DNA from: Candidatus Nomurabacteria bacterium
Lineage (GTDB): Bacteria; Patescibacteriota; Patescibacteriia; HK-STAS-PATE-3
DNA: 64,000 nt
Assembly (NCBI GenBank): GCA_023898465.1
Contig: CP060223.1
Location: 608,001-672,000 of the forward strand
Reading direction: 5' to 3'
Positions 1 through 64,000 of the stretch are shown piece by piece. The first letter of the stretch is position 1, and every line of letters begins with the position of its first letter. The notes below the pieces were generated by a model, which worked only from the letters and a program-made list of their open reading frames with translations, did no database searches and was not told where the DNA came from. The position numbers and the translations under genes are program-made.

Positions 1-1081
1 CTATGTTTTTGACGGATTAGAAAAAGGTAGCTACTGGCTAAATGAAACTATGCAAGACGGATGGGAACAAAGCTTCCCTCTTCTTGATCCGATTGGTCCG
101 TACAGCATTATCAGCGATGGCCAAGTGTTACAAGGAAGTGACTTTGGTAACCACGTAATTGATGATGGTGATAATCAAGGAGAGCGAACTCCTGTTATCA
201 CACTAGAGAAAGAGGCTCTGGCAAATGCTAGCGCAAGTGGTGCTAATGTTTCCTATCTCTTAAACTACACCGTTGCTGATGCTACAGCTACAAATCTGGT
301 CTTGGTAGATCAACTGCCACAGTACACAAACTTTATTAGCGCAAGTGACAGCGGCGTCTATGATGCAAATGCGCGAACAGTGACATGGAGCCTCGGCACA
401 GTGAATCCAGGCAGCTATTCTGTTTCCATCACCTTAGCGCTTGATGACACAATCCCGGATGGCACCGTGGTAACAAACACTGCCCTACTCTCCGGTGACC
501 GACTTACCCAAATCCAGGATAATGCAGAAGTGACTGTTTCATCTCAACCAGTCTTAAGCGTTGAAAAATTAGTAAACGTAAGTACAGCAAAAACTGGCGA
601 AACTCTGCTCTATACTGTTCGCATTAGCAACGAGGGTAGCGATGTTGCTCATAATGTTAGCTTGAGCGATGTACTGCCACAAGGATTCCTCACTACTGAA
701 AATAGCCTCGCCTCCTTCACTAAGAATTTGGGCGACCTGGCAGTTGGTGATTCCATTAGCACCTCATATGAAGTAACAGTCGGCAACAGCGTAAGCAGCG
801 GTGACTATGTAAACACTGCAACAGCCAGAGCTGACAACGCTGACCCAGTGACAGCAACTGCTACGGTAAGCGTCAGTGCTGGTCAAGTACTTGGCGTCTC
901 TGATGAAGCAAGTACAGAAGATACCAACACCGCGCAAGGTCAGGTGTTAGGTGCTGAGGACACGCTGCCAGAAACAGGTGCAGGAGTTATGGACTACCTC
1001 CTCCTCATCCTTGCTTCAGTAATTATTGTAGCTGGCGCGCTCACACTCCGCCGCAGCTACAGCCGCAGCCACCTTAACTAA
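1..1081 (+). CDS. Cell-wall-anchored surface protein (5'-partial) with DUF11-type repeat and C-terminal LPETG sorting signal
   Basis: The reading frame is open from the window edge, and the translated start has no signal peptide, so the gene begins upstream. It carries a DUF11-like motif (LLYTVRISNEGSDVAHNVSLSDVLPQGF). The C-terminus reads LPETG, then a hydrophobic stretch, then a basic tail (RRSYSRSHLN), which is a classic sortase substrate. Confidence 0.75.
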   Translation, partial: YVFDGLEKGSYWLNETMQDGWEQSFPLLDPIGPYSIISDGQVLQGSDFGNHVIDDGDNQGERTPVITLEKEALANASASGANVSYLLNYTVADATATNLVLVDQLPQYTNFISASDSGVYDANARTVTWSLGTVNPGSYSVSITLALDDTIPDGTVVTNTALLSGDRLTQIQDNAEVTVSSQPVLSVEKLVNVSTAKTGETLLYTVRISNEGSDVAHNVSLSDVLPQGFLTTENSLASFTKNLGDLAVGDSISTSYEVTVGNSVSSGDYVNTATARADNADPVTATATVSVSAGQVLGVSDEASTEDTNTAQGQVLGAEDTLPETGAGVMDYLLLILASVIIVAGALTLRRSYSRSHLN

Positions 1082-1087
1082 GAAACA

Positions 1088-2101
1088 ATGCGTACACGGC
1101 AAAACCTCACTGTCATCCTTATCACTTTAGGCCTTCTGACAGGAGGTTTTGCTTCTGCGCAGAGCATCGAGCGGCCAACCCAAACGCAAGTTCCAATTGT
1201 ACAGTTAGCGCTAGATGGCCCAAGCCAAGTAGATGCTGGGGCTACTTTTACCTACACACTTCGCTACTCAATTAGCGATTTCAGCACGAGTAATGTTGTC
1301 CTCTCTTTAGCGCTCCCGGCCCGAGCTATTCTGCTTGAGAATAGTGGTAATGGCGCAATCAACGATGTGACGCAAAGTGTAGAATGGAGTTACTCAAACA
1401 AGGAAATTGGCGACTATACCGAGACTGCCACATTTAGCGCCTTAACACCTGCGCCAAATGGTACGGAAATATCTTTTCAGGCAACACTAGACAGTGACGA
1501 GACTGAGGTAATTTCCGCGCAAGCAAACAGCGCAATAATGTCGAGCCCTAAGCTTGAATATCGCTCTCAGCTTTCCTCCCCTATTCTCCAGCCTGGTGGT
1601 GAAATAACCGTAACACTCACTATTGATAATTCTGGTTCTGATGATGCAAATGGTGTGCAATTACATGAAGTACTTCCAGAAGGACTGCATTCCGCTGATC
1701 AAGGAGAGTTGTCATACTCACTCGGCACAATTCCAGCTGGTCAGCAGGTCGAAGTAAGTTATCCGGTGCGCGCTGATGCAGGATTACTCAATCAAGAATA
1801 TATTGGCAAGTTAGCGTTAAGTGCTACAAATGTAGCAATGCAAACATCTGACCATATTTATATTGTTCGGCAGCCTCTCGTTCTAGGAGCAGAGGCTGAG
1901 GCTCTAAATCAAACAAGTCAGGAGTCTGCAGCTCAAGAAGGACAAGTACTCGGCGCAGAGACTGAGTTAAGTCCAACAGGTATGAGCTTCTGGGATTGGC
2001 TACTCATCTATGCTGCCGCTCTCTTATTAGCCCTAGGTGTAACGACTCTTATTTTCGCCCCTCACAGTAAAGAACACGATAAGCGCATTGAAGAAAAATA
2101 A
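1088..2101 (+). CDS. Secreted DUF11-repeat surface protein with non-canonical LSPTG sorting signal
   Basis: It has an N-terminal signal peptide (MRTRQNLTVILITLGLLTGGFASA) and a DUF11-like motif (ITVTLTIDNSGSDDANGVQLHEVLPEGL). The C-terminus is ...GQVLGAETELSPTG, followed by a TM helix and a charged tail. Its stop overlaps the sortase start (TAATG). Confidence 0.7.
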   Translation: MRTRQNLTVILITLGLLTGGFASAQSIERPTQTQVPIVQLALDGPSQVDAGATFTYTLRYSISDFSTSNVVLSLALPARAILLENSGNGAINDVTQSVEWSYSNKEIGDYTETATFSALTPAPNGTEISFQATLDSDETEVISAQANSAIMSSPKLEYRSQLSSPILQPGGEITVTLTIDNSGSDDANGVQLHEVLPEGLHSADQGELSYSLGTIPAGQQVEVSYPVRADAGLLNQEYIGKLALSATNVAMQTSDHIYIVRQPLVLGAEAEALNQTSQESAAQEGQVLGAETELSPTGMSFWDWLLIYAAALLLALGVTTLIFAPHSKEHDKRIEEK

Positions 2102-2793
2102 TGCCAAGCGATACCAAGGCCTCGGGGGAGCTCAAACAAACTAAGCAGAGCAGTAAGGCAATGCCACAGATTGGATGGAGTCAGCGACGACTTCGCACAG
2201 TGCGTATTCTGGCTATTGTACTTATTCTTATTGGAATTGGCGTTATCCTCTACCCCTTCTTCCCTGCCATTCGCTACGAGCTTTTTCATCCAGAACCCGC
2301 ATATCCCTACAGCACTAAACTACAAGAAACGAATGTCGAGGAAAATGGTGGACACCTCCCAGACGTTGCTGATACACTCCCCTCAGAAAGCCGCCTCGTC
2401 ATCCCAAAAATTGGGGTGAACATGCAGATTGTTGAAGGAGAGAATGAGTCCGCACTTTTCCGCGGATCATGGCGTTTGCCGCAAACTTCGACACCTGAAA
2501 AAGGCGGCAATACAGTCCTGACTGTGCATCGCTTCCAGTATCTCGCCGGACCCAATACCCTCGCCCTGGCTGATCGTTTAGAGGCTGGCGATATCGTGAT
2601 AGTGTATTGGAAAGGACAGGATGGACAAGTAAAAGAGTACGACTACCAAATAAGCAAAACGTATTTAGTCGACCCGCACCAGGTGGAAATCCTCGACAAC
2701 ACTGAGGAGCCTAAACTCACACTTTTCACCTGCGCCCCAATGTTTTCAACCAAACAACGACTCGTTATTGACGGAGCATTAATAGAAAATTAA
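2101..2793 (+). CDS. Sortase (transpeptidase)
   Basis: It has an N-terminal membrane anchor. The conserved His sits in VLTVHRF, the catalytic Cys in the TLxTC signature (KLTLFTCAP), and the Arg in KQRLVIDG. It lies immediately downstream of the two sorting-signal proteins. Confidence 0.8.
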   Translation: MPSDTKASGELKQTKQSSKAMPQIGWSQRRLRTVRILAIVLILIGIGVILYPFFPAIRYELFHPEPAYPYSTKLQETNVEENGGHLPDVADTLPSESRLVIPKIGVNMQIVEGENESALFRGSWRLPQTSTPEKGGNTVLTVHRFQYLAGPNTLALADRLEAGDIVIVYWKGQDGQVKEYDYQISKTYLVDPHQVEILDNTEEPKLTLFTCAPMFSTKQRLVIDGALIEN

Positions 2794-2805
2794 CTATTCA
2801 CCGAT

Positions 2806-3879
2806 ATGGCTATGACTAAACCGCAAACTGTTGGAGGGATGCGAACAATGTCGTGGCGAACTATGCTGAAAAGCATATTCATCGCTGCGTTCGTCTTAGT
2901 AAGTGCCAGCTGGACAAGCACCGTCCTGGCTGAAGAGGCAAATATTGACCTCGTAATCTCCCCTACTCAAGCAGGGATCACGGCGGGAGAAAGTATGCAA
3001 TTCAGCCTGCAGGCCACTAATCGCGATACTGGTGCAAGCTGGGATGCAACTAACTACGCGAGCTTTAGCACTACCGATCCAACCGGCACAATCACTGGGG
3101 GTCTTTATCAGGCTCGCAGTGCCGGGACCTGGACTATTAACGCTGACTACTCCGGCCGTACTATCAGCACGAAGGTAAATGTCACACCTGGCCCTGTTCA
3201 GCACATCGTAATTGATCCGAACTCTTATCCTGAGTATGTCACCGTGACGAAAGTGAAACAGTTCAGCGCTCGAGCCTATGACGCTTGGAATAACCAAATT
3301 TCAAATCCTGAGCTTCGTTGGTCATTAAGCGGAAATATCGGCACCCTCAGTACTGAGGGAGTCTTTACTGCTACGCAAGTTGGCGAAGGCACTATAACCG
3401 TAAGTTCTGAAACTGTCAGCGCCAAAGTAGACGTGGTTGGTCAAACCGCTCGAGTGGTAAATACAAATGTAAGCACTAGTAATGCCAACACATCAAATAG
3501 CAATGTGAGTGAAGAAAATGAGAGTACAAGCGGTGAAGTACTCGGTGAAAATGATGAAATGACTGGTGATGAAGAAATGATGACTGATGAGGAAGCGAAC
3601 GAAGCAAGTTGCTGGGATATCCACTGGTGGGGATGGCTACTCACTATGATCGTTTACTTCGTTCTCCTCTACGGATTCTACTACATGGTTCGAGGCACTG
3701 ATGACAGCTGGATCTGGATTGGACCCGTAGTTCTTACTGCCGCGGCTCTGGCAATCTTCTTTGCCTTCCGCTGCGACGGCACTGCAGCCTGGTTCCCCTG
3801 GCTAAGTATCATCGGCGGACTCTTGATCACGCTTTTCCGCCCATTAAAGTTCGTACCAAAAAACGGCGACTCTCTCTAA
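2806..3879 (+). CDS. Membrane-anchored surface protein (signal peptide, Ig-like/beta-rich ectodomain, acidic linker, C-terminal TM helices)
   Basis: It has a signal peptide. It carries an EVLGEN...MTG segment that resembles the QVLGAE...TG segment of the two upstream proteins. It has several C-terminal hydrophobic helices instead of an LPXTG motif. Confidence 0.5.
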   Translation: MAMTKPQTVGGMRTMSWRTMLKSIFIAAFVLVSASWTSTVLAEEANIDLVISPTQAGITAGESMQFSLQATNRDTGASWDATNYASFSTTDPTGTITGGLYQARSAGTWTINADYSGRTISTKVNVTPGPVQHIVIDPNSYPEYVTVTKVKQFSARAYDAWNNQISNPELRWSLSGNIGTLSTEGVFTATQVGEGTITVSSETVSAKVDVVGQTARVVNTNVSTSNANTSNSNVSEENESTSGEVLGENDEMTGDEEMMTDEEANEASCWDIHWWGWLLTMIVYFVLLYGFYYMVRGTDDSWIWIGPVVLTAAALAIFFAFRCDGTAAWFPWLSIIGGLLITLFRPLKFVPKNGDSL

Positions 3880-3896
3880 TTCGTCGCTACAAAAAA

Positions 3897-3921
3897 CCCT
3901 GGCAGAGCGTCAGGGTTTTTT
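3897..3921. terminator. Bidirectional rho-independent terminator between convergent genes
   Basis: The sequence is aaaaaa-CCCTG-gcagagcgt-CAGGG-tttttt, a GC stem flanked by an A-run and a T-run. Confidence 0.7.
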
Positions 3922-3933
3922 GTTTGTCGCTTT

Positions 3934-4749
3934 TTAAAGCCAGAATATGATAAGCAAGATGCCGAGTGCGATACGATACCAGGCAAATCCTCGTAAGGTG
4001 TGTGACTGAAAAAAACGAAGTAGGAAACGAATAGCAATAAGACCGGTAATGAAGGAGCTGGCAAAACCTAAAAGCATAGTAAATATCTCTTGACTGTCTA
4101 CGCCCTGGGATGCAAGCTCAGCTAAAACCTTCACTGCAGCCGCAAAGACAATCGGGACAGATAGCAAAAAGGAAAAGCGAGCTGCATCATAGTGACGTAA
4201 TCCAAGGAAGCGTCCTGCCACAATAGTGCTACCTGAACGGGAAATACCAGGCACCAGGGCTAAAGCTTGTGCTAAGCCAATCCAAATAACATCTTTAAAG
4301 GCAATGCTCTCCCCTGTGCGATTAGCCTCCTGACGATCTGCCCAGAAGAAAAAGAGACCGCCGATGAATAAAGTTACCCCAACGGAAACAGCGCTCCGGA
4401 ATGTATCAGCTAAGAAGGATTCAAAAAATAATCCAACGAGAGCGGCCGGAATACTGCCTACCACGAGATACCAAAACATACGACGTTCACGTGAATCTGA
4501 TTGATCAGGCCTCCGTGTTATTGATCGAATTCCTGCTAAGAAAATACGCCAAAGGTCGCGACGGAAAAAAACCAACAAGGCACATAAGGTACCCACGTGA
4601 AGAGCAACATCAAAAGCTAAAGCATCAGCAGCTGAAAAATCAGGCCAAATAGCATGGAGTACGACAAGATGACCAGAGCTCGATATTGGAAAGAATTCAG
4701 TAACCCCCTGCACTAGACCAAAGAGAATCGACAAGAGCGCATCAAACAT
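3934..4749 (-). CDS. uppP: Undecaprenyl-diphosphatase (BacA/UppP)
   Basis: The N-terminus (MFDALLSILFGLVQGVTEFFPISSSGHLVV) and the GISRSGSTI motif are characteristic of the UppP family. It is a multi-TM protein. Confidence 0.9.
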   Translation of the reverse strand: MFDALLSILFGLVQGVTEFFPISSSGHLVVLHAIWPDFSAADALAFDVALHVGTLCALLVFFRRDLWRIFLAGIRSITRRPDQSDSRERRMFWYLVVGSIPAALVGLFFESFLADTFRSAVSVGVTLFIGGLFFFWADRQEANRTGESIAFKDVIWIGLAQALALVPGISRSGSTIVAGRFLGLRHYDAARFSFLLSVPIVFAAAVKVLAELASQGVDSQEIFTMLLGFASSFITGLIAIRFLLRFFQSHTLRGFAWYRIALGILLIIFWL

Positions 4750-4761
4750 AGAAAAGTAAAC

Positions 4762-5631
4762 TTAATGAAGTACCTGACATTTGGGGCAATAGTGGGCTGA
4801 GCGTCCACCTATTTTTTCCCGCTTCAATATGGTACCACATTGGTGACAGTTTTGCCCGTCTCTACCATAGGCATGTAGATATTTTTGCATGCTTCCTCCC
4901 ATACCTTTCCCTTTACCAAAGTGGTGAAAGGTCGTCCCCTTTTTAGTCACGGCTAACTTTATTATTCTGAGTATTGCCCGATACAAGGCTAATAATTCTT
5001 GATTATTTAGACTGACCACTCGACGTCGTGGATGAACCCTAGCCGCGTAATTTACTTCATCGGCATATATATTACCCAGACCAGCCAAAACTCTCTGGTC
5101 CAATAGCGCATCTTTAATTCTCGCTTTAGGATGTCGATGTAGTCGTTCCAAAAAAGTCTGGAAGCGAAGCTGTTGATTAGGTTCAGGACCTAAGCCTAAA
5201 GATTGAAACCACGTAGCTAATTGACCAGTCTTACGACAATGCAGGTAGGCAAAGCGACGCTGATCATTAAAAAATAGTTGCGTGTTGTCGGAAAGCAAAA
5301 ACACAGCCCCAGTGAAGGTATTTGGCAAATTTTGCAAACCATTGTGAATTGGATGTCCCCCAACCCTTATTACACCTTCCGCGTTGCGATGAATAAGCTG
5401 GCCAGTCATTTTTAAATGCACACAAAGGGTGTAGCCATTATCAAGCTCTAGTAAAAATATTTTTGCTCGTCTTTTTACTGCGGTGATTTTTGCATGTACG
5501 GCGCGCTTAACTGAATATGGAGATTCTTTCACTAACTTCGGATGAAATATTTGGATAGATAAAATCTCCCGGTTTTTTAATACGGGCTGTAAAACTCGTC
5601 GGAGTGTCTCGACTTCCGGTAACTCAGGCAT
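4762..5631 (-). CDS. mutM: Formamidopyrimidine-DNA glycosylase
   Basis: The N-terminus MPELPEVETLRR carries the catalytic Pro2/Glu3. The C-terminus has a zinc finger (CxxCG...YCPKCQ). Confidence 0.85.
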   Translation of the reverse strand: MPELPEVETLRRVLQPVLKNREILSIQIFHPKLVKESPYSVKRAVHAKITAVKRRAKIFLLELDNGYTLCVHLKMTGQLIHRNAEGVIRVGGHPIHNGLQNLPNTFTGAVFLLSDNTQLFFNDQRRFAYLHCRKTGQLATWFQSLGLGPEPNQQLRFQTFLERLHRHPKARIKDALLDQRVLAGLGNIYADEVNYAARVHPRRRVVSLNNQELLALYRAILRIIKLAVTKKGTTFHHFGKGKGMGGSMQKYLHAYGRDGQNCHQCGTILKREKIGGRSAHYCPKCQVLH

Positions 5632-5637
5632 CCAAGA

Positions 5638-5973
5638 CTACTCGCTACTCAATCCTAAATCGCTCAACTGCAACTCGACCCACTCTCCACTTTCTGGGTC
5701 CTGGCGAAAGAGTTGCAAGAAATCAACTGTCTCGGTGTCGCTATACTCTTTTTCAATCTGCACATCTCCACCAATGCGCTTTGATACAATCGCCTTCTCT
5801 CCCACAAATCGTCCGCGTACGCTACGACTTAATTTCATGTTTCCTTGGGGGCCACGAAAAATAAGTGTCTCGGTAGCACCGTGTCCATCCTCGTCTGGCT
5901 CAGTCGACCTCGACTGTAAATCCAGCTTCTCCTCTATCATCTCACAAATTTCTTCCCATTTTTCATCAAGCAT
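5638..5973 (-). CDS. Hypothetical acidic protein
   Basis: The ORF overlaps the upstream receiver gene by 8 nt and is co-oriented with it. I recognised no family. Confidence 0.35.
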   Translation of the reverse strand: MLDEKWEEICEMIEEKLDLQSRSTEPDEDGHGATETLIFRGPQGNMKLSRSVRGRFVGEKAIVSKRIGGDVQIEKEYSDTETVDFLQLFRQDPESGEWVELQLSDLGLSSE

Positions 5974-6448
5974 ATTGTTTTTCTTCTGGACTCAATTTGT
6001 TATGCTCCTGATTTGCCCGCTCCTCTGCTTCTAAAAATCCAGCTATTTTTGGATCAACTTCCAATTTCGGAATCTTGCCTGCCAGGAAATCACGCACTCG
6101 ACTCACTAAAGCATGAGGGTCGAAATTTGACTTCACAATAAAATCATTACCACCTAGGTATGCCACACGCTGCTGACTTACCATATCCCCTAAGTTTGAA
6201 ATTACCATAATAGGCAATTTCTTTGTCTCAGGATCTGCACGCAAAATTCTAATTACCTCATAGCCGTCAATTTTAGGCATGAGTAAATCAGCTAAAACTA
6301 AATCTGGCTTAAACTCCTTTACCTCCGCTAATACTCGAGAAGCATCAGCTAAGGCTAGTACGGTAAAACCTGACTTCTCGAAAAGTACCCGGTAGAGTCG
6401 TCGGATCGTTTCAGTGTCTTCGAGAATAAGAATTCGTGTTGTAGCCAT
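5966..6448 (-). CDS. Stand-alone response-regulator receiver (REC) protein with short C-terminal tail
   Basis: It has the acidic pair (ILEDTE), the phospho-acceptor Asp in LVLADLLMPKIDG, Ser/Thr in VISNL and Lys in DFIVK. There is no output domain. Confidence 0.8.
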   Translation of the reverse strand: MATTRILILEDTETIRRLYRVLFEKSGFTVLALADASRVLAEVKEFKPDLVLADLLMPKIDGYEVIRILRADPETKKLPIMVISNLGDMVSQQRVAYLGGNDFIVKSNFDPHALVSRVRDFLAGKIPKLEVDPKIAGFLEAEERANQEHNKLSPEEKQYA

Positions 6449-6498
6449 ATATTTTCCTCCTGGAATTAGGATATCAAATGAATGCGTTCATGACCAGC

Positions 6499-7284
6499 TT
6501 ACTTGTCTTCGGGCAGCTCATTTTTCTCGATTTTTTGGAGAATTTTTGCCCAGGGTAATTTTACCAAGGCATAAATCAAAAAAACGAAAAGAAGAAATAA
6601 AAATGCATTCATTATTACGCTGCCAAGGGAAATTTCTGTGCTAAATACCACATCATGAGCAAAAAGACCCAGAATCGCAATGCCTAGTCCTGCAAGAATC
6701 TTGCCAAAAAGCATGGCGGGTATCAGGTGCCAGAGTGGATAACGTATCATACCCAAGGGTAAAGTGAGCATATCATCGGGTAGAGGTAAACTAGCAAAAG
6801 CAACAATCAAGACTTGAGTTACTACAGGGCGACGATGCACAAAGGCTCTAATAGCCTGATAAGAAGCTGGTCTTTTCCTTTTAAATAGACTTGAGCCAGA
6901 CCACCCCACACCATAACTCACTAATTCGCCCAGGGTTGCCCCCAGGCCGGTCAAAATACCTAGCCAAAGTGGATGGAGACCAAAAGCGGCCAGGAAAAAA
7001 ACGACCGCCGCATACGGTAAAGGACTAAAAACAGTAATATTGCCAATTATGGAAACAATGAAGGTGCCGAGATATCCATACCGAATAGCAGCATCTTGCC
7101 AAGCCTCTGACCACTCAGCCACGCTTCTCTGTGTAGCTGGGTGGGTAAGGAAGAAAACGCTCGCCCCAACAATACAAAGAAAGGAAATTAGTAAAAACCA
7201 CTCTTCCGCGCCCCAGTGTTTTTCAAACACGCCGAAGATATAGCGCTGTTGCTTCTCAGGATTTTCCCTTTTTTCCTCGTCCAC
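6499..7284 (-). CDS. DedA/VTT-family membrane protein
   Basis: It is multi-TM. It carries G-rich DedA-like motifs (GNITVFSPLPY...GATLGELVSYGVG, LGMIRYP...FGKILAG). Confidence 0.55.
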   Translation of the reverse strand: MDEEKRENPEKQQRYIFGVFEKHWGAEEWFLLISFLCIVGASVFFLTHPATQRSVAEWSEAWQDAAIRYGYLGTFIVSIIGNITVFSPLPYAAVVFFLAAFGLHPLWLGILTGLGATLGELVSYGVGWSGSSLFKRKRPASYQAIRAFVHRRPVVTQVLIVAFASLPLPDDMLTLPLGMIRYPLWHLIPAMLFGKILAGLGIAILGLFAHDVVFSTEISLGSVIMNAFLFLLFVFLIYALVKLPWAKILQKIEKNELPEDK

Positions 7285-8560
7285 GCTTTTGTCGATAACT
7301 AATATAATAGCGACGACCGGCTAGGCGGGCTGGTAAATAACTTTGTTTCCCCTCTTCTGCATCATAGTCATGCGAGTATTTGTAATCACGTCCATAACCT
7401 AAATCTTTCATTAGACTGGTTGGCGCATTACGTAAGTGTAAAGGCACGGCCTCGTTCATACTCTCACGCACATCCTTTTGCGCACGTAATAATGCTTGAT
7501 AGGTACTATTATTCTTAGGGGCGAGAGCGAGCGCAATCGCACAATGCGAGAGATTAAGGGCGCATTCTGGCAAGCCAATGCTTTGAACTGCTTGAAAGGC
7601 GGCAATAGCCAGCGGCAACGCATTTGGATCAGCTAATGACACATCCTCGGAAGCAAAAATAACCATACGACGAGCAATGAAAAGTGGGTCCTGGCCGACT
7701 TCCAACATTCGCGCAAGCCAATAGACGGCTCCATCTGGATCAGACCCACGCATCGATTTAATAAAAGCAGAAATAATGTTGTAGTGTTCCTCGCCCTTTT
7801 TATCAAAAAGCAGATGTCGTTTTTGTATAGCACTTTGCACATGCGCTAAGGTGAGATGCCGCACTCCTTTTGCATCAGGCGCCGCAGTTTTGACGGCGAT
7901 CTCTAAGCTATTAAGCAGGGCGCGAGCATCTCCATTAGCTTCTCCGAGGAGGAAATCAACGGCCTTGGGTGCAAGTTTTGCCTTATACTCTCCATACCCT
8001 CGCAACTTATCACTCAGTGCACGTTTCAACAGCTTTGCTAAATCCTCAGGGCTATGTCGCTCTAAAACATATACCTGACATCGAGAAAGAAGCGGGGCAA
8101 TAATTTCGAAAGAGGGATTTTCGGTCGTGGCACCAATTAACACAATTTCACCATTTTCAACATGTGGCAAAAAAGCATCTTGCTGGGCTTTATTCCAGCG
8201 ATGAATTTCATCCACAAAAAGAATAGTCCGACGACCATGAAATCGCCAGTCATCGCCAGCTTGCTGAACCACTTTACGCAAATCAGCAATGCCCGAAGTA
8301 ACGGCAGACATCTGGATAAATTTTGCCTGAGTCTGCTCAGCAATCAATCGAGCGAGCGTGGTTTTACCCGACCCGGGCGGCCCCCAGAGAATCATGGAAT
8401 AGAGCTCGTCGTTCTGAATCGCCTGCCGTAGGGCCGCTTCCTCTCCGGCCACCTGCTCCTGACCTAGGAACTCAGTAAAGCTCTTTGGCCGCATCCTATC
8501 AGCTAAAGGAGCAGTTCGATCTCGCTCAGGTGCGCGTGCATTCGTAAATAAGTCTTCCAT
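7256..8560 (-). CDS. rarA: Replication-associated recombination protein A (AAA+ ATPase)
   Basis: It has a Walker A motif ([17 protein letters not shown]), a Walker B motif (ILFVDEIHR) and the MgsA C-terminal region. Confidence 0.85.
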
Positions 8561-8612
8561 AGTACAACCGAAGAATAGCCAAAAACAGCCTTCCTGGCAA
8601 CGCCTGCCTTAG

Positions 8613-9293
8613 CTATTGAGGAAGGTTTTTCTGCTCAGGGTTAACCGGATAGACGTATGAAATAGCCTGGCCACTTAACCACCACGCAAAGCTCGCTACC
8701 ACGATTCCGGCTAATGGATCAAGCACATAGTGTTGCTTCAGGAGTACAGTGGAGAGGATGATGCTAAGTCCCAGTACTATGAAGAACGCTCGCCAATAAC
8801 GATTTCGCACTATGGTCAATGTCGAGAGCAATAATATGACAGTGGTGTAGGTATGACCTGATGGGAAGGAATTATACCGTCTCCCCTGCCCATAGACCCA
8901 CTTCAAAATTTGGTCAAAGCCGTTTTGAACTTCCAGATCTGGGCGTGGAACAGTTGATTGATAGCTTAAATAAATTATGTAAGCCATTACCACCGCGAAG
9001 AGCATGGCAAGCATGAAGCGAAGGTAGGCTTTTGGAAGTCGCCACAAGGTCCAAAGCACATAGGCTGCGCCCCAGCCAAAAAAGCCAAACACATAGACAA
9101 TGACAAATTCTGACACAATGGGAAGCTGATCATCAATAGGCAGCTTAAATGAATGCACTGTCCCCCAGGCTTGATTGATCGGAAAATATAGGGAAAAAAT
9201 TCCAGCCATTAAAACAAGAATTGCAAAACGACCTATGGGCGTACTTAGGTCGATGAAAAGCTTAGGTGATGTTTTTTTCTGCATGTGATTCAT
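8613..9293 (-). CDS. PAP2-family membrane phosphatase (candidate undecaprenyl-PP/lipid phosphatase)
   Basis: It has the PAP2 motifs PSGH (SFPSGHT) and the His/Asp region (KQHYVLDPLAG). It is multi-TM. Its start overlaps the uppS stop. Confidence 0.6.
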   Translation of the reverse strand: MNHMQKKTSPKLFIDLSTPIGRFAILVLMAGIFSLYFPINQAWGTVHSFKLPIDDQLPIVSEFVIVYVFGFFGWGAAYVLWTLWRLPKAYLRFMLAMLFAVVMAYIIYLSYQSTVPRPDLEVQNGFDQILKWVYGQGRRYNSFPSGHTYTTVILLLSTLTIVRNRYWRAFFIVLGLSIILSTVLLKQHYVLDPLAGIVVASFAWWLSGQAISYVYPVNPEQKNLPQ

Positions 9294-9979
9294 GAGCCGA
9301 AGCGACGTTGCCGCTTTTGAAAGTCTTGGATCACTCGAATAATATCACGTCGAGTCACGGCTGGCCAATGCTTCTTGAGAAAGAAAAATTCGGCGTATTC
9401 TGCTTGCCACAAGAGATAACCTGAGCTGCGCTGCTCGCCCGAAGTTCTTAGGATCAAGTCCGGCGACGGTAAATCTGGCTGATATAAATACTGGGCAATG
9501 GTTTTTTGATCTATCTTTTCAGCAGGAATTTTCTCCTTTACAATTTTTTTCACTGCATCAACAATCTCATTCCTCCCGCCATAATTCAAACAAAGCTGCA
9601 CAATACCTCGTTTGTTCTGAGCGGTCTTCTCTATAGCTGCCTGAAGTAGTTTTTGTAGCTTATTAGGAAATTCATCCATGCGACCAGACACACGGAGCTG
9701 GATACCCTGCTCATGAAAGCGATCAATCCGATCAGTTAATAGATGAGCAAACATGGCCAAGAGATATTGAACCTCACGTTTCGGGCGTGTCCAGTTTTCC
9801 GATGAAAAGCCCCAGAAGGTCATCACTTTTACGCCCTGGTCAATTGCCGCAAAACAAACCTCTTCGGTCACGTCAGCCCCACGACGGTGTCCTTCTAAGC
9901 TTGGCAAATGATTATCCTTTGCCCAGCGTCGGTTTCCGTCAGGGATAATCGCGATATGTTGGGGAACTTTCTGCGTCAT
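9290..9979 (-). CDS. uppS: Undecaprenyl-diphosphate synthase (cis-isoprenyl transferase)
   Basis: HIAIIPDGNRRWA is the signature N-terminal motif of the UPPS family. Confidence 0.9.
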   Translation of the reverse strand: MTQKVPQHIAIIPDGNRRWAKDNHLPSLEGHRRGADVTEEVCFAAIDQGVKVMTFWGFSSENWTRPKREVQYLLAMFAHLLTDRIDRFHEQGIQLRVSGRMDEFPNKLQKLLQAAIEKTAQNKRGIVQLCLNYGGRNEIVDAVKKIVKEKIPAEKIDQKTIAQYLYQPDLPSPDLILRTSGEQRSSGYLLWQAEYAEFFFLKKHWPAVTRRDIIRVIQDFQKRQRRFGS

Positions 9980-9981
9980 AA

Positions 9982-11079
9982 TTAAGCAGTACGATATACA
10001 CTTATATCGGCTAACACCGACAGCATGCTAGCACAATCAGCATCAATGTGTCGACTTTTTTGTAAAACTTGCTTGGCTTTCTCGGCCTGCGCATTTGCCA
10101 TGCTCTGCACCTCTTCCAGCGCCTTTGTCTTCCCGATAATGCGACGGACCTCTTTTATCTCTGTCTGCGTACGAACTGATTTTGCAAAAAGCGCATCAAG
10201 ATTCTGTCTATCTCGCTGTTTCAATTTTTTTCGGGCCCTTAAAATAATTTCGGTTACCTTCCCCTCTCGTATATCGTTCGAGGGTTTGCCACTGTGACGT
10301 TGCGGAGTAAAGCCCAATAAATCATCAGCTAATTGAAAACCAACGCCCACCGGGATCGCATAATGTTGAAGGTCTCGACGAGTCGCTGAATTCGCCCCTG
10401 CTAAAATTGCCCCCATGGTAAGTGGTAGCGAAAAAGTATATGAGGCAGTTTTCAGCTCTGCTATCGTCGTAATGACATTTTTATTTGTCCTATGCAACCA
10501 GGATTGCTCAATATCCATAAACTCGCCTACATAGGTTTCATGCTGAAGGCTTTTGAGTAAATACACAATCGCCTCCTGAAGCTTTTGAGCTGGCCAGCGC
10601 ATTAACATGAGATAGCGGAAAGCAAGTAGTGACGCATAATTTCCAGTAAACATTGCCATACTTACCCCTCGATGGTGTTTATCAGCACGGCTACCCGGAA
10701 TTGTCTTGCGAAAAGCCTCATGAACAGTTGATCCACCTCTACGAAATTCATCTCGATCAGCAATATCATCTAGGATAAGTAGGTAGTTATGCACTATCTC
10801 GATTACCGCAGCGAGTTGGGCTAGTTTTTTGGGAGCCCTCTTCCCTGTGCTTTCGTAGCCCAAATACACCAACATCGCGCGAACTCGTTTACTTGCCGGA
10901 CGCATAGTAAATTCCCTAAGCAGGTGAAAGCCTTGCTGAAGCGTTGGAGAATGCACTTTTTGCATGTGCACTGACTCGGCCTGAAAAATTTGTTTCAGGG
11001 CTTGATCAGTCTCTTGTCGAATGCGTATTTGCTTTTGCTTGAATCTGAGGGCAGCAGATGAATCTGATCGTGTGCTCAC
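9982..11079 (-). CDS. trans-Polyprenyl diphosphate synthase (FPP/GGPP-type)
   Basis: It has the first DDxxD motif (LILDDIADRD) and the second (FQLADDLLG). Confidence 0.8.
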   Translation of the reverse strand: MSTRSDSSAALRFKQKQIRIRQETDQALKQIFQAESVHMQKVHSPTLQQGFHLLREFTMRPASKRVRAMLVYLGYESTGKRAPKKLAQLAAVIEIVHNYLLILDDIADRDEFRRGGSTVHEAFRKTIPGSRADKHHRGVSMAMFTGNYASLLAFRYLMLMRWPAQKLQEAIVYLLKSLQHETYVGEFMDIEQSWLHRTNKNVITTIAELKTASYTFSLPLTMGAILAGANSATRRDLQHYAIPVGVGFQLADDLLGFTPQRHSGKPSNDIREGKVTEIILRARKKLKQRDRQNLDALFAKSVRTQTEIKEVRRIIGKTKALEEVQSMANAQAEKAKQVLQKSRHIDADCASMLSVLADISVYRTA

Positions 11080-11118
11080 AATGAATCTTGCTAATTACTA
11101 ATTTTTATTTCCCTTCCC

Positions 11119-11195
11119 TGGTCGGGGTGGGGAGACTCGAACTCCCGACCTCAGCGACCCGAACGCTGCGCGCTAGCCAACTGCGCTACACCCCG
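11119..11195 (-). tRNA. tRNA-Pro (anticodon CGG)
   Basis: I folded the reverse complement by hand. The acceptor stem is CGGGGTG/CACCCCG. The D-arm is GCGC-AGTTGGCTA-GCGC. The anticodon stem CAGCG/CGCTG carries the loop TTCGGGT. The T-arm is GGGAG-TTCGAGT-CTCCC and CCA is encoded. Confidence 0.8.
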
Positions 11196-11298
11196 AACAG
11201 AGAGAGAAAGGGCTCAAATAAGCCATATGCAAATCAACCAGCACATCCTAGCAACCCTAGCTCAAATGGTCAAAATGACCCAAAACTCAAGCTCTGGG

Positions 11299-11997
11299 CT
11301 AGAAGGAGAAACTCTGGGCAGTATCCTCAAAAATCTGATACTCGCTTGTGTCAGGCGCAAAATCAGTCAGCAGCACAAAAGTGTAGGCTCCTCGACTCAC
11401 GACATAACCGCGTTGTTCGCCATCAATACTTAGCATATGTGCATTTAACTGCACTTGGACGCCTAGGCTCTCGGTGTCATCAAGCTGAATGTAAGCGCGG
11501 TCGGAAAATTCTGCTTCTATTGCACTGGTCGGAAATACCTGCACCGCAAAGACTCGCCTATCCCCTGAACGGAGCGACCACTCGCTATACAAATTTCCCG
11601 AGACTGTGCTTGAGGCCACTGCAGTCAAATCTGTAGCCTGCGGGCCATACAATACTGAATAACCAAATTCAGGATTACGATAGGCGTTATCTGGTAATGA
11701 ACTTGAGGTGTCGACCGTGCTTGGCGTTGAGGTATCATCAACAGTCGTATTAGTATTTGCGCTATCGATGTTAAGGTTTTGATTGGCTGCTGTATTGGTA
11801 TTTGAAGTGTTTGCTACATTACCGTTTTCATTCGCAGCGTCTTGCGCTGGTCGCAAAACAAAATAATACAAAGCCCCAGCCGCAGCTACTGCCACAATCA
11901 AAATAAGCGTTATCACAAGAGGACTCATGGAGTGATGAGTCGTGTTTTGAGACTGCTGACCTGTTTGATTTGCCATATTCCCCCTACGATACCCCAT
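11299..11997 (-). CDS. Hypothetical membrane-anchored protein with Asn/Thr-rich low-complexity linker
   Basis: It has an N-terminal TM helix, a low-complexity N/T linker and a C-terminal globular region. I recognised no family. Confidence 0.4.
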   Translation of the reverse strand: MGYRRGNMANQTGQQSQNTTHHSMSPLVITLILIVAVAAAGALYYFVLRPAQDAANENGNVANTSNTNTAANQNLNIDSANTNTTVDDTSTPSTVDTSSSLPDNAYRNPEFGYSVLYGPQATDLTAVASSTVSGNLYSEWSLRSGDRRVFAVQVFPTSAIEAEFSDRAYIQLDDTESLGVQVQLNAHMLSIDGEQRGYVVSRGAYTFVLLTDFAPDTSEYQIFEDTAQSFSF

Positions 11998-12040
11998 TAA
12001 TTAATACTGCTTTATTATAGCAGAATGGTCATTCATGGGT

Positions 12041-12751
12041 CTACTCAAGGCTAGGTTGTAACCATTGCTCGGTCTTAATCACCTCTCTATTAAGCCCTAT
12101 TTCAACAAGTAAGCGAATAAAGCTTTGGACAAATTCCGGAGATCCACATAAGAAACATTCACTCTCCGTTAAATCCGGCACAAGTGCTAATAGACGCTCT
12201 TTTGTAAATCTTCCCAGTTCCCAATTCCGAGCAGACTGACTCGCTCTGGTTAATGTAACTGCAACTCTTATATTTGACTGGTCTTGCTTCCAGGTGAGGA
12301 GCTCATCTTGAAAAATAACATCCTCCTCCTCTCGGGCGCTATAACAAAGTGTAATAGGCCCAACATCCTGGGCAGCTAGAGAACGAAGCATCGACCGAAC
12401 CGGAGCAATACCTGTACCGCCGACTAAAAAGAAAAGGGGTCGGTCAATTTTTTCAGGTAAGCGAAATTTTCCCATTGGTGCACTTAAATGCAAGGTGTCC
12501 CCCACTTTGGCATTGTGTAATGCAGTGGTTATCTTCCCGGTCTTCTCAACAGTAATTTCTAAATTACTATCACTTGGAGCGGATGAAAAAGAAAAAGGTC
12601 GAGCCGGGATTCCACTCTCAGGAACGCTTACCATGGTAAAGGCGCCTGGAACAAAAGTATAAGGCTGTTCTTCGATAAGTGACATGCCAATGGTTTTTAC
12701 CGTCGGCGTCTCCTGTCGCGTGCTAACGATTTTAACTGGGAAGGAATTCAT
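12041..12751 (-). CDS. FNR-like oxidoreductase, FAD/NAD(P)-binding domain
   Basis: It has the flavin-binding motif RPFSFSS and the NAD-binding motif FLVGGTGIAPVRSML. It has no Fe-S Cys cluster. Confidence 0.6.
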   Translation of the reverse strand: MNSFPVKIVSTRQETPTVKTIGMSLIEEQPYTFVPGAFTMVSVPESGIPARPFSFSSAPSDSNLEITVEKTGKITTALHNAKVGDTLHLSAPMGKFRLPEKIDRPLFFLVGGTGIAPVRSMLRSLAAQDVGPITLCYSAREEEDVIFQDELLTWKQDQSNIRVAVTLTRASQSARNWELGRFTKERLLALVPDLTESECFLCGSPEFVQSFIRLLVEIGLNREVIKTEQWLQPSLE

Positions 12752-13914
12752 GCTCGCCGCAGACTAAGTACGTTTGCTAAGAAAAGAAGACTGAGTAATC
12801 CGGAAAAAGTAAAAAGGAATGGAAGCGGTGCTACGCTAAGTAAAACAGCGGCCAACAATGGCGCAGTCACTTGCCCTAAGCCCATTGCAGAACGAAAAAC
12901 ACTTAATCGCTCTACATCACGCTCTCCAGCTCGGCGAAAAAAAGCCGCAAAGGTAATCTGCTCGATGAAGCTTGTTCCGATTACCCCGATAAATAATCCT
13001 GCAATAATCCAGGGAAGGCTCGGGCCAAAGCCATAAAGAAAGCCTACCACACTTAATATACTGAAACCGGTAATAAGAAATGCTCGCTCCCCTTTTTTAT
13101 CAGCCCATCGGCCGATTGGATACTCAAGCACCACCCATGGAATAGCTGACAAGGAATAGAGTAGACCAAGATTAGCCACTGATAATCCATGACTGGTGAG
13201 GAGTACTGGTAGGAAATACCAAGTAGCGTACAGAAAATACAAACCAAATAATGCAAAATAAATCCGGGCAAGCTCTCTTTCTCGAAAAAACATTTTCAGA
13301 GATGTCCAGAAATTTTCATTCTCTGTCACAACCACCTCATGGTCATATGGTCGAAGTTCAAAAAACAGAATAAAGGCGATAAGTGTTATTAACGCTGCGG
13401 CAACAAAAACCGCCGGAAGGTCAAATCGCGTAGCTACCGCGCCGCCAATAAAAGGTGCCAACACAACACCAAGGTTCACAAATACACCTAGCTTACCCTC
13501 ATTGCCTGAGAGATGCTGAGCGTCTGAATTATGTTTCACATATAAATGCACATTAAACCAGACAAGTGTTACCGCAAAGGTATACAGAGAAAAAATAACC
13601 ACCAAAACCACGATATGACCGATATATCCCATGAGGAACAAGGCGATCGTGGTAAGTCCTAGGAAAAAAATCAATGCTCGCTGCTCATGCAGCTTTCGAA
13701 TAATTCGACCACCTAATAAGTTGGCTACAATACTGACAGTGAAAGAGGCTGAAATGATTAACCCAACAAACTGAAGCGGAACAAGGGTTTTTAAGTAGAG
13801 TGCCAAAAAAGGCTCAATAGTTGCAATGCCCAGAGCTGTTAAAAAGCTCAACGCATAAATAGCCCCGAGAGGTTGAGTTGGACGCAGGCGAAACCGTAGG
13901 TGCATTCTCGACAT
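12748..13914 (-). CDS. MFS transporter
   Basis: It has about 12 predicted TM helices and an MFS-like loop (GRWADKKGER). The ORF is open up to 14049, but that extension would overlap the divergent LigT-like gene. A start at the internal Met (MSRMHLRF) is more plausible. Confidence 0.6.
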   Translation of the reverse strand: MSRMHLRFRLRPTQPLGAIYALSFLTALGIATIEPFLALYLKTLVPLQFVGLIISASFTVSIVANLLGGRIIRKLHEQRALIFFLGLTTIALFLMGYIGHIVVLVVIFSLYTFAVTLVWFNVHLYVKHNSDAQHLSGNEGKLGVFVNLGVVLAPFIGGAVATRFDLPAVFVAAALITLIAFILFFELRPYDHEVVVTENENFWTSLKMFFRERELARIYFALFGLYFLYATWYFLPVLLTSHGLSVANLGLLYSLSAIPWVVLEYPIGRWADKKGERAFLITGFSILSVVGFLYGFGPSLPWIIAGLFIGVIGTSFIEQITFAAFFRRAGERDVERLSVFRSAMGLGQVTAPLLAAVLLSVAPLPFLFTFSGLLSLLFLANVLSLRRA

Positions 13915-13990
13915 AACGATGGCATTGTAGCGAGAAGCGACTCGCCAAGCAAGTAGGAGGCACAACCCCACTATGCTATAGTCACCACAT

Positions 13991-14599
13991 ATGCACCACA
14001 ATACTATTGCCCTCGATATCGTACTTTTTCCACCGGAGGAAATCGCCAAAGAGGCAAAGTCTTACAATGAGGAATTGTTGCAGCAAAATCCAGCGGGTTT
14101 ATGTTTAGACGCCACACACCTTCCTCATATGACGCTTATGCAGCTCTATGCAAACTCTGAGAAGCTGCCCGACATAGTAGACAGTATTAGGACCATCAGT
14201 CATCAATTCCAAGCACTGCCTTTACGAATAAATGGCATCAAGGGAATAGCGTTAGAAAATGAACGTGCTTTTTTCCTTACATTGGACCCACAGCCAGAGC
14301 TCTTCCGACTCCACCGTGATCTCATGAATAAACTTCAAACGTATGAAGTAGCGACTGATGCAAAGGCATTTCTACTTGATGCGGATGAGGAAGCTCGACC
14401 GAGCACTCTAGCCTATACCAAAAACTTCCGTGAGCAGGTAAGTTTTGATCACTTTGATCCTCATATAACCATTGGAACTGGTGAACAAATAGACTTTCGC
14501 AACCCAATGGAATTCCTAGCTAGTCAACTAGCAATCTGTCATCTAGGAAATTTCAATACCTGCCGAAAAATACTTTGGGAAACCCAATTAGGTAGATAG
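13991..14599 (+). CDS. 2H phosphoesterase superfamily protein (LigT/2'-5' RNA ligase-like)
   Basis: It has two H-x-T-x motifs (LPHMTLMQ and DPHITIGT) at the characteristic spacing. Confidence 0.6.
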   Translation: MHHNTIALDIVLFPPEEIAKEAKSYNEELLQQNPAGLCLDATHLPHMTLMQLYANSEKLPDIVDSIRTISHQFQALPLRINGIKGIALENERAFFLTLDPQPELFRLHRDLMNKLQTYEVATDAKAFLLDADEEARPSTLAYTKNFREQVSFDHFDPHITIGTGEQIDFRNPMEFLASQLAICHLGNFNTCRKILWETQLGR

Positions 14600-14632
14600 T
14601 GCAGATGCCACGCTAAAGGAGACTGAAGCGAT

Positions 14633-15871
14633 TTAGCGCTTTCTTTGATGAAGAAGGAGTTTCCAGGATAGCTTCTCGGTATACTCCATTGAGCCAATGC
14701 GAAACATCGCAAAAGCAAGATACAGACCAATCACAATGTAGAGGAACACTGCAGCAACGCCTAGGAGTAATTCCCCTATTCCTATTGCATCCACTGATGA
14801 ACGGAATAAGAGAACGAGCGGTGCGGTGAATGGAAAAAAGCTAAAGAAGCGAGCAATAGATCCACCAGGATCAGTCGCTAAAATACTCGCGAGATAAATC
14901 GGCAGAATTGAAAGCATAATAAAGATCGAGGAAAACTGTTGCGCATCTCGATAGTTTGGCATTGCCGCACCCACGCCAACCATAATACTCGCAATGAAGA
15001 AGAAGCCGGAAAAAACAAAGTACAGAGCAATAAGTATTTGTCCAAAGGAAATGTGAACCATTGACCAATTAATGTCGATCAGGGTTGCACTAGACACCAT
15101 GCCAATAGCGAGAATAATAGCGCTCAGAGTGAGGAGTTGTGTAAGCGCCACTGCGGTGAGTCCAAGCAACTTCCCCCATAACAATGTCCGCATTGGCACG
15201 ATTGAGCGAACAATCTCAATCATGCGATTTTCCTTTTCCTCAGAAATACTCATCAACATATAACTTGAGGACATCATCACGAGCAGGAAGTATATTACGA
15301 CAGCCACGATCGGCAGAACCAAGCTCTCAATTCCTCCTTGCACAACATCGCCGTCTTTGTAGAGTGTATGCGTTACCGCTATATCACTGTTAAATAACTC
15401 TATTTCCTGGTTATCACCTACTTTAGAAAGTATGCTTTGCTTTAATAAGTTTTTTGCTAAGTCATCAAAACGCCCGCGAGTTGCAAAGCTGGTATCCTCA
15501 ACCACCAACTCAACTTGTTTCGTCTCAGTCACATTTGCAGGCACAATAATCGCTGCATCCGCCTGCTTGTCTTGAACTGCGCTCCGGGCAGCGCTTGCAT
15601 CCATCGTCGAAACAATGGCACCCTGATAGTACTCTGGAAGAATAATCCCTGACTCATCAACAACGAGTATCTCTTTAGCATTTTTTACTTGCTCTTGGAT
15701 TTTCTTTTCTGCTGAACTGGCCGAGAGAGTTGATACGAGTAAGAGCACTACATAGAGCGCCGGAATAAGGAATATGACTGCCCAAAAAGATTTTTTGCGA
15801 ACAATTTTCCACCACTCCCGAAACGCAATAATCCAAAGCTTAGATTGCATTGTCTTGTTGGATACGAACAA
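14633..15871 (-). CDS. ABC-2 type transporter permease (NatB-like, large extracytoplasmic loop)
   Basis: It has an N-terminal TM helix, a ~150 aa loop and five C-terminal TM helices. Its start overlaps the ATPase gene. Confidence 0.65.
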   Translation of the reverse strand: MFVSNKTMQSKLWIIAFREWWKIVRKKSFWAVIFLIPALYVVLLLVSTLSASSAEKKIQEQVKNAKEILVVDESGIILPEYYQGAIVSTMDASAARSAVQDKQADAAIIVPANVTETKQVELVVEDTSFATRGRFDDLAKNLLKQSILSKVGDNQEIELFNSDIAVTHTLYKDGDVVQGGIESLVLPIVAVVIYFLLVMMSSSYMLMSISEEKENRMIEIVRSIVPMRTLLWGKLLGLTAVALTQLLTLSAIILAIGMVSSATLIDINWSMVHISFGQILIALYFVFSGFFFIASIMVGVGAAMPNYRDAQQFSSIFIMLSILPIYLASILATDPGGSIARFFSFFPFTAPLVLLFRSSVDAIGIGELLLGVAAVFLYIVIGLYLAFAMFRIGSMEYTEKLSWKLLLHQRKR

Positions 15872-16781
15872 AAATTTCCTGCAATGAAGGTAGAGCTAAG
15901 GAAAAATGAGAAACTGCAACATTTTGCTCAATTAAATAGCGCAGCACACTCTCTGGATTTACTTCAGGGCGTAAGGTTAACCGCGCAGCATCATTACCAA
16001 GCTCCACTTCATACAATTCTGCATTCCTTGGAAAATCACCCTTATAGCGTACATCCACCATTCGCTCACCAAAGCTTTCCTTCACTTCTCGGACACCTCC
16101 GTAGAGGACGCGCTTGCCATTCTTTAACATAACTAATCGATCGGCAATCCGTTCTACCTCATCCATGAGGTGAGTAATGAAGACTATGGTACTCCCCTGC
16201 GCTTTTAATCCATCCAACAAATCCATAAGTAGTGATCGGTTCACAGGGTCTAAGCCGCGGGTCGGCTCATCAAGTATGAGCAACTTTGGCTGATTAAGTA
16301 TGGCAATGCCTAGCTGTACCTTTTGCTGCTGTCCAGAAGAGAGACGCTTAATGCGCTCGTTCTTCTTATCAATCAGACCCACACGCTCTAAATATTCTTC
16401 GCTCTGCTTCTTAGCTTCCATTGAGCTCATCCCTCGCAGCTCGCCAAAATACTTGAGCGTCTCATATACACTCGCATCTGAATACAACCCCCGCTCCTCT
16501 GGGAGATAACCAACTTTCGGTGCCAGGGCTGGACCATAGTCTTGGTCAAAAATCCTCATGACACCCTTACTCGGCGTAAGTAAACCTAAGAGGCAACGAA
16601 TAGTCGTTGTCTTACCTGATCCGTTTGCACCGAGAAAAGCAAAGGTCTCTCCTGCGCCAACCTCAAAAGAGAGGTCACGAACAACCTCTTTTGATCCAAA
16701 TGATTTTGCAAAACCTTCGATGCGAATAACTGAATCACTCATATGCTTCCACGCTTCACCGTAACAAGCATAGCCTAACAA
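15840..16781 (-). CDS. ABC transporter ATP-binding protein (NatA-like)
   Basis: It has Walker A (GANGSGKTT), the ABC signature (LSSGQQQKVQL) and Walker B (LLILDEP). Confidence 0.85.
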   Translation of the reverse strand: MLGYACYGEAWKHMSDSVIRIEGFAKSFGSKEVVRDLSFEVGAGETFAFLGANGSGKTTTIRCLLGLLTPSKGVMRIFDQDYGPALAPKVGYLPEERGLYSDASVYETLKYFGELRGMSSMEAKKQSEEYLERVGLIDKKNERIKRLSSGQQQKVQLGIAILNQPKLLILDEPTRGLDPVNRSLLMDLLDGLKAQGSTIVFITHLMDEVERIADRLVMLKNGKRVLYGGVREVKESFGERMVDVRYKGDFPRNAELYEVELGNDAARLTLRPEVNPESVLRYLIEQNVAVSHFSLALPSLQEIFVRIQQDNAI

Positions 16782-16803
16782 AACAGACCGAAAGATTCAA
16801 GTA

Positions 16804-17178
16804 CTAGACGCCGAGTTTCGTTTTCACTTTTTCAACTAAATCTTCTAGCTTCCAGTCTGCCTTTACGAGAAAATCAAAAACCTTATTCTCAAGCGCTTTC
16901 TGCACTTTGTCAGCATCATTTAAGTTGGTCAACATCATAACCGGCACGTCGCTCCCCCACTCATCATCCCGTAATTGTGACAACATGGTAATCCCATCCA
17001 TCTTAGGCATGACAATATCGAGCAGAATGAGGTCAGGATGTTCCTGCATTGCTACTGATAGTCCCTGTATACCATCACTAGCTCGAAGCACTGTAAACTT
17101 TTCATGCTCTAACTTATCACCGAGTGCCCGAAGTAATGCTGAATCATCTTCAACAACGAGAATTTTTTTTACTGGCAT
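16804..17178 (-). CDS. Stand-alone REC-domain response regulator (paralog 1)
   Basis: It carries ILVVEDD, the phospho-acceptor Asp in LILLDIVMPKMDG, Thr/Ser in LTNL and Lys in DFLVK. It is 124 aa with no output domain. Confidence 0.85.
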   Translation of the reverse strand: MPVKKILVVEDDSALLRALGDKLEHEKFTVLRASDGIQGLSVAMQEHPDLILLDIVMPKMDGITMLSQLRDDEWGSDVPVMMLTNLNDADKVQKALENKVFDFLVKADWKLEDLVEKVKTKLGV

Positions 17179-17180
17179 AA

Positions 17181-17555
17181 TTATTTTAACCCTTCCTTAA
17201 TTTTTTTAATTATATCTTCTAAAGTCCATTCTGATTTCACTATAAACTGACTCACCCCGCCGGCGATTGCCTTATCTTTTTCCCCGGCATAATCTAAATT
17301 GGTCAATATCATGACTTTGACATTTTTACCCCAATCATCCTCACGGAGTTTTTCCAACATTGTCATCCCGTCCATCTTAGGCATGACAATATCGAGCAGG
17401 ATGAGATCGGGATGTTTACTAAAGGCAACATTTAAACCCGCCATACCATCAGGAGCCTCCAAGCAAGTGTACTTTTCTTTTGACAACTTTTGACAAAGCG
17501 CCTGACGAATTGACGGATCATCCTCGATAACCAGTATTGTTTTTGTACTCTGCAT
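17181..17555 (-). CDS. Stand-alone REC-domain response regulator (paralog 2)
   Basis: It is about 60% identical to paralog 1, with the same motifs (ILVIEDD, LILLDIVMPKMDG, LTNL and FIVK). Confidence 0.85.
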   Translation of the reverse strand: MQSTKTILVIEDDPSIRQALCQKLSKEKYTCLEAPDGMAGLNVAFSKHPDLILLDIVMPKMDGMTMLEKLREDDWGKNVKVMILTNLDYAGEKDKAIAGGVSQFIVKSEWTLEDIIKKIKEGLK

Positions 17556-17557
17556 AG

Positions 17558-17956
17558 TTACTCCTTAAGGTCTAACGAGCGCTCGATTGCATCGACAATT
17601 GCATCGAGTCGATGGTCGGTTTTAGTGAAATAATTTTGAATACCAAGTTGAAGATAGGCTTTTTGCGCATCAGCACTTGCAGTATTTGAAACGACAAAAA
17701 CTGGGATATTTTTCCAGCGGGAATCTTCAGCCTTTATCTTTGCCAGGAAATGAAGGCCATTATCACTTCCTAATAAATAATGATCTAGCCAAATCACATC
17801 AATACGATCAATCTCTTCAATGTAATGCAAGGCCTGTTCAGATGTTCGGGCGCATACTACAGAAAAATCTCGACTTTCAAGTTTTTTTTGGATTGCGCTG
17901 GCGAGAGGGCGCTCATCCTCAACTACAAGTATAACCTTATCAATTTTTTGTACCAT
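17558..17956 (-). CDS. Stand-alone REC-domain response regulator (divergent paralog 3)
   Basis: It carries ILVVEDE, an Asp in VIWLDHYL, Ser/Thr in VVSNT and Lys in YFTKT. It is 132 aa. Confidence 0.75.
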   Translation of the reverse strand: MVQKIDKVILVVEDERPLASAIQKKLESRDFSVVCARTSEQALHYIEEIDRIDVIWLDHYLLGSDNGLHFLAKIKAEDSRWKNIPVFVVSNTASADAQKAYLQLGIQNYFTKTDHRLDAIVDAIERSLDLKE

Positions 17957-17965
17957 AGCGTAATA

Positions 17966-20389
17966 TTATGAACTTATTAAACCCTTATTTCCCTGCTGTG
18001 CTCGCATACCTTTAATAGGCAGACTTACTAAAAATGTCGTACCCTTTCCCTCTTCTGAAACAAAGCTGATTTTCCCTCCGGCCATTTCTACGACCGCTTT
18101 TGCAATATAGAGACCTAGACCAGTACCGTCTGTCTCCCTTACTTTTACATTATCAGCTCGGAAAAGTTTTGTGAAGATCTTATCTTGCTGTTTCTGAGGT
18201 ATGCCATAACCGTTATCTTTAATTTCCACGATGGCATTTTTTTGTTCAAGATACATTTTAACCCAAATTTTACCTTTTTCGGGGGTATACTTTACTGCAT
18301 TGCTAAGGAGATTATCAAACACTATCTGAATCAATTTTGGATCAAGATGGATTAATGGGATCCCCTTTTTAGTTTGCATCACTAACTTAATTTCTTTTTC
18401 ATTGATCATTGGTTGAAGTAGCGACGCGCTCACTCGACACAGCTCGGTAATATCCGTTGGTTGAGGATCTACAGCTAAAGTTCCTAGCTCTATGCGAGAG
18501 ACATTTAATAATGCATTTACCAAATCCACCATGCGTTGATTACCGTGGTATATTTCCTTCACATATTCAAGCTGATTTTTTTTCAGCTTACCCACGTCAC
18601 CATCTAGCAGCATTTCAGCATACCAATTAATCGCTGAAATAGGCGTACGTAATTGATGAGAAGCTAGAGAAACAAACTCAGTTTTTGCTCGATCGATTTC
18701 TTTTTCCTTTGTAATATCTCTTTCAATACCTACAAAGAATAACACATTGTTATCGTCATCTAATACCGGACTAACTGTCACCGATGCTTCATATATCTCA
18801 CCGTTCTTGCGCTTATTTTTTACCTCACCTTTAAAAGTAAGCTTCTTTTGAAAAATTGTAGTCCAAAACTTGCTATAAAATGCTTTTGGCATGAGGCCGC
18901 CCCAAAGCTCTCGCCCACCCGCCTTCTTACCTATTATCTCATTGGCTGAAAAACCAGTTATTTTTGTTGTTGCGTCATTAGCATATACAATAATCCCATC
19001 CGGATTTGTAATTACTATTTGATCGGAAGCCTGATCTACCGCTAAGCCAAATTTCTTTAAGTCCTGAGCTAAGAGTAAGGATCGATCTTTTTCTTGCTTC
19101 ACATCCTTCAGAGACTGGGTTAGTTTAGCTTTTGATTCAGCTAAACCTTTTTTTTGACGCTCTACAAGGGTGAGATTTCGACTAAGTTCAGCGGTACGAT
19201 CTGCTACTCTTTTTTCTAAAGTACTGCGATTCTTTTCTACTACGCCACGCATTTTCTCAAACGATTTTGCTAAGAGAGAAATCTCGTTGCTTGCACTAAA
19301 ACGATTAAGCGGTAGAGGTTTTGAAAAATTATTTTGCGCTATGGCATTAGATGCCTCAGTGAGGGTGCGCAACGGTGAGGTGATAAGGCTCGCGAGCAGA
19401 AAAGTGATCGCGGTAATGGCAATAAGACTTAACACACCAATCCGAATCGCCTCATTACTAAGCACGGTGACTGGTGCGAACAAACTACTCTCCGTGTACA
19501 CAGAGATGAGCGCCCAATAACGTTCAGGATGAGCTGGGTCATAAAAAACCTTCTTCCAAGTACGGAACTCTTGATCATCGCTATCTCGCTCAATCGCCTC
19601 ATCAAACGCGGCTACACGATCCTTCATTTCTGGATGAAGTACAAAATAATTTGCTCGGTTAGGCAGGACAAAGCCGTAAAGCAAATAAGAATCCGGATGT
19701 ATAAGTATATTTCCCTCACTATCAATGAGGACCTCGTACTGAGTTTCGGTGCTTACACTTCGGAGACCTTCCTGAATAACATCATTTGCATGCAAGTTGA
19801 GCACAACATAGCCCTCAATGACTTTAGTCTCGTCGTTTCGAACCTTGGCTACAACTCTCAGCACTGGCACATAGGGCTCTTGTATTTTTCCATACGCGAT
19901 ATTTAAATCATATGGGGAAATGAAAACATCAGTATTAGAACTTTGCGCTTCCTGAAAGTACTCCCACGCTGATTCATCCTCAAGTTGAGATCCTTCTACT
20001 ATTTGAACAACCCCGTTATCTCCGTCTACACGCACCATCTCTTTGCCATCCAGATCGAGATACTTTATACGAAAAATTCTTGGGTCGGCCTTTAGAAAAG
20101 ATTGAAATATTTGTTGAGTCTCGGTAATCGCCTGAGTACGAGCCTCGTTTTCACTGCCTGGTAATTTTGTGAGGCTTGGATAATCACGCAAAGAAAGCAC
20201 AAGGCGGTAATACGTTTCTAGTTCATCTTCCACATGTACAGCCTCTGACTCCACTACCCCTTTTTCTTGTTCTAAGATTCTGGCTTCTAAATTTGTCCTA
20301 GCCTGAAAAAATACTAAAAACCCCAGCACAAGCATAGGAATAGCAGCGAGTACTAGAAATATGAGCGCAAGTCGTATTCGTATACCCAT
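17966..20389 (-). CDS. Sensor histidine kinase with a large extracytoplasmic sensor domain, HAMP, coiled coil, PAS, HisKA and HATPase_c
   Basis: It has TM1 at residues ~7-28, a ~280 aa periplasmic domain, TM2 and a HAMP-like linker. The PAS-like segment is NPDGIIVYANDAT...GFSANEIIG. The H-box is ASHQLRTPISAI and N/G-box motifs are present (DNGYGIP, GTGLGL). It has no receiver domain. Confidence 0.85.
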   Translation of the reverse strand: MGIRIRLALIFLVLAAIPMLVLGFLVFFQARTNLEARILEQEKGVVESEAVHVEDELETYYRLVLSLRDYPSLTKLPGSENEARTQAITETQQIFQSFLKADPRIFRIKYLDLDGKEMVRVDGDNGVVQIVEGSQLEDESAWEYFQEAQSSNTDVFISPYDLNIAYGKIQEPYVPVLRVVAKVRNDETKVIEGYVVLNLHANDVIQEGLRSVSTETQYEVLIDSEGNILIHPDSYLLYGFVLPNRANYFVLHPEMKDRVAAFDEAIERDSDDQEFRTWKKVFYDPAHPERYWALISVYTESSLFAPVTVLSNEAIRIGVLSLIAITAITFLLASLITSPLRTLTEASNAIAQNNFSKPLPLNRFSASNEISLLAKSFEKMRGVVEKNRSTLEKRVADRTAELSRNLTLVERQKKGLAESKAKLTQSLKDVKQEKDRSLLLAQDLKKFGLAVDQASDQIVITNPDGIIVYANDATTKITGFSANEIIGKKAGGRELWGGLMPKAFYSKFWTTIFQKKLTFKGEVKNKRKNGEIYEASVTVSPVLDDDNNVLFFVGIERDITKEKEIDRAKTEFVSLASHQLRTPISAINWYAEMLLDGDVGKLKKNQLEYVKEIYHGNQRMVDLVNALLNVSRIELGTLAVDPQPTDITELCRVSASLLQPMINEKEIKLVMQTKKGIPLIHLDPKLIQIVFDNLLSNAVKYTPEKGKIWVKMYLEQKNAIVEIKDNGYGIPQKQQDKIFTKLFRADNVKVRETDGTGLGLYIAKAVVEMAGGKISFVSEEGKGTTFLVSLPIKGMRAQQGNKGLISS

Positions 20390-20410
20390 AAAACCCCTCT
20401 TATGAGCTAA

Positions 20411-21094
20411 TTATCGCTCCTTTTTACGGAAATCGTAACGCAAGCAGCCCTCGCAGCTGCAATTAAGAAAATTTGTCATACTGGCTAAACGTCGACCAAG
20501 GAGCCGGGCTACCTTCTTATCGCCCTGACTCAACTTCTTCTCTCCTCGATGCCCACTTACAAAAATACCCCCATATGGACTGCCGGCATCAAAATCAACA
20601 CCCTCCCCTTGTACTGGATAAGGGATACCTACTGGAATCATGCCTAGATTTAATAAAGGAATAATCAATGAAAGTAATGTTGCTTCTTCACCAGAGTGAA
20701 TACTACCACCTGAACAGAATACTGCAGCTGGCTTATTCACCAACTTCCCCTCTAACCATATAGGTGATAAACCATCAAGGAATTGCTTCAACTGAGAAGC
20801 AAAAGAACCAAAATGCACCGGGGTTCCCAGCGCGACTCCATCAGCGTTAATAAAATCGTCTAAACTTGCTTCAGGGAACTCTTTAGTCAAGCTATTATGC
20901 ACTTTTTTTAACTTTGGGTTTTTTCGAAAAAAAGAAGCGGGCAAAAGCTCGGGAACTCTCATTACCTTCACTTCAACATCACCTATCTCTCGTGCTCCCT
21001 GCGCAATAATTTTAGCCAACTCTGCTGTCTTACCGGTAAAACTATAAAAAAGCACGAGCACTGAAAGCTTTTTTGTATGAATTTTTGTTTGCAT
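20411..21094 (-). CDS. Flavodoxin-like fold protein (WrbA/NAD(P)H-flavin oxidoreductase-like) with C-terminal Cys cluster
   Basis: It has the flavodoxin-type phosphate-binding motif (YSFTGKTAELAK) and a C-terminal NCSCEGC motif. It is first in the co-oriented run of kinase, receivers and ABC genes. Confidence 0.45.
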   Translation of the reverse strand: MQTKIHTKKLSVLVLFYSFTGKTAELAKIIAQGAREIGDVEVKVMRVPELLPASFFRKNPKLKKVHNSLTKEFPEASLDDFINADGVALGTPVHFGSFASQLKQFLDGLSPIWLEGKLVNKPAAVFCSGGSIHSGEEATLLSLIIPLLNLGMIPVGIPYPVQGEGVDFDAGSPYGGIFVSGHRGEKKLSQGDKKVARLLGRRLASMTNFLNCSCEGCLRYDFRKKER

Positions 21095-21196
21095 AGATGA
21101 ATTGTAGCTTTTGCTAATAAAAAAAGCAAAATTGACTTTTTCATAAGGATAACATAAGCTCCTAATGACTTACATTTCCTACATGTATGACATAAT
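21095..21196. promoter_or_regulatory. Divergent promoter region with a 7-bp inverted repeat
   Basis: The plus-strand promoter is TTGACT (21132-21137), a 17 nt spacer and TAAGCT. The minus-strand promoter is TTGCTT, a 17 nt spacer and TACAAT. Its -10 ends only 6 nt before the ATG of the flavodoxin-like gene, so that transcript may be leaderless. An inverted repeat TTTTGCT-N9-AGCAAAA (21109-21131) lies between and over the two promoters. Confidence 0.45.
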
Positions 21197-21448
21197 ATGA
21201 AGACCATGAAAAATACACATCATGATGCTCACCACTTCTTTGGAACGACCACGCTAGGTGAAAAAGGTCAGGTGGTAATACCGGCCGAGACGAGAAAGGC
21301 GCTGAATTTAAAGCCAGGCGACAAACTGCTAGTCTTTGGCATGGGTAAAAATATGATCACGCTGACAAAGTTTGAACAGCTCGAGAAATTTACCAATATT
21401 ATGAGCAAGCGACTCGACGGCCTGCGTAAAATCCTCCGAGACGCTTAA
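21197..21448 (+). CDS. AbrB/MazE/SpoVT-family DNA-binding protein
   Basis: It has a swapped-hairpin AbrB-type motif (GEKGQVVIPAETRKALNLKPGDKLLVFGMG). It lies directly upstream of two ABC exporter genes. Confidence 0.6.
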   Translation: MKTMKNTHHDAHHFFGTTTLGEKGQVVIPAETRKALNLKPGDKLLVFGMGKNMITLTKFEQLEKFTNIMSKRLDGLRKILRDA

Positions 21449-21449
21449 T

Positions 21450-23216
21450 ATGCGCACACTCCTCCGCTTCGTCCGTCCTTATACATGGACCATAGTTTTA
21501 TTGGTTGGCTTTGTGTATGCCAGCGTGGCTGCCAACCTGGCTTTGCCCGATTATATGGCCAATATTATTAATAATGGCATTGTGGGTAAGGATATTGGCC
21601 TGGTCTGGCGAACAGGGTTGGAGATGCTCGCAATATCACTTGGTGGAGCAGCGGCCAGCTTCTTTGTTACCCTACTCGCCTCTCGTATTGCCAGTGGGTT
21701 TTCCCGTGACGTGCGAGAAGCGCTTTTTAGTAAGATCGAAAGCTTTTCTTTAAGCGAATTTAATACCTTCTCAACCGCTTCACTCATTACCCGCTCAACA
21801 AACGATGTCCAACAGTTGCAAACGGTGCTAGTCATCCTCCTACGTATGGCCCTAATGGCGCCAATTATGGGTATCTGGGCGATTATTAAAGCCTACACAA
21901 ACGCTCCGTCAATGACCTGGCTCATGGGTCTAGCAGTCGGTGTATTATTAGTGATTATTTCAGTTATTCTGGCTATTGCGATTCCGAAGTTTACTGCCCT
22001 GCAAAAGTTAGTTGATAAGTTAAACCTTGTTACTCGCGAGTTACTCACTGGACTTCGGGTTATCCGGGCCTTTCACCGCGAAGAAGCTGAGGAAACAAAA
22101 TTTGATAAAGCGAATGTTGAGCTTACGCAGCTTAACCTCTTTGTGAATCGACTCATGATCCTCCTGCAGCCAATTATGATATTCATCATGAATGTTACTA
22201 CATTGGCAATTGTTTGGTATGGCGCAAAGTTAGTTGATGCAGGAGACCTCCAAATCGGTCAAATGATTGCCTTTATGCAGTATGCCATGCAGGCCGTCTT
22301 TGCTTTCCTGTTGATCACTATGGTCTTTATTATGGTCCCTCGGGCTTCTGTCTCGGCTAAGCGCATTGGCGAAGTATTACGAACCAAGGCCACTATTCTT
22401 GACCCGGAAAAACCTGAGCAAGTTGAAAAACTGCAAAACGGAAAAGTGGAATTTGACCACGTTACCTTTTCCTACGGCCAAGCTGACACTCCTGTGCTGC
22501 ACGATATTTCCTTCACCGCTGAATCAAATCAAACCACGGCCTTTATCGGAAGTACTGGGAGCGGCAAGTCTACTTTGATCAACCTTATCCCCCGCTTTTA
22601 TGATGTGAGCTCCGGGGCTATTCGTATCGATGGTCTAGATATTCGACAACTACGCCAAGAGGATCTCTACAGTCGGATCGGTTTTGTTCCACAGAAGGGC
22701 GTCTTATTCTCCGGCACGGTGCGTAGTAATCTCACCTATGGGGCTCCAGATGCCAGTGAAGAGGAAATTCGCCGAGTTGCCCACATTGCCCAAGCTGATG
22801 AATTCATTGAGAAACTTGAAGGTGCTTATGGCGCGCCTATTTCTCAGGGCGGTACAAATGTTTCCGGTGGACAAAAACAACGCCTCTCCATCGCCCGAGC
22901 AATTCTGCATAAGCCACTCATCTATATCTTCGATGATAGTTTTTCAGCACTTGATTTCGCCACAGACGCAAAATTACGAAATGCGCTACGCAATGAGACA
23001 AGAAACAAAACGGTCTTGATTGTTGCCCAACGCATTAGCACTATTATGAATGCTGACAAGATTGTCGTGTTAAACGAAGGTCGGATTGTTGGACAAGGCA
23101 AGCACGCTGAGCTCATGGAAACTTGCCAAGTCTATCGTGAGATCGCACTATCTCAACTCTCAGAGGAAGAACTACAGGGCTCAGGAATAAAGACACTAAG
23201 TGCAGCAAACGCATGA
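21450..23216 (+). CDS. ABC exporter, fused permease/ATPase (heterodimer half 1)
   Basis: It has six N-terminal TM helices, Walker A (GSTGSGKST), the signature LSGGQKQRLSIAR and Walker B (IYIFDDSFSALD). Confidence 0.85.
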   Translation: MRTLLRFVRPYTWTIVLLVGFVYASVAANLALPDYMANIINNGIVGKDIGLVWRTGLEMLAISLGGAAASFFVTLLASRIASGFSRDVREALFSKIESFSLSEFNTFSTASLITRSTNDVQQLQTVLVILLRMALMAPIMGIWAIIKAYTNAPSMTWLMGLAVGVLLVIISVILAIAIPKFTALQKLVDKLNLVTRELLTGLRVIRAFHREEAEETKFDKANVELTQLNLFVNRLMILLQPIMIFIMNVTTLAIVWYGAKLVDAGDLQIGQMIAFMQYAMQAVFAFLLITMVFIMVPRASVSAKRIGEVLRTKATILDPEKPEQVEKLQNGKVEFDHVTFSYGQADTPVLHDISFTAESNQTTAFIGSTGSGKSTLINLIPRFYDVSSGAIRIDGLDIRQLRQEDLYSRIGFVPQKGVLFSGTVRSNLTYGAPDASEEEIRRVAHIAQADEFIEKLEGAYGAPISQGGTNVSGGQKQRLSIARAILHKPLIYIFDDSFSALDFATDAKLRNALRNETRNKTVLIVAQRISTIMNADKIVVLNEGRIVGQGKHAELMETCQVYREIALSQLSEEELQGSGIKTLSAANA

Positions 23217-25294
23217 GCGACCAAGAACGTAAAACCCAAAACAGCGGAGCTAGCACCCAATCTGGTCGTCCTATGATGCGACCAATGGGTGGTGGCAACC
23301 CTATGGCAATGATGCAGGCCGCAGCGAAGCCAAAAAACTTCAAGCGGACTATGCGTCAACTCGCCACCTATCTTAAGCCGTATTGGAAAAAGATTATTCT
23401 GGTACTAGTCTTGGCCATGGCGAGCACGGTTTTCTTAATCGCTAGCCCAAAAATACTCGGGCGTATGACCAATCAAGTAGTGGATGATTTTGTAGATGTC
23501 ACTGTATATAAGCAGCTGGTGGCAAAACTCCCGGCCGGTACTACTTTCCCAGAAGGTACTACCGGGGCTGATGTGCTCGCCCAACTCCCTCCCGAAACTA
23601 TTGAAAGCATGCCTGATTTTGCGAAAAGCGCATTAGAAAAACTGGACTTATCACAGGCCCCAAGTTTTCACTATGACATACTGCGCAACATTGCGCTTGA
23701 ACTCATGATCCTCTACCTCTTAAGCGCGCTTTTTAGCTACATACAAGGATGGATTATTACCGACGTATCGCAGAAAGTTACTTATCAGTTTCGTCGCGAT
23801 ATTTCCACAAAGATTGGCCGGATGCCTTTACGCTATTTTGATAAAACAACTCATGGTGAAGTACTTAGTCGAGTAACGAATGATGTCGATACCGTGAGTC
23901 AAACTCTCAATCAATCATTAGCGCAAATTATTACCGCCGTCACAGCGCTGATTGGCATACTTATCATGATGTTCTCGATCAGTTGGGAAATGACTCTCGT
24001 GTCTTTAGTCACCCTGCCAATGAGTTTTGGATTGCTTCGCGTCATTGTTGTGCGCTCGCAGCGTTTCTTTAAGCAGCAGCAAGATACGCTTGGACATTTG
24101 AATGGACATATCGAGGAAATGTTTAGCGGCCACACCGTTATGAAAGTGTTTAATGGTCAGAAGCGTTCGGTGGCCAAATTCACTAAAAATAATGACGAGC
24201 TCTATGGGAGTGCCTGGAAGTCGCAATTCCTTTCTGGGCTCCTCTTCCCGCTTACCAACTTTGTCGGCAACTTGGGCTATGTTGGCGTGACCGTCGTTGG
24301 CGGCTATTTAGCTCTGCATGGTCGGGTGAACATTGGCGATATCCAGGCCTTTATCCAATACGTCAACCAATTCAATCAACCAATTATCCAAACCGCAAAT
24401 GCGGCAAATGTGCTGCAGTCCACAGCTGCTTCAGCTGAGCGGGTATTTGAATTCCTGGCTGAAGAAGAGCAGAGCCCTGAAGCTCATCTGGAGAAAAAAG
24501 TATCGCAGGTCACCGGATCGGTCGAGTTTGAAGATGTAGTTTTTGGCTACACTCCAGGGCAAACGATTATTAAGAATTTCACTGCGCATATCAAAGCTGG
24601 TCAACGGGTAGCCATCGTAGGTCCGACCGGTGCAGGTAAAACCACCATCGTGAACTTGCTTATGCGCTTCTATAATGTAGACAGTGGGACTATTAAAATT
24701 GATGGAATCGACACACGCACAATGTCGCGCGCTGAAGTCCGAGAGCTCTTTGGTATGGTATTACAAGACACTTGGCTCTTCCATGGCACGATTAGAGAAA
24801 ACCTCCTCTACGGCAAGCCACAGGCAAGTGAAGAAGAGCTCATCGAAGCTGCGAAGGCCGCGCATGTTGATCACTTCATCCACTCACTCCCCCATGGCTA
24901 TGACATGGTACTTGATGAAGAGGCGAATAATATCTCGCAAGGTGAAAAACAATTACTCACCATTGCACGAGCAATGCTCATTAAATCACCAATGTTGATA
25001 TTAGATGAGGCGACCAGCTCGGTTGATACTCGCACCGAGATCCTTATTCAAAAGGCTATGGATCGACTGATGCATGCAAAGACAAGCTTCATTATCGCCC
25101 ATCGTCTGTCCACTATTAAGAATGCTGACCTCATCTTAGTCATGCGTGATGGTAATATTGTTGAGCAAGGCAAGCACGAGGAACTGCTCAAGCAGCAAGG
25201 CTTCTACGCCTCTCTCTACAACAGTCAGTTCGTGGCACCACTGATCGAAGAAGCAGAGCCCGTCACTCAAAAGCTGCATTCAGTCCCGGCCTAG
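23213..25294 (+). CDS. ABC exporter, fused permease/ATPase (heterodimer half 2) with Met/Pro/Gly-rich N-terminal extension
   Basis: It overlaps half 1 by 4 nt (ATGA). It has Walker A (GPTGAGKTT), the signature ISQGEKQLLTIAR and Walker B (LILDEATSSVD). It has a ~45 aa low-complexity N-terminus (MMRPMGGGNPMAMMQAAAKPK). Confidence 0.85.
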   Translation: MSDQERKTQNSGASTQSGRPMMRPMGGGNPMAMMQAAAKPKNFKRTMRQLATYLKPYWKKIILVLVLAMASTVFLIASPKILGRMTNQVVDDFVDVTVYKQLVAKLPAGTTFPEGTTGADVLAQLPPETIESMPDFAKSALEKLDLSQAPSFHYDILRNIALELMILYLLSALFSYIQGWIITDVSQKVTYQFRRDISTKIGRMPLRYFDKTTHGEVLSRVTNDVDTVSQTLNQSLAQIITAVTALIGILIMMFSISWEMTLVSLVTLPMSFGLLRVIVVRSQRFFKQQQDTLGHLNGHIEEMFSGHTVMKVFNGQKRSVAKFTKNNDELYGSAWKSQFLSGLLFPLTNFVGNLGYVGVTVVGGYLALHGRVNIGDIQAFIQYVNQFNQPIIQTANAANVLQSTAASAERVFEFLAEEEQSPEAHLEKKVSQVTGSVEFEDVVFGYTPGQTIIKNFTAHIKAGQRVAIVGPTGAGKTTIVNLLMRFYNVDSGTIKIDGIDTRTMSRAEVRELFGMVLQDTWLFHGTIRENLLYGKPQASEEELIEAAKAAHVDHFIHSLPHGYDMVLDEEANNISQGEKQLLTIARAMLIKSPMLILDEATSSVDTRTEILIQKAMDRLMHAKTSFIIAHRLSTIKNADLILVMRDGNIVEQGKHEELLKQQGFYASLYNSQFVAPLIEEAEPVTQKLHSVPA

Positions 25295-25905
25295 GCTCTC
25301 CCTTGTAGTCCAATGAGAGTGAGATAAGTGAGTAGTGATGCGATATTAGCTAAAAAGGTAATGAGGCCCCACTTAGCCCACTTCTGCTGGGACTTTTTAA
25401 AATCTTCCACACTTGCCCATCGATTTGCCTTCCATGCCATTTCATTTCCTTTGATACCCATAACTATCCACCATACATAATTAATCAATGGGATGTATGC
25501 AAAAAAACCAAACCAAACTCGATATGCGATGCTCCATGCCGGAGTAAGAAATGCGGCTGCCCAATTCCATCCTTTTACTTCTTCTGGCACTTGAGCTAAC
25601 TCATCCCCTGAACGAGCGTCATACCCCGACAAAACCACTTTCTCTTTCCGACGAAAATATACAACACAAACTATGACACCAACTATGGTGGCAGGCACCA
25701 TTAAAAGTATAAGCACGCTAAGTGTCAATTGAATTGGCACAAGTATATCCTCTCTGTCTTGTAAGAGGTACACTGTTACGCTCCAAATAAAAATTAAAAC
25801 AGCTACTAAAAGTTGTGGAATAAAAAATGCTAAAGCGCCCTTTACACGATTTCGATAAGGTACTTCTATATACTCTTGTGCTTTTGTGGTTTTTCTTTCA
25901 GCCAT
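25291..25905 (-). CDS. Hypothetical membrane protein (Trp-rich C-terminal domain)
   Basis: It has 3-4 TM helices and conserved aromatic residues (GWNWAAAFL...YRVWFGFFAY). I could not assign a family with confidence. Confidence 0.4.
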   Translation of the reverse strand: MAERKTTKAQEYIEVPYRNRVKGALAFFIPQLLVAVLIFIWSVTVYLLQDREDILVPIQLTLSVLILLMVPATIVGVIVCVVYFRRKEKVVLSGYDARSGDELAQVPEEVKGWNWAAAFLTPAWSIAYRVWFGFFAYIPLINYVWWIVMGIKGNEMAWKANRWASVEDFKKSQQKWAKWGLITFLANIASLLTYLTLIGLQGRA

Positions 25906-25916
25906 GAATATTCAAC

Positions 25917-26114
25917 CTAAAAATAACGACTGGCGATTTTGTAGCCAGCCCAAATACCGAGTATACCACCTATCCCACTAAACACAGTCGCGGTAAACGA
26001 AAGCCAACTTACTCCCCAAAGTCCGGGAATGGCGCCGCCAATCGTCGTACCCAGGATCGCACCGATCATGACAAAGGGTTTTTTATTCACTGTATTCCTA
26101 GTTAATAAACTCAC
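25917..26114 (-). CDS. Small Gly-zipper membrane protein
   Basis: It is 65 aa and hydrophobic, with GxxxG repeats (GAILGTTIGGAIPGLWG). Confidence 0.35.
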   Translation of the reverse strand: MSLLTRNTVNKKPFVMIGAILGTTIGGAIPGLWGVSWLSFTATVFSGIGGILGIWAGYKIASRYF

Positions 26115-26862
26115 TGAGTTCCTGCTCCCCTCCTAGTGGGGTCACCATAGCGGGCAGAGAACCAAGTAGATAGGCCGCGTTATCAGTGTATTGCAAATCA
26201 TCAATACGGAAACCAGGAACTGCAGCAATCTCTCGATTAAGCACGTCTTGAGCAGCTTCTTCGATTTGATTATAGTATTTCTCTGGCACAGTCAGACGGC
26301 CAACTTTGGCTTTTTGTAAATTCAAGGAAACCGATTGAGTGCCAGTGCGCGTTACGTCTACATCAACATAGACCGGTGCTTTGATATAGGGCGAAACAAA
26401 AGCGGAAATCTCCATGCCGCCTTCGCGAAAGCGAACTTGAATGTCACGGACAAAACGCCCATCGCCATGATAGTGTTGAATAAAAGCTGTCACCTCTTCG
26501 GAACTATGTTCATCGTCAATGGCCACCTGACCCGCAAAGCTTTTATTTTGTGACCAATAAAATGTACCTGGCTCAGCCTCAATCATCATCGGATTATCCG
26601 CTAAGGCACTGGCTAAATCGGCTTCGGTAGGATGGACCCCTAAATCAATCGGCTTATCAGAGCCAAAGAGTTGTGTCAGACCTGGGATATGCCATACGCC
26701 TGAATACCCTAGGGCCAGGAGAGGCAATATTATCAATACCACCACGAGAGTCACGAGCGTCCATCGTAAGCGATGACGCTTTGGTTTAGGTAGTGATTCC
26801 TGATGCTCGCCCTGTGGCAGCTCATGTGCAGGATTGAGATCAGCTTTTACTTCATTTGGCAT
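26098..26862 (-). CDS. Hypothetical membrane-anchored protein
   Basis: It has a single N-terminal TM helix after a charged N-terminus and a soluble C-terminal domain. I recognised no family. Confidence 0.4.
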   Translation of the reverse strand: MPNEVKADLNPAHELPQGEHQESLPKPKRHRLRWTLVTLVVVLIILPLLALGYSGVWHIPGLTQLFGSDKPIDLGVHPTEADLASALADNPMMIEAEPGTFYWSQNKSFAGQVAIDDEHSSEEVTAFIQHYHGDGRFVRDIQVRFREGGMEISAFVSPYIKAPVYVDVDVTRTGTQSVSLNLQKAKVGRLTVPEKYYNQIEEAAQDVLNREIAAVPGFRIDDLQYTDNAAYLLGSLPAMVTPLGGEQELSEFIN

Positions 26863-26931
26863 ACTCGTTTAGTAAATTCTAAGACCTCCTTAGGTATTGT
26901 GCCCTGAGAGGCTCCTTTGGTCAATTCTCTC

Positions 26932-27297
26932 CTAGGTGAATAAAAATCGCAGGACCAACAATAGCGCCCCAAGTACACATAACACCGCCCAATTGCGAAA
27001 ACCGTAAGGAGCGTATCGCTTGCCAGCCACTAATTCAAATAATGTCTTTTCATCACCGTAGCGAGCGTGCACAACCCCCAAGGGACAATTTCCATGATTC
27101 AACATCACAATAATCCACTGCCCTGCAAGTAGGGCTATACTGGCAATCGTCCATAAATTAAGCGCCCGGAAAAGACCTGAGTACCAAAGATACCCAGTGG
27201 CTAAAGTCATGCTTATGCCAATAATAAAATGACCAAAGCGCACCACATATACCATTCGCTGATAAGGCTTTGCGGACGACACTGTATTCATATACAT
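26932..27297 (-). CDS. Small hypothetical membrane protein
   Basis: It is 121 aa with 3-4 TM helices. It lies immediately downstream of element A and tRNA-Trp. Confidence 0.4.
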   Translation of the reverse strand: MYMNTVSSAKPYQRMVYVVRFGHFIIGISMTLATGYLWYSGLFRALNLWTIASIALLAGQWIIVMLNHGNCPLGVVHARYGDEKTLFELVAGKRYAPYGFRNWAVLCVLGALLLVLRFLFT

Positions 27298-27316
27298 ATC
27301 CTAGCACAAAGCAGGA

Positions 27317-27494
27317 TGCAAACGCCGAAGACTTGGGCCCGAAGGGTTAAGTCTTCTAGGGGGCCCCGCTGCAAACCAAGGACCTCGAGCCTGCCGAGAG
27401 GGACTGTTTGCAGTGGGGAAAAGGGACATCCTTGCAAAGGGCGCAGTGAAGACAATTTGTTGTCGTCACGGAGCCCACAGCAAGTGATGGCCCG
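27317..27494. repeat. Conserved GC-rich structured element, copy A (candidate ncRNA or tRNA-linked repeat)
   Basis: It is about 58% GC in AT-richer surroundings. It shares a 20-mer (gcaaacgccgaagacttggg) and several other blocks with copy B. It abuts the 3' end of tRNA-Trp. It contains hairpins GAAGACTT...AAGTCTTC and CTGCAAAC(27368-75)/GTTTGCAG(27405-12). Confidence 0.5.
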
Positions 27495-27568
27495 TGGCAG
27501 GGGCGGAAGGTGTCGAACCCTCGTTACCGGTTTTGGAGACCGGTGTTCTACCGTTGAACTACGCCCCC
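27495..27568 (-). tRNA. tRNA-Trp (anticodon CCA)
   Basis: I folded it by hand. The D-arm is GTTC-AACGGTA-GAAC. The anticodon stem CCGGT/ACCGG carries the loop CTCCAAA. The T-arm is GAGGG-TTCGACA-CCTTC. The acceptor stem has a G1-U72 wobble and CCA is encoded. Confidence 0.75.
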
Positions 27569-27592
27569 ACAGATTCGTAGAATCAATGAAGA

Positions 27593-27748
27593 CTATTTTG
27601 TCTCTTTATGGAGAGTATGCTTTTTGCACCACTTACAGTGCTTTTTCATCTCAAGTCGACCTTTGAGGGTCTTCTTGTTTTTGAAGCTGTGATAGTTGGT
27701 GCGCTTGCACACCGTGCATTCCAGCTTAATAAGATTATCTTGGGACAT
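27593..27748 (-). CDS. rpmG: 50S ribosomal protein L33
   Basis: I translated it by hand as [51 protein letters not shown]. It is a 51 aa CxxC...CxxC zinc ribbon. It falls below the 60 aa cutoff of the ORF track. Confidence 0.85.
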
Positions 27749-27787
27749 AGCAGTATATTATTTATGCGTATATTCTTGCCGACCGCC

Positions 27788-27863
27788 TGGAGCCGATGGT
27801 CGGATTCGAACCGACGACCTTCACTTTACAAAAGTGTTGCTCTACCAACTGAGCTACATCGGC
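27788..27863 (-). tRNA. tRNA-Thr (anticodon UGU)
   Basis: The acceptor stem is GCCGATG/CATCGGC. The D-arm is GCTC-AGTTGGTA-GAGC. The anticodon loop is TTTGTAA. The T-arm is GTCGG-TTCGAAT-CCGAC and CCA is encoded. Confidence 0.85.
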
Positions 27864-27880
27864 GCCCGGCGCTTGGCAAG

Positions 27881-28189
27881 TTATGAAAGCTCTAAGCGAG
27901 GAAAAATATCGATGGCTGGTTCTTCATAAGGGTGCGCCTGCTTCAACGCTATTATTACCTCCTCTACTTTTTCCTTATGACAGAGCATGCGAATCACTTC
28001 CTCTTCCACAATCTCTTCCTGACCAATCTCCCCTATGGCAGGATGCGCTCCCTCTTGCGGGATGAAACGTCCAGTAGTGCGATAGCTTCCACTACAGTGT
28101 GAATAGTTGCCCATCTTCCCTGCGCCAGCATCACCCATTGCCTTACGAACTGCATCAGCTTGGGGCACTGGCACCGAGGTGCGAATCAT
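27881..28189 (-). CDS. NIF3-family fragment ORF (motif GNYSHC...HPYEEP only; ~100 aa, lacks the rest of a NIF3 protein)
   Basis: The translation MIRTSVPVPQADAVRKAMGDAGAGKMGNYSHCSGSYRTTGRFIPQEGAHPAIGEIGQEE...HPYEEPAIDIF matches a conserved segment I recall from YqfO/YbgI-type NIF3 proteins. The ORF is open up to 28264 but would run into element B. A full NIF3 is 250-370 aa. Confidence 0.45.
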   Translation of the reverse strand: MIRTSVPVPQADAVRKAMGDAGAGKMGNYSHCSGSYRTTGRFIPQEGAHPAIGEIGQEEIVEEEVIRMLCHKEKVEEVIIALKQAHPYEEPAIDIFPRLELS

Positions 28190-28228
28190 AACGTATTCTG
28201 ATTCTTGAAGTGACATAAGGAATAGAGT

Positions 28229-28456
28229 GCAAACGCCGAAGACTTGGGATTTTTGGGGCTCCATTTGAAACCAAGGATCTCGAGCCTGTCGAAAGAGACT
28301 GTTTCAAATGAGGAAAGGGACATGCGCCGTAAGGGCTTTCAAACGCCGAGCGCTTGGGCCGACAGGTTAAGTGCGAGGCGTAAAGGCACACGCTGGCAAA
28401 GGGTGGAGTGTTCTCGTTTTAACGAGGACACGCAACCCGCAGCCAGCGATGGGCCG
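28229..28456. repeat. Conserved GC-rich structured element, copy B (candidate ncRNA or tRNA-linked repeat)
   Basis: It is the second copy of element A, at roughly 70% identity, and abuts the 3' end of tRNA-Tyr. The hairpin equivalent to the one in copy A is TTTGAAAC(28264-71)/GTTTCAAA(28301-08). Three base pairs differ from copy A in a compensatory way. It also contains an internal partial duplication of its 5' block. Confidence 0.5.
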
Positions 28457-28543
28457 TGGTGGGCCGGGTAGGATTCGAACCTACGAAGGCGCAAGGCCAG
28501 CAGATTTACAGTCTGCCCCCGTTGACCGCTTGGGTACCGACCC
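28457..28543 (-). tRNA. tRNA-Tyr (anticodon GUA), class II with long variable arm
   Basis: The anticodon stem GCAGA/TCTGC carries the loop CTGTAAA. The variable arm is 15 nt. The T-arm is GTAGG-TTCGAAT-CCTAC. The acceptor stem is GGGTCGG/CCGGCCC and CCA is encoded. Confidence 0.8.
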
Positions 28544-28571
28544 TCATGTGAGGAAATGATCTCACCACTCC

Positions 28572-28647
28572 TGGAGCCGATGAGCGGATTTGAACCGCTG
28601 ACCTACTCCTTACCATGGAGTTGCTCTACCAACTGAGCTACATCGGC
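28572..28647 (-). tRNA. tRNA-Thr (anticodon GGU)
   Basis: The acceptor stem is GCCGATG/CATCGGC. The anticodon stem ACTCC/GGAGT carries the loop ATGGTAA. The T-arm is AGCGG-TTCAAAT-CCGCT and CCA is encoded. Confidence 0.85.
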
Positions 28648-28694
28648 ACAATGTAGCACCAGAAGTAATAAGACCATTATTTTTTATGAATGAA

Positions 28695-29552
28695 CTACAG
28701 TGCTTTTACCTGCTCATCAAATTCACTAAGGCGCTGATTTTCCGGATTCACTTCCTTAAGCTTATCAAAGACTCGTATAGCGAGTAGCTTCTTCTTTGCC
28801 TCAATGGCTAGCTCAAGCGTGCCGTGAAGAAACTTAGGATTATTTGGCATGAGCTCCAAAGCGCTTTCGCAACTATCTACCGCATCATCGTACTCACCCA
28901 AGCCTCGTTGTGCCATGCAAAGATCGTAACGGAGTTCGGCCATTTCTGAGCTGTAACCACCGATGTTTTGACTTGGCTGACCATTTGGCTGCTGAACACC
29001 TTTTACCTGATAGGTACGCTGAGCTAAATCAAGCGCATGACGGAAAACATCTCTGGCTTGTGCGTGCTCTTTCATTCGCAGATACACATCACCGAGAATT
29101 CGATACGCATCAATACTCTTCGGCTCAATCGCGATAGCTTCGATACAGCGCTGCTCAGCCTCACTATATTGCTCGTTCTTACTTAGGCTTTCCGCTTCTT
29201 CGATGAGTAAGACCACTTTACGCTGCGCTTCAGCTCGCTCACTTGGAGATCGCTCTGAGTGCGCTCGCTGGCGATACTGTCGTTCAATGGATTGTAAACG
29301 GGCGTAGAAACTTCGAGCCGCTCCCCTACCTCGATTCACTAGACCATGCAATCTTCCAATAGTCTTTTCATGCACTCCATCAAGTTTACGCTGCAAGCGG
29401 CGCTCGATCAGATCAAGCTTACGCTGTGTCTCCTGCTCACTCTTAATCTTACGCGTATCAATCGATGTGAGGCTCGGAAGCTTTCGAAACAGTACCACCG
29501 CAATGACGGCGATACCGGCAACGATCAGGATAATGAGTGCGATGTCGAGCAC
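28695..29552 (-). CDS. Membrane-anchored TPR-repeat protein
   Basis: It has an N-terminal TM helix, a charged coiled-coil region and several TPR-like units (AIAIEPKSIDAYRILGDVYLRMKEHAQA...). Confidence 0.55.
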   Translation of the reverse strand: MLDIALIILIVAGIAVIAVVLFRKLPSLTSIDTRKIKSEQETQRKLDLIERRLQRKLDGVHEKTIGRLHGLVNRGRGAARSFYARLQSIERQYRQRAHSERSPSERAEAQRKVVLLIEEAESLSKNEQYSEAEQRCIEAIAIEPKSIDAYRILGDVYLRMKEHAQARDVFRHALDLAQRTYQVKGVQQPNGQPSQNIGGYSSEMAELRYDLCMAQRGLGEYDDAVDSCESALELMPNNPKFLHGTLELAIEAKKKLLAIRVFDKLKEVNPENQRLSEFDEQVKAL

Positions 29553-29562
29553 GTGGGTAGGA

Positions 29563-30144
29563 TTATAACTCGAAACGAATGAAGCGACCTATTTGAATAT
29601 TTTCCCCAAACTTTGTAACCGCTTCAGCAACGTATTCCTCAACCGTCTTGCTATCGTCCATAATGAGAGGCTGCTTCATGAAACAGATTTCACTATAGAA
29701 ACGGGCAAGCTTTCCATCAATAATCTTCTGCACAATCTGCTCTGGCTTACCTTCAATATCTTTTGAAGTAGCAGCCAATTCGCGCTCCCTTGCTACCAAA
29801 TCCTCTGGAGCATCCTCTGGTCGTAAACACTGTGGGTTAGCAGCTGCGATGTGCATTGCCAGCTCATACGCAAAACGTTGGAAATCATCAGTCCGTGAAA
29901 CAAAATCTGTTTCGCAGCTTACCTCAACCATGGCGCCAATTCGCTTATTTGCATGAATGTAAGAAGCAACCACACCTTCTTTTGTCTCGCGTCCCTGCTT
30001 TTTCACAGCTCGGGCCTGTCCCTTCTTGCGGAGAACGAGTAAGGCAGCCTCATAATCATCTTTAGCTTCCGTTAAAGCTTCTTTTGCTTCAACTACACCG
30101 GCGCCGGTTTCTTCTCGTAATTTTTTAATGAGTGCTAAGTCCAT
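29563..30144 (-). CDS. tsf: Elongation factor Ts (short form)
   Basis: Its N-terminal UBA-like motif is LIKKLREETGAGVVEAKEALTEAKDDYEAALLVLRKKG. It is adjacent to rpsB, as expected. Confidence 0.85.
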   Translation of the reverse strand: MDLALIKKLREETGAGVVEAKEALTEAKDDYEAALLVLRKKGQARAVKKQGRETKEGVVASYIHANKRIGAMVEVSCETDFVSRTDDFQRFAYELAMHIAAANPQCLRPEDAPEDLVARERELAATSKDIEGKPEQIVQKIIDGKLARFYSEICFMKQPLIMDDSKTVEEYVAEAVTKFGENIQIGRFIRFEL

Positions 30145-30161
30145 GAATACGTACCTAGAGA

Positions 30162-30965
30162 TTAATTATCGTTGGAGCTATCCTTTTGCTTATCCTCTAC
30201 TTCGGCAGCTGCCTCTTCCTTCGCAGCCTCCGCTTTCTTCTCTTTGGTTTCGCTTACCTGGATATCAGCCTTTTGCTTACCAGAGAGGATTTCATCAGTC
30301 ATGACACTGAGGATAAGATCAAGCGCTTTGGTGGCGTCATCATTTGAAGGAATCGGATACGTAACGCCCTTAGGGTTTACATTAGTATCGACTATGGCGA
30401 TTACCGGAATGCCGACCTTCAAAGCTTCTTTCATGGCGGTGCGCTCTTGCTTCACATCAACGATGAAGACTGCGGCTGGCAAGGCATCAAGCGTGCTGAT
30501 ACCACCTACGAGACCTTCTAAACGTTCCAGCTCTTCTTTGAAGCCTAATTGCTCGCGCTTGGTATAACGGCCTAGCTGACCGCCTTCTACTTCTGATTTC
30601 AACTTCTTATATTTGGCAATCACGCGGCTAACAGTTGGGAAATTGGTGAAAGTTCCACCAATCCAACGATTCGTCACATAAGGCATGCCTACGCGTTGCG
30701 CTTCACGCTCTACAATTGCCTTGGCTTGTCGCTTGGTACCAATGTAAAGGACCTTGCCTCCCTTGGCTGCTAACTCACCAGCAAAATTGGCGGCTCGCTC
30801 CAAACGCTCCTTGGTCTGCTCGAGATCAAGGATATAAATGCCATTTCGAGCAGCAAAAATGAATGGTTTCATTTTTGGATGCCAACGGCTGACCTGGTGG
30901 CCAAAGTGTACACCAGCTTTCAATAACTCTGAGAGGGTAACTTCTCGCATATTGTTTCCTTTCAT
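30162..30965 (-). CDS. rpsB: 30S ribosomal protein S2
   Basis: It carries LLKAGVHFGHQVSRWHPKMKPFIF and has an acidic/Lys-rich C-terminal tail. Confidence 0.9.
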   Translation of the reverse strand: MKGNNMREVTLSELLKAGVHFGHQVSRWHPKMKPFIFAARNGIYILDLEQTKERLERAANFAGELAAKGGKVLYIGTKRQAKAIVEREAQRVGMPYVTNRWIGGTFTNFPTVSRVIAKYKKLKSEVEGGQLGRYTKREQLGFKEELERLEGLVGGISTLDALPAAVFIVDVKQERTAMKEALKVGIPVIAIVDTNVNPKGVTYPIPSNDDATKALDLILSVMTDEILSGKQKADIQVSETKEKKAEAAKEEAAAEVEDKQKDSSNDN

Positions 30966-31229
30966 CCTATCTGGATAGTTCTCTCAATGACTATCTCAGT
31001 AGGTCCACTATCGACCTAGCGGCTGGGACCTCGGCATGAGGCAGGATCCAGTCGACAGTCTTAGCTGGGTGGCTAAAGGGTCGATATGAGTGATAAATAA
31101 CGAATAAATGAACGGTGTAGACTCTACCATAGAAGCAAAAATCCCGCAAGGGTGGCTCAGGGGCTTCTGGAGACTTGCAAAGTATTCCCTATTCTGCTAA
31201 GCTTAGCCACGCTTTTCCTAAGAAATGCT

Positions 31230-31514
31230 ATGAAAAAATCCATCCACCCAAACTATACACACGAAAGCAAGGTTATCTGTGCTTGCGGTAATACCTTTAG
31301 CACCGGCTCTACCCAGGATGAAATTCGTGTAGAAATTTGCTCAAATTGCCACCCTTTTTACACTGGTAAGCAAAAACTCGTTGATACGGCCCGCCGTATT
31401 GACCGCTTTAACCGTCTCCGGGAAAAAACCGAAACGGTCAGCGCTGCCCGCAAAACCAAGCAAGCTACAAAGGCAAAGCCAGCAAAGAAGACAGACGAAA
31501 AGAAGAGCAAATAG
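31230..31514 (+). CDS. rpmE: 50S ribosomal protein L31 (Zn-ribbon type)
   Basis: It reads [48 protein letters not shown]. The track ORF starts 78 nt upstream at a spurious in-frame Met. Confidence 0.85.
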
Positions 31515-31547
31515 CTGCTTGGCGGTATTACTCCCGCCTCAAAAACT

Positions 31548-32606
31548 ATGGACACGCAGCTTCAGCAACTTCGCACCCGTCATCAGGAACTCGCCGTTCA
31601 GCTTCAGCAACCGGAGCTCATGCAAAACCCGGACAAGCTTCGCACACTTTCAAAAGAGTTTGCCGAGCTTAGTGAAGTCGTGAACTTAGCTGATCAGCTT
31701 GATCAGGTGCATTCTTCGCTTACGCAAACGCAGGAAAGTCTCAAGGATGAACAGGATCCTGAGATGCTTGCCCTTGGTGAAGAGGAGATCGCCAAACTGA
31801 ATGCCCAGAGAGATGAGCTACAGCAAAAACTCAATGCGGAATTAAACCCACCTGACCCACTGGATAAGAAGGACGTTATTGTGGAAATTCGGGCCGGGGC
31901 TGGCGGTGATGAAGCGGCTCTTTTTGCGGCTGAGCTTTTCCGCGCCTATGCACGCTACGCCGAAGAGCATGATTGGAGCACTACCCTACTCTCGATGAGT
32001 CGGATAGGCATTGGTGGTATTAAGGAAGTTGTTTTTGAAATGAACGGTACGAATGTATATCGCGACATGAAATATGAGGCTGGAGTACATCGAGTGCAGC
32101 GTGTACCAGAAACGGAAAAGAGTGGAAGAGTGCATACCTCGACGATCACAGTAGCTGTCATGCCAGAAGCGGAGGAAAAAGATTTTGAAATTAAACCAGA
32201 GGAAGTCCGTATTGAAGCAACTACAGCGGGCGGTCATGGCGGACAAAGCGTGAATACCACCTATTCAGCTATTCGATTGCATCATATCCCAACTGGATTA
32301 ATAGTCGTTTGCCAAGACGAACGCTCACAAAAGCAGAATAAGGAAAAAGCCTTCCGCGTCTTGCGAGCACGCCTCTTTGCACTTGAGCAAGAACGCCGAC
32401 AAAAAGAAGCTTCTGAGACTCGAAAAAGCCAGGTCGGCTCGGGTGATCGTTCAGAAAAAATTCGTACCTATAACTTCCCGCAAGATCGGGTGACTGACCA
32501 TCGCATCAATCAAAACTTTTCCAACTTGAAAGTAATCATGGACGGTGGCTTTGACCCAATTATCCAAGCGATCCAAGCAAAAGCCCAGCAAGCAAACAAT
32601 AGCTAA
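31548..32606 (+). CDS. prfA: Peptide chain release factor 1
   Basis: It has the GGQ motif (AGGHGGQSVNTT), an RF1-type tripeptide region (RVPETEKSGRVHTS) and an N-terminal coiled coil. Confidence 0.85.
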   Translation: MDTQLQQLRTRHQELAVQLQQPELMQNPDKLRTLSKEFAELSEVVNLADQLDQVHSSLTQTQESLKDEQDPEMLALGEEEIAKLNAQRDELQQKLNAELNPPDPLDKKDVIVEIRAGAGGDEAALFAAELFRAYARYAEEHDWSTTLLSMSRIGIGGIKEVVFEMNGTNVYRDMKYEAGVHRVQRVPETEKSGRVHTSTITVAVMPEAEEKDFEIKPEEVRIEATTAGGHGGQSVNTTYSAIRLHHIPTGLIVVCQDERSQKQNKEKAFRVLRARLFALEQERRQKEASETRKSQVGSGDRSEKIRTYNFPQDRVTDHRINQNFSNLKVIMDGGFDPIIQAIQAKAQQANNS

Positions 32607-33429
32607 GCTACTAGTCCTGGGTGAGCAAAAATTATACAAAGTAGCCAAGCAGCATGCCAGACAAGATGCTGAAGCACTTTTACGCATAGTGCTGAAAAAA
32701 GATGTGGCTTGGCTTTTTGTGCATAGTGAAAAAACACTGACCCAGAGACAATATCTAGCCTATCAACAAATCCTCAAGCGCCGGGCAAAAAACACCCCAC
32801 TCGCCTATCTGCGTGGCTGGCAAGACTTTTACGGACGCAGATTTCATGTTGGTCCAGGCGTGCTGATTCCACGTCCAGAAACTGAAGCACTTATTGACTT
32901 AGCGCTGCAGTATTTCCCAGCCGCGAAAAAACTGCAGGTGGCCGACCTAGGCAGCGGCTCCGGCTGTATAGCCCTTAGCTTAGCCTGCGAGCGACCAAGG
33001 TGGCAGATCTATGCAACCGAACTATCCTCATCAGCAATCCACTATGCCCGTAAGAATGCCAAGCATTGGCAGCATAAAAATCTCCACATCATGCAAGGAA
33101 ATATGCTTCAACCATTACGCACAACAGCGCTCGACCTTATCGTGGCAAATCTCCCCTACCTTAAACCAGGAGAGGCAAAAGACGACAGCGTGGCGAAAGA
33201 GCCGAGGAAAGCTCTCGTAGCAGGTCAGGATGGCCTAAACGCTTTTCGTGTGTTATTCCAGCAAGTACAAAAACGTCCTGATACACCTACACTGCTTTTG
33301 GAAATCGATCCGCGGCGTAAGAAGGATTTACAAAAACTCCATCGTCAACTCCTGCCACAGTATCGGGCCAAATGGAAAAAAGACCTCAGCGGCCATTGGC
33401 GAGTCCTGGTCCTCGAATCGAAAATTTAA
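32545..33429 (+). CDS. prmC: Release-factor glutamine N5-methyltransferase
   Basis: It has a SAM motif (VADLGSGSGCIALSLA) and the catalytic NLPY, a variant of NPPY (IVANLPYL). It lies immediately downstream of prfA. The start is uncertain because no in-frame alternative to the first ATG avoids overlapping prfA. Confidence 0.75.
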   Translation: MALTQLSKRSKQKPSKQTIAKLLVLGEQKLYKVAKQHARQDAEALLRIVLKKDVAWLFVHSEKTLTQRQYLAYQQILKRRAKNTPLAYLRGWQDFYGRRFHVGPGVLIPRPETEALIDLALQYFPAAKKLQVADLGSGSGCIALSLACERPRWQIYATELSSSAIHYARKNAKHWQHKNLHIMQGNMLQPLRTTALDLIVANLPYLKPGEAKDDSVAKEPRKALVAGQDGLNAFRVLFQQVQKRPDTPTLLLEIDPRRKKDLQKLHRQLLPQYRAKWKKDLSGHWRVLVLESKI

Positions 33430-34571
33430 TGGTACGGGAAACCTCGTCCGTCAGGAATCACTTCAACCCAGCTTTGTCCTCGATTGAACTTCATTTCTGT
33501 CCCGTCATCAGCGTAAAAAACCGTGCGGTCAGTTCGGGTTGGTTTTTCCCAATGTCCTTCTATCACTAAACCGTCCCGGAAAAGCACGGCTTTACCCTGA
33601 CCGGTCACATTTAGGGTGAGACGTCCTTTTTCACCAATAGCAACGATTTCTGGAATCACTTGTACGACAACATTCTTTGGAGCTATTTGCACATTTTGTG
33701 CACGATCCATGTGGGGATCATTCGCATTGAAACGCAGGTACACATTACGTTCGCGATCATATTCATAGTGCGGATTATAGGTACCGCTGGAATATTGTAA
33801 GCTCAGTTCAGTAAAATTCCCTCGTGCCTCTATAGCATCCTCATCTTTAAAACGCCAGGAACGAAAATCAGGCTGCACATCTTCATATTGTAGGTCGCGC
33901 ATTGCAAAAGTGAGCTTTTCAGTATTTGTATAAAGATTATGCGGAGCATAGCCAGCGCCGCGATAACAGTATCGGGCAGCGTTTGTTAAACAATTCAAAT
34001 CACGCAAGCTAAACCCGGATAACTCTTGCAGAGCCTCGGGACTCCCTCCCGCGTGCATATACGCAGCATTATACTCTGACAACCACTCAATATAGACAGG
34101 ACGAGCACTACGTACCGGACCCAACTCTCCACTCACATTATCAGGACTAAAGACCGCCATGATACGAGTCGCTCCTCCTTCTACCAAAGTATTGTAAGCA
34201 ACTGAGGCTTTACTTAAGTTTGCATGAGGGCGGGCATCCGGATGATTATCAAACATGATGATCCACGGCAGTAGATTTGCCTTCTCTTTTGCTACCAAGA
34301 CTCCATCAAGCTGACGTGGCAATTCAGTCGCTTCAGTCTCCGGTAAATGATTTGCATCTTCGTTTGTGAAAGCAGCATTTACTGTAACAGCGTTTTCAAT
34401 TCCAATACCATTGTTAGCATCACTATTGCCAGTAAAGGCAACCGCAGCCCATAACAGGGATCCACTCAAGACCACTAAAACAGCTAAGCTAATACCAATC
34501 ACCCTGGGATTATTCCAGGGGTGGTTTTTTGGCTTAGCGTGATGTTCCTTTGTGTGTGCTTTCTCTTTCAC
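33426..34571 (-). CDS. Secreted/membrane-anchored protein, paralog B of a tandem pair (possibly DUF3048/YerB-like)
   Basis: It has an N-terminal TM helix. It carries the conserved block GPVRSARPVYIEWLSEYNAAYMHAGGSPEAL, shared with the upstream paralog. The family assignment is tentative. Confidence 0.45.
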   Translation of the reverse strand: MKEKAHTKEHHAKPKNHPWNNPRVIGISLAVLVVLSGSLLWAAVAFTGNSDANNGIGIENAVTVNAAFTNEDANHLPETEATELPRQLDGVLVAKEKANLLPWIIMFDNHPDARPHANLSKASVAYNTLVEGGATRIMAVFSPDNVSGELGPVRSARPVYIEWLSEYNAAYMHAGGSPEALQELSGFSLRDLNCLTNAARYCYRGAGYAPHNLYTNTEKLTFAMRDLQYEDVQPDFRSWRFKDEDAIEARGNFTELSLQYSSGTYNPHYEYDRERNVYLRFNANDPHMDRAQNVQIAPKNVVVQVIPEIVAIGEKGRLTLNVTGQGKAVLFRDGLVIEGHWEKPTRTDRTVFYADDGTEMKFNRGQSWVEVIPDGRGFPYH

Positions 34572-34580
34572 TCAAATCCC

Positions 34581-35705
34581 CTAATAGGTGACCTGTCGAT
34601 CATCTGGAAAAACCTGTACCCAGGTTTGCCCGGCGTTAAAAATGAGTTGTTGGCCTTCTAAATCGGTAAAAATTGTGCGGGCGCTGGTGGAAGATTTTGA
34701 CCAGCGTGCCGGAATCGCCTCACCGTCGCGGAAAAGAATAGCATCACCGGATCCAACAACATCCATGCTTAAGCGGGTCGCATCAGCTAAACGTGTACCA
34801 ACATATTGCACCAGCACATTCTTTGGGCTAATTTGCTCACCAGTATTCTGATCCGTATGCGCCTCATCGCCCTGGAATCGCAGATAAGTATTTTCTTCAC
34901 GATTATAGGTGTACTTTACCTCATAACTCTTGCTCGAGTAATCAAGCACAATCGGATTTACTTCAAGTGGCCTATCTGCTAAAGCAGCTTCCTCTTTAAA
35001 CTTCCAACCTGTGTAATCCCCTGTCATTGTTGCCTCTTTATCCCGCAAAGCAAATTGCAGGAGCTCAGTGGAAGTGAAAAGTGTATGTTCGGTCGCTCGT
35101 GGAAGATTTTTTCTCCAGTAATACTGGGAGTTATAGAATTGATCAAGGTCAAACACATCTTTGGAGCGAATATCTGCCAAAGCGGTAGGACTACCACCAG
35201 CGTGAGCATATATCGCGCCTAGCTCGTTTGCCCAATCAACATAATATGGTCGAGCACTGCGTACTGGTCCTAACTCAGGAATATCATCGGTTAAGAGGTA
35301 GACTGCTAGGAATCGTGTAATGCCGCCTTCAACTAAGGCCTCGTATACCACATTTGCTTGGCCAAGACCGCTTTGGGGGCGGACAATTGAAAGATTCTCT
35401 ATCATCACGCCAACTGGTCGTGGATTTTTATTCGCAGCAACATCAAGCACGCCATCAAGCACTCGTCGAACTTTTTGCTCGCTAGGCTGATTTGTATTAG
35501 TGACAATTACTTGCCCGTCATCGCTATCATCCGTTCGAGTAAGCAAAAAACCTGCTAATGCAACGACCGCAAGCACGACAACAACAAGAGTGATCTGGAC
35601 CGGCCTTTTCTTTAACCAAAGCGTCATTTTACCCTGCGGTTTGGCTGGTACTGCTACCTGCTCTACCCCCTCTTTCATCTCTCCTTTGGTATCCCCCTTA
35701 GGCAT
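34581..35705 (-). CDS. Secreted/membrane-anchored protein, paralog A of a tandem pair (possibly DUF3048/YerB-like)
   Basis: It has an N-terminal TM helix. It carries GPVRSARPYYVDWANELGAIYAHAGGSPTAL. The paralogs are collinear and about 40% identical. Confidence 0.45.
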   Translation of the reverse strand: MPKGDTKGEMKEGVEQVAVPAKPQGKMTLWLKKRPVQITLVVVVLAVVALAGFLLTRTDDSDDGQVIVTNTNQPSEQKVRRVLDGVLDVAANKNPRPVGVMIENLSIVRPQSGLGQANVVYEALVEGGITRFLAVYLLTDDIPELGPVRSARPYYVDWANELGAIYAHAGGSPTALADIRSKDVFDLDQFYNSQYYWRKNLPRATEHTLFTSTELLQFALRDKEATMTGDYTGWKFKEEAALADRPLEVNPIVLDYSSKSYEVKYTYNREENTYLRFQGDEAHTDQNTGEQISPKNVLVQYVGTRLADATRLSMDVVGSGDAILFRDGEAIPARWSKSSTSARTIFTDLEGQQLIFNAGQTWVQVFPDDRQVTY

Positions 35706-35726
35706 AGGTCCCCCTAGATAATTGTA

Positions 35727-36431
35727 TTATTCCTTAGCTTCTTTGGCGCCGGCATCAGGCTTGGCATCACCAGATGCTTCTTCGCCTTCTTCTTCAGCTT
35801 TCTTTGGCTTGGTAGATTCAACGCCACTCACATCTTCAACCACTTCGCTATCAAGTGCTTTCAATTCTTCTTCTGAACGTGGAGGTGTGACCACAGCGAC
35901 TACCGCGTCAGCCTTGTCGAGAATAGTAATGCCTTGCGGCGCTGGAATATCGCTAATATGAATCTGATCTTCAAAGGTCTTTAAGCTGCTCAAATCAACC
36001 TCGATTTCGTGTACCAAATCACCAGGCAAACAAGAAACTTCTACGCTCTCGATGCTGGTCACCAAAGTACCGCTCAATTCAGCCACCGCAGGAGCAGCGC
36101 CAACAAATTTGAGGTTAATCTCAGTTTCAATCTTCTGAGTCATATCAACCTGCAGCAAATCAGCGTGCAAGATACGATCAGTAACTGGATGATGCTGCAC
36201 ATCATGAATAAGCACCTTGACTGGCGCCTCATTCTCGACTGCTAAATCAATCAGCGTGGATTCTCCAGCCTCAATGAATACTTTAGTAAATTCGCGTGCA
36301 TTTAAACTTAGGGATTCTGTTTCACGCTTATTCCCATAAATAACTGCTGGAACAATATCGCTTTGTCGCAGCTTCTTTACTTGTTTACCGAGCGACGAAC
36401 GCCGCTGAGCTTGTAATACGTACGTTTTCAT
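35727..36431 (-). CDS. rplY: 50S ribosomal protein L25 / general stress protein Ctc
   Basis: Its N-terminus is MKTYVLQAQRRSSLGKQVKKLRQSDIVPAVIYG. It has an acidic/Lys-rich C-terminal extension. Confidence 0.8.
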   Translation of the reverse strand: MKTYVLQAQRRSSLGKQVKKLRQSDIVPAVIYGNKRETESLSLNAREFTKVFIEAGESTLIDLAVENEAPVKVLIHDVQHHPVTDRILHADLLQVDMTQKIETEINLKFVGAAPAVAELSGTLVTSIESVEVSCLPGDLVHEIEVDLSSLKTFEDQIHISDIPAPQGITILDKADAVVAVVTPPRSEEELKALDSEVVEDVSGVESTKPKKAEEEGEEASGDAKPDAGAKEAKE

Positions 36432-36444
36432 GAATTTCGAGAAA

Positions 36445-36798
36445 TTAACTGATCAATTCGCCTGATGCATCTTGAACCCATTCATGCACATCGAGGACAT
36501 CGTTCGCATCGATTTCCTTGCCTAGGCGGAATTTCATCACATCTTCAGCAGTTAAATCGGTTAATAGGCCGACTGAACTTACTCCCACCATACTTGCCAC
36601 AATAATGGCGAGTACTGAGGATCCACACCGAGTACATTCGAGGTGGATAAGATGCGCATCCTCACTTGTTACGAGAATTCGCGAGGTGCTTGGCTGATAA
36701 AAAGCCTGGCAAAGCGGACAATGCGAAAGAGCATGAGTGGTCCCCCTGAAACGACCGCCCGAAGCATTATTGAAAAATGACGGGGTTGCGTAGGCCAT
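36445..36798 (-). CDS. Hypothetical zinc-ribbon protein with a hydrophobic segment
   Basis: It has CPLCQ...CTRCGS (CxxC...CxxC) followed by a hydrophobic stretch. Confidence 0.35.
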   Translation of the reverse strand: MAYATPSFFNNASGGRFRGTTHALSHCPLCQAFYQPSTSRILVTSEDAHLIHLECTRCGSSVLAIIVASMVGVSSVGLLTDLTAEDVMKFRLGKEIDANDVLDVHEWVQDASGELIS

Positions 36799-36883
36799 AC
36801 CGACACTACGATATTAATTTTTGTCCGTCAAGTACTTGCATCTGACCGGTATAGTATAGCATATTTTTGGCCTGGGTCAAGTT

Positions 36884-37999
36884 TTAACTGTTCGCATTTG
36901 CCGGTTGGCGCATGCTAATACTCTGCAAAATACCCAGGATAAAGAAATTGGCGAGTAAAGCACTCCCACCTGAGCTTACAAAAGGTAAGGGAATACCAGT
37001 AACCGGTAGTAAGCCAAGATTCATGCCAATATTAATAAAGGTTTGCAGGAAAAGAAGGAGTAAGAGCCCGGTCAACAAATAGGTCGTATACATATCCCGC
37101 GAACGACGAATAATAGCCAAAATTCGGAAAAAGAGTATAGAGAAGGCGCCAATAACCAGCATTGCACCCACAAAACCAAGTTCCTCGGCAATTGCCGCGA
37201 AAATAAAGTCGGTAGCTTGTTCAGGCAAGAAGTTTAACTGACTCTGCGGTCCTAAGCCCAAACCGCGACCAAATAACTGGCCTGAACCTACTGCTACTAT
37301 CGATTGCGTCACATTATACCCATCCCCTAATTGATCCTGCTCAGGACTGAGGAAAGTAAGCACGCGAGCTTTTTGATAATCCTCCAAAACAAAAAACCAG
37401 CTAAATACCATTGCTGCCATAAAACCCAGGATCACTAGGGCGAATTGCCAACGAGGTATACGCTGGAAAAAAAGTAACACCAACCAAGCTCCCATCAGTA
37501 CGGCGGAATATCCAAATTCAGGTTCTAATGCCAACAAGCCCACATATAAGGCAACCATAAGTCCTGACCAGATGATCGTCTTCATTGTCCCCTGCCCTAT
37601 ATCTCGACTGGCAAAAAAGCGAGCCATAGCAAGGACAAGGAAGATACGCACAAACTCCACCGGCTGGAAGGTGCGACCAAAAATAACAAACCACCCGCGA
37701 GTCCCACGAATTGTTTCACCGAAGAAGAGTACCGCAAGCAAAAGGAGTATGCCAAGGATGTAAAGAGGCCAAGCGCTGTTCCACCATACTCGATAATCAA
37801 GAATCGCAATTGCTAACATGATGGCAATGCCTACAATAGCAAAAGTTGCCTGACTCAAAAATTGATCGTAGCTGGGATTCTCAACATTAATGGTCACACT
37901 ATAAAGCGCCGCCAAGCCAAAGGCGGTTAAAAGAATGGTTACCGCAAATAAAGACCAATCGAGGCGCCGGAGCGCCCCAAATCTACTCAATAAAGACAT
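36884..37999 (-). CDS. SEDS-family peptidoglycan glycosyltransferase (FtsW/RodA)
   Basis: It has about 10 TM helices and conserved SEDS blocks (LGLGPQSQLNFLPEQATDFIFAAIAEELGFVG, PFVSSGGSALLANFFILGIL). Confidence 0.8.
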   Translation of the reverse strand: MSLLSRFGALRRLDWSLFAVTILLTAFGLAALYSVTINVENPSYDQFLSQATFAIVGIAIMLAIAILDYRVWWNSAWPLYILGILLLLAVLFFGETIRGTRGWFVIFGRTFQPVEFVRIFLVLAMARFFASRDIGQGTMKTIIWSGLMVALYVGLLALEPEFGYSAVLMGAWLVLLFFQRIPRWQFALVILGFMAAMVFSWFFVLEDYQKARVLTFLSPEQDQLGDGYNVTQSIVAVGSGQLFGRGLGLGPQSQLNFLPEQATDFIFAAIAEELGFVGAMLVIGAFSILFFRILAIIRRSRDMYTTYLLTGLLLLLFLQTFINIGMNLGLLPVTGIPLPFVSSGGSALLANFFILGILQSISMRQPANANS

Positions 38000-38011
38000 A
38001 CGTGCGCATCA

Positions 38012-38878
38012 TTACAGGTTCATATAATTCTGCTGGTCAAATATGTCAACCTCTGGCAACACCTCGACCGTCACGCTACTAGGCAGGGAGCGAAACCACT
38101 GCGCGTCAATCGACTTTGTTGTACCCGCCTCAAAAGACCGTAAAAGTACTGTGGTAAGCGCAATGGGGGTACTATTTTGCAATAGCACGACGGGAACCCG
38201 CACCGACCAGAATCCGTAGAGTGAATCGTTTTGAATATTTGCTGTGACTCGCGCAAAGGTCTGACCGGAATTTGGCACTGTCACAGTAGCAGTGTAACTC
38301 ACATCACTCACGGTAAAGCCAATATTCTCAAGGAGTTGAATATCACTTAGACGCTGCCACGTTAAGGAGATAACCTGAAACTGCACTTTTTTACTATCAC
38401 GACTGCCTTGCCAATCTTCTGCCAAGCGGTACACATAGCTTGACTGTCCTGGCGCCAAACGAGTGGTCTGAGTCGCAGTGCTAGAAACTCCATCGCTAAA
38501 AGTACTTGTAATACTGGCTACCCAGGTCGTGTTTGGATTCTCTATTTTGGTAACAAGGTCAACTCCGTCATTCGCGGCTGATAAGAGTGTGACATCATCA
38601 ATAACGAGAGTCTCTGGTGCCACATCACTCAAGGCGCTGGGAGCAGTTAAGGCTTGTGCGCGTTCCACAAAACCACGCTCTATCCCCCGCCCCTGTACCA
38701 AGTAGAGAAAAACTGAAGTAATGACAAAGGCAAAGAGTAAGGTGTCAGCCACAAGAATAGCTAAAACCCACCATTTACGAAGCTGAAAACGGTGGACCAA
38801 AAACCACTCGCGTAAACGCAAAGGCAAATCATTGAAACGAAAGCCGCTGCTTGGATAGTCTGATTGCTCGGAATCCAT
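38012..38878 (-). CDS. Hypothetical membrane-anchored protein upstream of the SEDS gene
   Basis: It has one TM helix near the N-terminus and a beta-rich C-terminal domain. I recognised no family. Confidence 0.4.
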   Translation of the reverse strand: MDSEQSDYPSSGFRFNDLPLRLREWFLVHRFQLRKWWVLAILVADTLLFAFVITSVFLYLVQGRGIERGFVERAQALTAPSALSDVAPETLVIDDVTLLSAANDGVDLVTKIENPNTTWVASITSTFSDGVSSTATQTTRLAPGQSSYVYRLAEDWQGSRDSKKVQFQVISLTWQRLSDIQLLENIGFTVSDVSYTATVTVPNSGQTFARVTANIQNDSLYGFWSVRVPVVLLQNSTPIALTTVLLRSFEAGTTKSIDAQWFRSLPSSVTVEVLPEVDIFDQQNYMNL

Positions 38879-39001
38879 GCGTATATTGTAGCAGAGCCTG
38901 CCCAGACATGATAGCCGCTTTGCGATGAGACGCCTCTATGGTATAGTAAGCCTGTTTGAACGTCACTTTTTGAGGCTTACCCGCACTTCGGGCCACCTCA
39001 T

Positions 39002-39331
39002 TTGGAGAAAAGCGGTATGTACTTCTCAACCAGTCAAGATCTCTTCTTCTTTGTGCTCGCAGTTGCGATTGCGATTTTGACGGCCTTCATGGTATGGGCC
39101 TTGTTTTACATTATCATGATTCTCCGCAAGGGCTATAACGCGGTCAATGAAATTGAAGAAAAGCTTGCCTCACTTGATGCGCTCTTCACCACAGTGAAAG
39201 AACATCTCATACACTCTAGCTCTTCTCTGAAGGTGCTAGTAGGAGTGGTGACCAAGTTGATTGAGGTCATCCAAAAACGCAAACAGAAAAAAACTACTAA
39301 GGGGGACAAAAAATCCACTGACAGCGCTTGA
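39002..39331 (+). CDS. Small membrane protein (one TM helix plus a coiled coil)
   Basis: It is 109 aa, ends 6 nt before dnaE and has a Lys-rich tail. Confidence 0.35.
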   Translation: MEKSGMYFSTSQDLFFFVLAVAIAILTAFMVWALFYIIMILRKGYNAVNEIEEKLASLDALFTTVKEHLIHSSSSLKVLVGVVTKLIEVIQKRKQKKTTKGDKKSTDSA

Positions 39332-39337
39332 TAACAC

Positions 39338-42300
39338 ATGCGCTTCGCCCACCTTCACGTCCATAGTCACTATAGTCTGCTTGACGGTCTACCAAAAATA
39401 GACGAGCTTGTTGCACGTGCAGTCGAATTGGATATGCCAGCAGTCGCCCTCACCGATCACGGCGTCTTATATGGAGCGGTAGAGTTTTATCAAAAAGCCA
39501 CTGCCGCTGGAATCAAACCCATCATAGGTATTGAGGCCTATTTAGCACGCAACAGTCGTCACTCAAAACAAGCAAAGGTTGATGAGCGCCCTTACCACCT
39601 CATCCTCCTAGCTGAGAATAATACGGGATATAAAAACCTAATTGCCCTAACTACCCGAGCGCATCTGGAAGGTTACTATTATCGCCCGCGCATAGACTGG
39701 GAGTTGCTTGAGCAGTACTCAGAAGGGCTTATTGCTATGACCGCCTGCATTGGCGGACATATCCCCTCCCTTATCCTAAGTGGTGAAGAAGAGGAACTGA
39801 AGCGAACTATTGAGCGATATAAAAAAGTATTTGGCCCTGATCACTTTTACTTTGAATTACAAAGCAATCCTAGTCTACCGCAGCAACAAACTGTGAATAC
39901 TCGACTGATTGAGTTGAGTCGGGAATATGACGTGCCATTGGTAGTCACAAATGACTGTCACTATCTAAGCACCGAGGATGCAGACGCACAGGATATCCTG
40001 CTCTGCCTCCAAACCAAATCAAAGAAGAATGATAAGGATCGCATGAGCTACCTGGGGGAAAATTTTGCCCTGCGTTCTACCGAAGAAATGGCCTCCCTCT
40101 TCCCTGACCTTCCCGAAGCGATTGCCAATACTGCCGCAATTGCTGAACGCTGTAATGTCACTCTCGAGCTCGGCAAAATTCACTTGCCGCACTACGAGGT
40201 ACCACAGGGAAAAACTGCGAACGCCTACCTGCGGGAACTCTGCATGCGCGGACTGCGCGACCGTTACGATACCAAGCCTGATAAAGAAGTCCTAGATCGA
40301 CTCGACTACGAGCTTTCGGTTATTGAAAAAACTGGTTTTGCAACTTACCTGCTCATCGTGCAAGACTTCATTACCTGGGCAAAGGAAAATCGTATCGTTG
40401 TCGGACCTGGTCGTGGATCAGCTGCTTCCAGTCTTGTTTGCTATCTACTCAACATCACTGACATCGACCCCTTACGCTACGATCTCCTGTTTGAGCGTTT
40501 CTTGAATCCGGAGCGTATCTCCATGCCTGATATTGATACCGACTTTTCTGACGTCCGGCGTGATGAGGTGATCCGCTATGTGGAATCAAAATACGGTAAA
40601 GATCATGTGGCGCAGATTATTACCTTTGGAACAATGGCTGCACGAGCTGCTATTCGCGATGTTGGCCGGGTGCTCGATCTGCCCTATATGTATTGCGATC
40701 GAGTAGCTAAACTCATTCCTATGGGCATGACCATTGATGAAGCGGTCAGCTCGGTTCCGGAATTGCGCGAGATTAATGATAACGATCCACAAGCAAAAGA
40801 GTTGCTCGACAATGCTCGGAAGCTTGAAGGTGTTGCGCGTCATGCTTCTACGCACGCCTGTGGTGTGGTGATTACCAAAGAGCCGCTGGAAGAGTATGTG
40901 CCAGTGCAGTTTGCTTCAGCCAGCGACCAAACTGTTATCACACAATACTCACTCCATCCGATCGAGGACCTCGGTCTCTTGAAAATGGACTTCCTTGGTT
41001 TGTCCAACCTCACCATTATTGAAACGACTTTAAAGATTGTTGAAAAGACTCGAGGCGAACATATCGTACTGCAGGATTTACCGCTCGATGATAAAAAAGC
41101 CTATTCCCTACTCCAGCGCGGTAACACCATTGGCGTGTTCCAACTTGAATCTTCGGGCATGCGACGTTATCTCATCAGCTTGAAGCCGAACGAATTAGAA
41201 GACCTCATCGCTATGGTGGCACTCTATCGTCCTGGTCCAATGGAACTTATCCCGGAATTCATTGACGGCAAACATGGACGTCGTCAGGCGCAATATCTCC
41301 ATCCGAAACTGAAGCCTATCCTCGACAAAACATATGGCGTAGCAGTCTACCAAGAACAGGTGCTGCAAATGGCTCGCGACCTGGCCGGCTTTAGCATGGG
41401 TGAAGCAGATGTGCTGCGTAAAGCTGTAGGTAAAAAAATTGGGAAGTTGCTGCAAGAGCAAAAAGAAAAGTTTGTCGAGGGATGTGTGAAAAACGATATT
41501 AAAGAAGCCACGGCTAAGAAGATTTTTGATTTCATCGAGCCTTTTGCCCGCTATGGTTTTAACCGTGCACACGCGGCCTGCTATGGCCTGATCGCCTACC
41601 AAACCGCCTTCCTGAAAGCAAACTATACTGCTGAATTCATGGCTGCATTAATGACTTCGGATCATGGCTCAACTGATCGCATTGCTTTAGAGATTGAAGA
41701 ATGCCGGCACCTTGGTATAGAGGTATTACCGCCTGACATTAATGAAAGTTTTGCCACCTTTACTGTGGTTACTCAGAAAGATCAAGATGCTGAGCCAAAT
41801 CGCATTCGCTTTGGACTTAATGCTATCAAGAATGTTGGTGAAGGTGTCGTCGAGGCAATAATTGCTGAGCGTAAACAAAACGGTTCCTTTGCGAATCTCG
41901 AGGATTTCCTAGAACGAGTACAAAGCAAAGACGTGAACAAAAAATCTCTGGAGGCCCTTATCAAGGCGGGAGCTTTAGACTGCGTTGGTGGGCGAAGCGC
42001 GCTGCTCCATAACTTGGAAACGATCCTCTCCTTTGCCAAGCAAGTGGGGCAAGAAAAAGATCAGCGACAAACCAACCTTTTTGGCATGCTTCCAAATACA
42101 CACGCACGTAAATTAACATTGATGGAGGCTGAACCTCTAGATAAAATGCAGCGACTCTCCTGGGAACGAGAATTGCTAGGGCTCTACTTATCCGATCATC
42201 CGCTTTCTCAATATCGTGAGGCTCTGGCAAAAATTTCCACACCTATCCTCGGCTTGGATCAAGCACCTCGCAGTCGCATGATCAGCATCGCAGGGATAGT

Positions 42301-42784
42301 CACCCAAGTGCAAAGGATCACCACGCGTAAAGGCGATGCAATGCTCTTTGTGCGGATAGAAGACATGTCAGGTTCTGTTGAAGTGCTGGTTTTTCCGAAG
42401 CTCTACCTCGACACCTCTCATGAATGGATTGAGGAATCACTTGTCCTGGTAAAAGGAAAGGTCAGCGACAAGGACGGCATACCAAAAATTCTAGCTGACT
42501 CGGTCAAAGCGCTTGACCCGAATAAGCTGCAAGCAGCGTCCCCTGCTCTTCCGAGAAACACTGACTCACCAATGCAGGAATACGTGATTCGCTTACCAAA
42601 GAACATTAGTCCTGCTACACTTGATGCATTGAAACAAGTACTGCAAGCGCATGAGGGTGACGCTCGAGTCCGTCTCACTATGGAGGGAACGAACGGTCAG
42701 AGTAAAGAGACAAATTACTACGTGCGTGACTCAGAAGCCTTACGTAATGAGGTAGCAGCAACCTTGGCCAGTCTACAAGACTAA
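39338..42784 (+). CDS. dnaE: DNA polymerase III alpha subunit
   Basis: It has the PHP domain start MRFAHLHVHSHYSLLDG and is 1148 aa. Its blocks are collinear with DnaE, including an OB-fold C-terminus. Confidence 0.9.
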   Translation: MRFAHLHVHSHYSLLDGLPKIDELVARAVELDMPAVALTDHGVLYGAVEFYQKATAAGIKPIIGIEAYLARNSRHSKQAKVDERPYHLILLAENNTGYKNLIALTTRAHLEGYYYRPRIDWELLEQYSEGLIAMTACIGGHIPSLILSGEEEELKRTIERYKKVFGPDHFYFELQSNPSLPQQQTVNTRLIELSREYDVPLVVTNDCHYLSTEDADAQDILLCLQTKSKKNDKDRMSYLGENFALRSTEEMASLFPDLPEAIANTAAIAERCNVTLELGKIHLPHYEVPQGKTANAYLRELCMRGLRDRYDTKPDKEVLDRLDYELSVIEKTGFATYLLIVQDFITWAKENRIVVGPGRGSAASSLVCYLLNITDIDPLRYDLLFERFLNPERISMPDIDTDFSDVRRDEVIRYVESKYGKDHVAQIITFGTMAARAAIRDVGRVLDLPYMYCDRVAKLIPMGMTIDEAVSSVPELREINDNDPQAKELLDNARKLEGVARHASTHACGVVITKEPLEEYVPVQFASASDQTVITQYSLHPIEDLGLLKMDFLGLSNLTIIETTLKIVEKTRGEHIVLQDLPLDDKKAYSLLQRGNTIGVFQLESSGMRRYLISLKPNELEDLIAMVALYRPGPMELIPEFIDGKHGRRQAQYLHPKLKPILDKTYGVAVYQEQVLQMARDLAGFSMGEADVLRKAVGKKIGKLLQEQKEKFVEGCVKNDIKEATAKKIFDFIEPFARYGFNRAHAACYGLIAYQTAFLKANYTAEFMAALMTSDHGSTDRIALEIEECRHLGIEVLPPDINESFATFTVVTQKDQDAEPNRIRFGLNAIKNVGEGVVEAIIAERKQNGSFANLEDFLERVQSKDVNKKSLEALIKAGALDCVGGRSALLHNLETILSFAKQVGQEKDQRQTNLFGMLPNTHARKLTLMEAEPLDKMQRLSWERELLGLYLSDHPLSQYREALAKISTPILGLDQAPRSRMISIAGIVTQVQRITTRKGDAMLFVRIEDMSGSVEVLVFPKLYLDTSHEWIEESLVLVKGKVSDKDGIPKILADSVKALDPNKLQAASPALPRNTDSPMQEYVIRLPKNISPATLDALKQVLQAHEGDARVRLTMEGTNGQSKETNYYVRDSEALRNEVAATLASLQD

Positions 42785-42786
42785 GT

Positions 42787-43968
42787 ATGGAAAAACGTCA
42801 TTCAACTCAAGGTCAGCTTCCAAAGTCTTATGCTCGAGCAGCAATCATTTTTATTTTTATTGTACTCATCGCTGGCGGCGGCGTACTTTATCTCTCCTTA
42901 TCGCGTACGATTGTCACAATCACCCCTCGCCAACAAGAATACTCAGTAACTGTGCCCGTGGCAGTGAGGGAAGATGAAATCGCAGAAGGTGGCGAACGAA
43001 GCGACAACTCAACTATCCAAGGCATGATCCTCACAGCTACTCGCACTCGACAAGGCACCTTCACGAGTTTAGGTGAAGGAAGCAGCGTGGCTGATACCGC
43101 CACCGGTCGAGTAACTATTTATAATAACTGGAACCAAACGCAGCCCTTGGCAGCTACCACTCGCTTCTTAACTGAAGATGGCGTGCTTTTTAGACTCAAA
43201 GAACGAGTTGATGTACCGGCTGCTTCATCGATTGAGGCGGAGGTATACGCTGATGAAAAAGGAGCCATCGGAAACATTGGACCAAGTCGCTTCACGCTGC
43301 CTGGTCTCTGGCCCGGCCTGCAGGAAAAAATCTATGCGGAGAGCACTACAGCAATGACAGGAGGATTAAAAGAAGTGAAGAGCGTCTCAGCAGAAGATTT
43401 ACGACAAGCTGAAAACACCCTACGATCGCAAATCGTTGAAGATGTACGCAGCTTTTTTCAAGACAGCTTAGCTGGTGAAGAAACCAAGTGGCAACTTCTC
43501 GATGACGCGCTTATCGGAACTATTACGGAAAAGGATTTCAGCGCCGAGGTTGGCGACCAAGTAGAAGACTTCACGGGCAGTCTCACGCTTAAGGTGGACG
43601 GCGTTGCTATACTTCCTAGCGATATCGCTGCCCTGGCTGCCACGCGACTCACTGAAGAAATTCCAGACAACACCATTCCCCTCTCCTCTGATGCCGAGGA
43701 AATTGAAACCACGGTTACAAAAATTAACACTGATACACAAACGGCTGAGTTAAGCATCACCGGAACTATCGACGCGAGCACGACCCTTGCGAATCCAATT
43801 TTTTCACGAAGCAATCTGGTCAGCCGTAGCCGACAAGAGATTCTCGAATACTTCTCTTCCTTCCCAGAGGTTGCTGCTGTCTCTATTCGCTTCTCCCCCT
43901 TTTGGGCCACTCAGGCTGCATCGCTTGAGGATCATATTGAAATTCGTTTTAATCAGCCTGAGCAATAA
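42787..43968 (+). CDS. Hypothetical membrane-anchored protein co-transcribed with dnaE
   Basis: It has an N-terminal TM helix and a large extracytoplasmic domain. I recognised no family. Confidence 0.4.
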   Translation: MEKRHSTQGQLPKSYARAAIIFIFIVLIAGGGVLYLSLSRTIVTITPRQQEYSVTVPVAVREDEIAEGGERSDNSTIQGMILTATRTRQGTFTSLGEGSSVADTATGRVTIYNNWNQTQPLAATTRFLTEDGVLFRLKERVDVPAASSIEAEVYADEKGAIGNIGPSRFTLPGLWPGLQEKIYAESTTAMTGGLKEVKSVSAEDLRQAENTLRSQIVEDVRSFFQDSLAGEETKWQLLDDALIGTITEKDFSAEVGDQVEDFTGSLTLKVDGVAILPSDIAALAATRLTEEIPDNTIPLSSDAEEIETTVTKINTDTQTAELSITGTIDASTTLANPIFSRSNLVSRSRQEILEYFSSFPEVAAVSIRFSPFWATQAASLEDHIEIRFNQPEQ

Positions 43969-44188
43969 TTTATTGACAAGAAGGCTGGTCCAGATATAGG
44001 ATGAGAGTGTTGTGATTGGCTGAGCTACCAACTCAGCGCTCCCTCGGGAGTCCAATAAGCTAAGCAACAAGACAATATATAGAGTGTTCTCCCTAGCCTT
44101 GGCGAAGGAGGAAATCTGGGTGGAACCGTCCTAAACCCTGTCGAAGGACCCCAACGTTCATAACGATGGGATTAATTTATTTACACCT
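43969..44188 (+). promoter_or_regulatory. thrS 5' leader: sigma70-like promoter and a structured 220-nt leader
   Basis: The promoter is TTGACA (43974-79), a 16-17 nt spacer and TATAGG. The leader contains the hairpin GCTGAG-ctaccaa-CTCAGC. An AAGGAGG sits 75 nt upstream of the ATG, followed by only a 4-codon uORF (GTG GAA CCG TCC TAA). Confidence 0.35.
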
Positions 44189-45940
44189 ATGAAAGAACAA
44201 GCAGAAAAACTCCAACATATTCGTCACTCCTTTGCTCACCTACTCGCAGCTGCCGTACTACGTTTATGGCCTGATACAAAGCCTACTATTGGACCAGCCA
44301 TCGAAAACGGCTTCTATTATGATTTCGAATTTAAGTCACCAATCTCTGATAAGGATTTGCCAAAAATAGAAAAAATGATGCGCAAAACTTTGCAGGATTG
44401 GAAAGGCTTCGAGCGTTTTGAAGTATCTGCCAATGAAGCAAAGAAAGAATTTAAAACAAACGACTTTAAGCTCGAGTTGATTAAGGATCTGGAAAAAGAA
44501 AAACAAGCCATAACCATTTATCAATCTGGACACTTCAGAGATCTCTGCCGTGGTGGCCATGTTGAAGATATGAAAGAAATGAATCCTGAAGCATTTGGCT
44601 TGGCAAAGACCGCTGGAGCTTATTGGCGTGGCGATGAAAAGAAGCCAATGCTGACCCGCATTTACGGCTATGCCTTTGCTACAAAAGATGAGCTGGAAGC
44701 ATACAAAAAAATGCTTGAAGAAGCTGAGAAACGTGATCACCGTAAACTGGGTCAAGAGCTCGATCTCTTCACCTTCTCGGAATACGTTGGTGCGGGACTC
44801 CCCCTCTACACTCCCCGAGGTACTGTGCTCATCCGTGAAATTAGCGCGTACTTAAATGAACTAAAAGCCTCCAAGGGTTATGACTTCGTTGATATTCCTC
44901 ATATTGCGAAATCTGAACTCTATAAGACCTCCGGGCACTGGGACAAATTCAAGGATGGCATTTTTAAAGTGCAGGGACAGTCTGAGGAATTTGTGCTGAA
45001 GCCAATGAACTGCCCACACCATACGCAGATCTATGCCTCGCAGTTACGCAGCTACCGCGACCTGCCACTCCGCTATGCTGAGATTACCAAGCAATATCGC
45101 GATGAACAAAGCGGTGAGCTGCATGGATTATCCCGAGTGCGTTCAATTACTATCGACGATACGCATATCTTCTGCCGGCAGGATCAAATGCTGGAGGAAG
45201 CAAAAAACGCCTTTGCCATTATTGCTGAATTTAGTAAAACCCTAGGTTTACATTATCGAGTTACCCTGTCCGTTCGCGATCCGAAGCGCAAAAAAGATTA
45301 TCTCGGCAGCGACGAGGTATGGGAAAAAGCTGAGCAGGCCCTCGCACAGGTACTGAAAGATGAAGGTCAGGAATTTACCGTTGAGGAAGGTGAGGCAGCC
45401 TTCTATGGCCCAAAGATTGACTTCCATCAACTGGACGCTATTGGTCGTACTTGGCAGCTCTCCACTATTCAACTTGATTTTAACCAACCTGAACGCTTCA
45501 AGCTTGAATACACTGATACAAAAGGAGAGAAGGTGCGTCCGGTCATGCTTCATATTGCGGTCGCTGGATCACTGGAACGCTTCCTTTCAATTGCGATTGA
45601 ACACTTTGCCGGCGCCTTCCCGCTCTGGCTCTCACCAAGTCAGGTGCAGTTAATTCCAGTTACCAGTAAGCATGAAGAGTTTGTGCTTCAAATGGCGGAT
45701 GAATTTCGTACGCAAGGCATCCGCGTCGATGTGGACCTGATGAACGAAACCGTAGGGAATAAAATTCGCAAAGCAATTAAACGCAAAGTCCCCTACCTGC
45801 TTGTCATCGGTGATAAAGAACTTGCTTCGCCAAAACTGCATGTACGGAAACGCGGCAGTGAAGAGGTGCATGAATATACCAAGAAGAAATTCTTTGAAGA
45901 TATTCAAGAAAAGATCGCCCAACGCTCGCTCGAGCTGTAA
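44189..45940 (+). CDS. thrS: Threonyl-tRNA synthetase (lacks the N-terminal TGS domain)
   Basis: It begins at the editing-domain motif HIRHSFAHLLAAAVLRLWPDTKPTIGPAIENGFYYDF. It has class II core motifs and a C-terminal anticodon-binding domain. Confidence 0.85.
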   Translation: MKEQAEKLQHIRHSFAHLLAAAVLRLWPDTKPTIGPAIENGFYYDFEFKSPISDKDLPKIEKMMRKTLQDWKGFERFEVSANEAKKEFKTNDFKLELIKDLEKEKQAITIYQSGHFRDLCRGGHVEDMKEMNPEAFGLAKTAGAYWRGDEKKPMLTRIYGYAFATKDELEAYKKMLEEAEKRDHRKLGQELDLFTFSEYVGAGLPLYTPRGTVLIREISAYLNELKASKGYDFVDIPHIAKSELYKTSGHWDKFKDGIFKVQGQSEEFVLKPMNCPHHTQIYASQLRSYRDLPLRYAEITKQYRDEQSGELHGLSRVRSITIDDTHIFCRQDQMLEEAKNAFAIIAEFSKTLGLHYRVTLSVRDPKRKKDYLGSDEVWEKAEQALAQVLKDEGQEFTVEEGEAAFYGPKIDFHQLDAIGRTWQLSTIQLDFNQPERFKLEYTDTKGEKVRPVMLHIAVAGSLERFLSIAIEHFAGAFPLWLSPSQVQLIPVTSKHEEFVLQMADEFRTQGIRVDVDLMNETVGNKIRKAIKRKVPYLLVIGDKELASPKLHVRKRGSEEVHEYTKKKFFEDIQEKIAQRSLEL

Positions 45941-46001
45941 AAATTGCTGCAGGTAACGCAGGTAATTAAATGTTTACTCGTCTGCGTCTACTCAATCCAT
46001 C

Positions 46002-46030
46002 TTGACAGAAAGTGGGACTGCTCGTATCTT
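46002..46030 (+). promoter_or_regulatory. sigma70-like promoter of the 46094 gene
   Basis: It is TTGACA, a 17 nt spacer and TATCTT. A GGGAGG Shine-Dalgarno sits 7 nt before the ATG at 46094. Confidence 0.4.
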
Positions 46031-46093
46031 CACCTTATCCGACCTCGGTTGGATATTGCACATCATAATACACCCACTGCCCGGGAGGTCAGT

Positions 46094-46501
46094 ATGTCCC
46101 CGCAGAACGATCGAACAACTGGAGTGCCCCATCCGGCGTTTTGGTATCGACAAACCCTCATGGCGCGTCTCGCCTGCTTTGGTGTAACGCCTGATCGTTT
46201 GGCTCAGCTACGCACGCTCATCTCGCCGGATGACGAAATCACTCTCTACGGACTGATGAATAGCAAGCTCTTTGCTCTGCCGAGCACCTTGTATGATGGG
46301 GGCTTCCCTGCCGACAAGGTAGCACAGGCAACCCAAAGCGCTGAGGAAGAGCTTCGTCACGTCACTGATTGGATTGTCACGCTGCATCGGCAACATGCCG
46401 TACCATTGACCATCGTGCCGGCAACGGACACGAGCACCGAGCACACTGATACAGGACAAGGGGTTGGAGATGGCGGTAACGACGTGGACCTGGCGGTGTA
46501 A
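46094..46501 (+). CDS. Hypothetical protein (high-GC gene, ~57% GC)
   Basis: It has a good Shine-Dalgarno (GGGAGG) and a terminator-like hairpin after the stop (46508-46545). Its composition differs from the neighbouring genes. I recognised no family. Confidence 0.45.
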   Translation: MSPQNDRTTGVPHPAFWYRQTLMARLACFGVTPDRLAQLRTLISPDDEITLYGLMNSKLFALPSTLYDGGFPADKVAQATQSAEEELRHVTDWIVTLHRQHAVPLTIVPATDTSTEHTDTGQGVGDGGNDVDLAV

Positions 46502-46594
46502 CTCTCAAAAACCCTTCGGCGTTGCATAAACAAAGAAGGGTTTTTCCATTGACGCAAAATACTTTTTTCCCTAGACTCACTTTGGAGGTGAGTC

Positions 46595-46765
46595 ATGCCC
46601 TTTTCGAAAGACGACATTGCCCATATCCTTCGTGGCATCTGCTTTTCCCTTGGTCACCGAGGCTCTGTAGCAGAGGATCTCATGATGCTTCGTGATGACC
46701 GTAGGAGGACGAAGGAGAAGATGCGGAACAAGGCAGCAACCGCACCTGAATCAAGGGAAAAATAA
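46595..46765 (+). CDS. Small hypothetical protein (56 aa, basic C-terminus)
   Basis: It has its own promoter-like TTGACG, a 17 nt spacer and TAGACT. A GGAGGTG Shine-Dalgarno sits 5 nt before the ATG. I translated it by hand as MPFSKDDIAHILRGICFSLGHRGSVAEDLMMLRDDRRRTKEKMRNKAATAPESREK. Confidence 0.35.
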   Translation: MPFSKDDIAHILRGICFSLGHRGSVAEDLMMLRDDRRRTKEKMRNKAATAPESREK

Positions 46766-46811
46766 TCTACACCTACAAGCTTCTGGCTCGCTCAGAAGCT
46801 TCTTCCTAGCT

Positions 46812-47717
46812 ATGTCCCTCACACAAGTTATAATCATCCTGGGCCCCACCGCCTCTGGTAAATCATCTCTGGCTATTGCTCTGGCTAAGCGCTTCAAAGG
46901 GGAAATTATTTCCGCTGACTCTCGCCAGGTCTATCGTGGTCTTGATATTGGGACAGGCAAAGTGACAAAGAGAGAGATGCAAAGTATCCCCCATTATCTC
47001 TTGGATATTGCTAGTCCAACACGACAATACACTGTAGCGCAATTTCAAAAAGAGACTCAAAAGACTATTCGCAAGATTACTCGAAATAATAATTTGCCTA
47101 TCATCTGCGGTGGCACTGGTTTTTATATTGATGCAGTTGTTTCTGGTACAACACTTCCAGAGGTAAGGCCGAATAAAAAACTGCGAAAGCAACTGGTCAA
47201 AAAAACACCTGCGCAACTATTTCATATGCTGCAAAAGCTTGATCCTATTCGAGCGAAAAGTATTGACCCTCAAAATCCCGTGCGTCTGATTCGAGCAATT
47301 GAAATTGCCCAAAGCCTTGGCCGCGTACCTCAACTTCACGTAAAATCTCAATACGACGCATTGAAAATTGGTATCACTCTATCAAAAGAAAAACTGCACG
47401 ATAACATCCATCGTCGTTTACACGCTCGGATGCGGCAAGGCATGCTGGCCGAAGCAAAACGTTTGCATCGTCAGGGTCTAAGCTATCGTCGCATGGAAGC
47501 ACTTGGTTTGGAGTATCGCTATCTTGCCTATCACCTGCAGGGTAAATTAACAAAAAGTGAGATGCTGCAGCAGCTGGAGAAAGCTATCCAGCACTATGCC
47601 AAACGACAGATGACCTGGTTCAAGCGGGATAAAAATATACATTGGGTGAAAAGCGCCAAAGAGGCACAGGTGCTTACCAGGCAGTTTCTCAAAAAAGAAA
47701 ACTCTCCCCAGTCCTAG
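46812..47717 (+). CDS. miaA: tRNA dimethylallyltransferase
   Basis: Its P-loop N-terminus is MSLTQVIIILGPTASGKSSLAIALA, with DSRQVYRGLDIGTGK. The track ORF starts 120 nt upstream at a spurious Met. Confidence 0.85.
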   Translation: MSLTQVIIILGPTASGKSSLAIALAKRFKGEIISADSRQVYRGLDIGTGKVTKREMQSIPHYLLDIASPTRQYTVAQFQKETQKTIRKITRNNNLPIICGGTGFYIDAVVSGTTLPEVRPNKKLRKQLVKKTPAQLFHMLQKLDPIRAKSIDPQNPVRLIRAIEIAQSLGRVPQLHVKSQYDALKIGITLSKEKLHDNIHRRLHARMRQGMLAEAKRLHRQGLSYRRMEALGLEYRYLAYHLQGKLTKSEMLQQLEKAIQHYAKRQMTWFKRDKNIHWVKSAKEAQVLTRQFLKKENSPQS

Positions 47718-47735
47718 ACCAGGGAGAGCACATGT

Positions 47736-49262
47736 TCAGTCAACCAGCACTTCCCTCCTATCAAAGTGCTGTTCGCAGTAGTGGCAGGCCAGGACTTCCC
47801 GCCCTTCTCCGTTCACATGAAAGTGAGGATAGAGCGCTGCCTCCGCATCACACCTGGTCACGCAAGCCGGGTTGGGACAAGATCCGATACCGGTGATCTC
47901 ACGCACGGTCGCCACCCGCCGCTTCGTTAGCACACCATCACGAATTTCGTTGATGGTCACTTGAGGCACCAAGATGCCGATGGCAGAGAGCTCCCTTGCA
48001 TTCAAGAAAACATCTTCCAGCCGGAGCGTATCCTTCTTGCCGCCCTGACCATTAGACCGCAGTCCCTGATCAAGTCCCACGTAGTGCGCATTTGGATCCA
48101 GACCGAGCACCGACTGAATCCTCCTGCCAAAACCTACAGGCAAATGATCAAGTACCGTCCCGTTACTGATGGGCAAGAAGCGCTGCTGCGCCAACTGCTT
48201 GCGAGCAATCGCTTCATCAGCCGACCCACTTCGCACATCCTCGATCTCCGGCCCAATCACCTCAAGAGGTGTCTCCGCACAGCGACTATGGAGCGCCTCA
48301 TTCAAAAGGGCCATCCTGATCGGCACGCCGTTCGCTGCCTGAGCGTCGATGATGACTCGTGGGTCACCGAGGACAGAAGGATGAATCTCATTGTCACCGA
48401 TCGGCAGGGGGTGCATCACCAAGACCTTAGACCCAAGCATGTCTAGGGCCGCCTGGTCAATCGTGAAACGACCGGCAACCCTGTGGTATTCGTACTCGCT
48501 CGGGAAACGCTCTCGTTGCACCCGAGTCGCATAGACCAAGTGGCACCCTGCCAGCGTCTCCAAATCACTCGCCACGGTGACATTGTACATGCCTCTCGTA
48601 TACCACCACTGCAACTGTGCTTCCGGTGCTGAGACTAGTACAATCTCCACACCCTCTAGCAGGCGCAGTGCGCGAATCAAGGAATGCACCGTGCGAGAAT
48701 ACTTGAAATCACCCACGAAACCAATCTTGAAACCATTCAGTCGACCCAAATGGCGCCGAATGGTGTAGAGATCAAGAAGGGTCTGGCTGGGATGCTCATT
48801 CGCACCGTCGCCAGCATTGAGTACGCAGAGTTGCATACCTCGCCGTGCAGCCATCTCAGCCACCCAACGAGGAGCACCCTCCACTTTTGTCCGCATCACC
48901 AGGGCTGACCCATTGTAGCCGCAGAACATTCGTGCGGTTGCCCCGAGTGTCTCCCCCTTTACCAAGGAAGTTCCCTCGGCCCCTGAGGTCAGCACATGCG
49001 GCAGACCCAGCAGACGCGCTGCCTCCTCGAATGATCCGGCGGTCCTAGTGCTCGGCTCTCCAAAGAGAAGCCGCACAACACCTTGATCGCTAACACTCGG
49101 CAAAGGCTCGCCCTTCTCCCAAGTCATTCGATAGGACTCAGCACTTGCCAAAACCCCATCGATGAAAGGAAGATCGAAATCACCAACCGAGATCACATGC
49201 TTCACTGCTTGCCTCCTTGTCAACCCAAGCAACAACTTCGATGTTAAACACAGAAGGTTCAC
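47736..49262 (-). CDS. pyrBI: Aspartate carbamoyltransferase catalytic chain fused to regulatory chain (PyrB-PyrI single polypeptide)
   Basis: Residues 1-330 carry the STRT carbamoyl-phosphate motif (FGEPSTRTAGSFE) and the HPxQ motif (HPSQTLLDLYTI). Residues ~355-508 match PyrI (GTVLDHLP, zinc domain CPNPAC...CHYCEQHF). The frame has no internal stop. The gene is about 58% GC. Confidence 0.7.
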   Translation of the reverse strand: MNLLCLTSKLLLGLTRRQAVKHVISVGDFDLPFIDGVLASAESYRMTWEKGEPLPSVSDQGVVRLLFGEPSTRTAGSFEEAARLLGLPHVLTSGAEGTSLVKGETLGATARMFCGYNGSALVMRTKVEGAPRWVAEMAARRGMQLCVLNAGDGANEHPSQTLLDLYTIRRHLGRLNGFKIGFVGDFKYSRTVHSLIRALRLLEGVEIVLVSAPEAQLQWWYTRGMYNVTVASDLETLAGCHLVYATRVQRERFPSEYEYHRVAGRFTIDQAALDMLGSKVLVMHPLPIGDNEIHPSVLGDPRVIIDAQAANGVPIRMALLNEALHSRCAETPLEVIGPEIEDVRSGSADEAIARKQLAQQRFLPISNGTVLDHLPVGFGRRIQSVLGLDPNAHYVGLDQGLRSNGQGGKKDTLRLEDVFLNARELSAIGILVPQVTINEIRDGVLTKRRVATVREITGIGSCPNPACVTRCDAEAALYPHFHVNGEGREVLACHYCEQHFDRREVLVD

Positions 49263-49518
49263 TCCTGTGCCCTCTAGAAGAACTGAGTCCCGCGTACCGA
49301 AGCATCAAGAATGCTCCCGGGTACGAAATCTATTTAACCCACATGAACCCATATGCGACTCACTGGGTTATGCGGAGGTATGTCAACGAGCACAAAAAAT
49401 CCGCCACTGGGCGGATCAAATCAGCCTTATTGCCTCCGAAATATCTGGTACAGAGTATTTCATTCCTACGAGAGTGTAAACCGGACAACCTACAGCGTCA
49501 AGTGGAAAAAGTAAATGA

Positions 49519-49547
49519 TTGACATTTCCGCAAAAATGCCCTAAAAT
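49519..49547 (+). promoter_or_regulatory. Strong sigma70-type promoter of nhaA
   Basis: It is TTGACA (49519-24), a 17 nt spacer and TAAAAT (49542-47). A GGGAGGG Shine-Dalgarno sits before the ATG at 49599. Confidence 0.55.
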
Positions 49548-49598
49548 GCGCCCGAACTTGAGCTATACGAGGCTCCGCAACACCGAGGGAGGGTTTGT

Positions 49599-50738
49599 AT
49601 GCGGCAACTCAGCCGTGGTATTGATTTCTTGTTCGAGAACTCGATCTTTCTCATTCTATCGGCCGTGATTGCCCTAATCTGGGCCAATCACGACTACGAG
49701 GCCTACGAGAACTTTGTCTACCCGGTGCACTTCTGGATCAACGACGTCGCCATGTGCTTCTTCTTTGGCATGGCGGCCAAGGAAATCTGGGAGTCTTTTC
49801 TCCCGGGAGGCGCGCTGTCATCACCCAAACAAGCATCCCTTCCGATTATCGCCACACTCGGCGGTATGACTGGACCTGCAGTGCTCTACCTCATCTCCTG
49901 CAGTCTCTTCAAGTTGGAAGTGCTGCAGGTTGGGTGGGCAATTCCTTGCGCCACCGACATCGCCTTCTCCTACCTCTTCGCACGGATGATCTTTGGCAAA
50001 GGACATCCGGCAATCCCCTTCCTGCTCCTCCTCGCTATCGCCGACGACGCGCTCGGACTCATTGTCTTGGCAGTCTTTTACCCCAACGGCGATGTCTCTC
50101 TGCTGCACTTCCTCGGCTGGGTAGCTCCTGCCATGGGAATCGCCTATGTCATGCGTCGCAAGCGCGTGCTCAGCTTCTGGCCCTATCTACTGATCCCGGG
50201 AGTCATGAGCTGGTACGGCTTCTTCCGCGGCGGCATCCATCCGGCTCTGGCCCTAGTGGTCATCGTCCCGCTGATGCCAAGCGCCAAAGCTGACCTGGGA
50301 CTCTTTGCGGAGAACGAGGAAAATCGCCAAGACACCCTGGACCGCTTCGAGCACTGGTGGAAGAAACCTGTCGAGCTGATTCTTGGTCTCTTCGGTCTCG
50401 TGAATGCTGGAGTACTCTTTGGCAACGCTGGCATCGCTACTGGCATCGTGATGGTCTCATTGCTGCTGGGCAAACCACTGGGCATTACCATCTTTACGCT
50501 GATCGGCATGGGCTTCGGCCTGAGTCTACCGCGCAGGATGTCGATGCGAGACGTCATCGTCCTTGGCTCTGTTGCTGGCGTAGGATTCACCGTTGCGCTC
50601 TTTGTAGCCACGGTGGCTCTGCCAGCCGGACCTCTGCTCGATGCGGCCAAGCTGGGAGCCCTTGCCTCCATGCTAGCCGCTGTACTTTCTCTCATCTTGG
50701 CAAAAATGCTGGGCGTCCGGCGTATCAGCCAAGCCTAA
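49599..50738 (+). CDS. nhaA: Na+/H+ antiporter NhaA
   Basis: It has NhaA-family blocks (FFFGMAAKEIW; AIPCATDIAFSY; LLLAIADDALG) and about 11 TM helices. The gene is high-GC. Confidence 0.8.
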   Translation: MRQLSRGIDFLFENSIFLILSAVIALIWANHDYEAYENFVYPVHFWINDVAMCFFFGMAAKEIWESFLPGGALSSPKQASLPIIATLGGMTGPAVLYLISCSLFKLEVLQVGWAIPCATDIAFSYLFARMIFGKGHPAIPFLLLLAIADDALGLIVLAVFYPNGDVSLLHFLGWVAPAMGIAYVMRRKRVLSFWPYLLIPGVMSWYGFFRGGIHPALALVVIVPLMPSAKADLGLFAENEENRQDTLDRFEHWWKKPVELILGLFGLVNAGVLFGNAGIATGIVMVSLLLGKPLGITIFTLIGMGFGLSLPRRMSMRDVIVLGSVAGVGFTVALFVATVALPAGPLLDAAKLGALASMLAAVLSLILAKMLGVRRISQA

Positions 50739-50748
50739 ATCTCAACCC

Positions 50749-50780
50749 GAAGCCACGGACACTCGTTCGTGGCTTCTTTC
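50749..50780 (+). terminator. Hairpin terminator after nhaA
   Basis: It is a 9-bp stem, GAAGCCACG...CGTGGCTTC, followed by TTTCT. The T-run is weak. Confidence 0.45.
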
Positions 50781-50782
50781 TA

Positions 50783-51958
50783 CTACAATGCTAAGGGATT
50801 AACCCAAGGAGTGAGAGCGGCCTCACTCTGTACATAGCCAGCAATATCAGTCACAGACCCTAGGTGAATACCAAAGTGCAAATGCTTTCGCTCACCATCA
50901 GTTTCGCTTGTTCCACCTTTCCCTAAATATCCGAGCTCTTGTCCAGCCAGCACCTGCGCACCAAGCCTTGGTAAACTGTCTGGCGCAATATGTCCATAGA
51001 CTGCGGTGTAGGTCTCGCTCTGCCATTGAAAGCGTAAAACAAAAACACCGCCGTATCCTGAGGCAGTGCGTGAGAGGATGATTTCCCCGGGCCCAATTGC
51101 CCGCACTGGTATAGGAATATCATCGGTGTCACCAAACTCAACATCAACAGCAGTATGAAAACCACTGAATCGTTCGGGTTGAACTGGAGAGTTTTGCGCA
51201 GTGATGTACTGACCAAAATGTTTCAAGGTTATACGATCACGAAACTGCTCAATTGGTTCAAGGAGATGCGCAGTCGGAAGTGCTGCAGTGTCAACGACAA
51301 GTGACTCTAAAAAACGATCATACACGGACTGATCTAAATCTGGGTGTTTGGCAATGACATAAAAAACCGAGGGGCTATCATCACTCACTCGCACATCAGT
51401 TACCATATGTCGTTGATTACGCCAAGCTGGTTGGGCAGGAAAATTTCCCACCCCGGCCTTTTTCTCAATGTCATAGCGCACTGCTGGACGCCCAACAACC
51501 GTTAATTCTTCACGTGAGTGAATAGTCACTGTGGAAAGCGTAAGAAAATCGTTGGCAGTGAAGCTGCGTAAAAAGATTTGTGATTGCGCCAACGTGTTCT
51601 CACCCGCTGCGGCTGGGTCGTAAATATTGAGTGCGGCAATTTCCTTGACGGCCTCAGCTTGCCAAGTTGGAGGAATCTCTGCGCTAAACTGAAAATCAGC
51701 GCTGCTATCACTTAGCTCCTGGGCAAGTAAGACTTTAGTGCTTGGTCGGGTTGTAGGATCAGTGATCTCAGTATTTATATCAGCCACATCCTCATCCACA
51801 TTCACTGACTCTTCAGCATTTGGTAAACCAGTTAACCCTACCACTACAACGATAACTGCAACTATAGCAACAACGGTCCAGATGGTAGAAAACCCTCTAG
51901 GCGATTCGGCTCTATGCTGCGTAAATAACCAAAATCGACGTAGCATTGACTTTAGCAT
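50783..51958 (-). CDS. M23-family metallopeptidase with N-terminal membrane anchor
   Basis: Its C-terminal LytM-type motifs are HTAVDVEF, GIHLG and HLHFGIH. It has an N-terminal TM helix. Confidence 0.7.
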   Translation of the reverse strand: MLKSMLRRFWLFTQHRAESPRGFSTIWTVVAIVAVIVVVVGLTGLPNAEESVNVDEDVADINTEITDPTTRPSTKVLLAQELSDSSADFQFSAEIPPTWQAEAVKEIAALNIYDPAAAGENTLAQSQIFLRSFTANDFLTLSTVTIHSREELTVVGRPAVRYDIEKKAGVGNFPAQPAWRNQRHMVTDVRVSDDSPSVFYVIAKHPDLDQSVYDRFLESLVVDTAALPTAHLLEPIEQFRDRITLKHFGQYITAQNSPVQPERFSGFHTAVDVEFGDTDDIPIPVRAIGPGEIILSRTASGYGGVFVLRFQWQSETYTAVYGHIAPDSLPRLGAQVLAGQELGYLGKGGTSETDGERKHLHFGIHLGSVTDIAGYVQSEAALTPWVNPLAL

Positions 51959-51978
51959 AGCATAGGAATGAAGAAACT

Positions 51979-53469
51979 CTAAGCGCTTGTCAAGCGTTCT
52001 TCAAGAAGCTTTTCTAAGACTTTAGGGTCAGCTCTCCCCTGTGTCTCTCGCATAGCCTGGCCCAGGAAGAACTTGAGTAAAGCGATTTTACCTTTGCGAT
52101 ACTCTTCAGCTTTCTCTGGATGCGCATCGAGCACTTTTTGCACCACGTCTCGTAAAGCACCCTCATCGCTCACCTGCCCTAAACCTTTCTGCGCGACAAT
52201 ATCAGAAGGATCGCCACCAATTTTTACCATTTCCTCGAGAAGTTGTTGAGCAGCCGGCGCATTGACCGCACCTGATTGCACAATCTTCACATACTCAGCG
52301 AAATTCTCTGGTGTGATATCTTTAGCATTCGACACTTCATTGCGAAGTTTTTCATAGCGATGCACAAGCAGATTGGCAACTTGCTTGGCATACTTTCCTT
52401 TTTCCTGCTCCCAAACCAGCCCCGGCTCGTTCTCTGCTTCCATCCAAGCGCGCAGCTCTGAAACAACCTCTTCAGCAAATTTCCCTAAATGCTGGTCAGT
52501 CACTAAACGCTCTATCACTTCGACCGGGAAGCCTAATTCTGACTGATAACGCTGACGACGTGCAGCCGGAAGCTCGGGCATAGCAGCAGCAATTTTTTCG
52601 AGATACTCAGCGCTAAAATGTAGAGGTGGAATATCCGGCTCAGGGAAATAGCGGTAGTCGGCTGCTTCTTCTTTCGTACGCTGCTCGACTGTTTCATTCT
52701 TTGTCTCTTCCCAACCGCGAGTGGCTAACTGCATCGGCGGCATGCCTGCCTCCCATAATTTTGTCTGACGCTCGACTTCAAAAGTTAACGCGCGCTCGAC
52801 TGAACGGAAGGAATTCAGGTTTTTAATCTCGGTTTTGGGATAGAGCTCAGTATCACCCTCTGGACGCAATGAAATGTTTGCATCAACACGCAGTTGACCT
52901 TTTTCCATATCAGCATTCGATACGCCAAGGTAACGCATGAGTAAGCGTAATTCAGTTAAGAAGATGCGCGCTTGAGCTGGGGTCTGAATATCCGGCTTGG
53001 TGACAATCTCAGCTAAGGGGGTGCCTGCTCTATTAAAATCGATTTGCGTCATCTCCTGACCCGGTTCGTGTAAAAGCTTGGCTGAATCCTCTTCTAAATG
53101 CAGACGCTCAATCCGCACCCGATGCGCTTGCTCGCCCTCAACCACATCCAGGTAACCATTCTCCCCAATCGGCTGATCCAACTGAGAGATTTGATAACCT
53201 TTCGAGAGATCGGGGTAAAAATAGTGTTTACGGTCAAACTTTGACTCAGTGTTTATTTTGCAGTTGAGGCCGAGGGCAGCCAAAACTGACCAGTCAATCG
53301 CTTGCTGATTAGGCACAGGGAGAGTACCTGGCTGCGCAGTACAAATCTCACAGATAGTAGTGTTGGGGGCTTGTCCTTCACCGGTATTATCACAAGCGCA
53401 AAAGAGTTTGCTCTTCGTTTTTAGCTGTACGTGAATTTCTAATCCAATAATTGTTTCGTAGGTAGCCAT
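51979..53469 (-). CDS. gatB: Asp-tRNA(Asn)/Glu-tRNA(Gln) amidotransferase subunit B
   Basis: Its N-terminus is MATYETIIGLEIHVQLKTKSKLFCAC. It has a C-terminal YqeY-like tail. Confidence 0.9.
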   Translation of the reverse strand: MATYETIIGLEIHVQLKTKSKLFCACDNTGEGQAPNTTICEICTAQPGTLPVPNQQAIDWSVLAALGLNCKINTESKFDRKHYFYPDLSKGYQISQLDQPIGENGYLDVVEGEQAHRVRIERLHLEEDSAKLLHEPGQEMTQIDFNRAGTPLAEIVTKPDIQTPAQARIFLTELRLLMRYLGVSNADMEKGQLRVDANISLRPEGDTELYPKTEIKNLNSFRSVERALTFEVERQTKLWEAGMPPMQLATRGWEETKNETVEQRTKEEAADYRYFPEPDIPPLHFSAEYLEKIAAAMPELPAARRQRYQSELGFPVEVIERLVTDQHLGKFAEEVVSELRAWMEAENEPGLVWEQEKGKYAKQVANLLVHRYEKLRNEVSNAKDITPENFAEYVKIVQSGAVNAPAAQQLLEEMVKIGGDPSDIVAQKGLGQVSDEGALRDVVQKVLDAHPEKAEEYRKGKIALLKFFLGQAMRETQGRADPKVLEKLLEERLTSA

Positions 53470-53473
53470 GAGA

Positions 53474-54163
53474 TTATTTTAGCACTTCTTGTACAGTCTT
53501 CCAGACTTGCTCAGCAATATGTTCGCGATCCTGCATCACGCCATTTTTGGTACACGTTATCACCTTCCAGGAAAAACGTGCTGATAAGCGATGCGCCATT
53601 TCCCAACTCGTCTGCTGATGACGTTTATTCTTTTCCAGACTATCGACAGCCTTTCCGCCCAGGTAATTACGATGACCTTTTGCTCGTACGAGCTTACGTC
53701 CTATGGTATGCGGCACGGAGAGAAAAACAGTCAGATCAGGCTTGAGCACTCCAAGTATGTGATACTCCATTTCTTCTAACCAATGGAGATACTCCTTCTG
53801 CTCCAAAGCTGTTTGAAACTTGGCCGCCTGATGCATCATGCTTGAGGAAGTATAGCGATTACAGACAACTACTTTCCCTTGCGCTAACCATTTATTCAAC
53901 TGATCCTTTGCCTGCCAACGATCAAGTGCATACAAGAGTGAGGCAAGATAAGGATTCACTTTTAGTGTCGGTCCAAATTTGCCCTGAATGAATTGACCGA
54001 CCATGGCCCCAAAGAAACTTTCATCATAACGAGGAAAATCAGCTAAGGCAGTCTGATACCCCTGCTTTTTTAGACGCTGAATAAGGAGACCAGCTTGCGT
54101 TGCCTTGCCAGATCCATCCACCCCGTCGAGTACGATCAGTTTTCCGCTTTGCTTCTTTTTCAC
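53474..54163 (-). CDS. tmk: Thymidylate kinase
   Basis: Its P-loop is LIVLDGVDGSGKATQAGLL, matching the Tmk signature. It has a DR(Y/W) motif region. Confidence 0.75.
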   Translation of the reverse strand: MKKKQSGKLIVLDGVDGSGKATQAGLLIQRLKKQGYQTALADFPRYDESFFGAMVGQFIQGKFGPTLKVNPYLASLLYALDRWQAKDQLNKWLAQGKVVVCNRYTSSSMMHQAAKFQTALEQKEYLHWLEEMEYHILGVLKPDLTVFLSVPHTIGRKLVRAKGHRNYLGGKAVDSLEKNKRHQQTSWEMAHRLSARFSWKVITCTKNGVMQDREHIAEQVWKTVQEVLK

Positions 54164-54223
54164 AGGCCAAGTTTAGCATACGCAAGAGCCAAATTCCAAG
54201 TTTTTTATCCAATGATGCATCAC

Positions 54224-54252
54224 TTGAAAAAAGCTGTAAAAACACCTACAAT
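54224..54252 (+). promoter_or_regulatory. sigma70-like promoter of the thyX-like gene
   Basis: It is TTGAAA, a 17 nt spacer and TACAAT, 18 nt upstream of the ATG at 54271. Confidence 0.45.
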
Positions 54253-54270
54253 CCCCATGCTTTTCCGCTA

Positions 54271-55974
54271 ATGATTCCACCCATGCCTACATTCACACCC
54301 GAAGAAATCGAAGTGCTCAAAAAGTATATCACCGACCCCACGGGTGATGTTTTTTGTATTAAAAACATGCCTGGTCTGGTTGGAGCAGCCTATGCCCGCT
54401 ACAGCCGTGCCCGTGGCGGATTTCGAGAAGTACTACTCAAAGAATTTATTAGCGAAGGGGTGGTAGACGCCGAGCATGCGGAAGATCTTATCGAGCGTGT
54501 CTTAATTGCCTATGGCGATGATTCAGTTGGCGAATTAGAAGGCGCTCACATCTCTTTTGAAAATATCTCCATACTTGCCACGAAAGAAATTGAAGAATGT
54601 CGCATTGGTGGCTCCCCCATCGAGCAATCCACTCGTTATGTTTTCTACGACCAAAAAGATGCGCAGGGAAAATATAAATACATTGTCCCGCCTGAACTAG
54701 AAGGAAGCGATTTAGCAAATGAATATACCGAGGCCATGGACTTCCTCTTTGACACCTACTGCCGCCTCATCGAACCCATGAAGGAATTTTATAAGAAGCG
54801 ATTGCCCCTGAAGCAAGCTGAATATGATGTGCTAGGAAATGGCAATAAGCAGCACTATGAAGAGCTGGAAAATGAAAAAGACCAAAAAGCCTTTAAGACA
54901 ACTTATAACATGGATATTCGCACAAAGGCCTGCGACACTTTGCGCTATATCCTCCCACTAGCAACGACCACCAACGTCGGTATTTTTGGCAATGGCCGAT
55001 TCCATCAAAGCATGATCTCTGCTCTACTCTCCAGTCATTTTCGAGAAACCCAAAGGCTGGGCGATGCGGCTTTGCGAGAGCTGAGTAAAATAATTCCGGT
55101 CTATGTGCGGCGCGCCAAGCGAGATGAATATCGCACCACGATTGAACATGACATGGAACGCTTAGTAAGCGACTTACTCGCCAATGTGGAGGCAGAAACC
55201 CCGACTGAAGAAATACACCTTATGGACGAAGGCGAGGCGTATATTGCGAAACATTTGAACGGCCAAAGCGACCCTGCGGCGCTTCGTCAAGCTATAGCCC
55301 GATATCGTGATACTTCCCTCCTGGCCCACATCCTCTATGCCTACGCCCAGCATCCTTTGTCACAGCTAATGGATTTTGTTGAGCAACTTTCAGAAGAAAA
55401 ACGTAAAGAGATTATTGATACCTACATTGGTCAGCGCCGCACCCGTCGTGACCGCCCTTATCGTGCTTTTGAAAGCGGCTACCCCTACACCTTTGACCTG
55501 GTTACCGACTTTGGCAGCTACAAAGATCTCATGCGCCATCGCATGACCACGCAGCTACGTCAGCGCTTCTCGCCTGAGCTGGGCTTTGCCATGCCGCAAG
55601 ATATTATTGAGGCAGGCTTCAGCGAAGAGATTCAGGCTTGTCATGAGCGCTCACAAGAACTTTATCGCAAGCTAGCCAAGCAACTTCCTCAGATTGCTCA
55701 ATATGCTGCCCTGCACGGCTCTAAAGTGCGCTGGGTGATTGGGATGAACGAACGAGAGGCCTATCACCTACTTGAACTCCGCACCACTCCACAGGGCCAT
55801 CCTGCCTATCGTAAAGTCGGCCAGGAGATGCACAAACGTATTCAGGAGCGTTCAGCTTGGCGCGCCGCCCGTATGAGCTTTGTTGACCACAACAGCTACA
55901 CCTCTGCTCGCGGCGACTCAGAGGCAAAGCAGCGAGTCAAAGAACGCAAATACGAAGAAACGCACGGCGCCTAA
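54271..55974 (+). CDS. Flavin-dependent thymidylate synthase-like protein (Thy1/ThyX family, double-length ~567 aa)
   Basis: Its ThyX-like N-terminus is MPGLVGAAYARYSRA. It has an RHR-containing segment (YKDLMRHRMTTQLRQRF) resembling the ThyX motif RHRxxSxxxLxQRY. The track ORF begins upstream at 54100 and overlaps tmk. I place the start at the internal Met that has a promoter. Confidence 0.5.
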   Translation: MIPPMPTFTPEEIEVLKKYITDPTGDVFCIKNMPGLVGAAYARYSRARGGFREVLLKEFISEGVVDAEHAEDLIERVLIAYGDDSVGELEGAHISFENISILATKEIEECRIGGSPIEQSTRYVFYDQKDAQGKYKYIVPPELEGSDLANEYTEAMDFLFDTYCRLIEPMKEFYKKRLPLKQAEYDVLGNGNKQHYEELENEKDQKAFKTTYNMDIRTKACDTLRYILPLATTTNVGIFGNGRFHQSMISALLSSHFRETQRLGDAALRELSKIIPVYVRRAKRDEYRTTIEHDMERLVSDLLANVEAETPTEEIHLMDEGEAYIAKHLNGQSDPAALRQAIARYRDTSLLAHILYAYAQHPLSQLMDFVEQLSEEKRKEIIDTYIGQRRTRRDRPYRAFESGYPYTFDLVTDFGSYKDLMRHRMTTQLRQRFSPELGFAMPQDIIEAGFSEEIQACHERSQELYRKLAKQLPQIAQYAALHGSKVRWVIGMNEREAYHLLELRTTPQGHPAYRKVGQEMHKRIQERSAWRAARMSFVDHNSYTSARGDSEAKQRVKERKYEETHGA

Positions 55975-56312
55975 CTAAAAGCGCTGAACCGAGCAAAGGC
56001 TTGCCCTTCAAGAAAAGAACTGCTAGGGTGGTTTTGTTCTTTCCGGTGTTGTGGATGAAGTCTGGCGAAGTCTTAGGACTCGCTGGATATACGTAGAGTC
56101 CCTTTTTCCCTCTCATTCGGGGTATCTCGTATCCGAGCTTAGGATCTGTCCGATGGACTAGGGAAATACCCTCCTTACGCGGGACAGCGCGGTTTCCTGA
56201 TGTGAGCCCATTGTCTGATTGTCTCCCCCACTCTCACAAGGTCGGAGAGGAGCGATCACGCAAGTAACTCACAAGATCGGCACACCAGGCCCTCGGCATT
56301 CACAACAAACCA

Positions 56313-56343
56313 CCCCTTGCTCTGTCCAAGCAGGGGGTGTTTT
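56313..56343 (+). terminator. Strong rho-independent terminator (plus-strand orientation) abutting the coaE stop
   Basis: It is CCCCTTGCT-ctgtcca-AGCAGGGGG followed by TGTTTT. The 9-bp stem contains one G-U pair. It lies 340 nt after the thyX-like stop. Confidence 0.6.
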
Positions 56344-56943
56344 CTATCCTTCGAGCTTCTTCAACACTGTATCAACTTTTTGATAAAGCTCATCCTGCCC
56401 TCCATTATTCTCAATCCGATAATCTGCCATTGCAACACAGCGATGAATGTTCTGTTTATGCGGATCATCGCTTCGCATCTCCCGCTCCTCCTCAGCTACA
56501 AACTCCGCAAAGGTGACGTTATCGGTATCAGTTAATCCCCGCTTATACAAGCGCTCATAACGCAGCTTTTGATCAGCATCTAAAGCAATAACCACGCCGC
56601 CCATTTTTTGCACTGCCTCCACTTCAGCTGGCACGCGGATGCTCTCCACAATCACCCGGTCAGATTCAGCTAAACCCCTTCGGGCCATAGTGGCGATAAC
56701 ATAGTCAGGACCAAACTGCCGCCGCAAATCATTTCCTACCTGCACCAACATATCACGGTTTTCTGCTAAGCCGCGCTTTTGAATTTCGGCGCGAATAAAT
56801 TCACGTGCTGAGTAATGTTGATACCCTTTTTGAATGAGATACTCCGAAACAGCACCTTTACCAGCTGCCAGCGTGCCGGTCAAACCAATGAGTTTTGGAG
56901 CCGGTTTAGGGATTTCTGCCGGACGAGTTGAGATGCATACCAT
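56344..56943 (-). CDS. coaE: Dephospho-CoA kinase-like P-loop kinase
   Basis: It carries IGLTGTLAAGKGAV (compare GLTGGIxSGKST). Its C-terminus ADYRIENNGGQDELYQKV resembles the CoaE C-terminus. Confidence 0.55.
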   Translation of the reverse strand: MVCISTRPAEIPKPAPKLIGLTGTLAAGKGAVSEYLIQKGYQHYSAREFIRAEIQKRGLAENRDMLVQVGNDLRRQFGPDYVIATMARRGLAESDRVIVESIRVPAEVEAVQKMGGVVIALDADQKLRYERLYKRGLTDTDNVTFAEFVAEEEREMRSDDPHKQNIHRCVAMADYRIENNGGQDELYQKVDTVLKKLEG

Positions 56944-56945
56944 AC

Positions 56946-57554
56946 TTAATCGGTATTATGGTCAACCAGGCAGAATGGGGGGTTGCCTCCACTTCGCTCA
57001 AAATAGAGTGGCGCAGTACCGCTATCCCCTTCGGCATACTCTAAGCTCTTTTCAATACGACAGTGCATTAAATATGACTGCACGTTATTCACATCTCGCT
57101 CAGATTGCTGCACCACATAGCGGCAATTATATGGCGTGTCTTGTACCTCTTGGCCAAGCGGATCAAAAAAGCCCGTGATGTTGATGTAGTCTGGATAGAG
57201 AATATCGAGGAAACCGTCTGAGGCAGAATTCTCAAACTTCAGGTTTGGATAATTGCCAGTGCAACTGCCATCCAGCTGTGTGTAACCATAGTGGAAGTGA
57301 AAATAGTTGTTCCCGGCTGGAAAGGTATAGGTTGCACCGCCCACTCCGAGTCTTTGACCCGGATAACGCTGATTGTCGTCATAGTACAAAACTAAAGCAT
57401 CAGCAAAATCATTGAGCCAAGATACCCGCTCAGTATCCCTGGTCTTGGCCCGAACCGTTTCGTAATTAAGTGCAATGACAATACTCGAGAGGATGCCAAT
57501 AATAGCGATAACAATGAGGAGCTCAATTAAGGTAAATCCAGAAGTGTTTTTCAT
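56946..57554 (-). CDS. Type IV pilin / pseudopilin (prepilin-type N-terminal methylation domain)
   Basis: Its N-terminus is MKNTSGFTLIELLIVIAIIGILSSIVI, which is a class III signal and methylation motif. Confidence 0.8.
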   Translation of the reverse strand: MKNTSGFTLIELLIVIAIIGILSSIVIALNYETVRAKTRDTERVSWLNDFADALVLYYDDNQRYPGQRLGVGGATYTFPAGNNYFHFHYGYTQLDGSCTGNYPNLKFENSASDGFLDILYPDYINITGFFDPLGQEVQDTPYNCRYVVQQSERDVNNVQSYLMHCRIEKSLEYAEGDSGTAPLYFERSGGNPPFCLVDHNTD

Positions 57555-57609
57555 ACGCTAAAGTACACTCAGTATATCATGAGTTACTCTACTTGTAAGA
57601 AAGGCCAGG

Positions 57610-58038
57610 TTAACTACGACCAGTGCTTCCGAAACCACCCTCACCACGGGCGGTAGCTGAGAGCTCGGCTGCTTCCTCAATTTCTACATGACCGGACTGG
57701 AATATGAGGAACTGCGCGATACGCTCACCCTTTTCTACAGTGTAATCCTCACCACTAGTATTCAGCAGCATCACTTTAATTTCACCGCGATAGCCAGGAT
57801 CAATCATGCCGCCAAGGATGGTAATGCCGTGCTTGAATGCCAATCCAGAACGATCCCAGACAAGACCGACATGACCTAAGGGAATTTCAAAAGCCAGCCC
57901 GGTGCCAAAACCGCGCGCTTGTCCAGCAGGAATCACACCTGCCTCGGTTGTGCAGAGATCAATCGCCGCATCTTCTTCACCATGTGCATACTCTGGTAAC
58001 TTCGCATCCTCGTGCAGTTTCTGAACTCGTACTTTCAT
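57610..58038 (-). CDS. dut: dUTP diphosphatase
   Basis: It has dUTPase motifs (AAIDL; GLVWDRSG; GMIDPGYRGEI; RIAQ). Confidence 0.85.
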   Translation of the reverse strand: MKVRVQKLHEDAKLPEYAHGEEDAAIDLCTTEAGVIPAGQARGFGTGLAFEIPLGHVGLVWDRSGLAFKHGITILGGMIDPGYRGEIKVMLLNTSGEDYTVEKGERIAQFLIFQSGHVEIEEAAELSATARGEGGFGSTGRS

Positions 58039-58039
58039 A

Positions 58040-58516
58040 TTATTTTTCCTCTTTAGCTAATTGACTACGATACTGTCTATATTTCACTCCAGCAGCATCA
58101 AGTATGCGGCGAGAAGCAACCCAAACCGGCCGGTCGTGATTGCGATCGCTCTCAAATACCACTTCCTTAATTCCTGTTTGCACTATTGTTTTAGCGCATT
58201 CATTGCATGGGAAAAGTAAGCAGTAGAGAATTCCACCCTTGGTGCTCTGATTTGCGTTGTAGATAGCGTTCTCCTCAGCGTGGACCACATAGGTATTTTT
58301 CACGTTGAGAAAATCACCTTCGCTATCCCAAGGGAAATCGTGCTCAGTCCCCCGCGGCCAGCCATTATAGCCCATACCGACGATGACGTTGTCTTGATTT
58401 ACAATCACCGCTCCGGTCTGGGTAGACGGATCCTTGGAGCGCTGGCTAATCACATGCGCCATCTGCATCAGGCATTCGTCCCAGGAAAGATAGTTTTCTC
58501 GTGGAGGACGCGCCAT
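58040..58516 (-). CDS. dCMP deaminase (ComEB-like)
   Basis: It has the zinc-binding H(A)E motif (VVHAEENAI) and the PCxxC motif (LFPCNECAKTIV). Confidence 0.8.
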   Translation of the reverse strand: MARPPRENYLSWDECLMQMAHVISQRSKDPSTQTGAVIVNQDNVIVGMGYNGWPRGTEHDFPWDSEGDFLNVKNTYVVHAEENAIYNANQSTKGGILYCLLFPCNECAKTIVQTGIKEVVFESDRNHDRPVWVASRRILDAAGVKYRQYRSQLAKEEK

Positions 58517-58521
58517 CGGGT

Positions 58522-59208
58522 TTAATCCAGGCTTACTTTGATGCCCGGCCCCATTGAGGAGCTCAGGGTCACTGACTTCATGAATGTGCCCTTAGCCTCG
58601 CTTGGCTTTGCTCGACGTACTGCGTCAACAAAAGCGTCAATATTCTCGCGCAGTTGTGCGTCAGCGAAAGAAACGCGACCAACTAGTTGATGCACATTCC
58701 CAGTGGTGTCAGAGCGGAAAGTAGCTTTACCTTTTTTCAAGGCCTTCACTGCTTCAGCAGGGTTTGCAGTAACTGTTTCGTTGCGTGGGTTTGGCATGAG
58801 ACCTTTTTGTCCAAGCGTCTTCGCAATTGGACCAAGTGCTTTCATTAAGGTTGGATGCGCAACTGCGACATCAAAGTTTGTCTTATTGGTGGTCTTAATT
58901 TCCTTTACCAGCTCTTCACCGCCAACCACATCCGCACCAGCTGCTTTTACCTCTTCTACCATATTCGCAGGCACAAAGGCGGCCACTTTTAAGGTCTTGC
59001 CAGTGCCGTGGGGCAACTGCACTGTACCACGGACAATTTGATCGGCCTTTTTAGCATCAATGCCGAGACGGAAATGCAGCTCAACACCTTCATCAAATTT
59101 TGTAGATGCTTGGCTTTTAATAAGTTGCAGCGCCTCATCAATAGTGTAAAGCTTGGCTGCTTCAATTTTTTCATTATTAGCGTTATAGCGCTTTGATCGA
59201 CTGCTCAT
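58522..59208 (-). CDS. rplA: 50S ribosomal protein L1
   Basis: It carries KFDEGVELHFRLGIDAKKADQIVRGTVQLPHGTGK, which is typical of L1. Confidence 0.9.
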   Translation of the reverse strand: MSSRSKRYNANNEKIEAAKLYTIDEALQLIKSQASTKFDEGVELHFRLGIDAKKADQIVRGTVQLPHGTGKTLKVAAFVPANMVEEVKAAGADVVGGEELVKEIKTTNKTNFDVAVAHPTLMKALGPIAKTLGQKGLMPNPRNETVTANPAEAVKALKKGKATFRSDTTGNVHQLVGRVSFADAQLRENIDAFVDAVRRAKPSEAKGTFMKSVTLSSSMGPGIKVSLD

Positions 59209-59231
59209 ACAATACTTTCAGGATTCAAGAA

Positions 59232-60200
59232 TTAAGAAGTAACTGACGGGTTCGATGCGTCTGGACTTAGGTCATCCTCATCTTTGCGCACCCGCATCCA
59301 ATGATAGAGGAAGAGTGGCAAACCAACTAAAAGGAATGGAATGCTCACGGAAAGCTCGTTCTGTATCCGGCTCGGTCGAGCGTTTTCTTCAACCTGAGCA
59401 TAAGCGGCATCGTAATCAAGCAACCACTGCTTAGCTAGCTGCACATCAGCTTCGCTAAACTCACAAGCCTCAGCACAATCAATCACTGACTGTACGCCCT
59501 GCGACTCGAGAGAGTCTGGCCGCGCAACAACTGCCACTGATTGATTCTCATAGCTTTCTGGATAGATCCAGGCCCGTAAAGCGGTATTAATGAGGAATCC
59601 GCTTGAAATCACGATTGCCAAGAGTCCAACGAGAGAGAAAGACCAGTAATAAATCGCTCGGGTGACATGCGGCGAATCAGTCTGCTTTTGCTCATTCTTC
59701 CGCACCATGCGCCAGTGCAAGAAGTAGGTTATTCCGGCAACGATCAAGAGAGAAATTGCCGTAACCAATGCCATTGGATTCTGAGTCGTGGAATTATCCT
59801 GAGACTCTTGCCATTGCACGTAGCTTGATTTCCATTCGGTAAATGCGGTTGCATTATCGCCTTCAAAAGCGCAATTCTCACTGCAGTCCAAAGTAGCACT
59901 ACCAAGCTTTGTTTCAGGCAAATACATGCCAGGAGGAACATTCGCACCGTACTCTACGCCGTCGGCCTCAGGCAAAAAAGTTGCCTTGGCACCAAGATTG
60001 AGCAGCGTAGCTACCGAGAAGGTAATAATCAACAAAGTGACAAAAGATACCAAATACAGGTAGATGTGCTTCACAATTGAAGCCTTTTTGCCACTGCTTT
60101 TTGTGTCTTGTCCAGCGCCAATGAAAAAAGCAATCGCCGTTATGGCCGTGAGAGCTCCACCAATTGGAATGAGCATAATGAGGATCGCTTCGCTTGGCAT
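59232..60200 (-). CDS. Membrane protein with internal duplication, inserted between rplK and rplA
   Basis: It has two repeated units. Each is TM-TM followed by an ectodomain with DCxExCxF...W...Y (TLDCSENCAFEGD... and VIDCAEACEFSEAD...). I recognised no family. Confidence 0.45.
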   Translation of the reverse strand: MPSEAILIMLIPIGGALTAITAIAFFIGAGQDTKSSGKKASIVKHIYLYLVSFVTLLIITFSVATLLNLGAKATFLPEADGVEYGANVPPGMYLPETKLGSATLDCSENCAFEGDNATAFTEWKSSYVQWQESQDNSTTQNPMALVTAISLLIVAGITYFLHWRMVRKNEQKQTDSPHVTRAIYYWSFSLVGLLAIVISSGFLINTALRAWIYPESYENQSVAVVARPDSLESQGVQSVIDCAEACEFSEADVQLAKQWLLDYDAAYAQVEENARPSRIQNELSVSIPFLLVGLPLFLYHWMRVRKDEDDLSPDASNPSVTS

Positions 60201-60204
60201 ATGG

Positions 60205-60630
60205 TTATCCTTCTATGGTAATACCCATGTTACGGGCAGTACCCTCAATGATTTTCATAGCTGCTTCGATATCGCGGGCATTCAGGTCAGGCATTTTCTT
60301 TTCGGCGATTTCTCGCACCTGTGCTTTGGTAATTTTGCCCACTTTATTTTTTAACTGATCACCGGAACCTTTTGGCACGCCAGCTGCTTTGATAATTAAG
60401 ACAGAGGCCGGTGGAGTCTTTAATACAAAGTCAAAGGTGCGGTCTTCGTAGATGGAAATGACTACCGGGGTAGTCTCCCCCATCCGATCGCGAGTCGCAT
60501 CATTGAATTGCTTCACAAAGTCGCCAATGTTGACGCCATGTGGTCCGAGCGCGGTACCGACTGGTGGCGCTGGTGTAGCTTGTCCCCCAGGGATCTGTAC
60601 CTTTACTTGTGTCTTCAGTTTCTTTGCCAT
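60205..60630 (-). CDS. rplK: 50S ribosomal protein L11
   Basis: Its N-terminus is [35 protein letters not shown]. Confidence 0.9.
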
Positions 60631-60632
60631 AG

Positions 60633-61178
60633 TTATAATTTCTTAATCTGGAGAAAGTCGAGTTCAACGGGAGTTTCACGGCCGAACATTGAGACGAGGA
60701 CCTTTACCTTACCTCGTGCTTCATCGACCTCAGAAACTTTACCTTCAAATTCCTTAAACGGACCATCAACGATCCGGACCGGACTACCCACACCCACGTC
60801 AATCTTATACTTCGGTTCTTCAACACCCATACGGCGTTGCAATTCCTTCACTTCATTTTCAGAAATTGGGGTCGGGGTCGTACCAGTACCTACGAATCCA
60901 GTTACATTCGGTGTGTTACGCACCACGTACCAGGAATCGTCAGTCACAATCATCTCCACCAAGACATATCCTGGGAAGATTTTTTCTGTCACTACTTTAC
61001 GTTTACCGTTTTTAATACGGATTTTGTTCTCGGTCGGAATCAAGACGCTAAAAATCTTGTCTTCCATATCCATGGATTCGATACGTTGTCGCAGGTTGCG
61101 AGCTACGTTTTCTTCGTATCCGGAGTAAGTGTGGAGCACATACCAACGGCGCCCCATTTGCAGTGTCTGCTTTGGCAT
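60633..61178 (-). CDS. nusG: Transcription termination/antitermination factor NusG
   Basis: Its NGN domain start is [12 protein letters not shown]. It has a KOW motif ([14 protein letters not shown]). Confidence 0.9.
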
Positions 61179-61182
61179 ATCC

Positions 61183-61368
61183 TTATGTTAGGAAAGTTTC
61201 CAATAGAAAGTTTAAAGTATAGTCGACAATCCCTAAAAATGCAGCCACGCCTAGACTGACAGCAATAACCATCAGGGTATGGCGGGTAGTTTCACCGCGA
61301 GTCGGCCAGACGACCTTTTTTAGCTCGTCACGCGATTCACGGATGTAATTTACTAGGTGAAATGCCAC
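61183..61368 (-). CDS. secE: Preprotein translocase subunit SecE
   Basis: It is 61 aa and carries KVVWPTRGETTRHTLMVIAVSLGVAAFLGIVD, a single C-terminal TM helix. It lies immediately upstream of nusG. Confidence 0.8.
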   Translation of the reverse strand: MAFHLVNYIRESRDELKKVVWPTRGETTRHTLMVIAVSLGVAAFLGIVDYTLNFLLETFLT

Positions 61369-61545
61369 TATTGAAGCTCTTAAAAACCGCCCAATCCGGG
61401 CAGATGTCCACAGGATACGATATTTTTACCAAGTCGTCAAGTAGTCTCGGTAAACCATAGTAAAAAGAAAATCTGGATATATACACCTTCCCGTTTCACT
61501 GAGTCCCTGCCCGCCAAAGTCCAGCAAAACCGGACGAGGGCGTGG

Positions 61546-62538
61546 TCAAGTAGCCCTCTCTCGTATGCCAGTCCCTTCCCCTATCCATGTCACGAGCAGG
61601 TGTAAGGCAAAACCTAAGGCCAGCATAGTAAACATGTGCGAGAGTGAAGGAAGATACACAAAAGCGCCAAAGGCTATGCCTCCCACGATGTAATCAATCT
61701 GATCAAAGGGAAACCAGGACTGACCTGGGGCAATGTTCACTCGACGCTTAAAAAAGCTCTTAAGCAGATCGCCAGCTAGAGCCCCGAAGCCGAGTAAAGC
61801 TCCAAAGGAGAGACTCTGCGAGGTATAAGAAAAAAGGCTAATATCCTGCACCCAAGTATACTTGAGGTAAAGAAAGCGCTGCAGCCAAAATGTCAGCACA
61901 GCTCCAAGCACGCCGGCCAATATCCCTCGGTAGGTTTTATGGCTGCCGAACAAAGGCTGGCCATGAAAGTAGGCGCCAAAATCAACTGGCCAATTAGAAC
62001 GTGGGAAAAGCTTGACCGCAAAGATGGGAAACATATTTGCCACACCCATGGGTAAAAGCAACCAAAAACTGCTGAGTATGAGCGTGAGTGGATTTGCCTC
62101 AACATGCAGGAGTAGGGCGAGTAAAAAGATGAACCTGCCAGGCAAGGCAATGCTTTTGTGAAAGAAAATACCTACCAAAGAAAGAAGGGTGTTCACACAC
62201 CAGAGTGCAGCCCAAAATACGCCGAGTGGTAAGAAGATAACTGCCTCGGAAAAACGATCAAGGCCAATATCCACCAGCCAGCCATGTTGACTCCCCCGTT
62301 GATACTGTCGAGCCACAGCTCCGTCCAGCCAATCGAGAAAGAGGATAAAGATGAGCAGAGCGATAGTCCAAGCTCGACTGATGCTAAAGACTGGTATAAC
62401 AAACAAGCTTAAGCAGAAACCTACTAAGCTGATAGCATCGGGCGAAACATTTGGTAAGCGAAAAATCCAGAGCCGGCGAATCCAGGCACGGTATGTCTGC
62501 ACCCAAGTAAATCGCTGTGGGGCAGTCTGACTCTCCAT
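61546..62538 (-). CDS. Fused CDP-alcohol phosphatidyltransferase / CdsA-like (cytidylyltransferase-family) membrane protein
   Basis: The N-terminal half has the exact CDP-OH transferase motif D-x2-DG-x2-AR-x8-G-x3-D-x3-D (DWLDGAVARQYQRGSQHGWLVDIGLD). The C-terminal half carries HKTYRG...SFFKRRVNIAPGQSWFPFDQIDYI, resembling the CdsA signature SxFKR..G.KD....PGHGG..DR.DS. Confidence 0.55.
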   Translation of the reverse strand: MESQTAPQRFTWVQTYRAWIRRLWIFRLPNVSPDAISLVGFCLSLFVIPVFSISRAWTIALLIFILFLDWLDGAVARQYQRGSQHGWLVDIGLDRFSEAVIFLPLGVFWAALWCVNTLLSLVGIFFHKSIALPGRFIFLLALLLHVEANPLTLILSSFWLLLPMGVANMFPIFAVKLFPRSNWPVDFGAYFHGQPLFGSHKTYRGILAGVLGAVLTFWLQRFLYLKYTWVQDISLFSYTSQSLSFGALLGFGALAGDLLKSFFKRRVNIAPGQSWFPFDQIDYIVGGIAFGAFVYLPSLSHMFTMLALGFALHLLVTWIGEGTGIRERAT

Positions 62539-62547
62539 CGACCTCGC

Positions 62548-64000
<1,453 letters not shown>

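Follow-up and report, generated by a model that had tools for sequence, protein, structure and literature searches.

Three GC-rich, Shine-Dalgarno-led gene cassettes, one encoding a fused PyrB-PyrI, at a Patescibacteria locus

Do three unusually GC-rich genes in a Candidatus Nomurabacteria genome mark a single recent horizontal acquisition? The window, the whole 64,000-nt stretch of DNA analysed here and the frame for all numbering, has a mean GC of 0.469. Three genes are composition outliers among its ~57 ORFs: a small gene at 46094–46501 (GC 0.566, GC3 0.60), the PyrBI gene at 47736–49205 (GC 0.565, or 0.561 for the ORF as originally given; GC3 0.61) and nhaA at 49599–50738 (GC 0.570, GC3 0.69). 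The remaining ~54 ORFs span 40–51% GC and GC3 0.32–0.55, with miaA at 0.453 and an M23 peptidase gene at 0.474. After correction for amino-acid composition, GC3 is still in excess by +0.17 for the small gene (z = 3.6), +0.17 for PyrBI (z = 3.6) and +0.24 for NhaA (z = 5.1), which bears out the contrast drawn by the first-pass annotation between about 56–58% GC in these genes and about 47% in their neighbours. That annotation also described one continuous high-GC patch. The genes do not form one, since miaA (46812–47717, plus strand; tRNA isopentenyltransferase, 301 aa, Pfam IPPT), of native composition, sits between them, and the intergenic DNA is of normal GC. ORF 49754–50293, previously called antisense, lies on the nhaA strand in another frame and is therefore not antisense.

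Abrupt GC steps are the one feature that would be expected if DNA of a higher-GC organism had been joined to a Nomurabacteria contig during assembly or binning. We give such a chimera virtually no credence, and it is already contradicted: another run yielded an independent assembly that is identical to the window across 21,140 bases (0 mismatches), the arrangement recurs in other genomes, and native-GC miaA is interleaved with the GC-rich genes.

The three genes are separate cassettes, each with a sigma70-like promoter, a 5′ UTR, a strong Shine-Dalgarno sequence and an intrinsic terminator. Cassette 1 (46083–46501, plus strand) comprises the Shine-Dalgarno GGGAGG (46083–46088) and the 135-aa gene (46094–46501). 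Its promoter, TTGACA-17-TATCTT (46002–46030, plus strand), scored 10/12 matches in the promoter scan, and a terminator-like hairpin read from the sequence follows the gene (46510–46547, plus strand; AACCCTTC ... GAAGGGTT, then TTTCC), its 18-nt loop being beyond the reach of the terminator scan. Cassette 2 (47736–49205, minus strand) encodes the fused PyrB-PyrI aspartate carbamoyltransferase (ATCase) from a GTG start, with AAGGAGG (49212–49218, minus strand) 6 nt ahead of the GTG; the scan placed its terminator, a 13-bp stem and T-run, at 47691–47729 on the minus strand, overlapping the 3′ end of miaA. Cassette 3 (49599–50738, plus strand) encodes the 379-aa NhaA Na+/H+ antiporter. Here the promoter TTGACA-17-TAAAAT (49519–49547, plus strand) scored 11/12 matches, a ~45-nt 5′ UTR carries GGGAGG (49587–49592; promoter-to-Shine-Dalgarno span 49519–49592), and the scan found a terminator with a 12-bp stem and T-rich tail at 50749–50786, plus strand.

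The near-consensus promoters of nhaA and the small gene and the strong Shine-Dalgarno sequences of all three genes had been recognized at first reading. That these signals set the genes apart from most native genes holds for the Shine-Dalgarno sequence, found upstream of 4/4 patch ORFs versus 4/54 native window ORFs; the native ThrRS and ThyX genes have promoter matches that are equally good. The native genes, at ~47% GC, mostly lack a Shine-Dalgarno sequence, and several appear leaderless. Over six loci the motif precedes 17 of 20 GC-rich genes and 12 of 121 others (Fisher p about 1e-11, with orthologues treated as independent and start sites taken from the gene caller, on which the statistic depends). 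Between the small gene and miaA lies a further putative unit (46549–46765, plus strand) with a promoter-like TTGACG-17-TAGACT, the Shine-Dalgarno GGAGGT and a 56-codon ORF (46595–46765; GC 0.50). The independent assembly lists this ORF among its genes, and no homologues were found for it; that it is protein-coding is uncertain.

The first-pass gene identities hold, with Pfam and TIGR00670 supporting PyrB-PyrI and PF06965 supporting NhaA. The small gene matches nothing in Pfam or NCBIfam. Its product is, by structure prediction, a small helical protein of five helices (pLDDT 74), and the predicted structure has no fold match in the PDB. Weak homologues follow ThrRS at the same position in comparison loci L003, L086 and L087; the protein of the window's own lineage, W, is 35% identical to that of L087 over 66 aa (E = 8e-11). 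The homologue P0242 has a common N-terminus, MSPQNDRTTG.

The PyrBI gene begins at the GTG at 49205 ('MKHVIS', 489 aa), and not at 49262 as first assigned. Its single chain contains Pfam OTCace_N, OTCace, PyrI and PyrI_C and scores 260 bits against TIGR00670 (cutoff 237). Alignment A1 shows no variation at the catalytic residues or the four zinc cysteines, and we infer that the protein works as an ATCase. Fused ATCases are already known, for instance from Thermotoga maritima (Chen et al. 1998, cited in PMC4581275). In both proteins the carbamoyl-phosphate and aspartate domains come first and the PyrI allosteric and zinc domains second, and overall length is similar. Unlike the T. maritima type, PyrBI has its nearest relatives in a separate fused Patescibacteria clade, whose more distant members are from DPANN archaea and Syntrophomonadaceae, and its catalytic half is nearest to archaeal ATCases, which are also the nearest solved structures. 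Against NF009916 ('bifunctional aspartate carbamoyltransferase catalytic/regulatory subunit') PyrBI reaches 144 bits, with a cutoff of 800, and therefore falls outside this equivalog. The fusion here may be independent of that in T. maritima. An isolated ATCase had been considered odd in this genome. That remark loses force, as PyrBI adjoins a conserved pyrimidine-nucleotide cluster of Tmk, ThyX, dUTPase and dCMP deaminase. Near-complete pyrimidine pathways have been reported for a Parcubacterium (PMC5220378).

A leader region precedes PyrBI (49392–49501, minus strand). The promoter, TTGACG (49501–49496) -17- TACACT (49478–49473), lies ~270 nt upstream of the gene, ahead of a 15-codon leader ORF (49463–49416; MKYSVPDISEAIRLI, then stop) and a terminator hairpin with a T-run (49417–49392), all on the minus strand; the stop codon of the ORF overlaps the hairpin. 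The layout recurs in L001, L003, L086 and L087, so that 5/5 sequences have a promoter, a 15–16-codon ORF and a terminator 0–8 nt from the stop codon, and the hairpin folds in every one. No Rfam family matches the leader. These five sequences point to a putative leader-peptide attenuator, in which a ribosome completing the leader ORF would block the hairpin and transcription would read through into pyrBI. The E. coli pyrBI leader-peptide attenuator, reportedly described by Turnbough and colleagues, acts on transcription and is UTP-sensitive. In both, the order is promoter, short leader ORF, intrinsic terminator and pyrBI, and termination should be suppressed when a ribosome is near the hairpin. 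The leader ORF is 44 codons long and runs through the hairpin in E. coli, whereas here it has 15–16 codons and ends at the hairpin. Unlike in E. coli, it also starts ~9–11 nt past the -10 box and lacks a Shine-Dalgarno sequence, and is therefore near-leaderless; upstream of it the window leader shows no evident U-rich pause tract, and the gap from terminator to pyrBI, ~100–190 nt in leaders of the window type, is a further difference. Terminators a few bp past a stop codon are repressed by ribosomes, and the E. coli pyrBI attenuator is mentioned in the same source (PMC4824070). In three of the five leader sequences the terminator might also serve a co-directional upstream gene. The public assembly annotates a 93-aa ORF antisense to the leader (49241–49522, plus strand), which has no Pfam match and is probably not a gene.

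The cassettes sit in a conserved backbone of housekeeping genes: DnaE, a 393-aa protein, ThrRS, then MiaA convergent with GatB, followed by Tmk and ThyX. The variable zone is bounded on the left by ThrRS (44189–45940, plus strand; GC 0.456; Pfam tRNA-synt_2b, HGTP_anticodon and tRNA_SAD), which is 61–64% identical to ThrRS of syntenic relatives, and on the right by the native GatB (51979–53469, minus strand; GatB_N and GatB_Yqey). Four or five other Patescibacteria genomes have both PyrBI and the small gene at these backbone positions. In L003, L086 and L087, PyrBI and miaA form a convergent pair inside the ThrRS–GatB interval, and L001 has the convergent pair as well. Both genes are GC-rich and Shine-Dalgarno-led in these relatives as well; the AAGGAGG of PyrBI is kept, and its GC3 is 0.58–0.61 in all four genomes, where native GC3 is 0.39–0.55. 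The best matches of PyrBI are fused PyrBI proteins of Patescibacteria, and two of the three genes, the small one and PyrBI, have their best hits in close relatives of shared synteny, which the first-pass annotation had named as evidence against acquisition. Because these two genes lie at the same spot and are equally GC-rich in distant relatives, they are old residents. In L100 and L108, MiaA and GatB are directly adjacent and convergent, with no small gene after ThrRS. This empty site makes horizontal gain likely at some point, as judged from comparison of the loci, and to that extent the first-pass suggestion of probable acquisition stands, the genes looking foreign to the backbone; a recent gain of PyrBI and the small gene does not.

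PyrBI identities of 69, 54.5 and 45–48% (L003–L086 > L086–L087 > W–others) rank as those of GatB (78, 68–70 and 51–53%), and ThyX and Tmk behave likewise. Four-fold sites between W and its relatives are saturated, with an identity of 0.23–0.29 against 0.25 expected by chance, and in the closest pair the synonymous divergence of PyrBI equals that of flanking genes. Synteny, congruent identities and saturated sites together place the gain before these lineages, so that the high GC is not an un-ameliorated donor signal. This vertical reading is based on four or five genomes and pairwise identities.

That the small gene, PyrBI and NhaA came together in a single recent island from a foreign high-GC donor is highly improbable, and in the case of the first two this is already contradicted by the diverged, syntenic, GC-rich relatives, by the saturated synonymous sites and by the Patescibacteria best matches. 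The window genes do resemble compositionally atypical genes and genomic islands in their deviating GC, GC3 and codon usage, in being missing from the same backbone in remoter relatives and in having their own expression signals. Unlike in typical islands, the host is moderately AT-rich and the genes deviate upwards in GC, and for one and the same gene this deviation has outlasted the saturation of synonymous sites in several lineages. The three genes are not one island because native-GC miaA lies between them, their codon signatures differ (PyrBI towards G-ending, NhaA towards C-ending codons), and no flanking repeats, integrase or tRNA surround these three separate units.

Instead, we consider it fairly probable that two old, vertically kept cassettes and a later NhaA share a conserved backbone. 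The PyrBI and small-gene cassettes would have been gained once, before the split from the L003, L086, L087 and L001 lineages, and passed on vertically since. Their GC-richness and Shine-Dalgarno dependence would be maintained traits of this gene class rather than the fading imprint of a donor. When the gains happened, and in which direction, is deduced from the locus comparison, much as attenuation and enzyme function are deduced from the features described above.

The locus is clearly plastic, with MiaB missing, an unexpected MiaA grouping and incongruent TK identities. W MiaA is nearest to MiaA of L095 and L108, not of L003, L086 and L087, and therefore miaA of W may itself have been replaced. 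In the PyrBI tree, W and P0001 are not placed with the syntenic clade, and bootstrap support for a syntenic clade is 4/100 in a simple NJ analysis, so an independent insertion or in-situ replacement of W PyrBI is conceivable. Repeated in-situ replacement is central to an alternative we regard as unlikely, in which PyrBI, the small gene, TK and NhaA are recurrently exchanged as cassettes from a GC-richer, Shine-Dalgarno-led Patescibacteria pool, by homologous recombination through conserved flanks, and stay GC-rich without selection on GC. It would accommodate the TK identities (L003–L086 44% and L086–L087 58%, versus 78% and 70% for GatB), the discord of W MiaA with W ThrRS and GatB, the three roughly equidistant CPR subclades of PyrBI (45–50%), Kerfeldbacteria-like contigs with PyrBI at their native 62–65% GC, and the GC-rich, Shine-Dalgarno-led blocks of other loci. 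However, the identities of PyrBI are congruent with its flanks among L003, L086, L087 and W, its synonymous divergence in the closest pair is that of the flanks, and the four copies share a GC3 of ~0.6 in place of a spread of donor values.

Could the genes be native, with no relevant horizontal transfer? They would then form a leadered, Shine-Dalgarno-dependent class in which GC-rich codons and Shine-Dalgarno sequences are co-selected, possibly for mRNA stability or controlled translation, and the empty sites would be losses. A GC3 constant across saturated divergence, the tight association of Shine-Dalgarno with GC and the conserved regulatory leader are consistent with this. We nonetheless think it quite doubtful, as none of the syntenic relatives has NhaA at the site, several GC-rich, Shine-Dalgarno-led genes are ORFans restricted to a single lineage, and translation genes have no comparable GC3 or codon shift. 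The amino-acid composition of PyrBI is GC-rich too (z = 2.2–2.6), a hint that the gene originated in a GC-richer lineage.

In the favoured account of two old cassettes and a later NhaA, the third cassette stands apart. NhaA matches PF06965 over its full length (positions 11–372 of 374; 209 bits), is below the cutoff of the TIGR00773 equivalog (155 vs 254) and is 100% identical to the Candidatus Nomurabacteria protein of that name. Its 'ADD' motif lies at the position of the E. coli Asp163–Asp164 pair. NhaA alone is compatible with a later acquisition, since none of the three syntenic relatives, L003, L086 and L087, has it at this site; a later gain there is plausible. The neighbouring M23 peptidase gene (50783–51946, minus strand; Pfam Peptidase_M23), of native GC, is likewise not at this site in these three. 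NhaA is 55–60% identical to homologues in very different phyla, and therefore no donor can be named; most likely it would have come from a GC-richer, Shine-Dalgarno-led gene pool circulating among Patescibacteria. Two further CPR-like loci of low GC, L091 and L121, carry a GC-elevated, Shine-Dalgarno-led NhaA, and L090, a contig of 51–56% GC, has one at native GC.

Three of the roughly 57 long ORFs in the window, which has a mean GC of 46.9%, are compositional outliers, and all others lie between 0.40 and 0.51. These are the small gene at 46094-46501 (+, GC 0.566), the gene for a fused PyrB-PyrI aspartate carbamoyltransferase (ATCase), PyrBI, at 47736-49205 (−, 0.565, or 0.561 for the ORF as given), and nhaA at 49599-50738 (+, 0.570). 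After amino-acid correction with the codon table of the window itself, GC at third codon positions (GC3) is in excess by 0.17 in the small gene (z = 3.6), 0.17 in PyrBI (z = 3.6) and 0.24 in nhaA (z = 5.1). The amino-acid composition of PyrBI is also GC-rich. The GC outlier status proposed in the first-pass annotation is borne out, but the single patch it described is not: miaA (46812-47717, GC 0.45) and intergenic DNA (0.48) of normal composition lie between the cassettes, making the deviation discontinuous. A chimeric origin of the sequence is excluded, since an assembly made independently from another run agrees with the window without a difference over 21,140 bases. Codon usage shifts toward C-ending codons in nhaA and toward G-ending codons in PyrBI, so neither one origin nor one process is common to the two. 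Elsewhere in the window, GC is lowest (38-42%) at 16804-20389 (−), encoding a Cache-HAMP-PAS histidine kinase and then three tandem stand-alone response-regulator receiver genes. At 62548-63963 (−), an ORF with mildly raised GC3 (0.54, z = 2.4) encodes no more of GyrB than its C-terminal portion, made up of DNA_gyraseB, Toprim and the C-terminal domain; the ATPase portion at the N-terminus must be located past the window end or have been split off.

GC deviation is routinely taken for recent horizontal transfer, and the three genes had been read as a probable horizontal acquisition. Three Patescibacteria relatives, L003 (GCA_016294925.1), L086 (GCA_964594455.1) and L087 (GCA_028714495.1), have the same gene order as the window, theirs being dUTPase-ThyX-TK-Tmk-GatB-(SpeE)-PyrBI, converging on MiaA-MiaB-small gene-ThrRS-385aa-DnaE. 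In a fourth relative, L001, PyrBI is 66% identical to that of the window and is also convergent with miaA. The gene after ThrRS in the three syntenic relatives is a weak homologue of the small gene (window versus L087, 35% over 66 aa, E = 8e-11), and its GC is elevated there too (0.47-0.54). PyrBI is likewise a GC outlier in L003 (0.529) and L086 (0.527) against about 0.41, with GC3 residuals of +0.167 (z = 5.8) and +0.184 (z = 4.5), respectively; in L087 its GC3 is 0.60, with a native level that is also higher. The top PyrBI matches, sharing 45-66% identity, are themselves fused PyrBI proteins from Patescibacteria, and relatives carry them in the same synteny. Recent gain therefore does not hold for PyrBI or the small gene, while for NhaA a later gain is plausible.

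Sequence divergence of PyrBI follows that of its neighbors. Its identities (L003-L086, 69%; L003-L087, 54.5%; window versus each, 45-48%) fall in the same order within the clade as those of GatB (78, 68 and 51-53% in the same comparisons), ThyX, Tmk and MiaA. As a caveat, a simple NJ tree places three CPR PyrBI subclades equidistantly: the syntenic clade, a Kerfeldbacteria-like clade (genomes of 62-65% GC with different synteny), and the window protein with the homologue P0001. The locus is most simply explained by a single ancient gain of the PyrBI and small-gene cassettes, then vertical descent. An amelioration lag could be held responsible for the high GC3. At conserved four-fold codons, however, identity between the window and its relatives is 0.23-0.29 for all genes including PyrBI, about 0.25 being expected, and in the closest pair the residual synonymous signal of PyrBI equals that of its flanks. 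At such saturation no donor composition could have survived, yet PyrBI GC3 stays at 0.58-0.61 in all four genomes (the window, L003, L086 and L087), and an amelioration lag is thereby ruled out. As the same deviant GC3 recurs at the same locus despite synonymous saturation, reading the GC deviation as recent transfer is mistaken for two of the three genes at least. The composition must be kept up by some force, be it selection, biased conversion or repeated replacement. That force is not classical translational selection, because EF-Ts, S2, L25, L1 and RF keep native codon usage.

A second caveat is that the locus is plastic, as seen in the loss of MiaB, the grouping of MiaA and the incongruence of TK. 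MiaB, which adjoins miaA in the relatives, is gone, and no remnants of MiaB, SpeE or TK were found in the window. Scanning metagenomes with one PyrBI protein yielded no relatives; more distant ones were found with a clade-specific anchor protein. Two of these, L100 and L108, have directly convergent miaA and gatB and no small gene after ThrRS. The window MiaA is closest to that of L095, another relative, and of L108 (about 48-54%), whereas the window ThrRS and GatB are closest to those of L003, L086 and L087. Between ThrRS and GatB, the locus has the look of a zone prone to recombination. TK identities among the relatives (44%, 44% and 58%) are incongruent with the flanking genes, suggesting that TK was replaced in situ. 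The TK genes of the relatives are GC-rich and led by a Shine-Dalgarno (SD) motif (L003:4794-5420, L086:4761-5402, L087:6329-6967), and the window has none. The window dTMP kinase (53474-54163, −, 229 aa) shares only 22-25% identity with its positional counterparts in the relatives. Those Tmk proteins share 71-79% with one another, and in the window replacement by a non-orthologous or xenologous gene may have occurred.

NhaA matches PF06965 over its full length (209 bits, profile positions 11-372 of 374), scores under the TIGR00773 equivalog cutoff, and shares 100% identity with a Candidatus Nomurabacteria protein that bears the name NhaA. It does not occur at this site in L003, L086 or L087, where SpeE or nothing is found. 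Homologues at 55-60% identity occur in many phyla, and the closest, at 60-70%, are on metagenome contigs. On one CPR-like contig (L090, 51-56% GC) the composition of NhaA is the native one; L091 and L121, both low-GC loci, have copies that are GC-elevated and SD-led. In L121, another CPR-like contig, NhaA is part of a 3.8-kb block (5245-9038) whose five genes are GC-rich (0.46-0.55) and, in four cases, preceded by an SD motif, in an SD-less background of 29-42% GC. Of the three genes, NhaA is the strongest candidate for later acquisition, but its donor cannot be named. Among the hallmarks of an island, compositional deviation from the host is present. Absence from the site in close relatives holds only for NhaA and fails for PyrBI and the small gene. 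No integrase or transposase domains were detected by Pfam, some 17 kb separate the locus from the nearest tRNA, and a search for flanking direct repeats gave only short, imperfect, chance-level matches.

Every GC-rich gene is a separate expression unit. The small gene has TTGACA-17-TATCTT, GGGAGG and a hairpin past its stop codon; NhaA has TTGACA-17-TAAAAT (11/12 matches), GGGAGG and a 12-bp terminator; and PyrBI has AAGGAGG and a 13-bp terminator. The cassettes had been described as unlike most native genes in both promoter and SD. The distinction stands, with an SD-type motif before all four patch ORFs versus 4 of 54 native ORFs; the promoter matches of native ThrRS and ThyX, however, are equally good. 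Several native genes, among them gatB at 53469 and those at 38878 and 21094, have a −10-like hexamer whose end lies about 6 nt ahead of the start codon, which suggests leaderless transcripts. Native genes are mostly without SD in L003, L086, L087, L091 and L121 as well, and in these loci and the window AAGGAGG precedes nearly every GC-rich gene. Pooling six low-GC loci and counting as GC-rich any gene that exceeds the locus median by 0.05 or more, we found an SD motif in 17 of 20 GC-rich genes versus 12 of 121 others (Fisher p ~1e-11, a value that overstates the evidence because orthologues are non-independent and start sites come from gene callers). Even so, the association between GC-richness and SD is tight and consistent.

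In genomes that otherwise barely use SD, this link points to CPR bacteria having two regimes of translation initiation. Gene calling, the prediction of expression and the inference of horizontal transfer in their genomes would all be affected. We tentatively propose, while thinking it rather doubtful, that these Patescibacteria have two gene classes: an AT-richer, SD-less and often leaderless majority, and a leadered, strongly SD-led, GC-rich minority (PyrBI GC3 about 0.6) whose composition would be actively maintained past synonymous saturation. If so, composition and mode of translation initiation would be coupled by selection or a biased process rather than being the fading trace of transfer, and pyrBI would be controlled by an attenuator not described before, its leader peptide being near-leaderless. 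New here are the maintained composition and SD dependence of the gene class, and the conserved pyrBI leader.

That leader lies within the roughly 300 nt before PyrBI and has a common layout in all five sequences, at 49392-49501 (−) in the window, L001:75-200, L003:9815-9945, L086:9805-9935 and L087:9815-9945. A sigma70-like promoter is followed by a 15-16-codon ORF, a GC-rich hairpin with a U-run, a spacer of 100-190 nt, AAGGAGG and the PyrBI start. The short ORF has no SD and begins 9-11 nt past the −10 box, and the terminator stem starts 0-8 nt past its stop codon. The five leader peptides are not conserved, although the nucleotide block GGAGGCAAnAAGnCTGA is. In the window, the terminator cannot be that of the upstream gene, because this gene is divergent; in L001, a separate upstream terminator is present. 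A ribosome terminating at a stop codon represses terminators a few bp downstream (PMC4824070), so the layout fits an attenuator dependent on leader translation. It is of the same type as the E. coli pyrBI attenuator, with promoter, short ORF and intrinsic terminator conserved in 5/5 sequences, but is shorter and near-leaderless. From sequence, we therefore designate it a putative leader-peptide transcription attenuator. Rfam gave no match in the leader region at E ≤ 5 and only five tRNAs in the whole window. A 93-aa ORF at 49241-49522 (+), called in the public assembly, runs antisense over the leader and lacks homologues; it is probably spurious.

The true start of PyrBI is a GTG at 49205, giving 489 aa with the N-terminus MKHVIS. 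Exact look-up with the 508-aa ORF gave no match, since that ORF begins 19 codons ahead of the true start. One chain carries both ATCase catalytic domains (OTCace_N and OTCace) and both PyrI domains (PyrI, 51.9 bits; PyrI_C, 46.4 bits), all above Pfam cutoffs. The catalytic chain reaches equivalog level in NCBIfam (TIGR00670, 260.4 bits versus a cutoff of 236.95). We take the residues binding carbamoyl phosphate and aspartate to be, in E. coli numbering, S52-T53-R54-T55, K84, R105, H134, Q137, R167, R229 and Q231. All 22 fused homologues keep S51, T52, R53, T54, K82, R104, H137, Q140, R170, R227 and Q229, and the residue after STRT (E. coli R56) varies in the PyrBI clade. Four zinc cysteines, C442, C447, C473 and C476, are invariant across the same 22 homologues. 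The PyrI part is below the TIGR00240 cutoff (90 versus 148.6), indicating a divergent PyrI domain. The nearest solved structures are archaeal ATCases, and CPR proteins of this type are already named ATCase in public annotation. By sequence, PyrBI is probably an ATCase, with function and nucleotide allostery predicted.

Fused catalytic-regulatory ATCase is given as established for Thermotoga maritima in PMC4581275, citing Chen et al. 1998. PyrBI has the same architecture but is of a different lineage, scoring 144 bits on the Thermotoga-type model NF009916 against a cutoff of 800. A profile search of genome contigs with the fused-PyrBI alignment gave, among the matches listed, ordinary pyrB-pyrI operons and no Patescibacteria; the alignment's generic ATCase motifs account for the predominance of such operons. 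No carAB, pyrC, pyrD, pyrE or pyrF is found within the 64-kb window, and the neighbors of the cassette are Tmk, ThyX, dUTPase and dCMP deaminase. Near-complete pyrimidine pathways are reported for a Parcubacterium (PMC5220378), and nucleotide synthesis is missing from other Patescibacteria (PMC11809585). A fused, apparently attenuator-controlled ATCase bears on the extent to which these reduced symbionts keep and regulate pyrimidine metabolism.

Flanking Pfam matches include M23, ThrRS, GatB and ThyX. ThyX (54283-55974, +) is unusually long at 563 aa, with two Thy1 stretches, and is under the TIGR02170 cutoff; the relatives keep this long form, at 565-569 aa. A kinase of the AAA_18 type and a dCMP/cytidine deaminase (56344-56943 and 58040-58516, −) give partial NCBIfam 'anti-phage dCTP deaminase' matches, both far under cutoff, and are probably ordinary nucleotide salvage enzymes. 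Two DUF3048 paralogues of 381 and 374 aa lie in tandem at 33426-35705 (−).

The small protein matches no Pfam or NCBIfam family and no fold in the PDB, and has three homologues among 1.8 billion representatives. Between its gene and miaA is a 56-codon ORF (46549-46765, +) with its own promoter-like site and the SD GGAGGT, for which no homologues or domains were found. The 393-aa protein at 42787-43968 (+), always after DnaE, is clade-specific and serves as a phylogenetic anchor for the lineage. Its match to Baseplate_J is weak, and its motif PGLWPGLQxKIY is strongly conserved.
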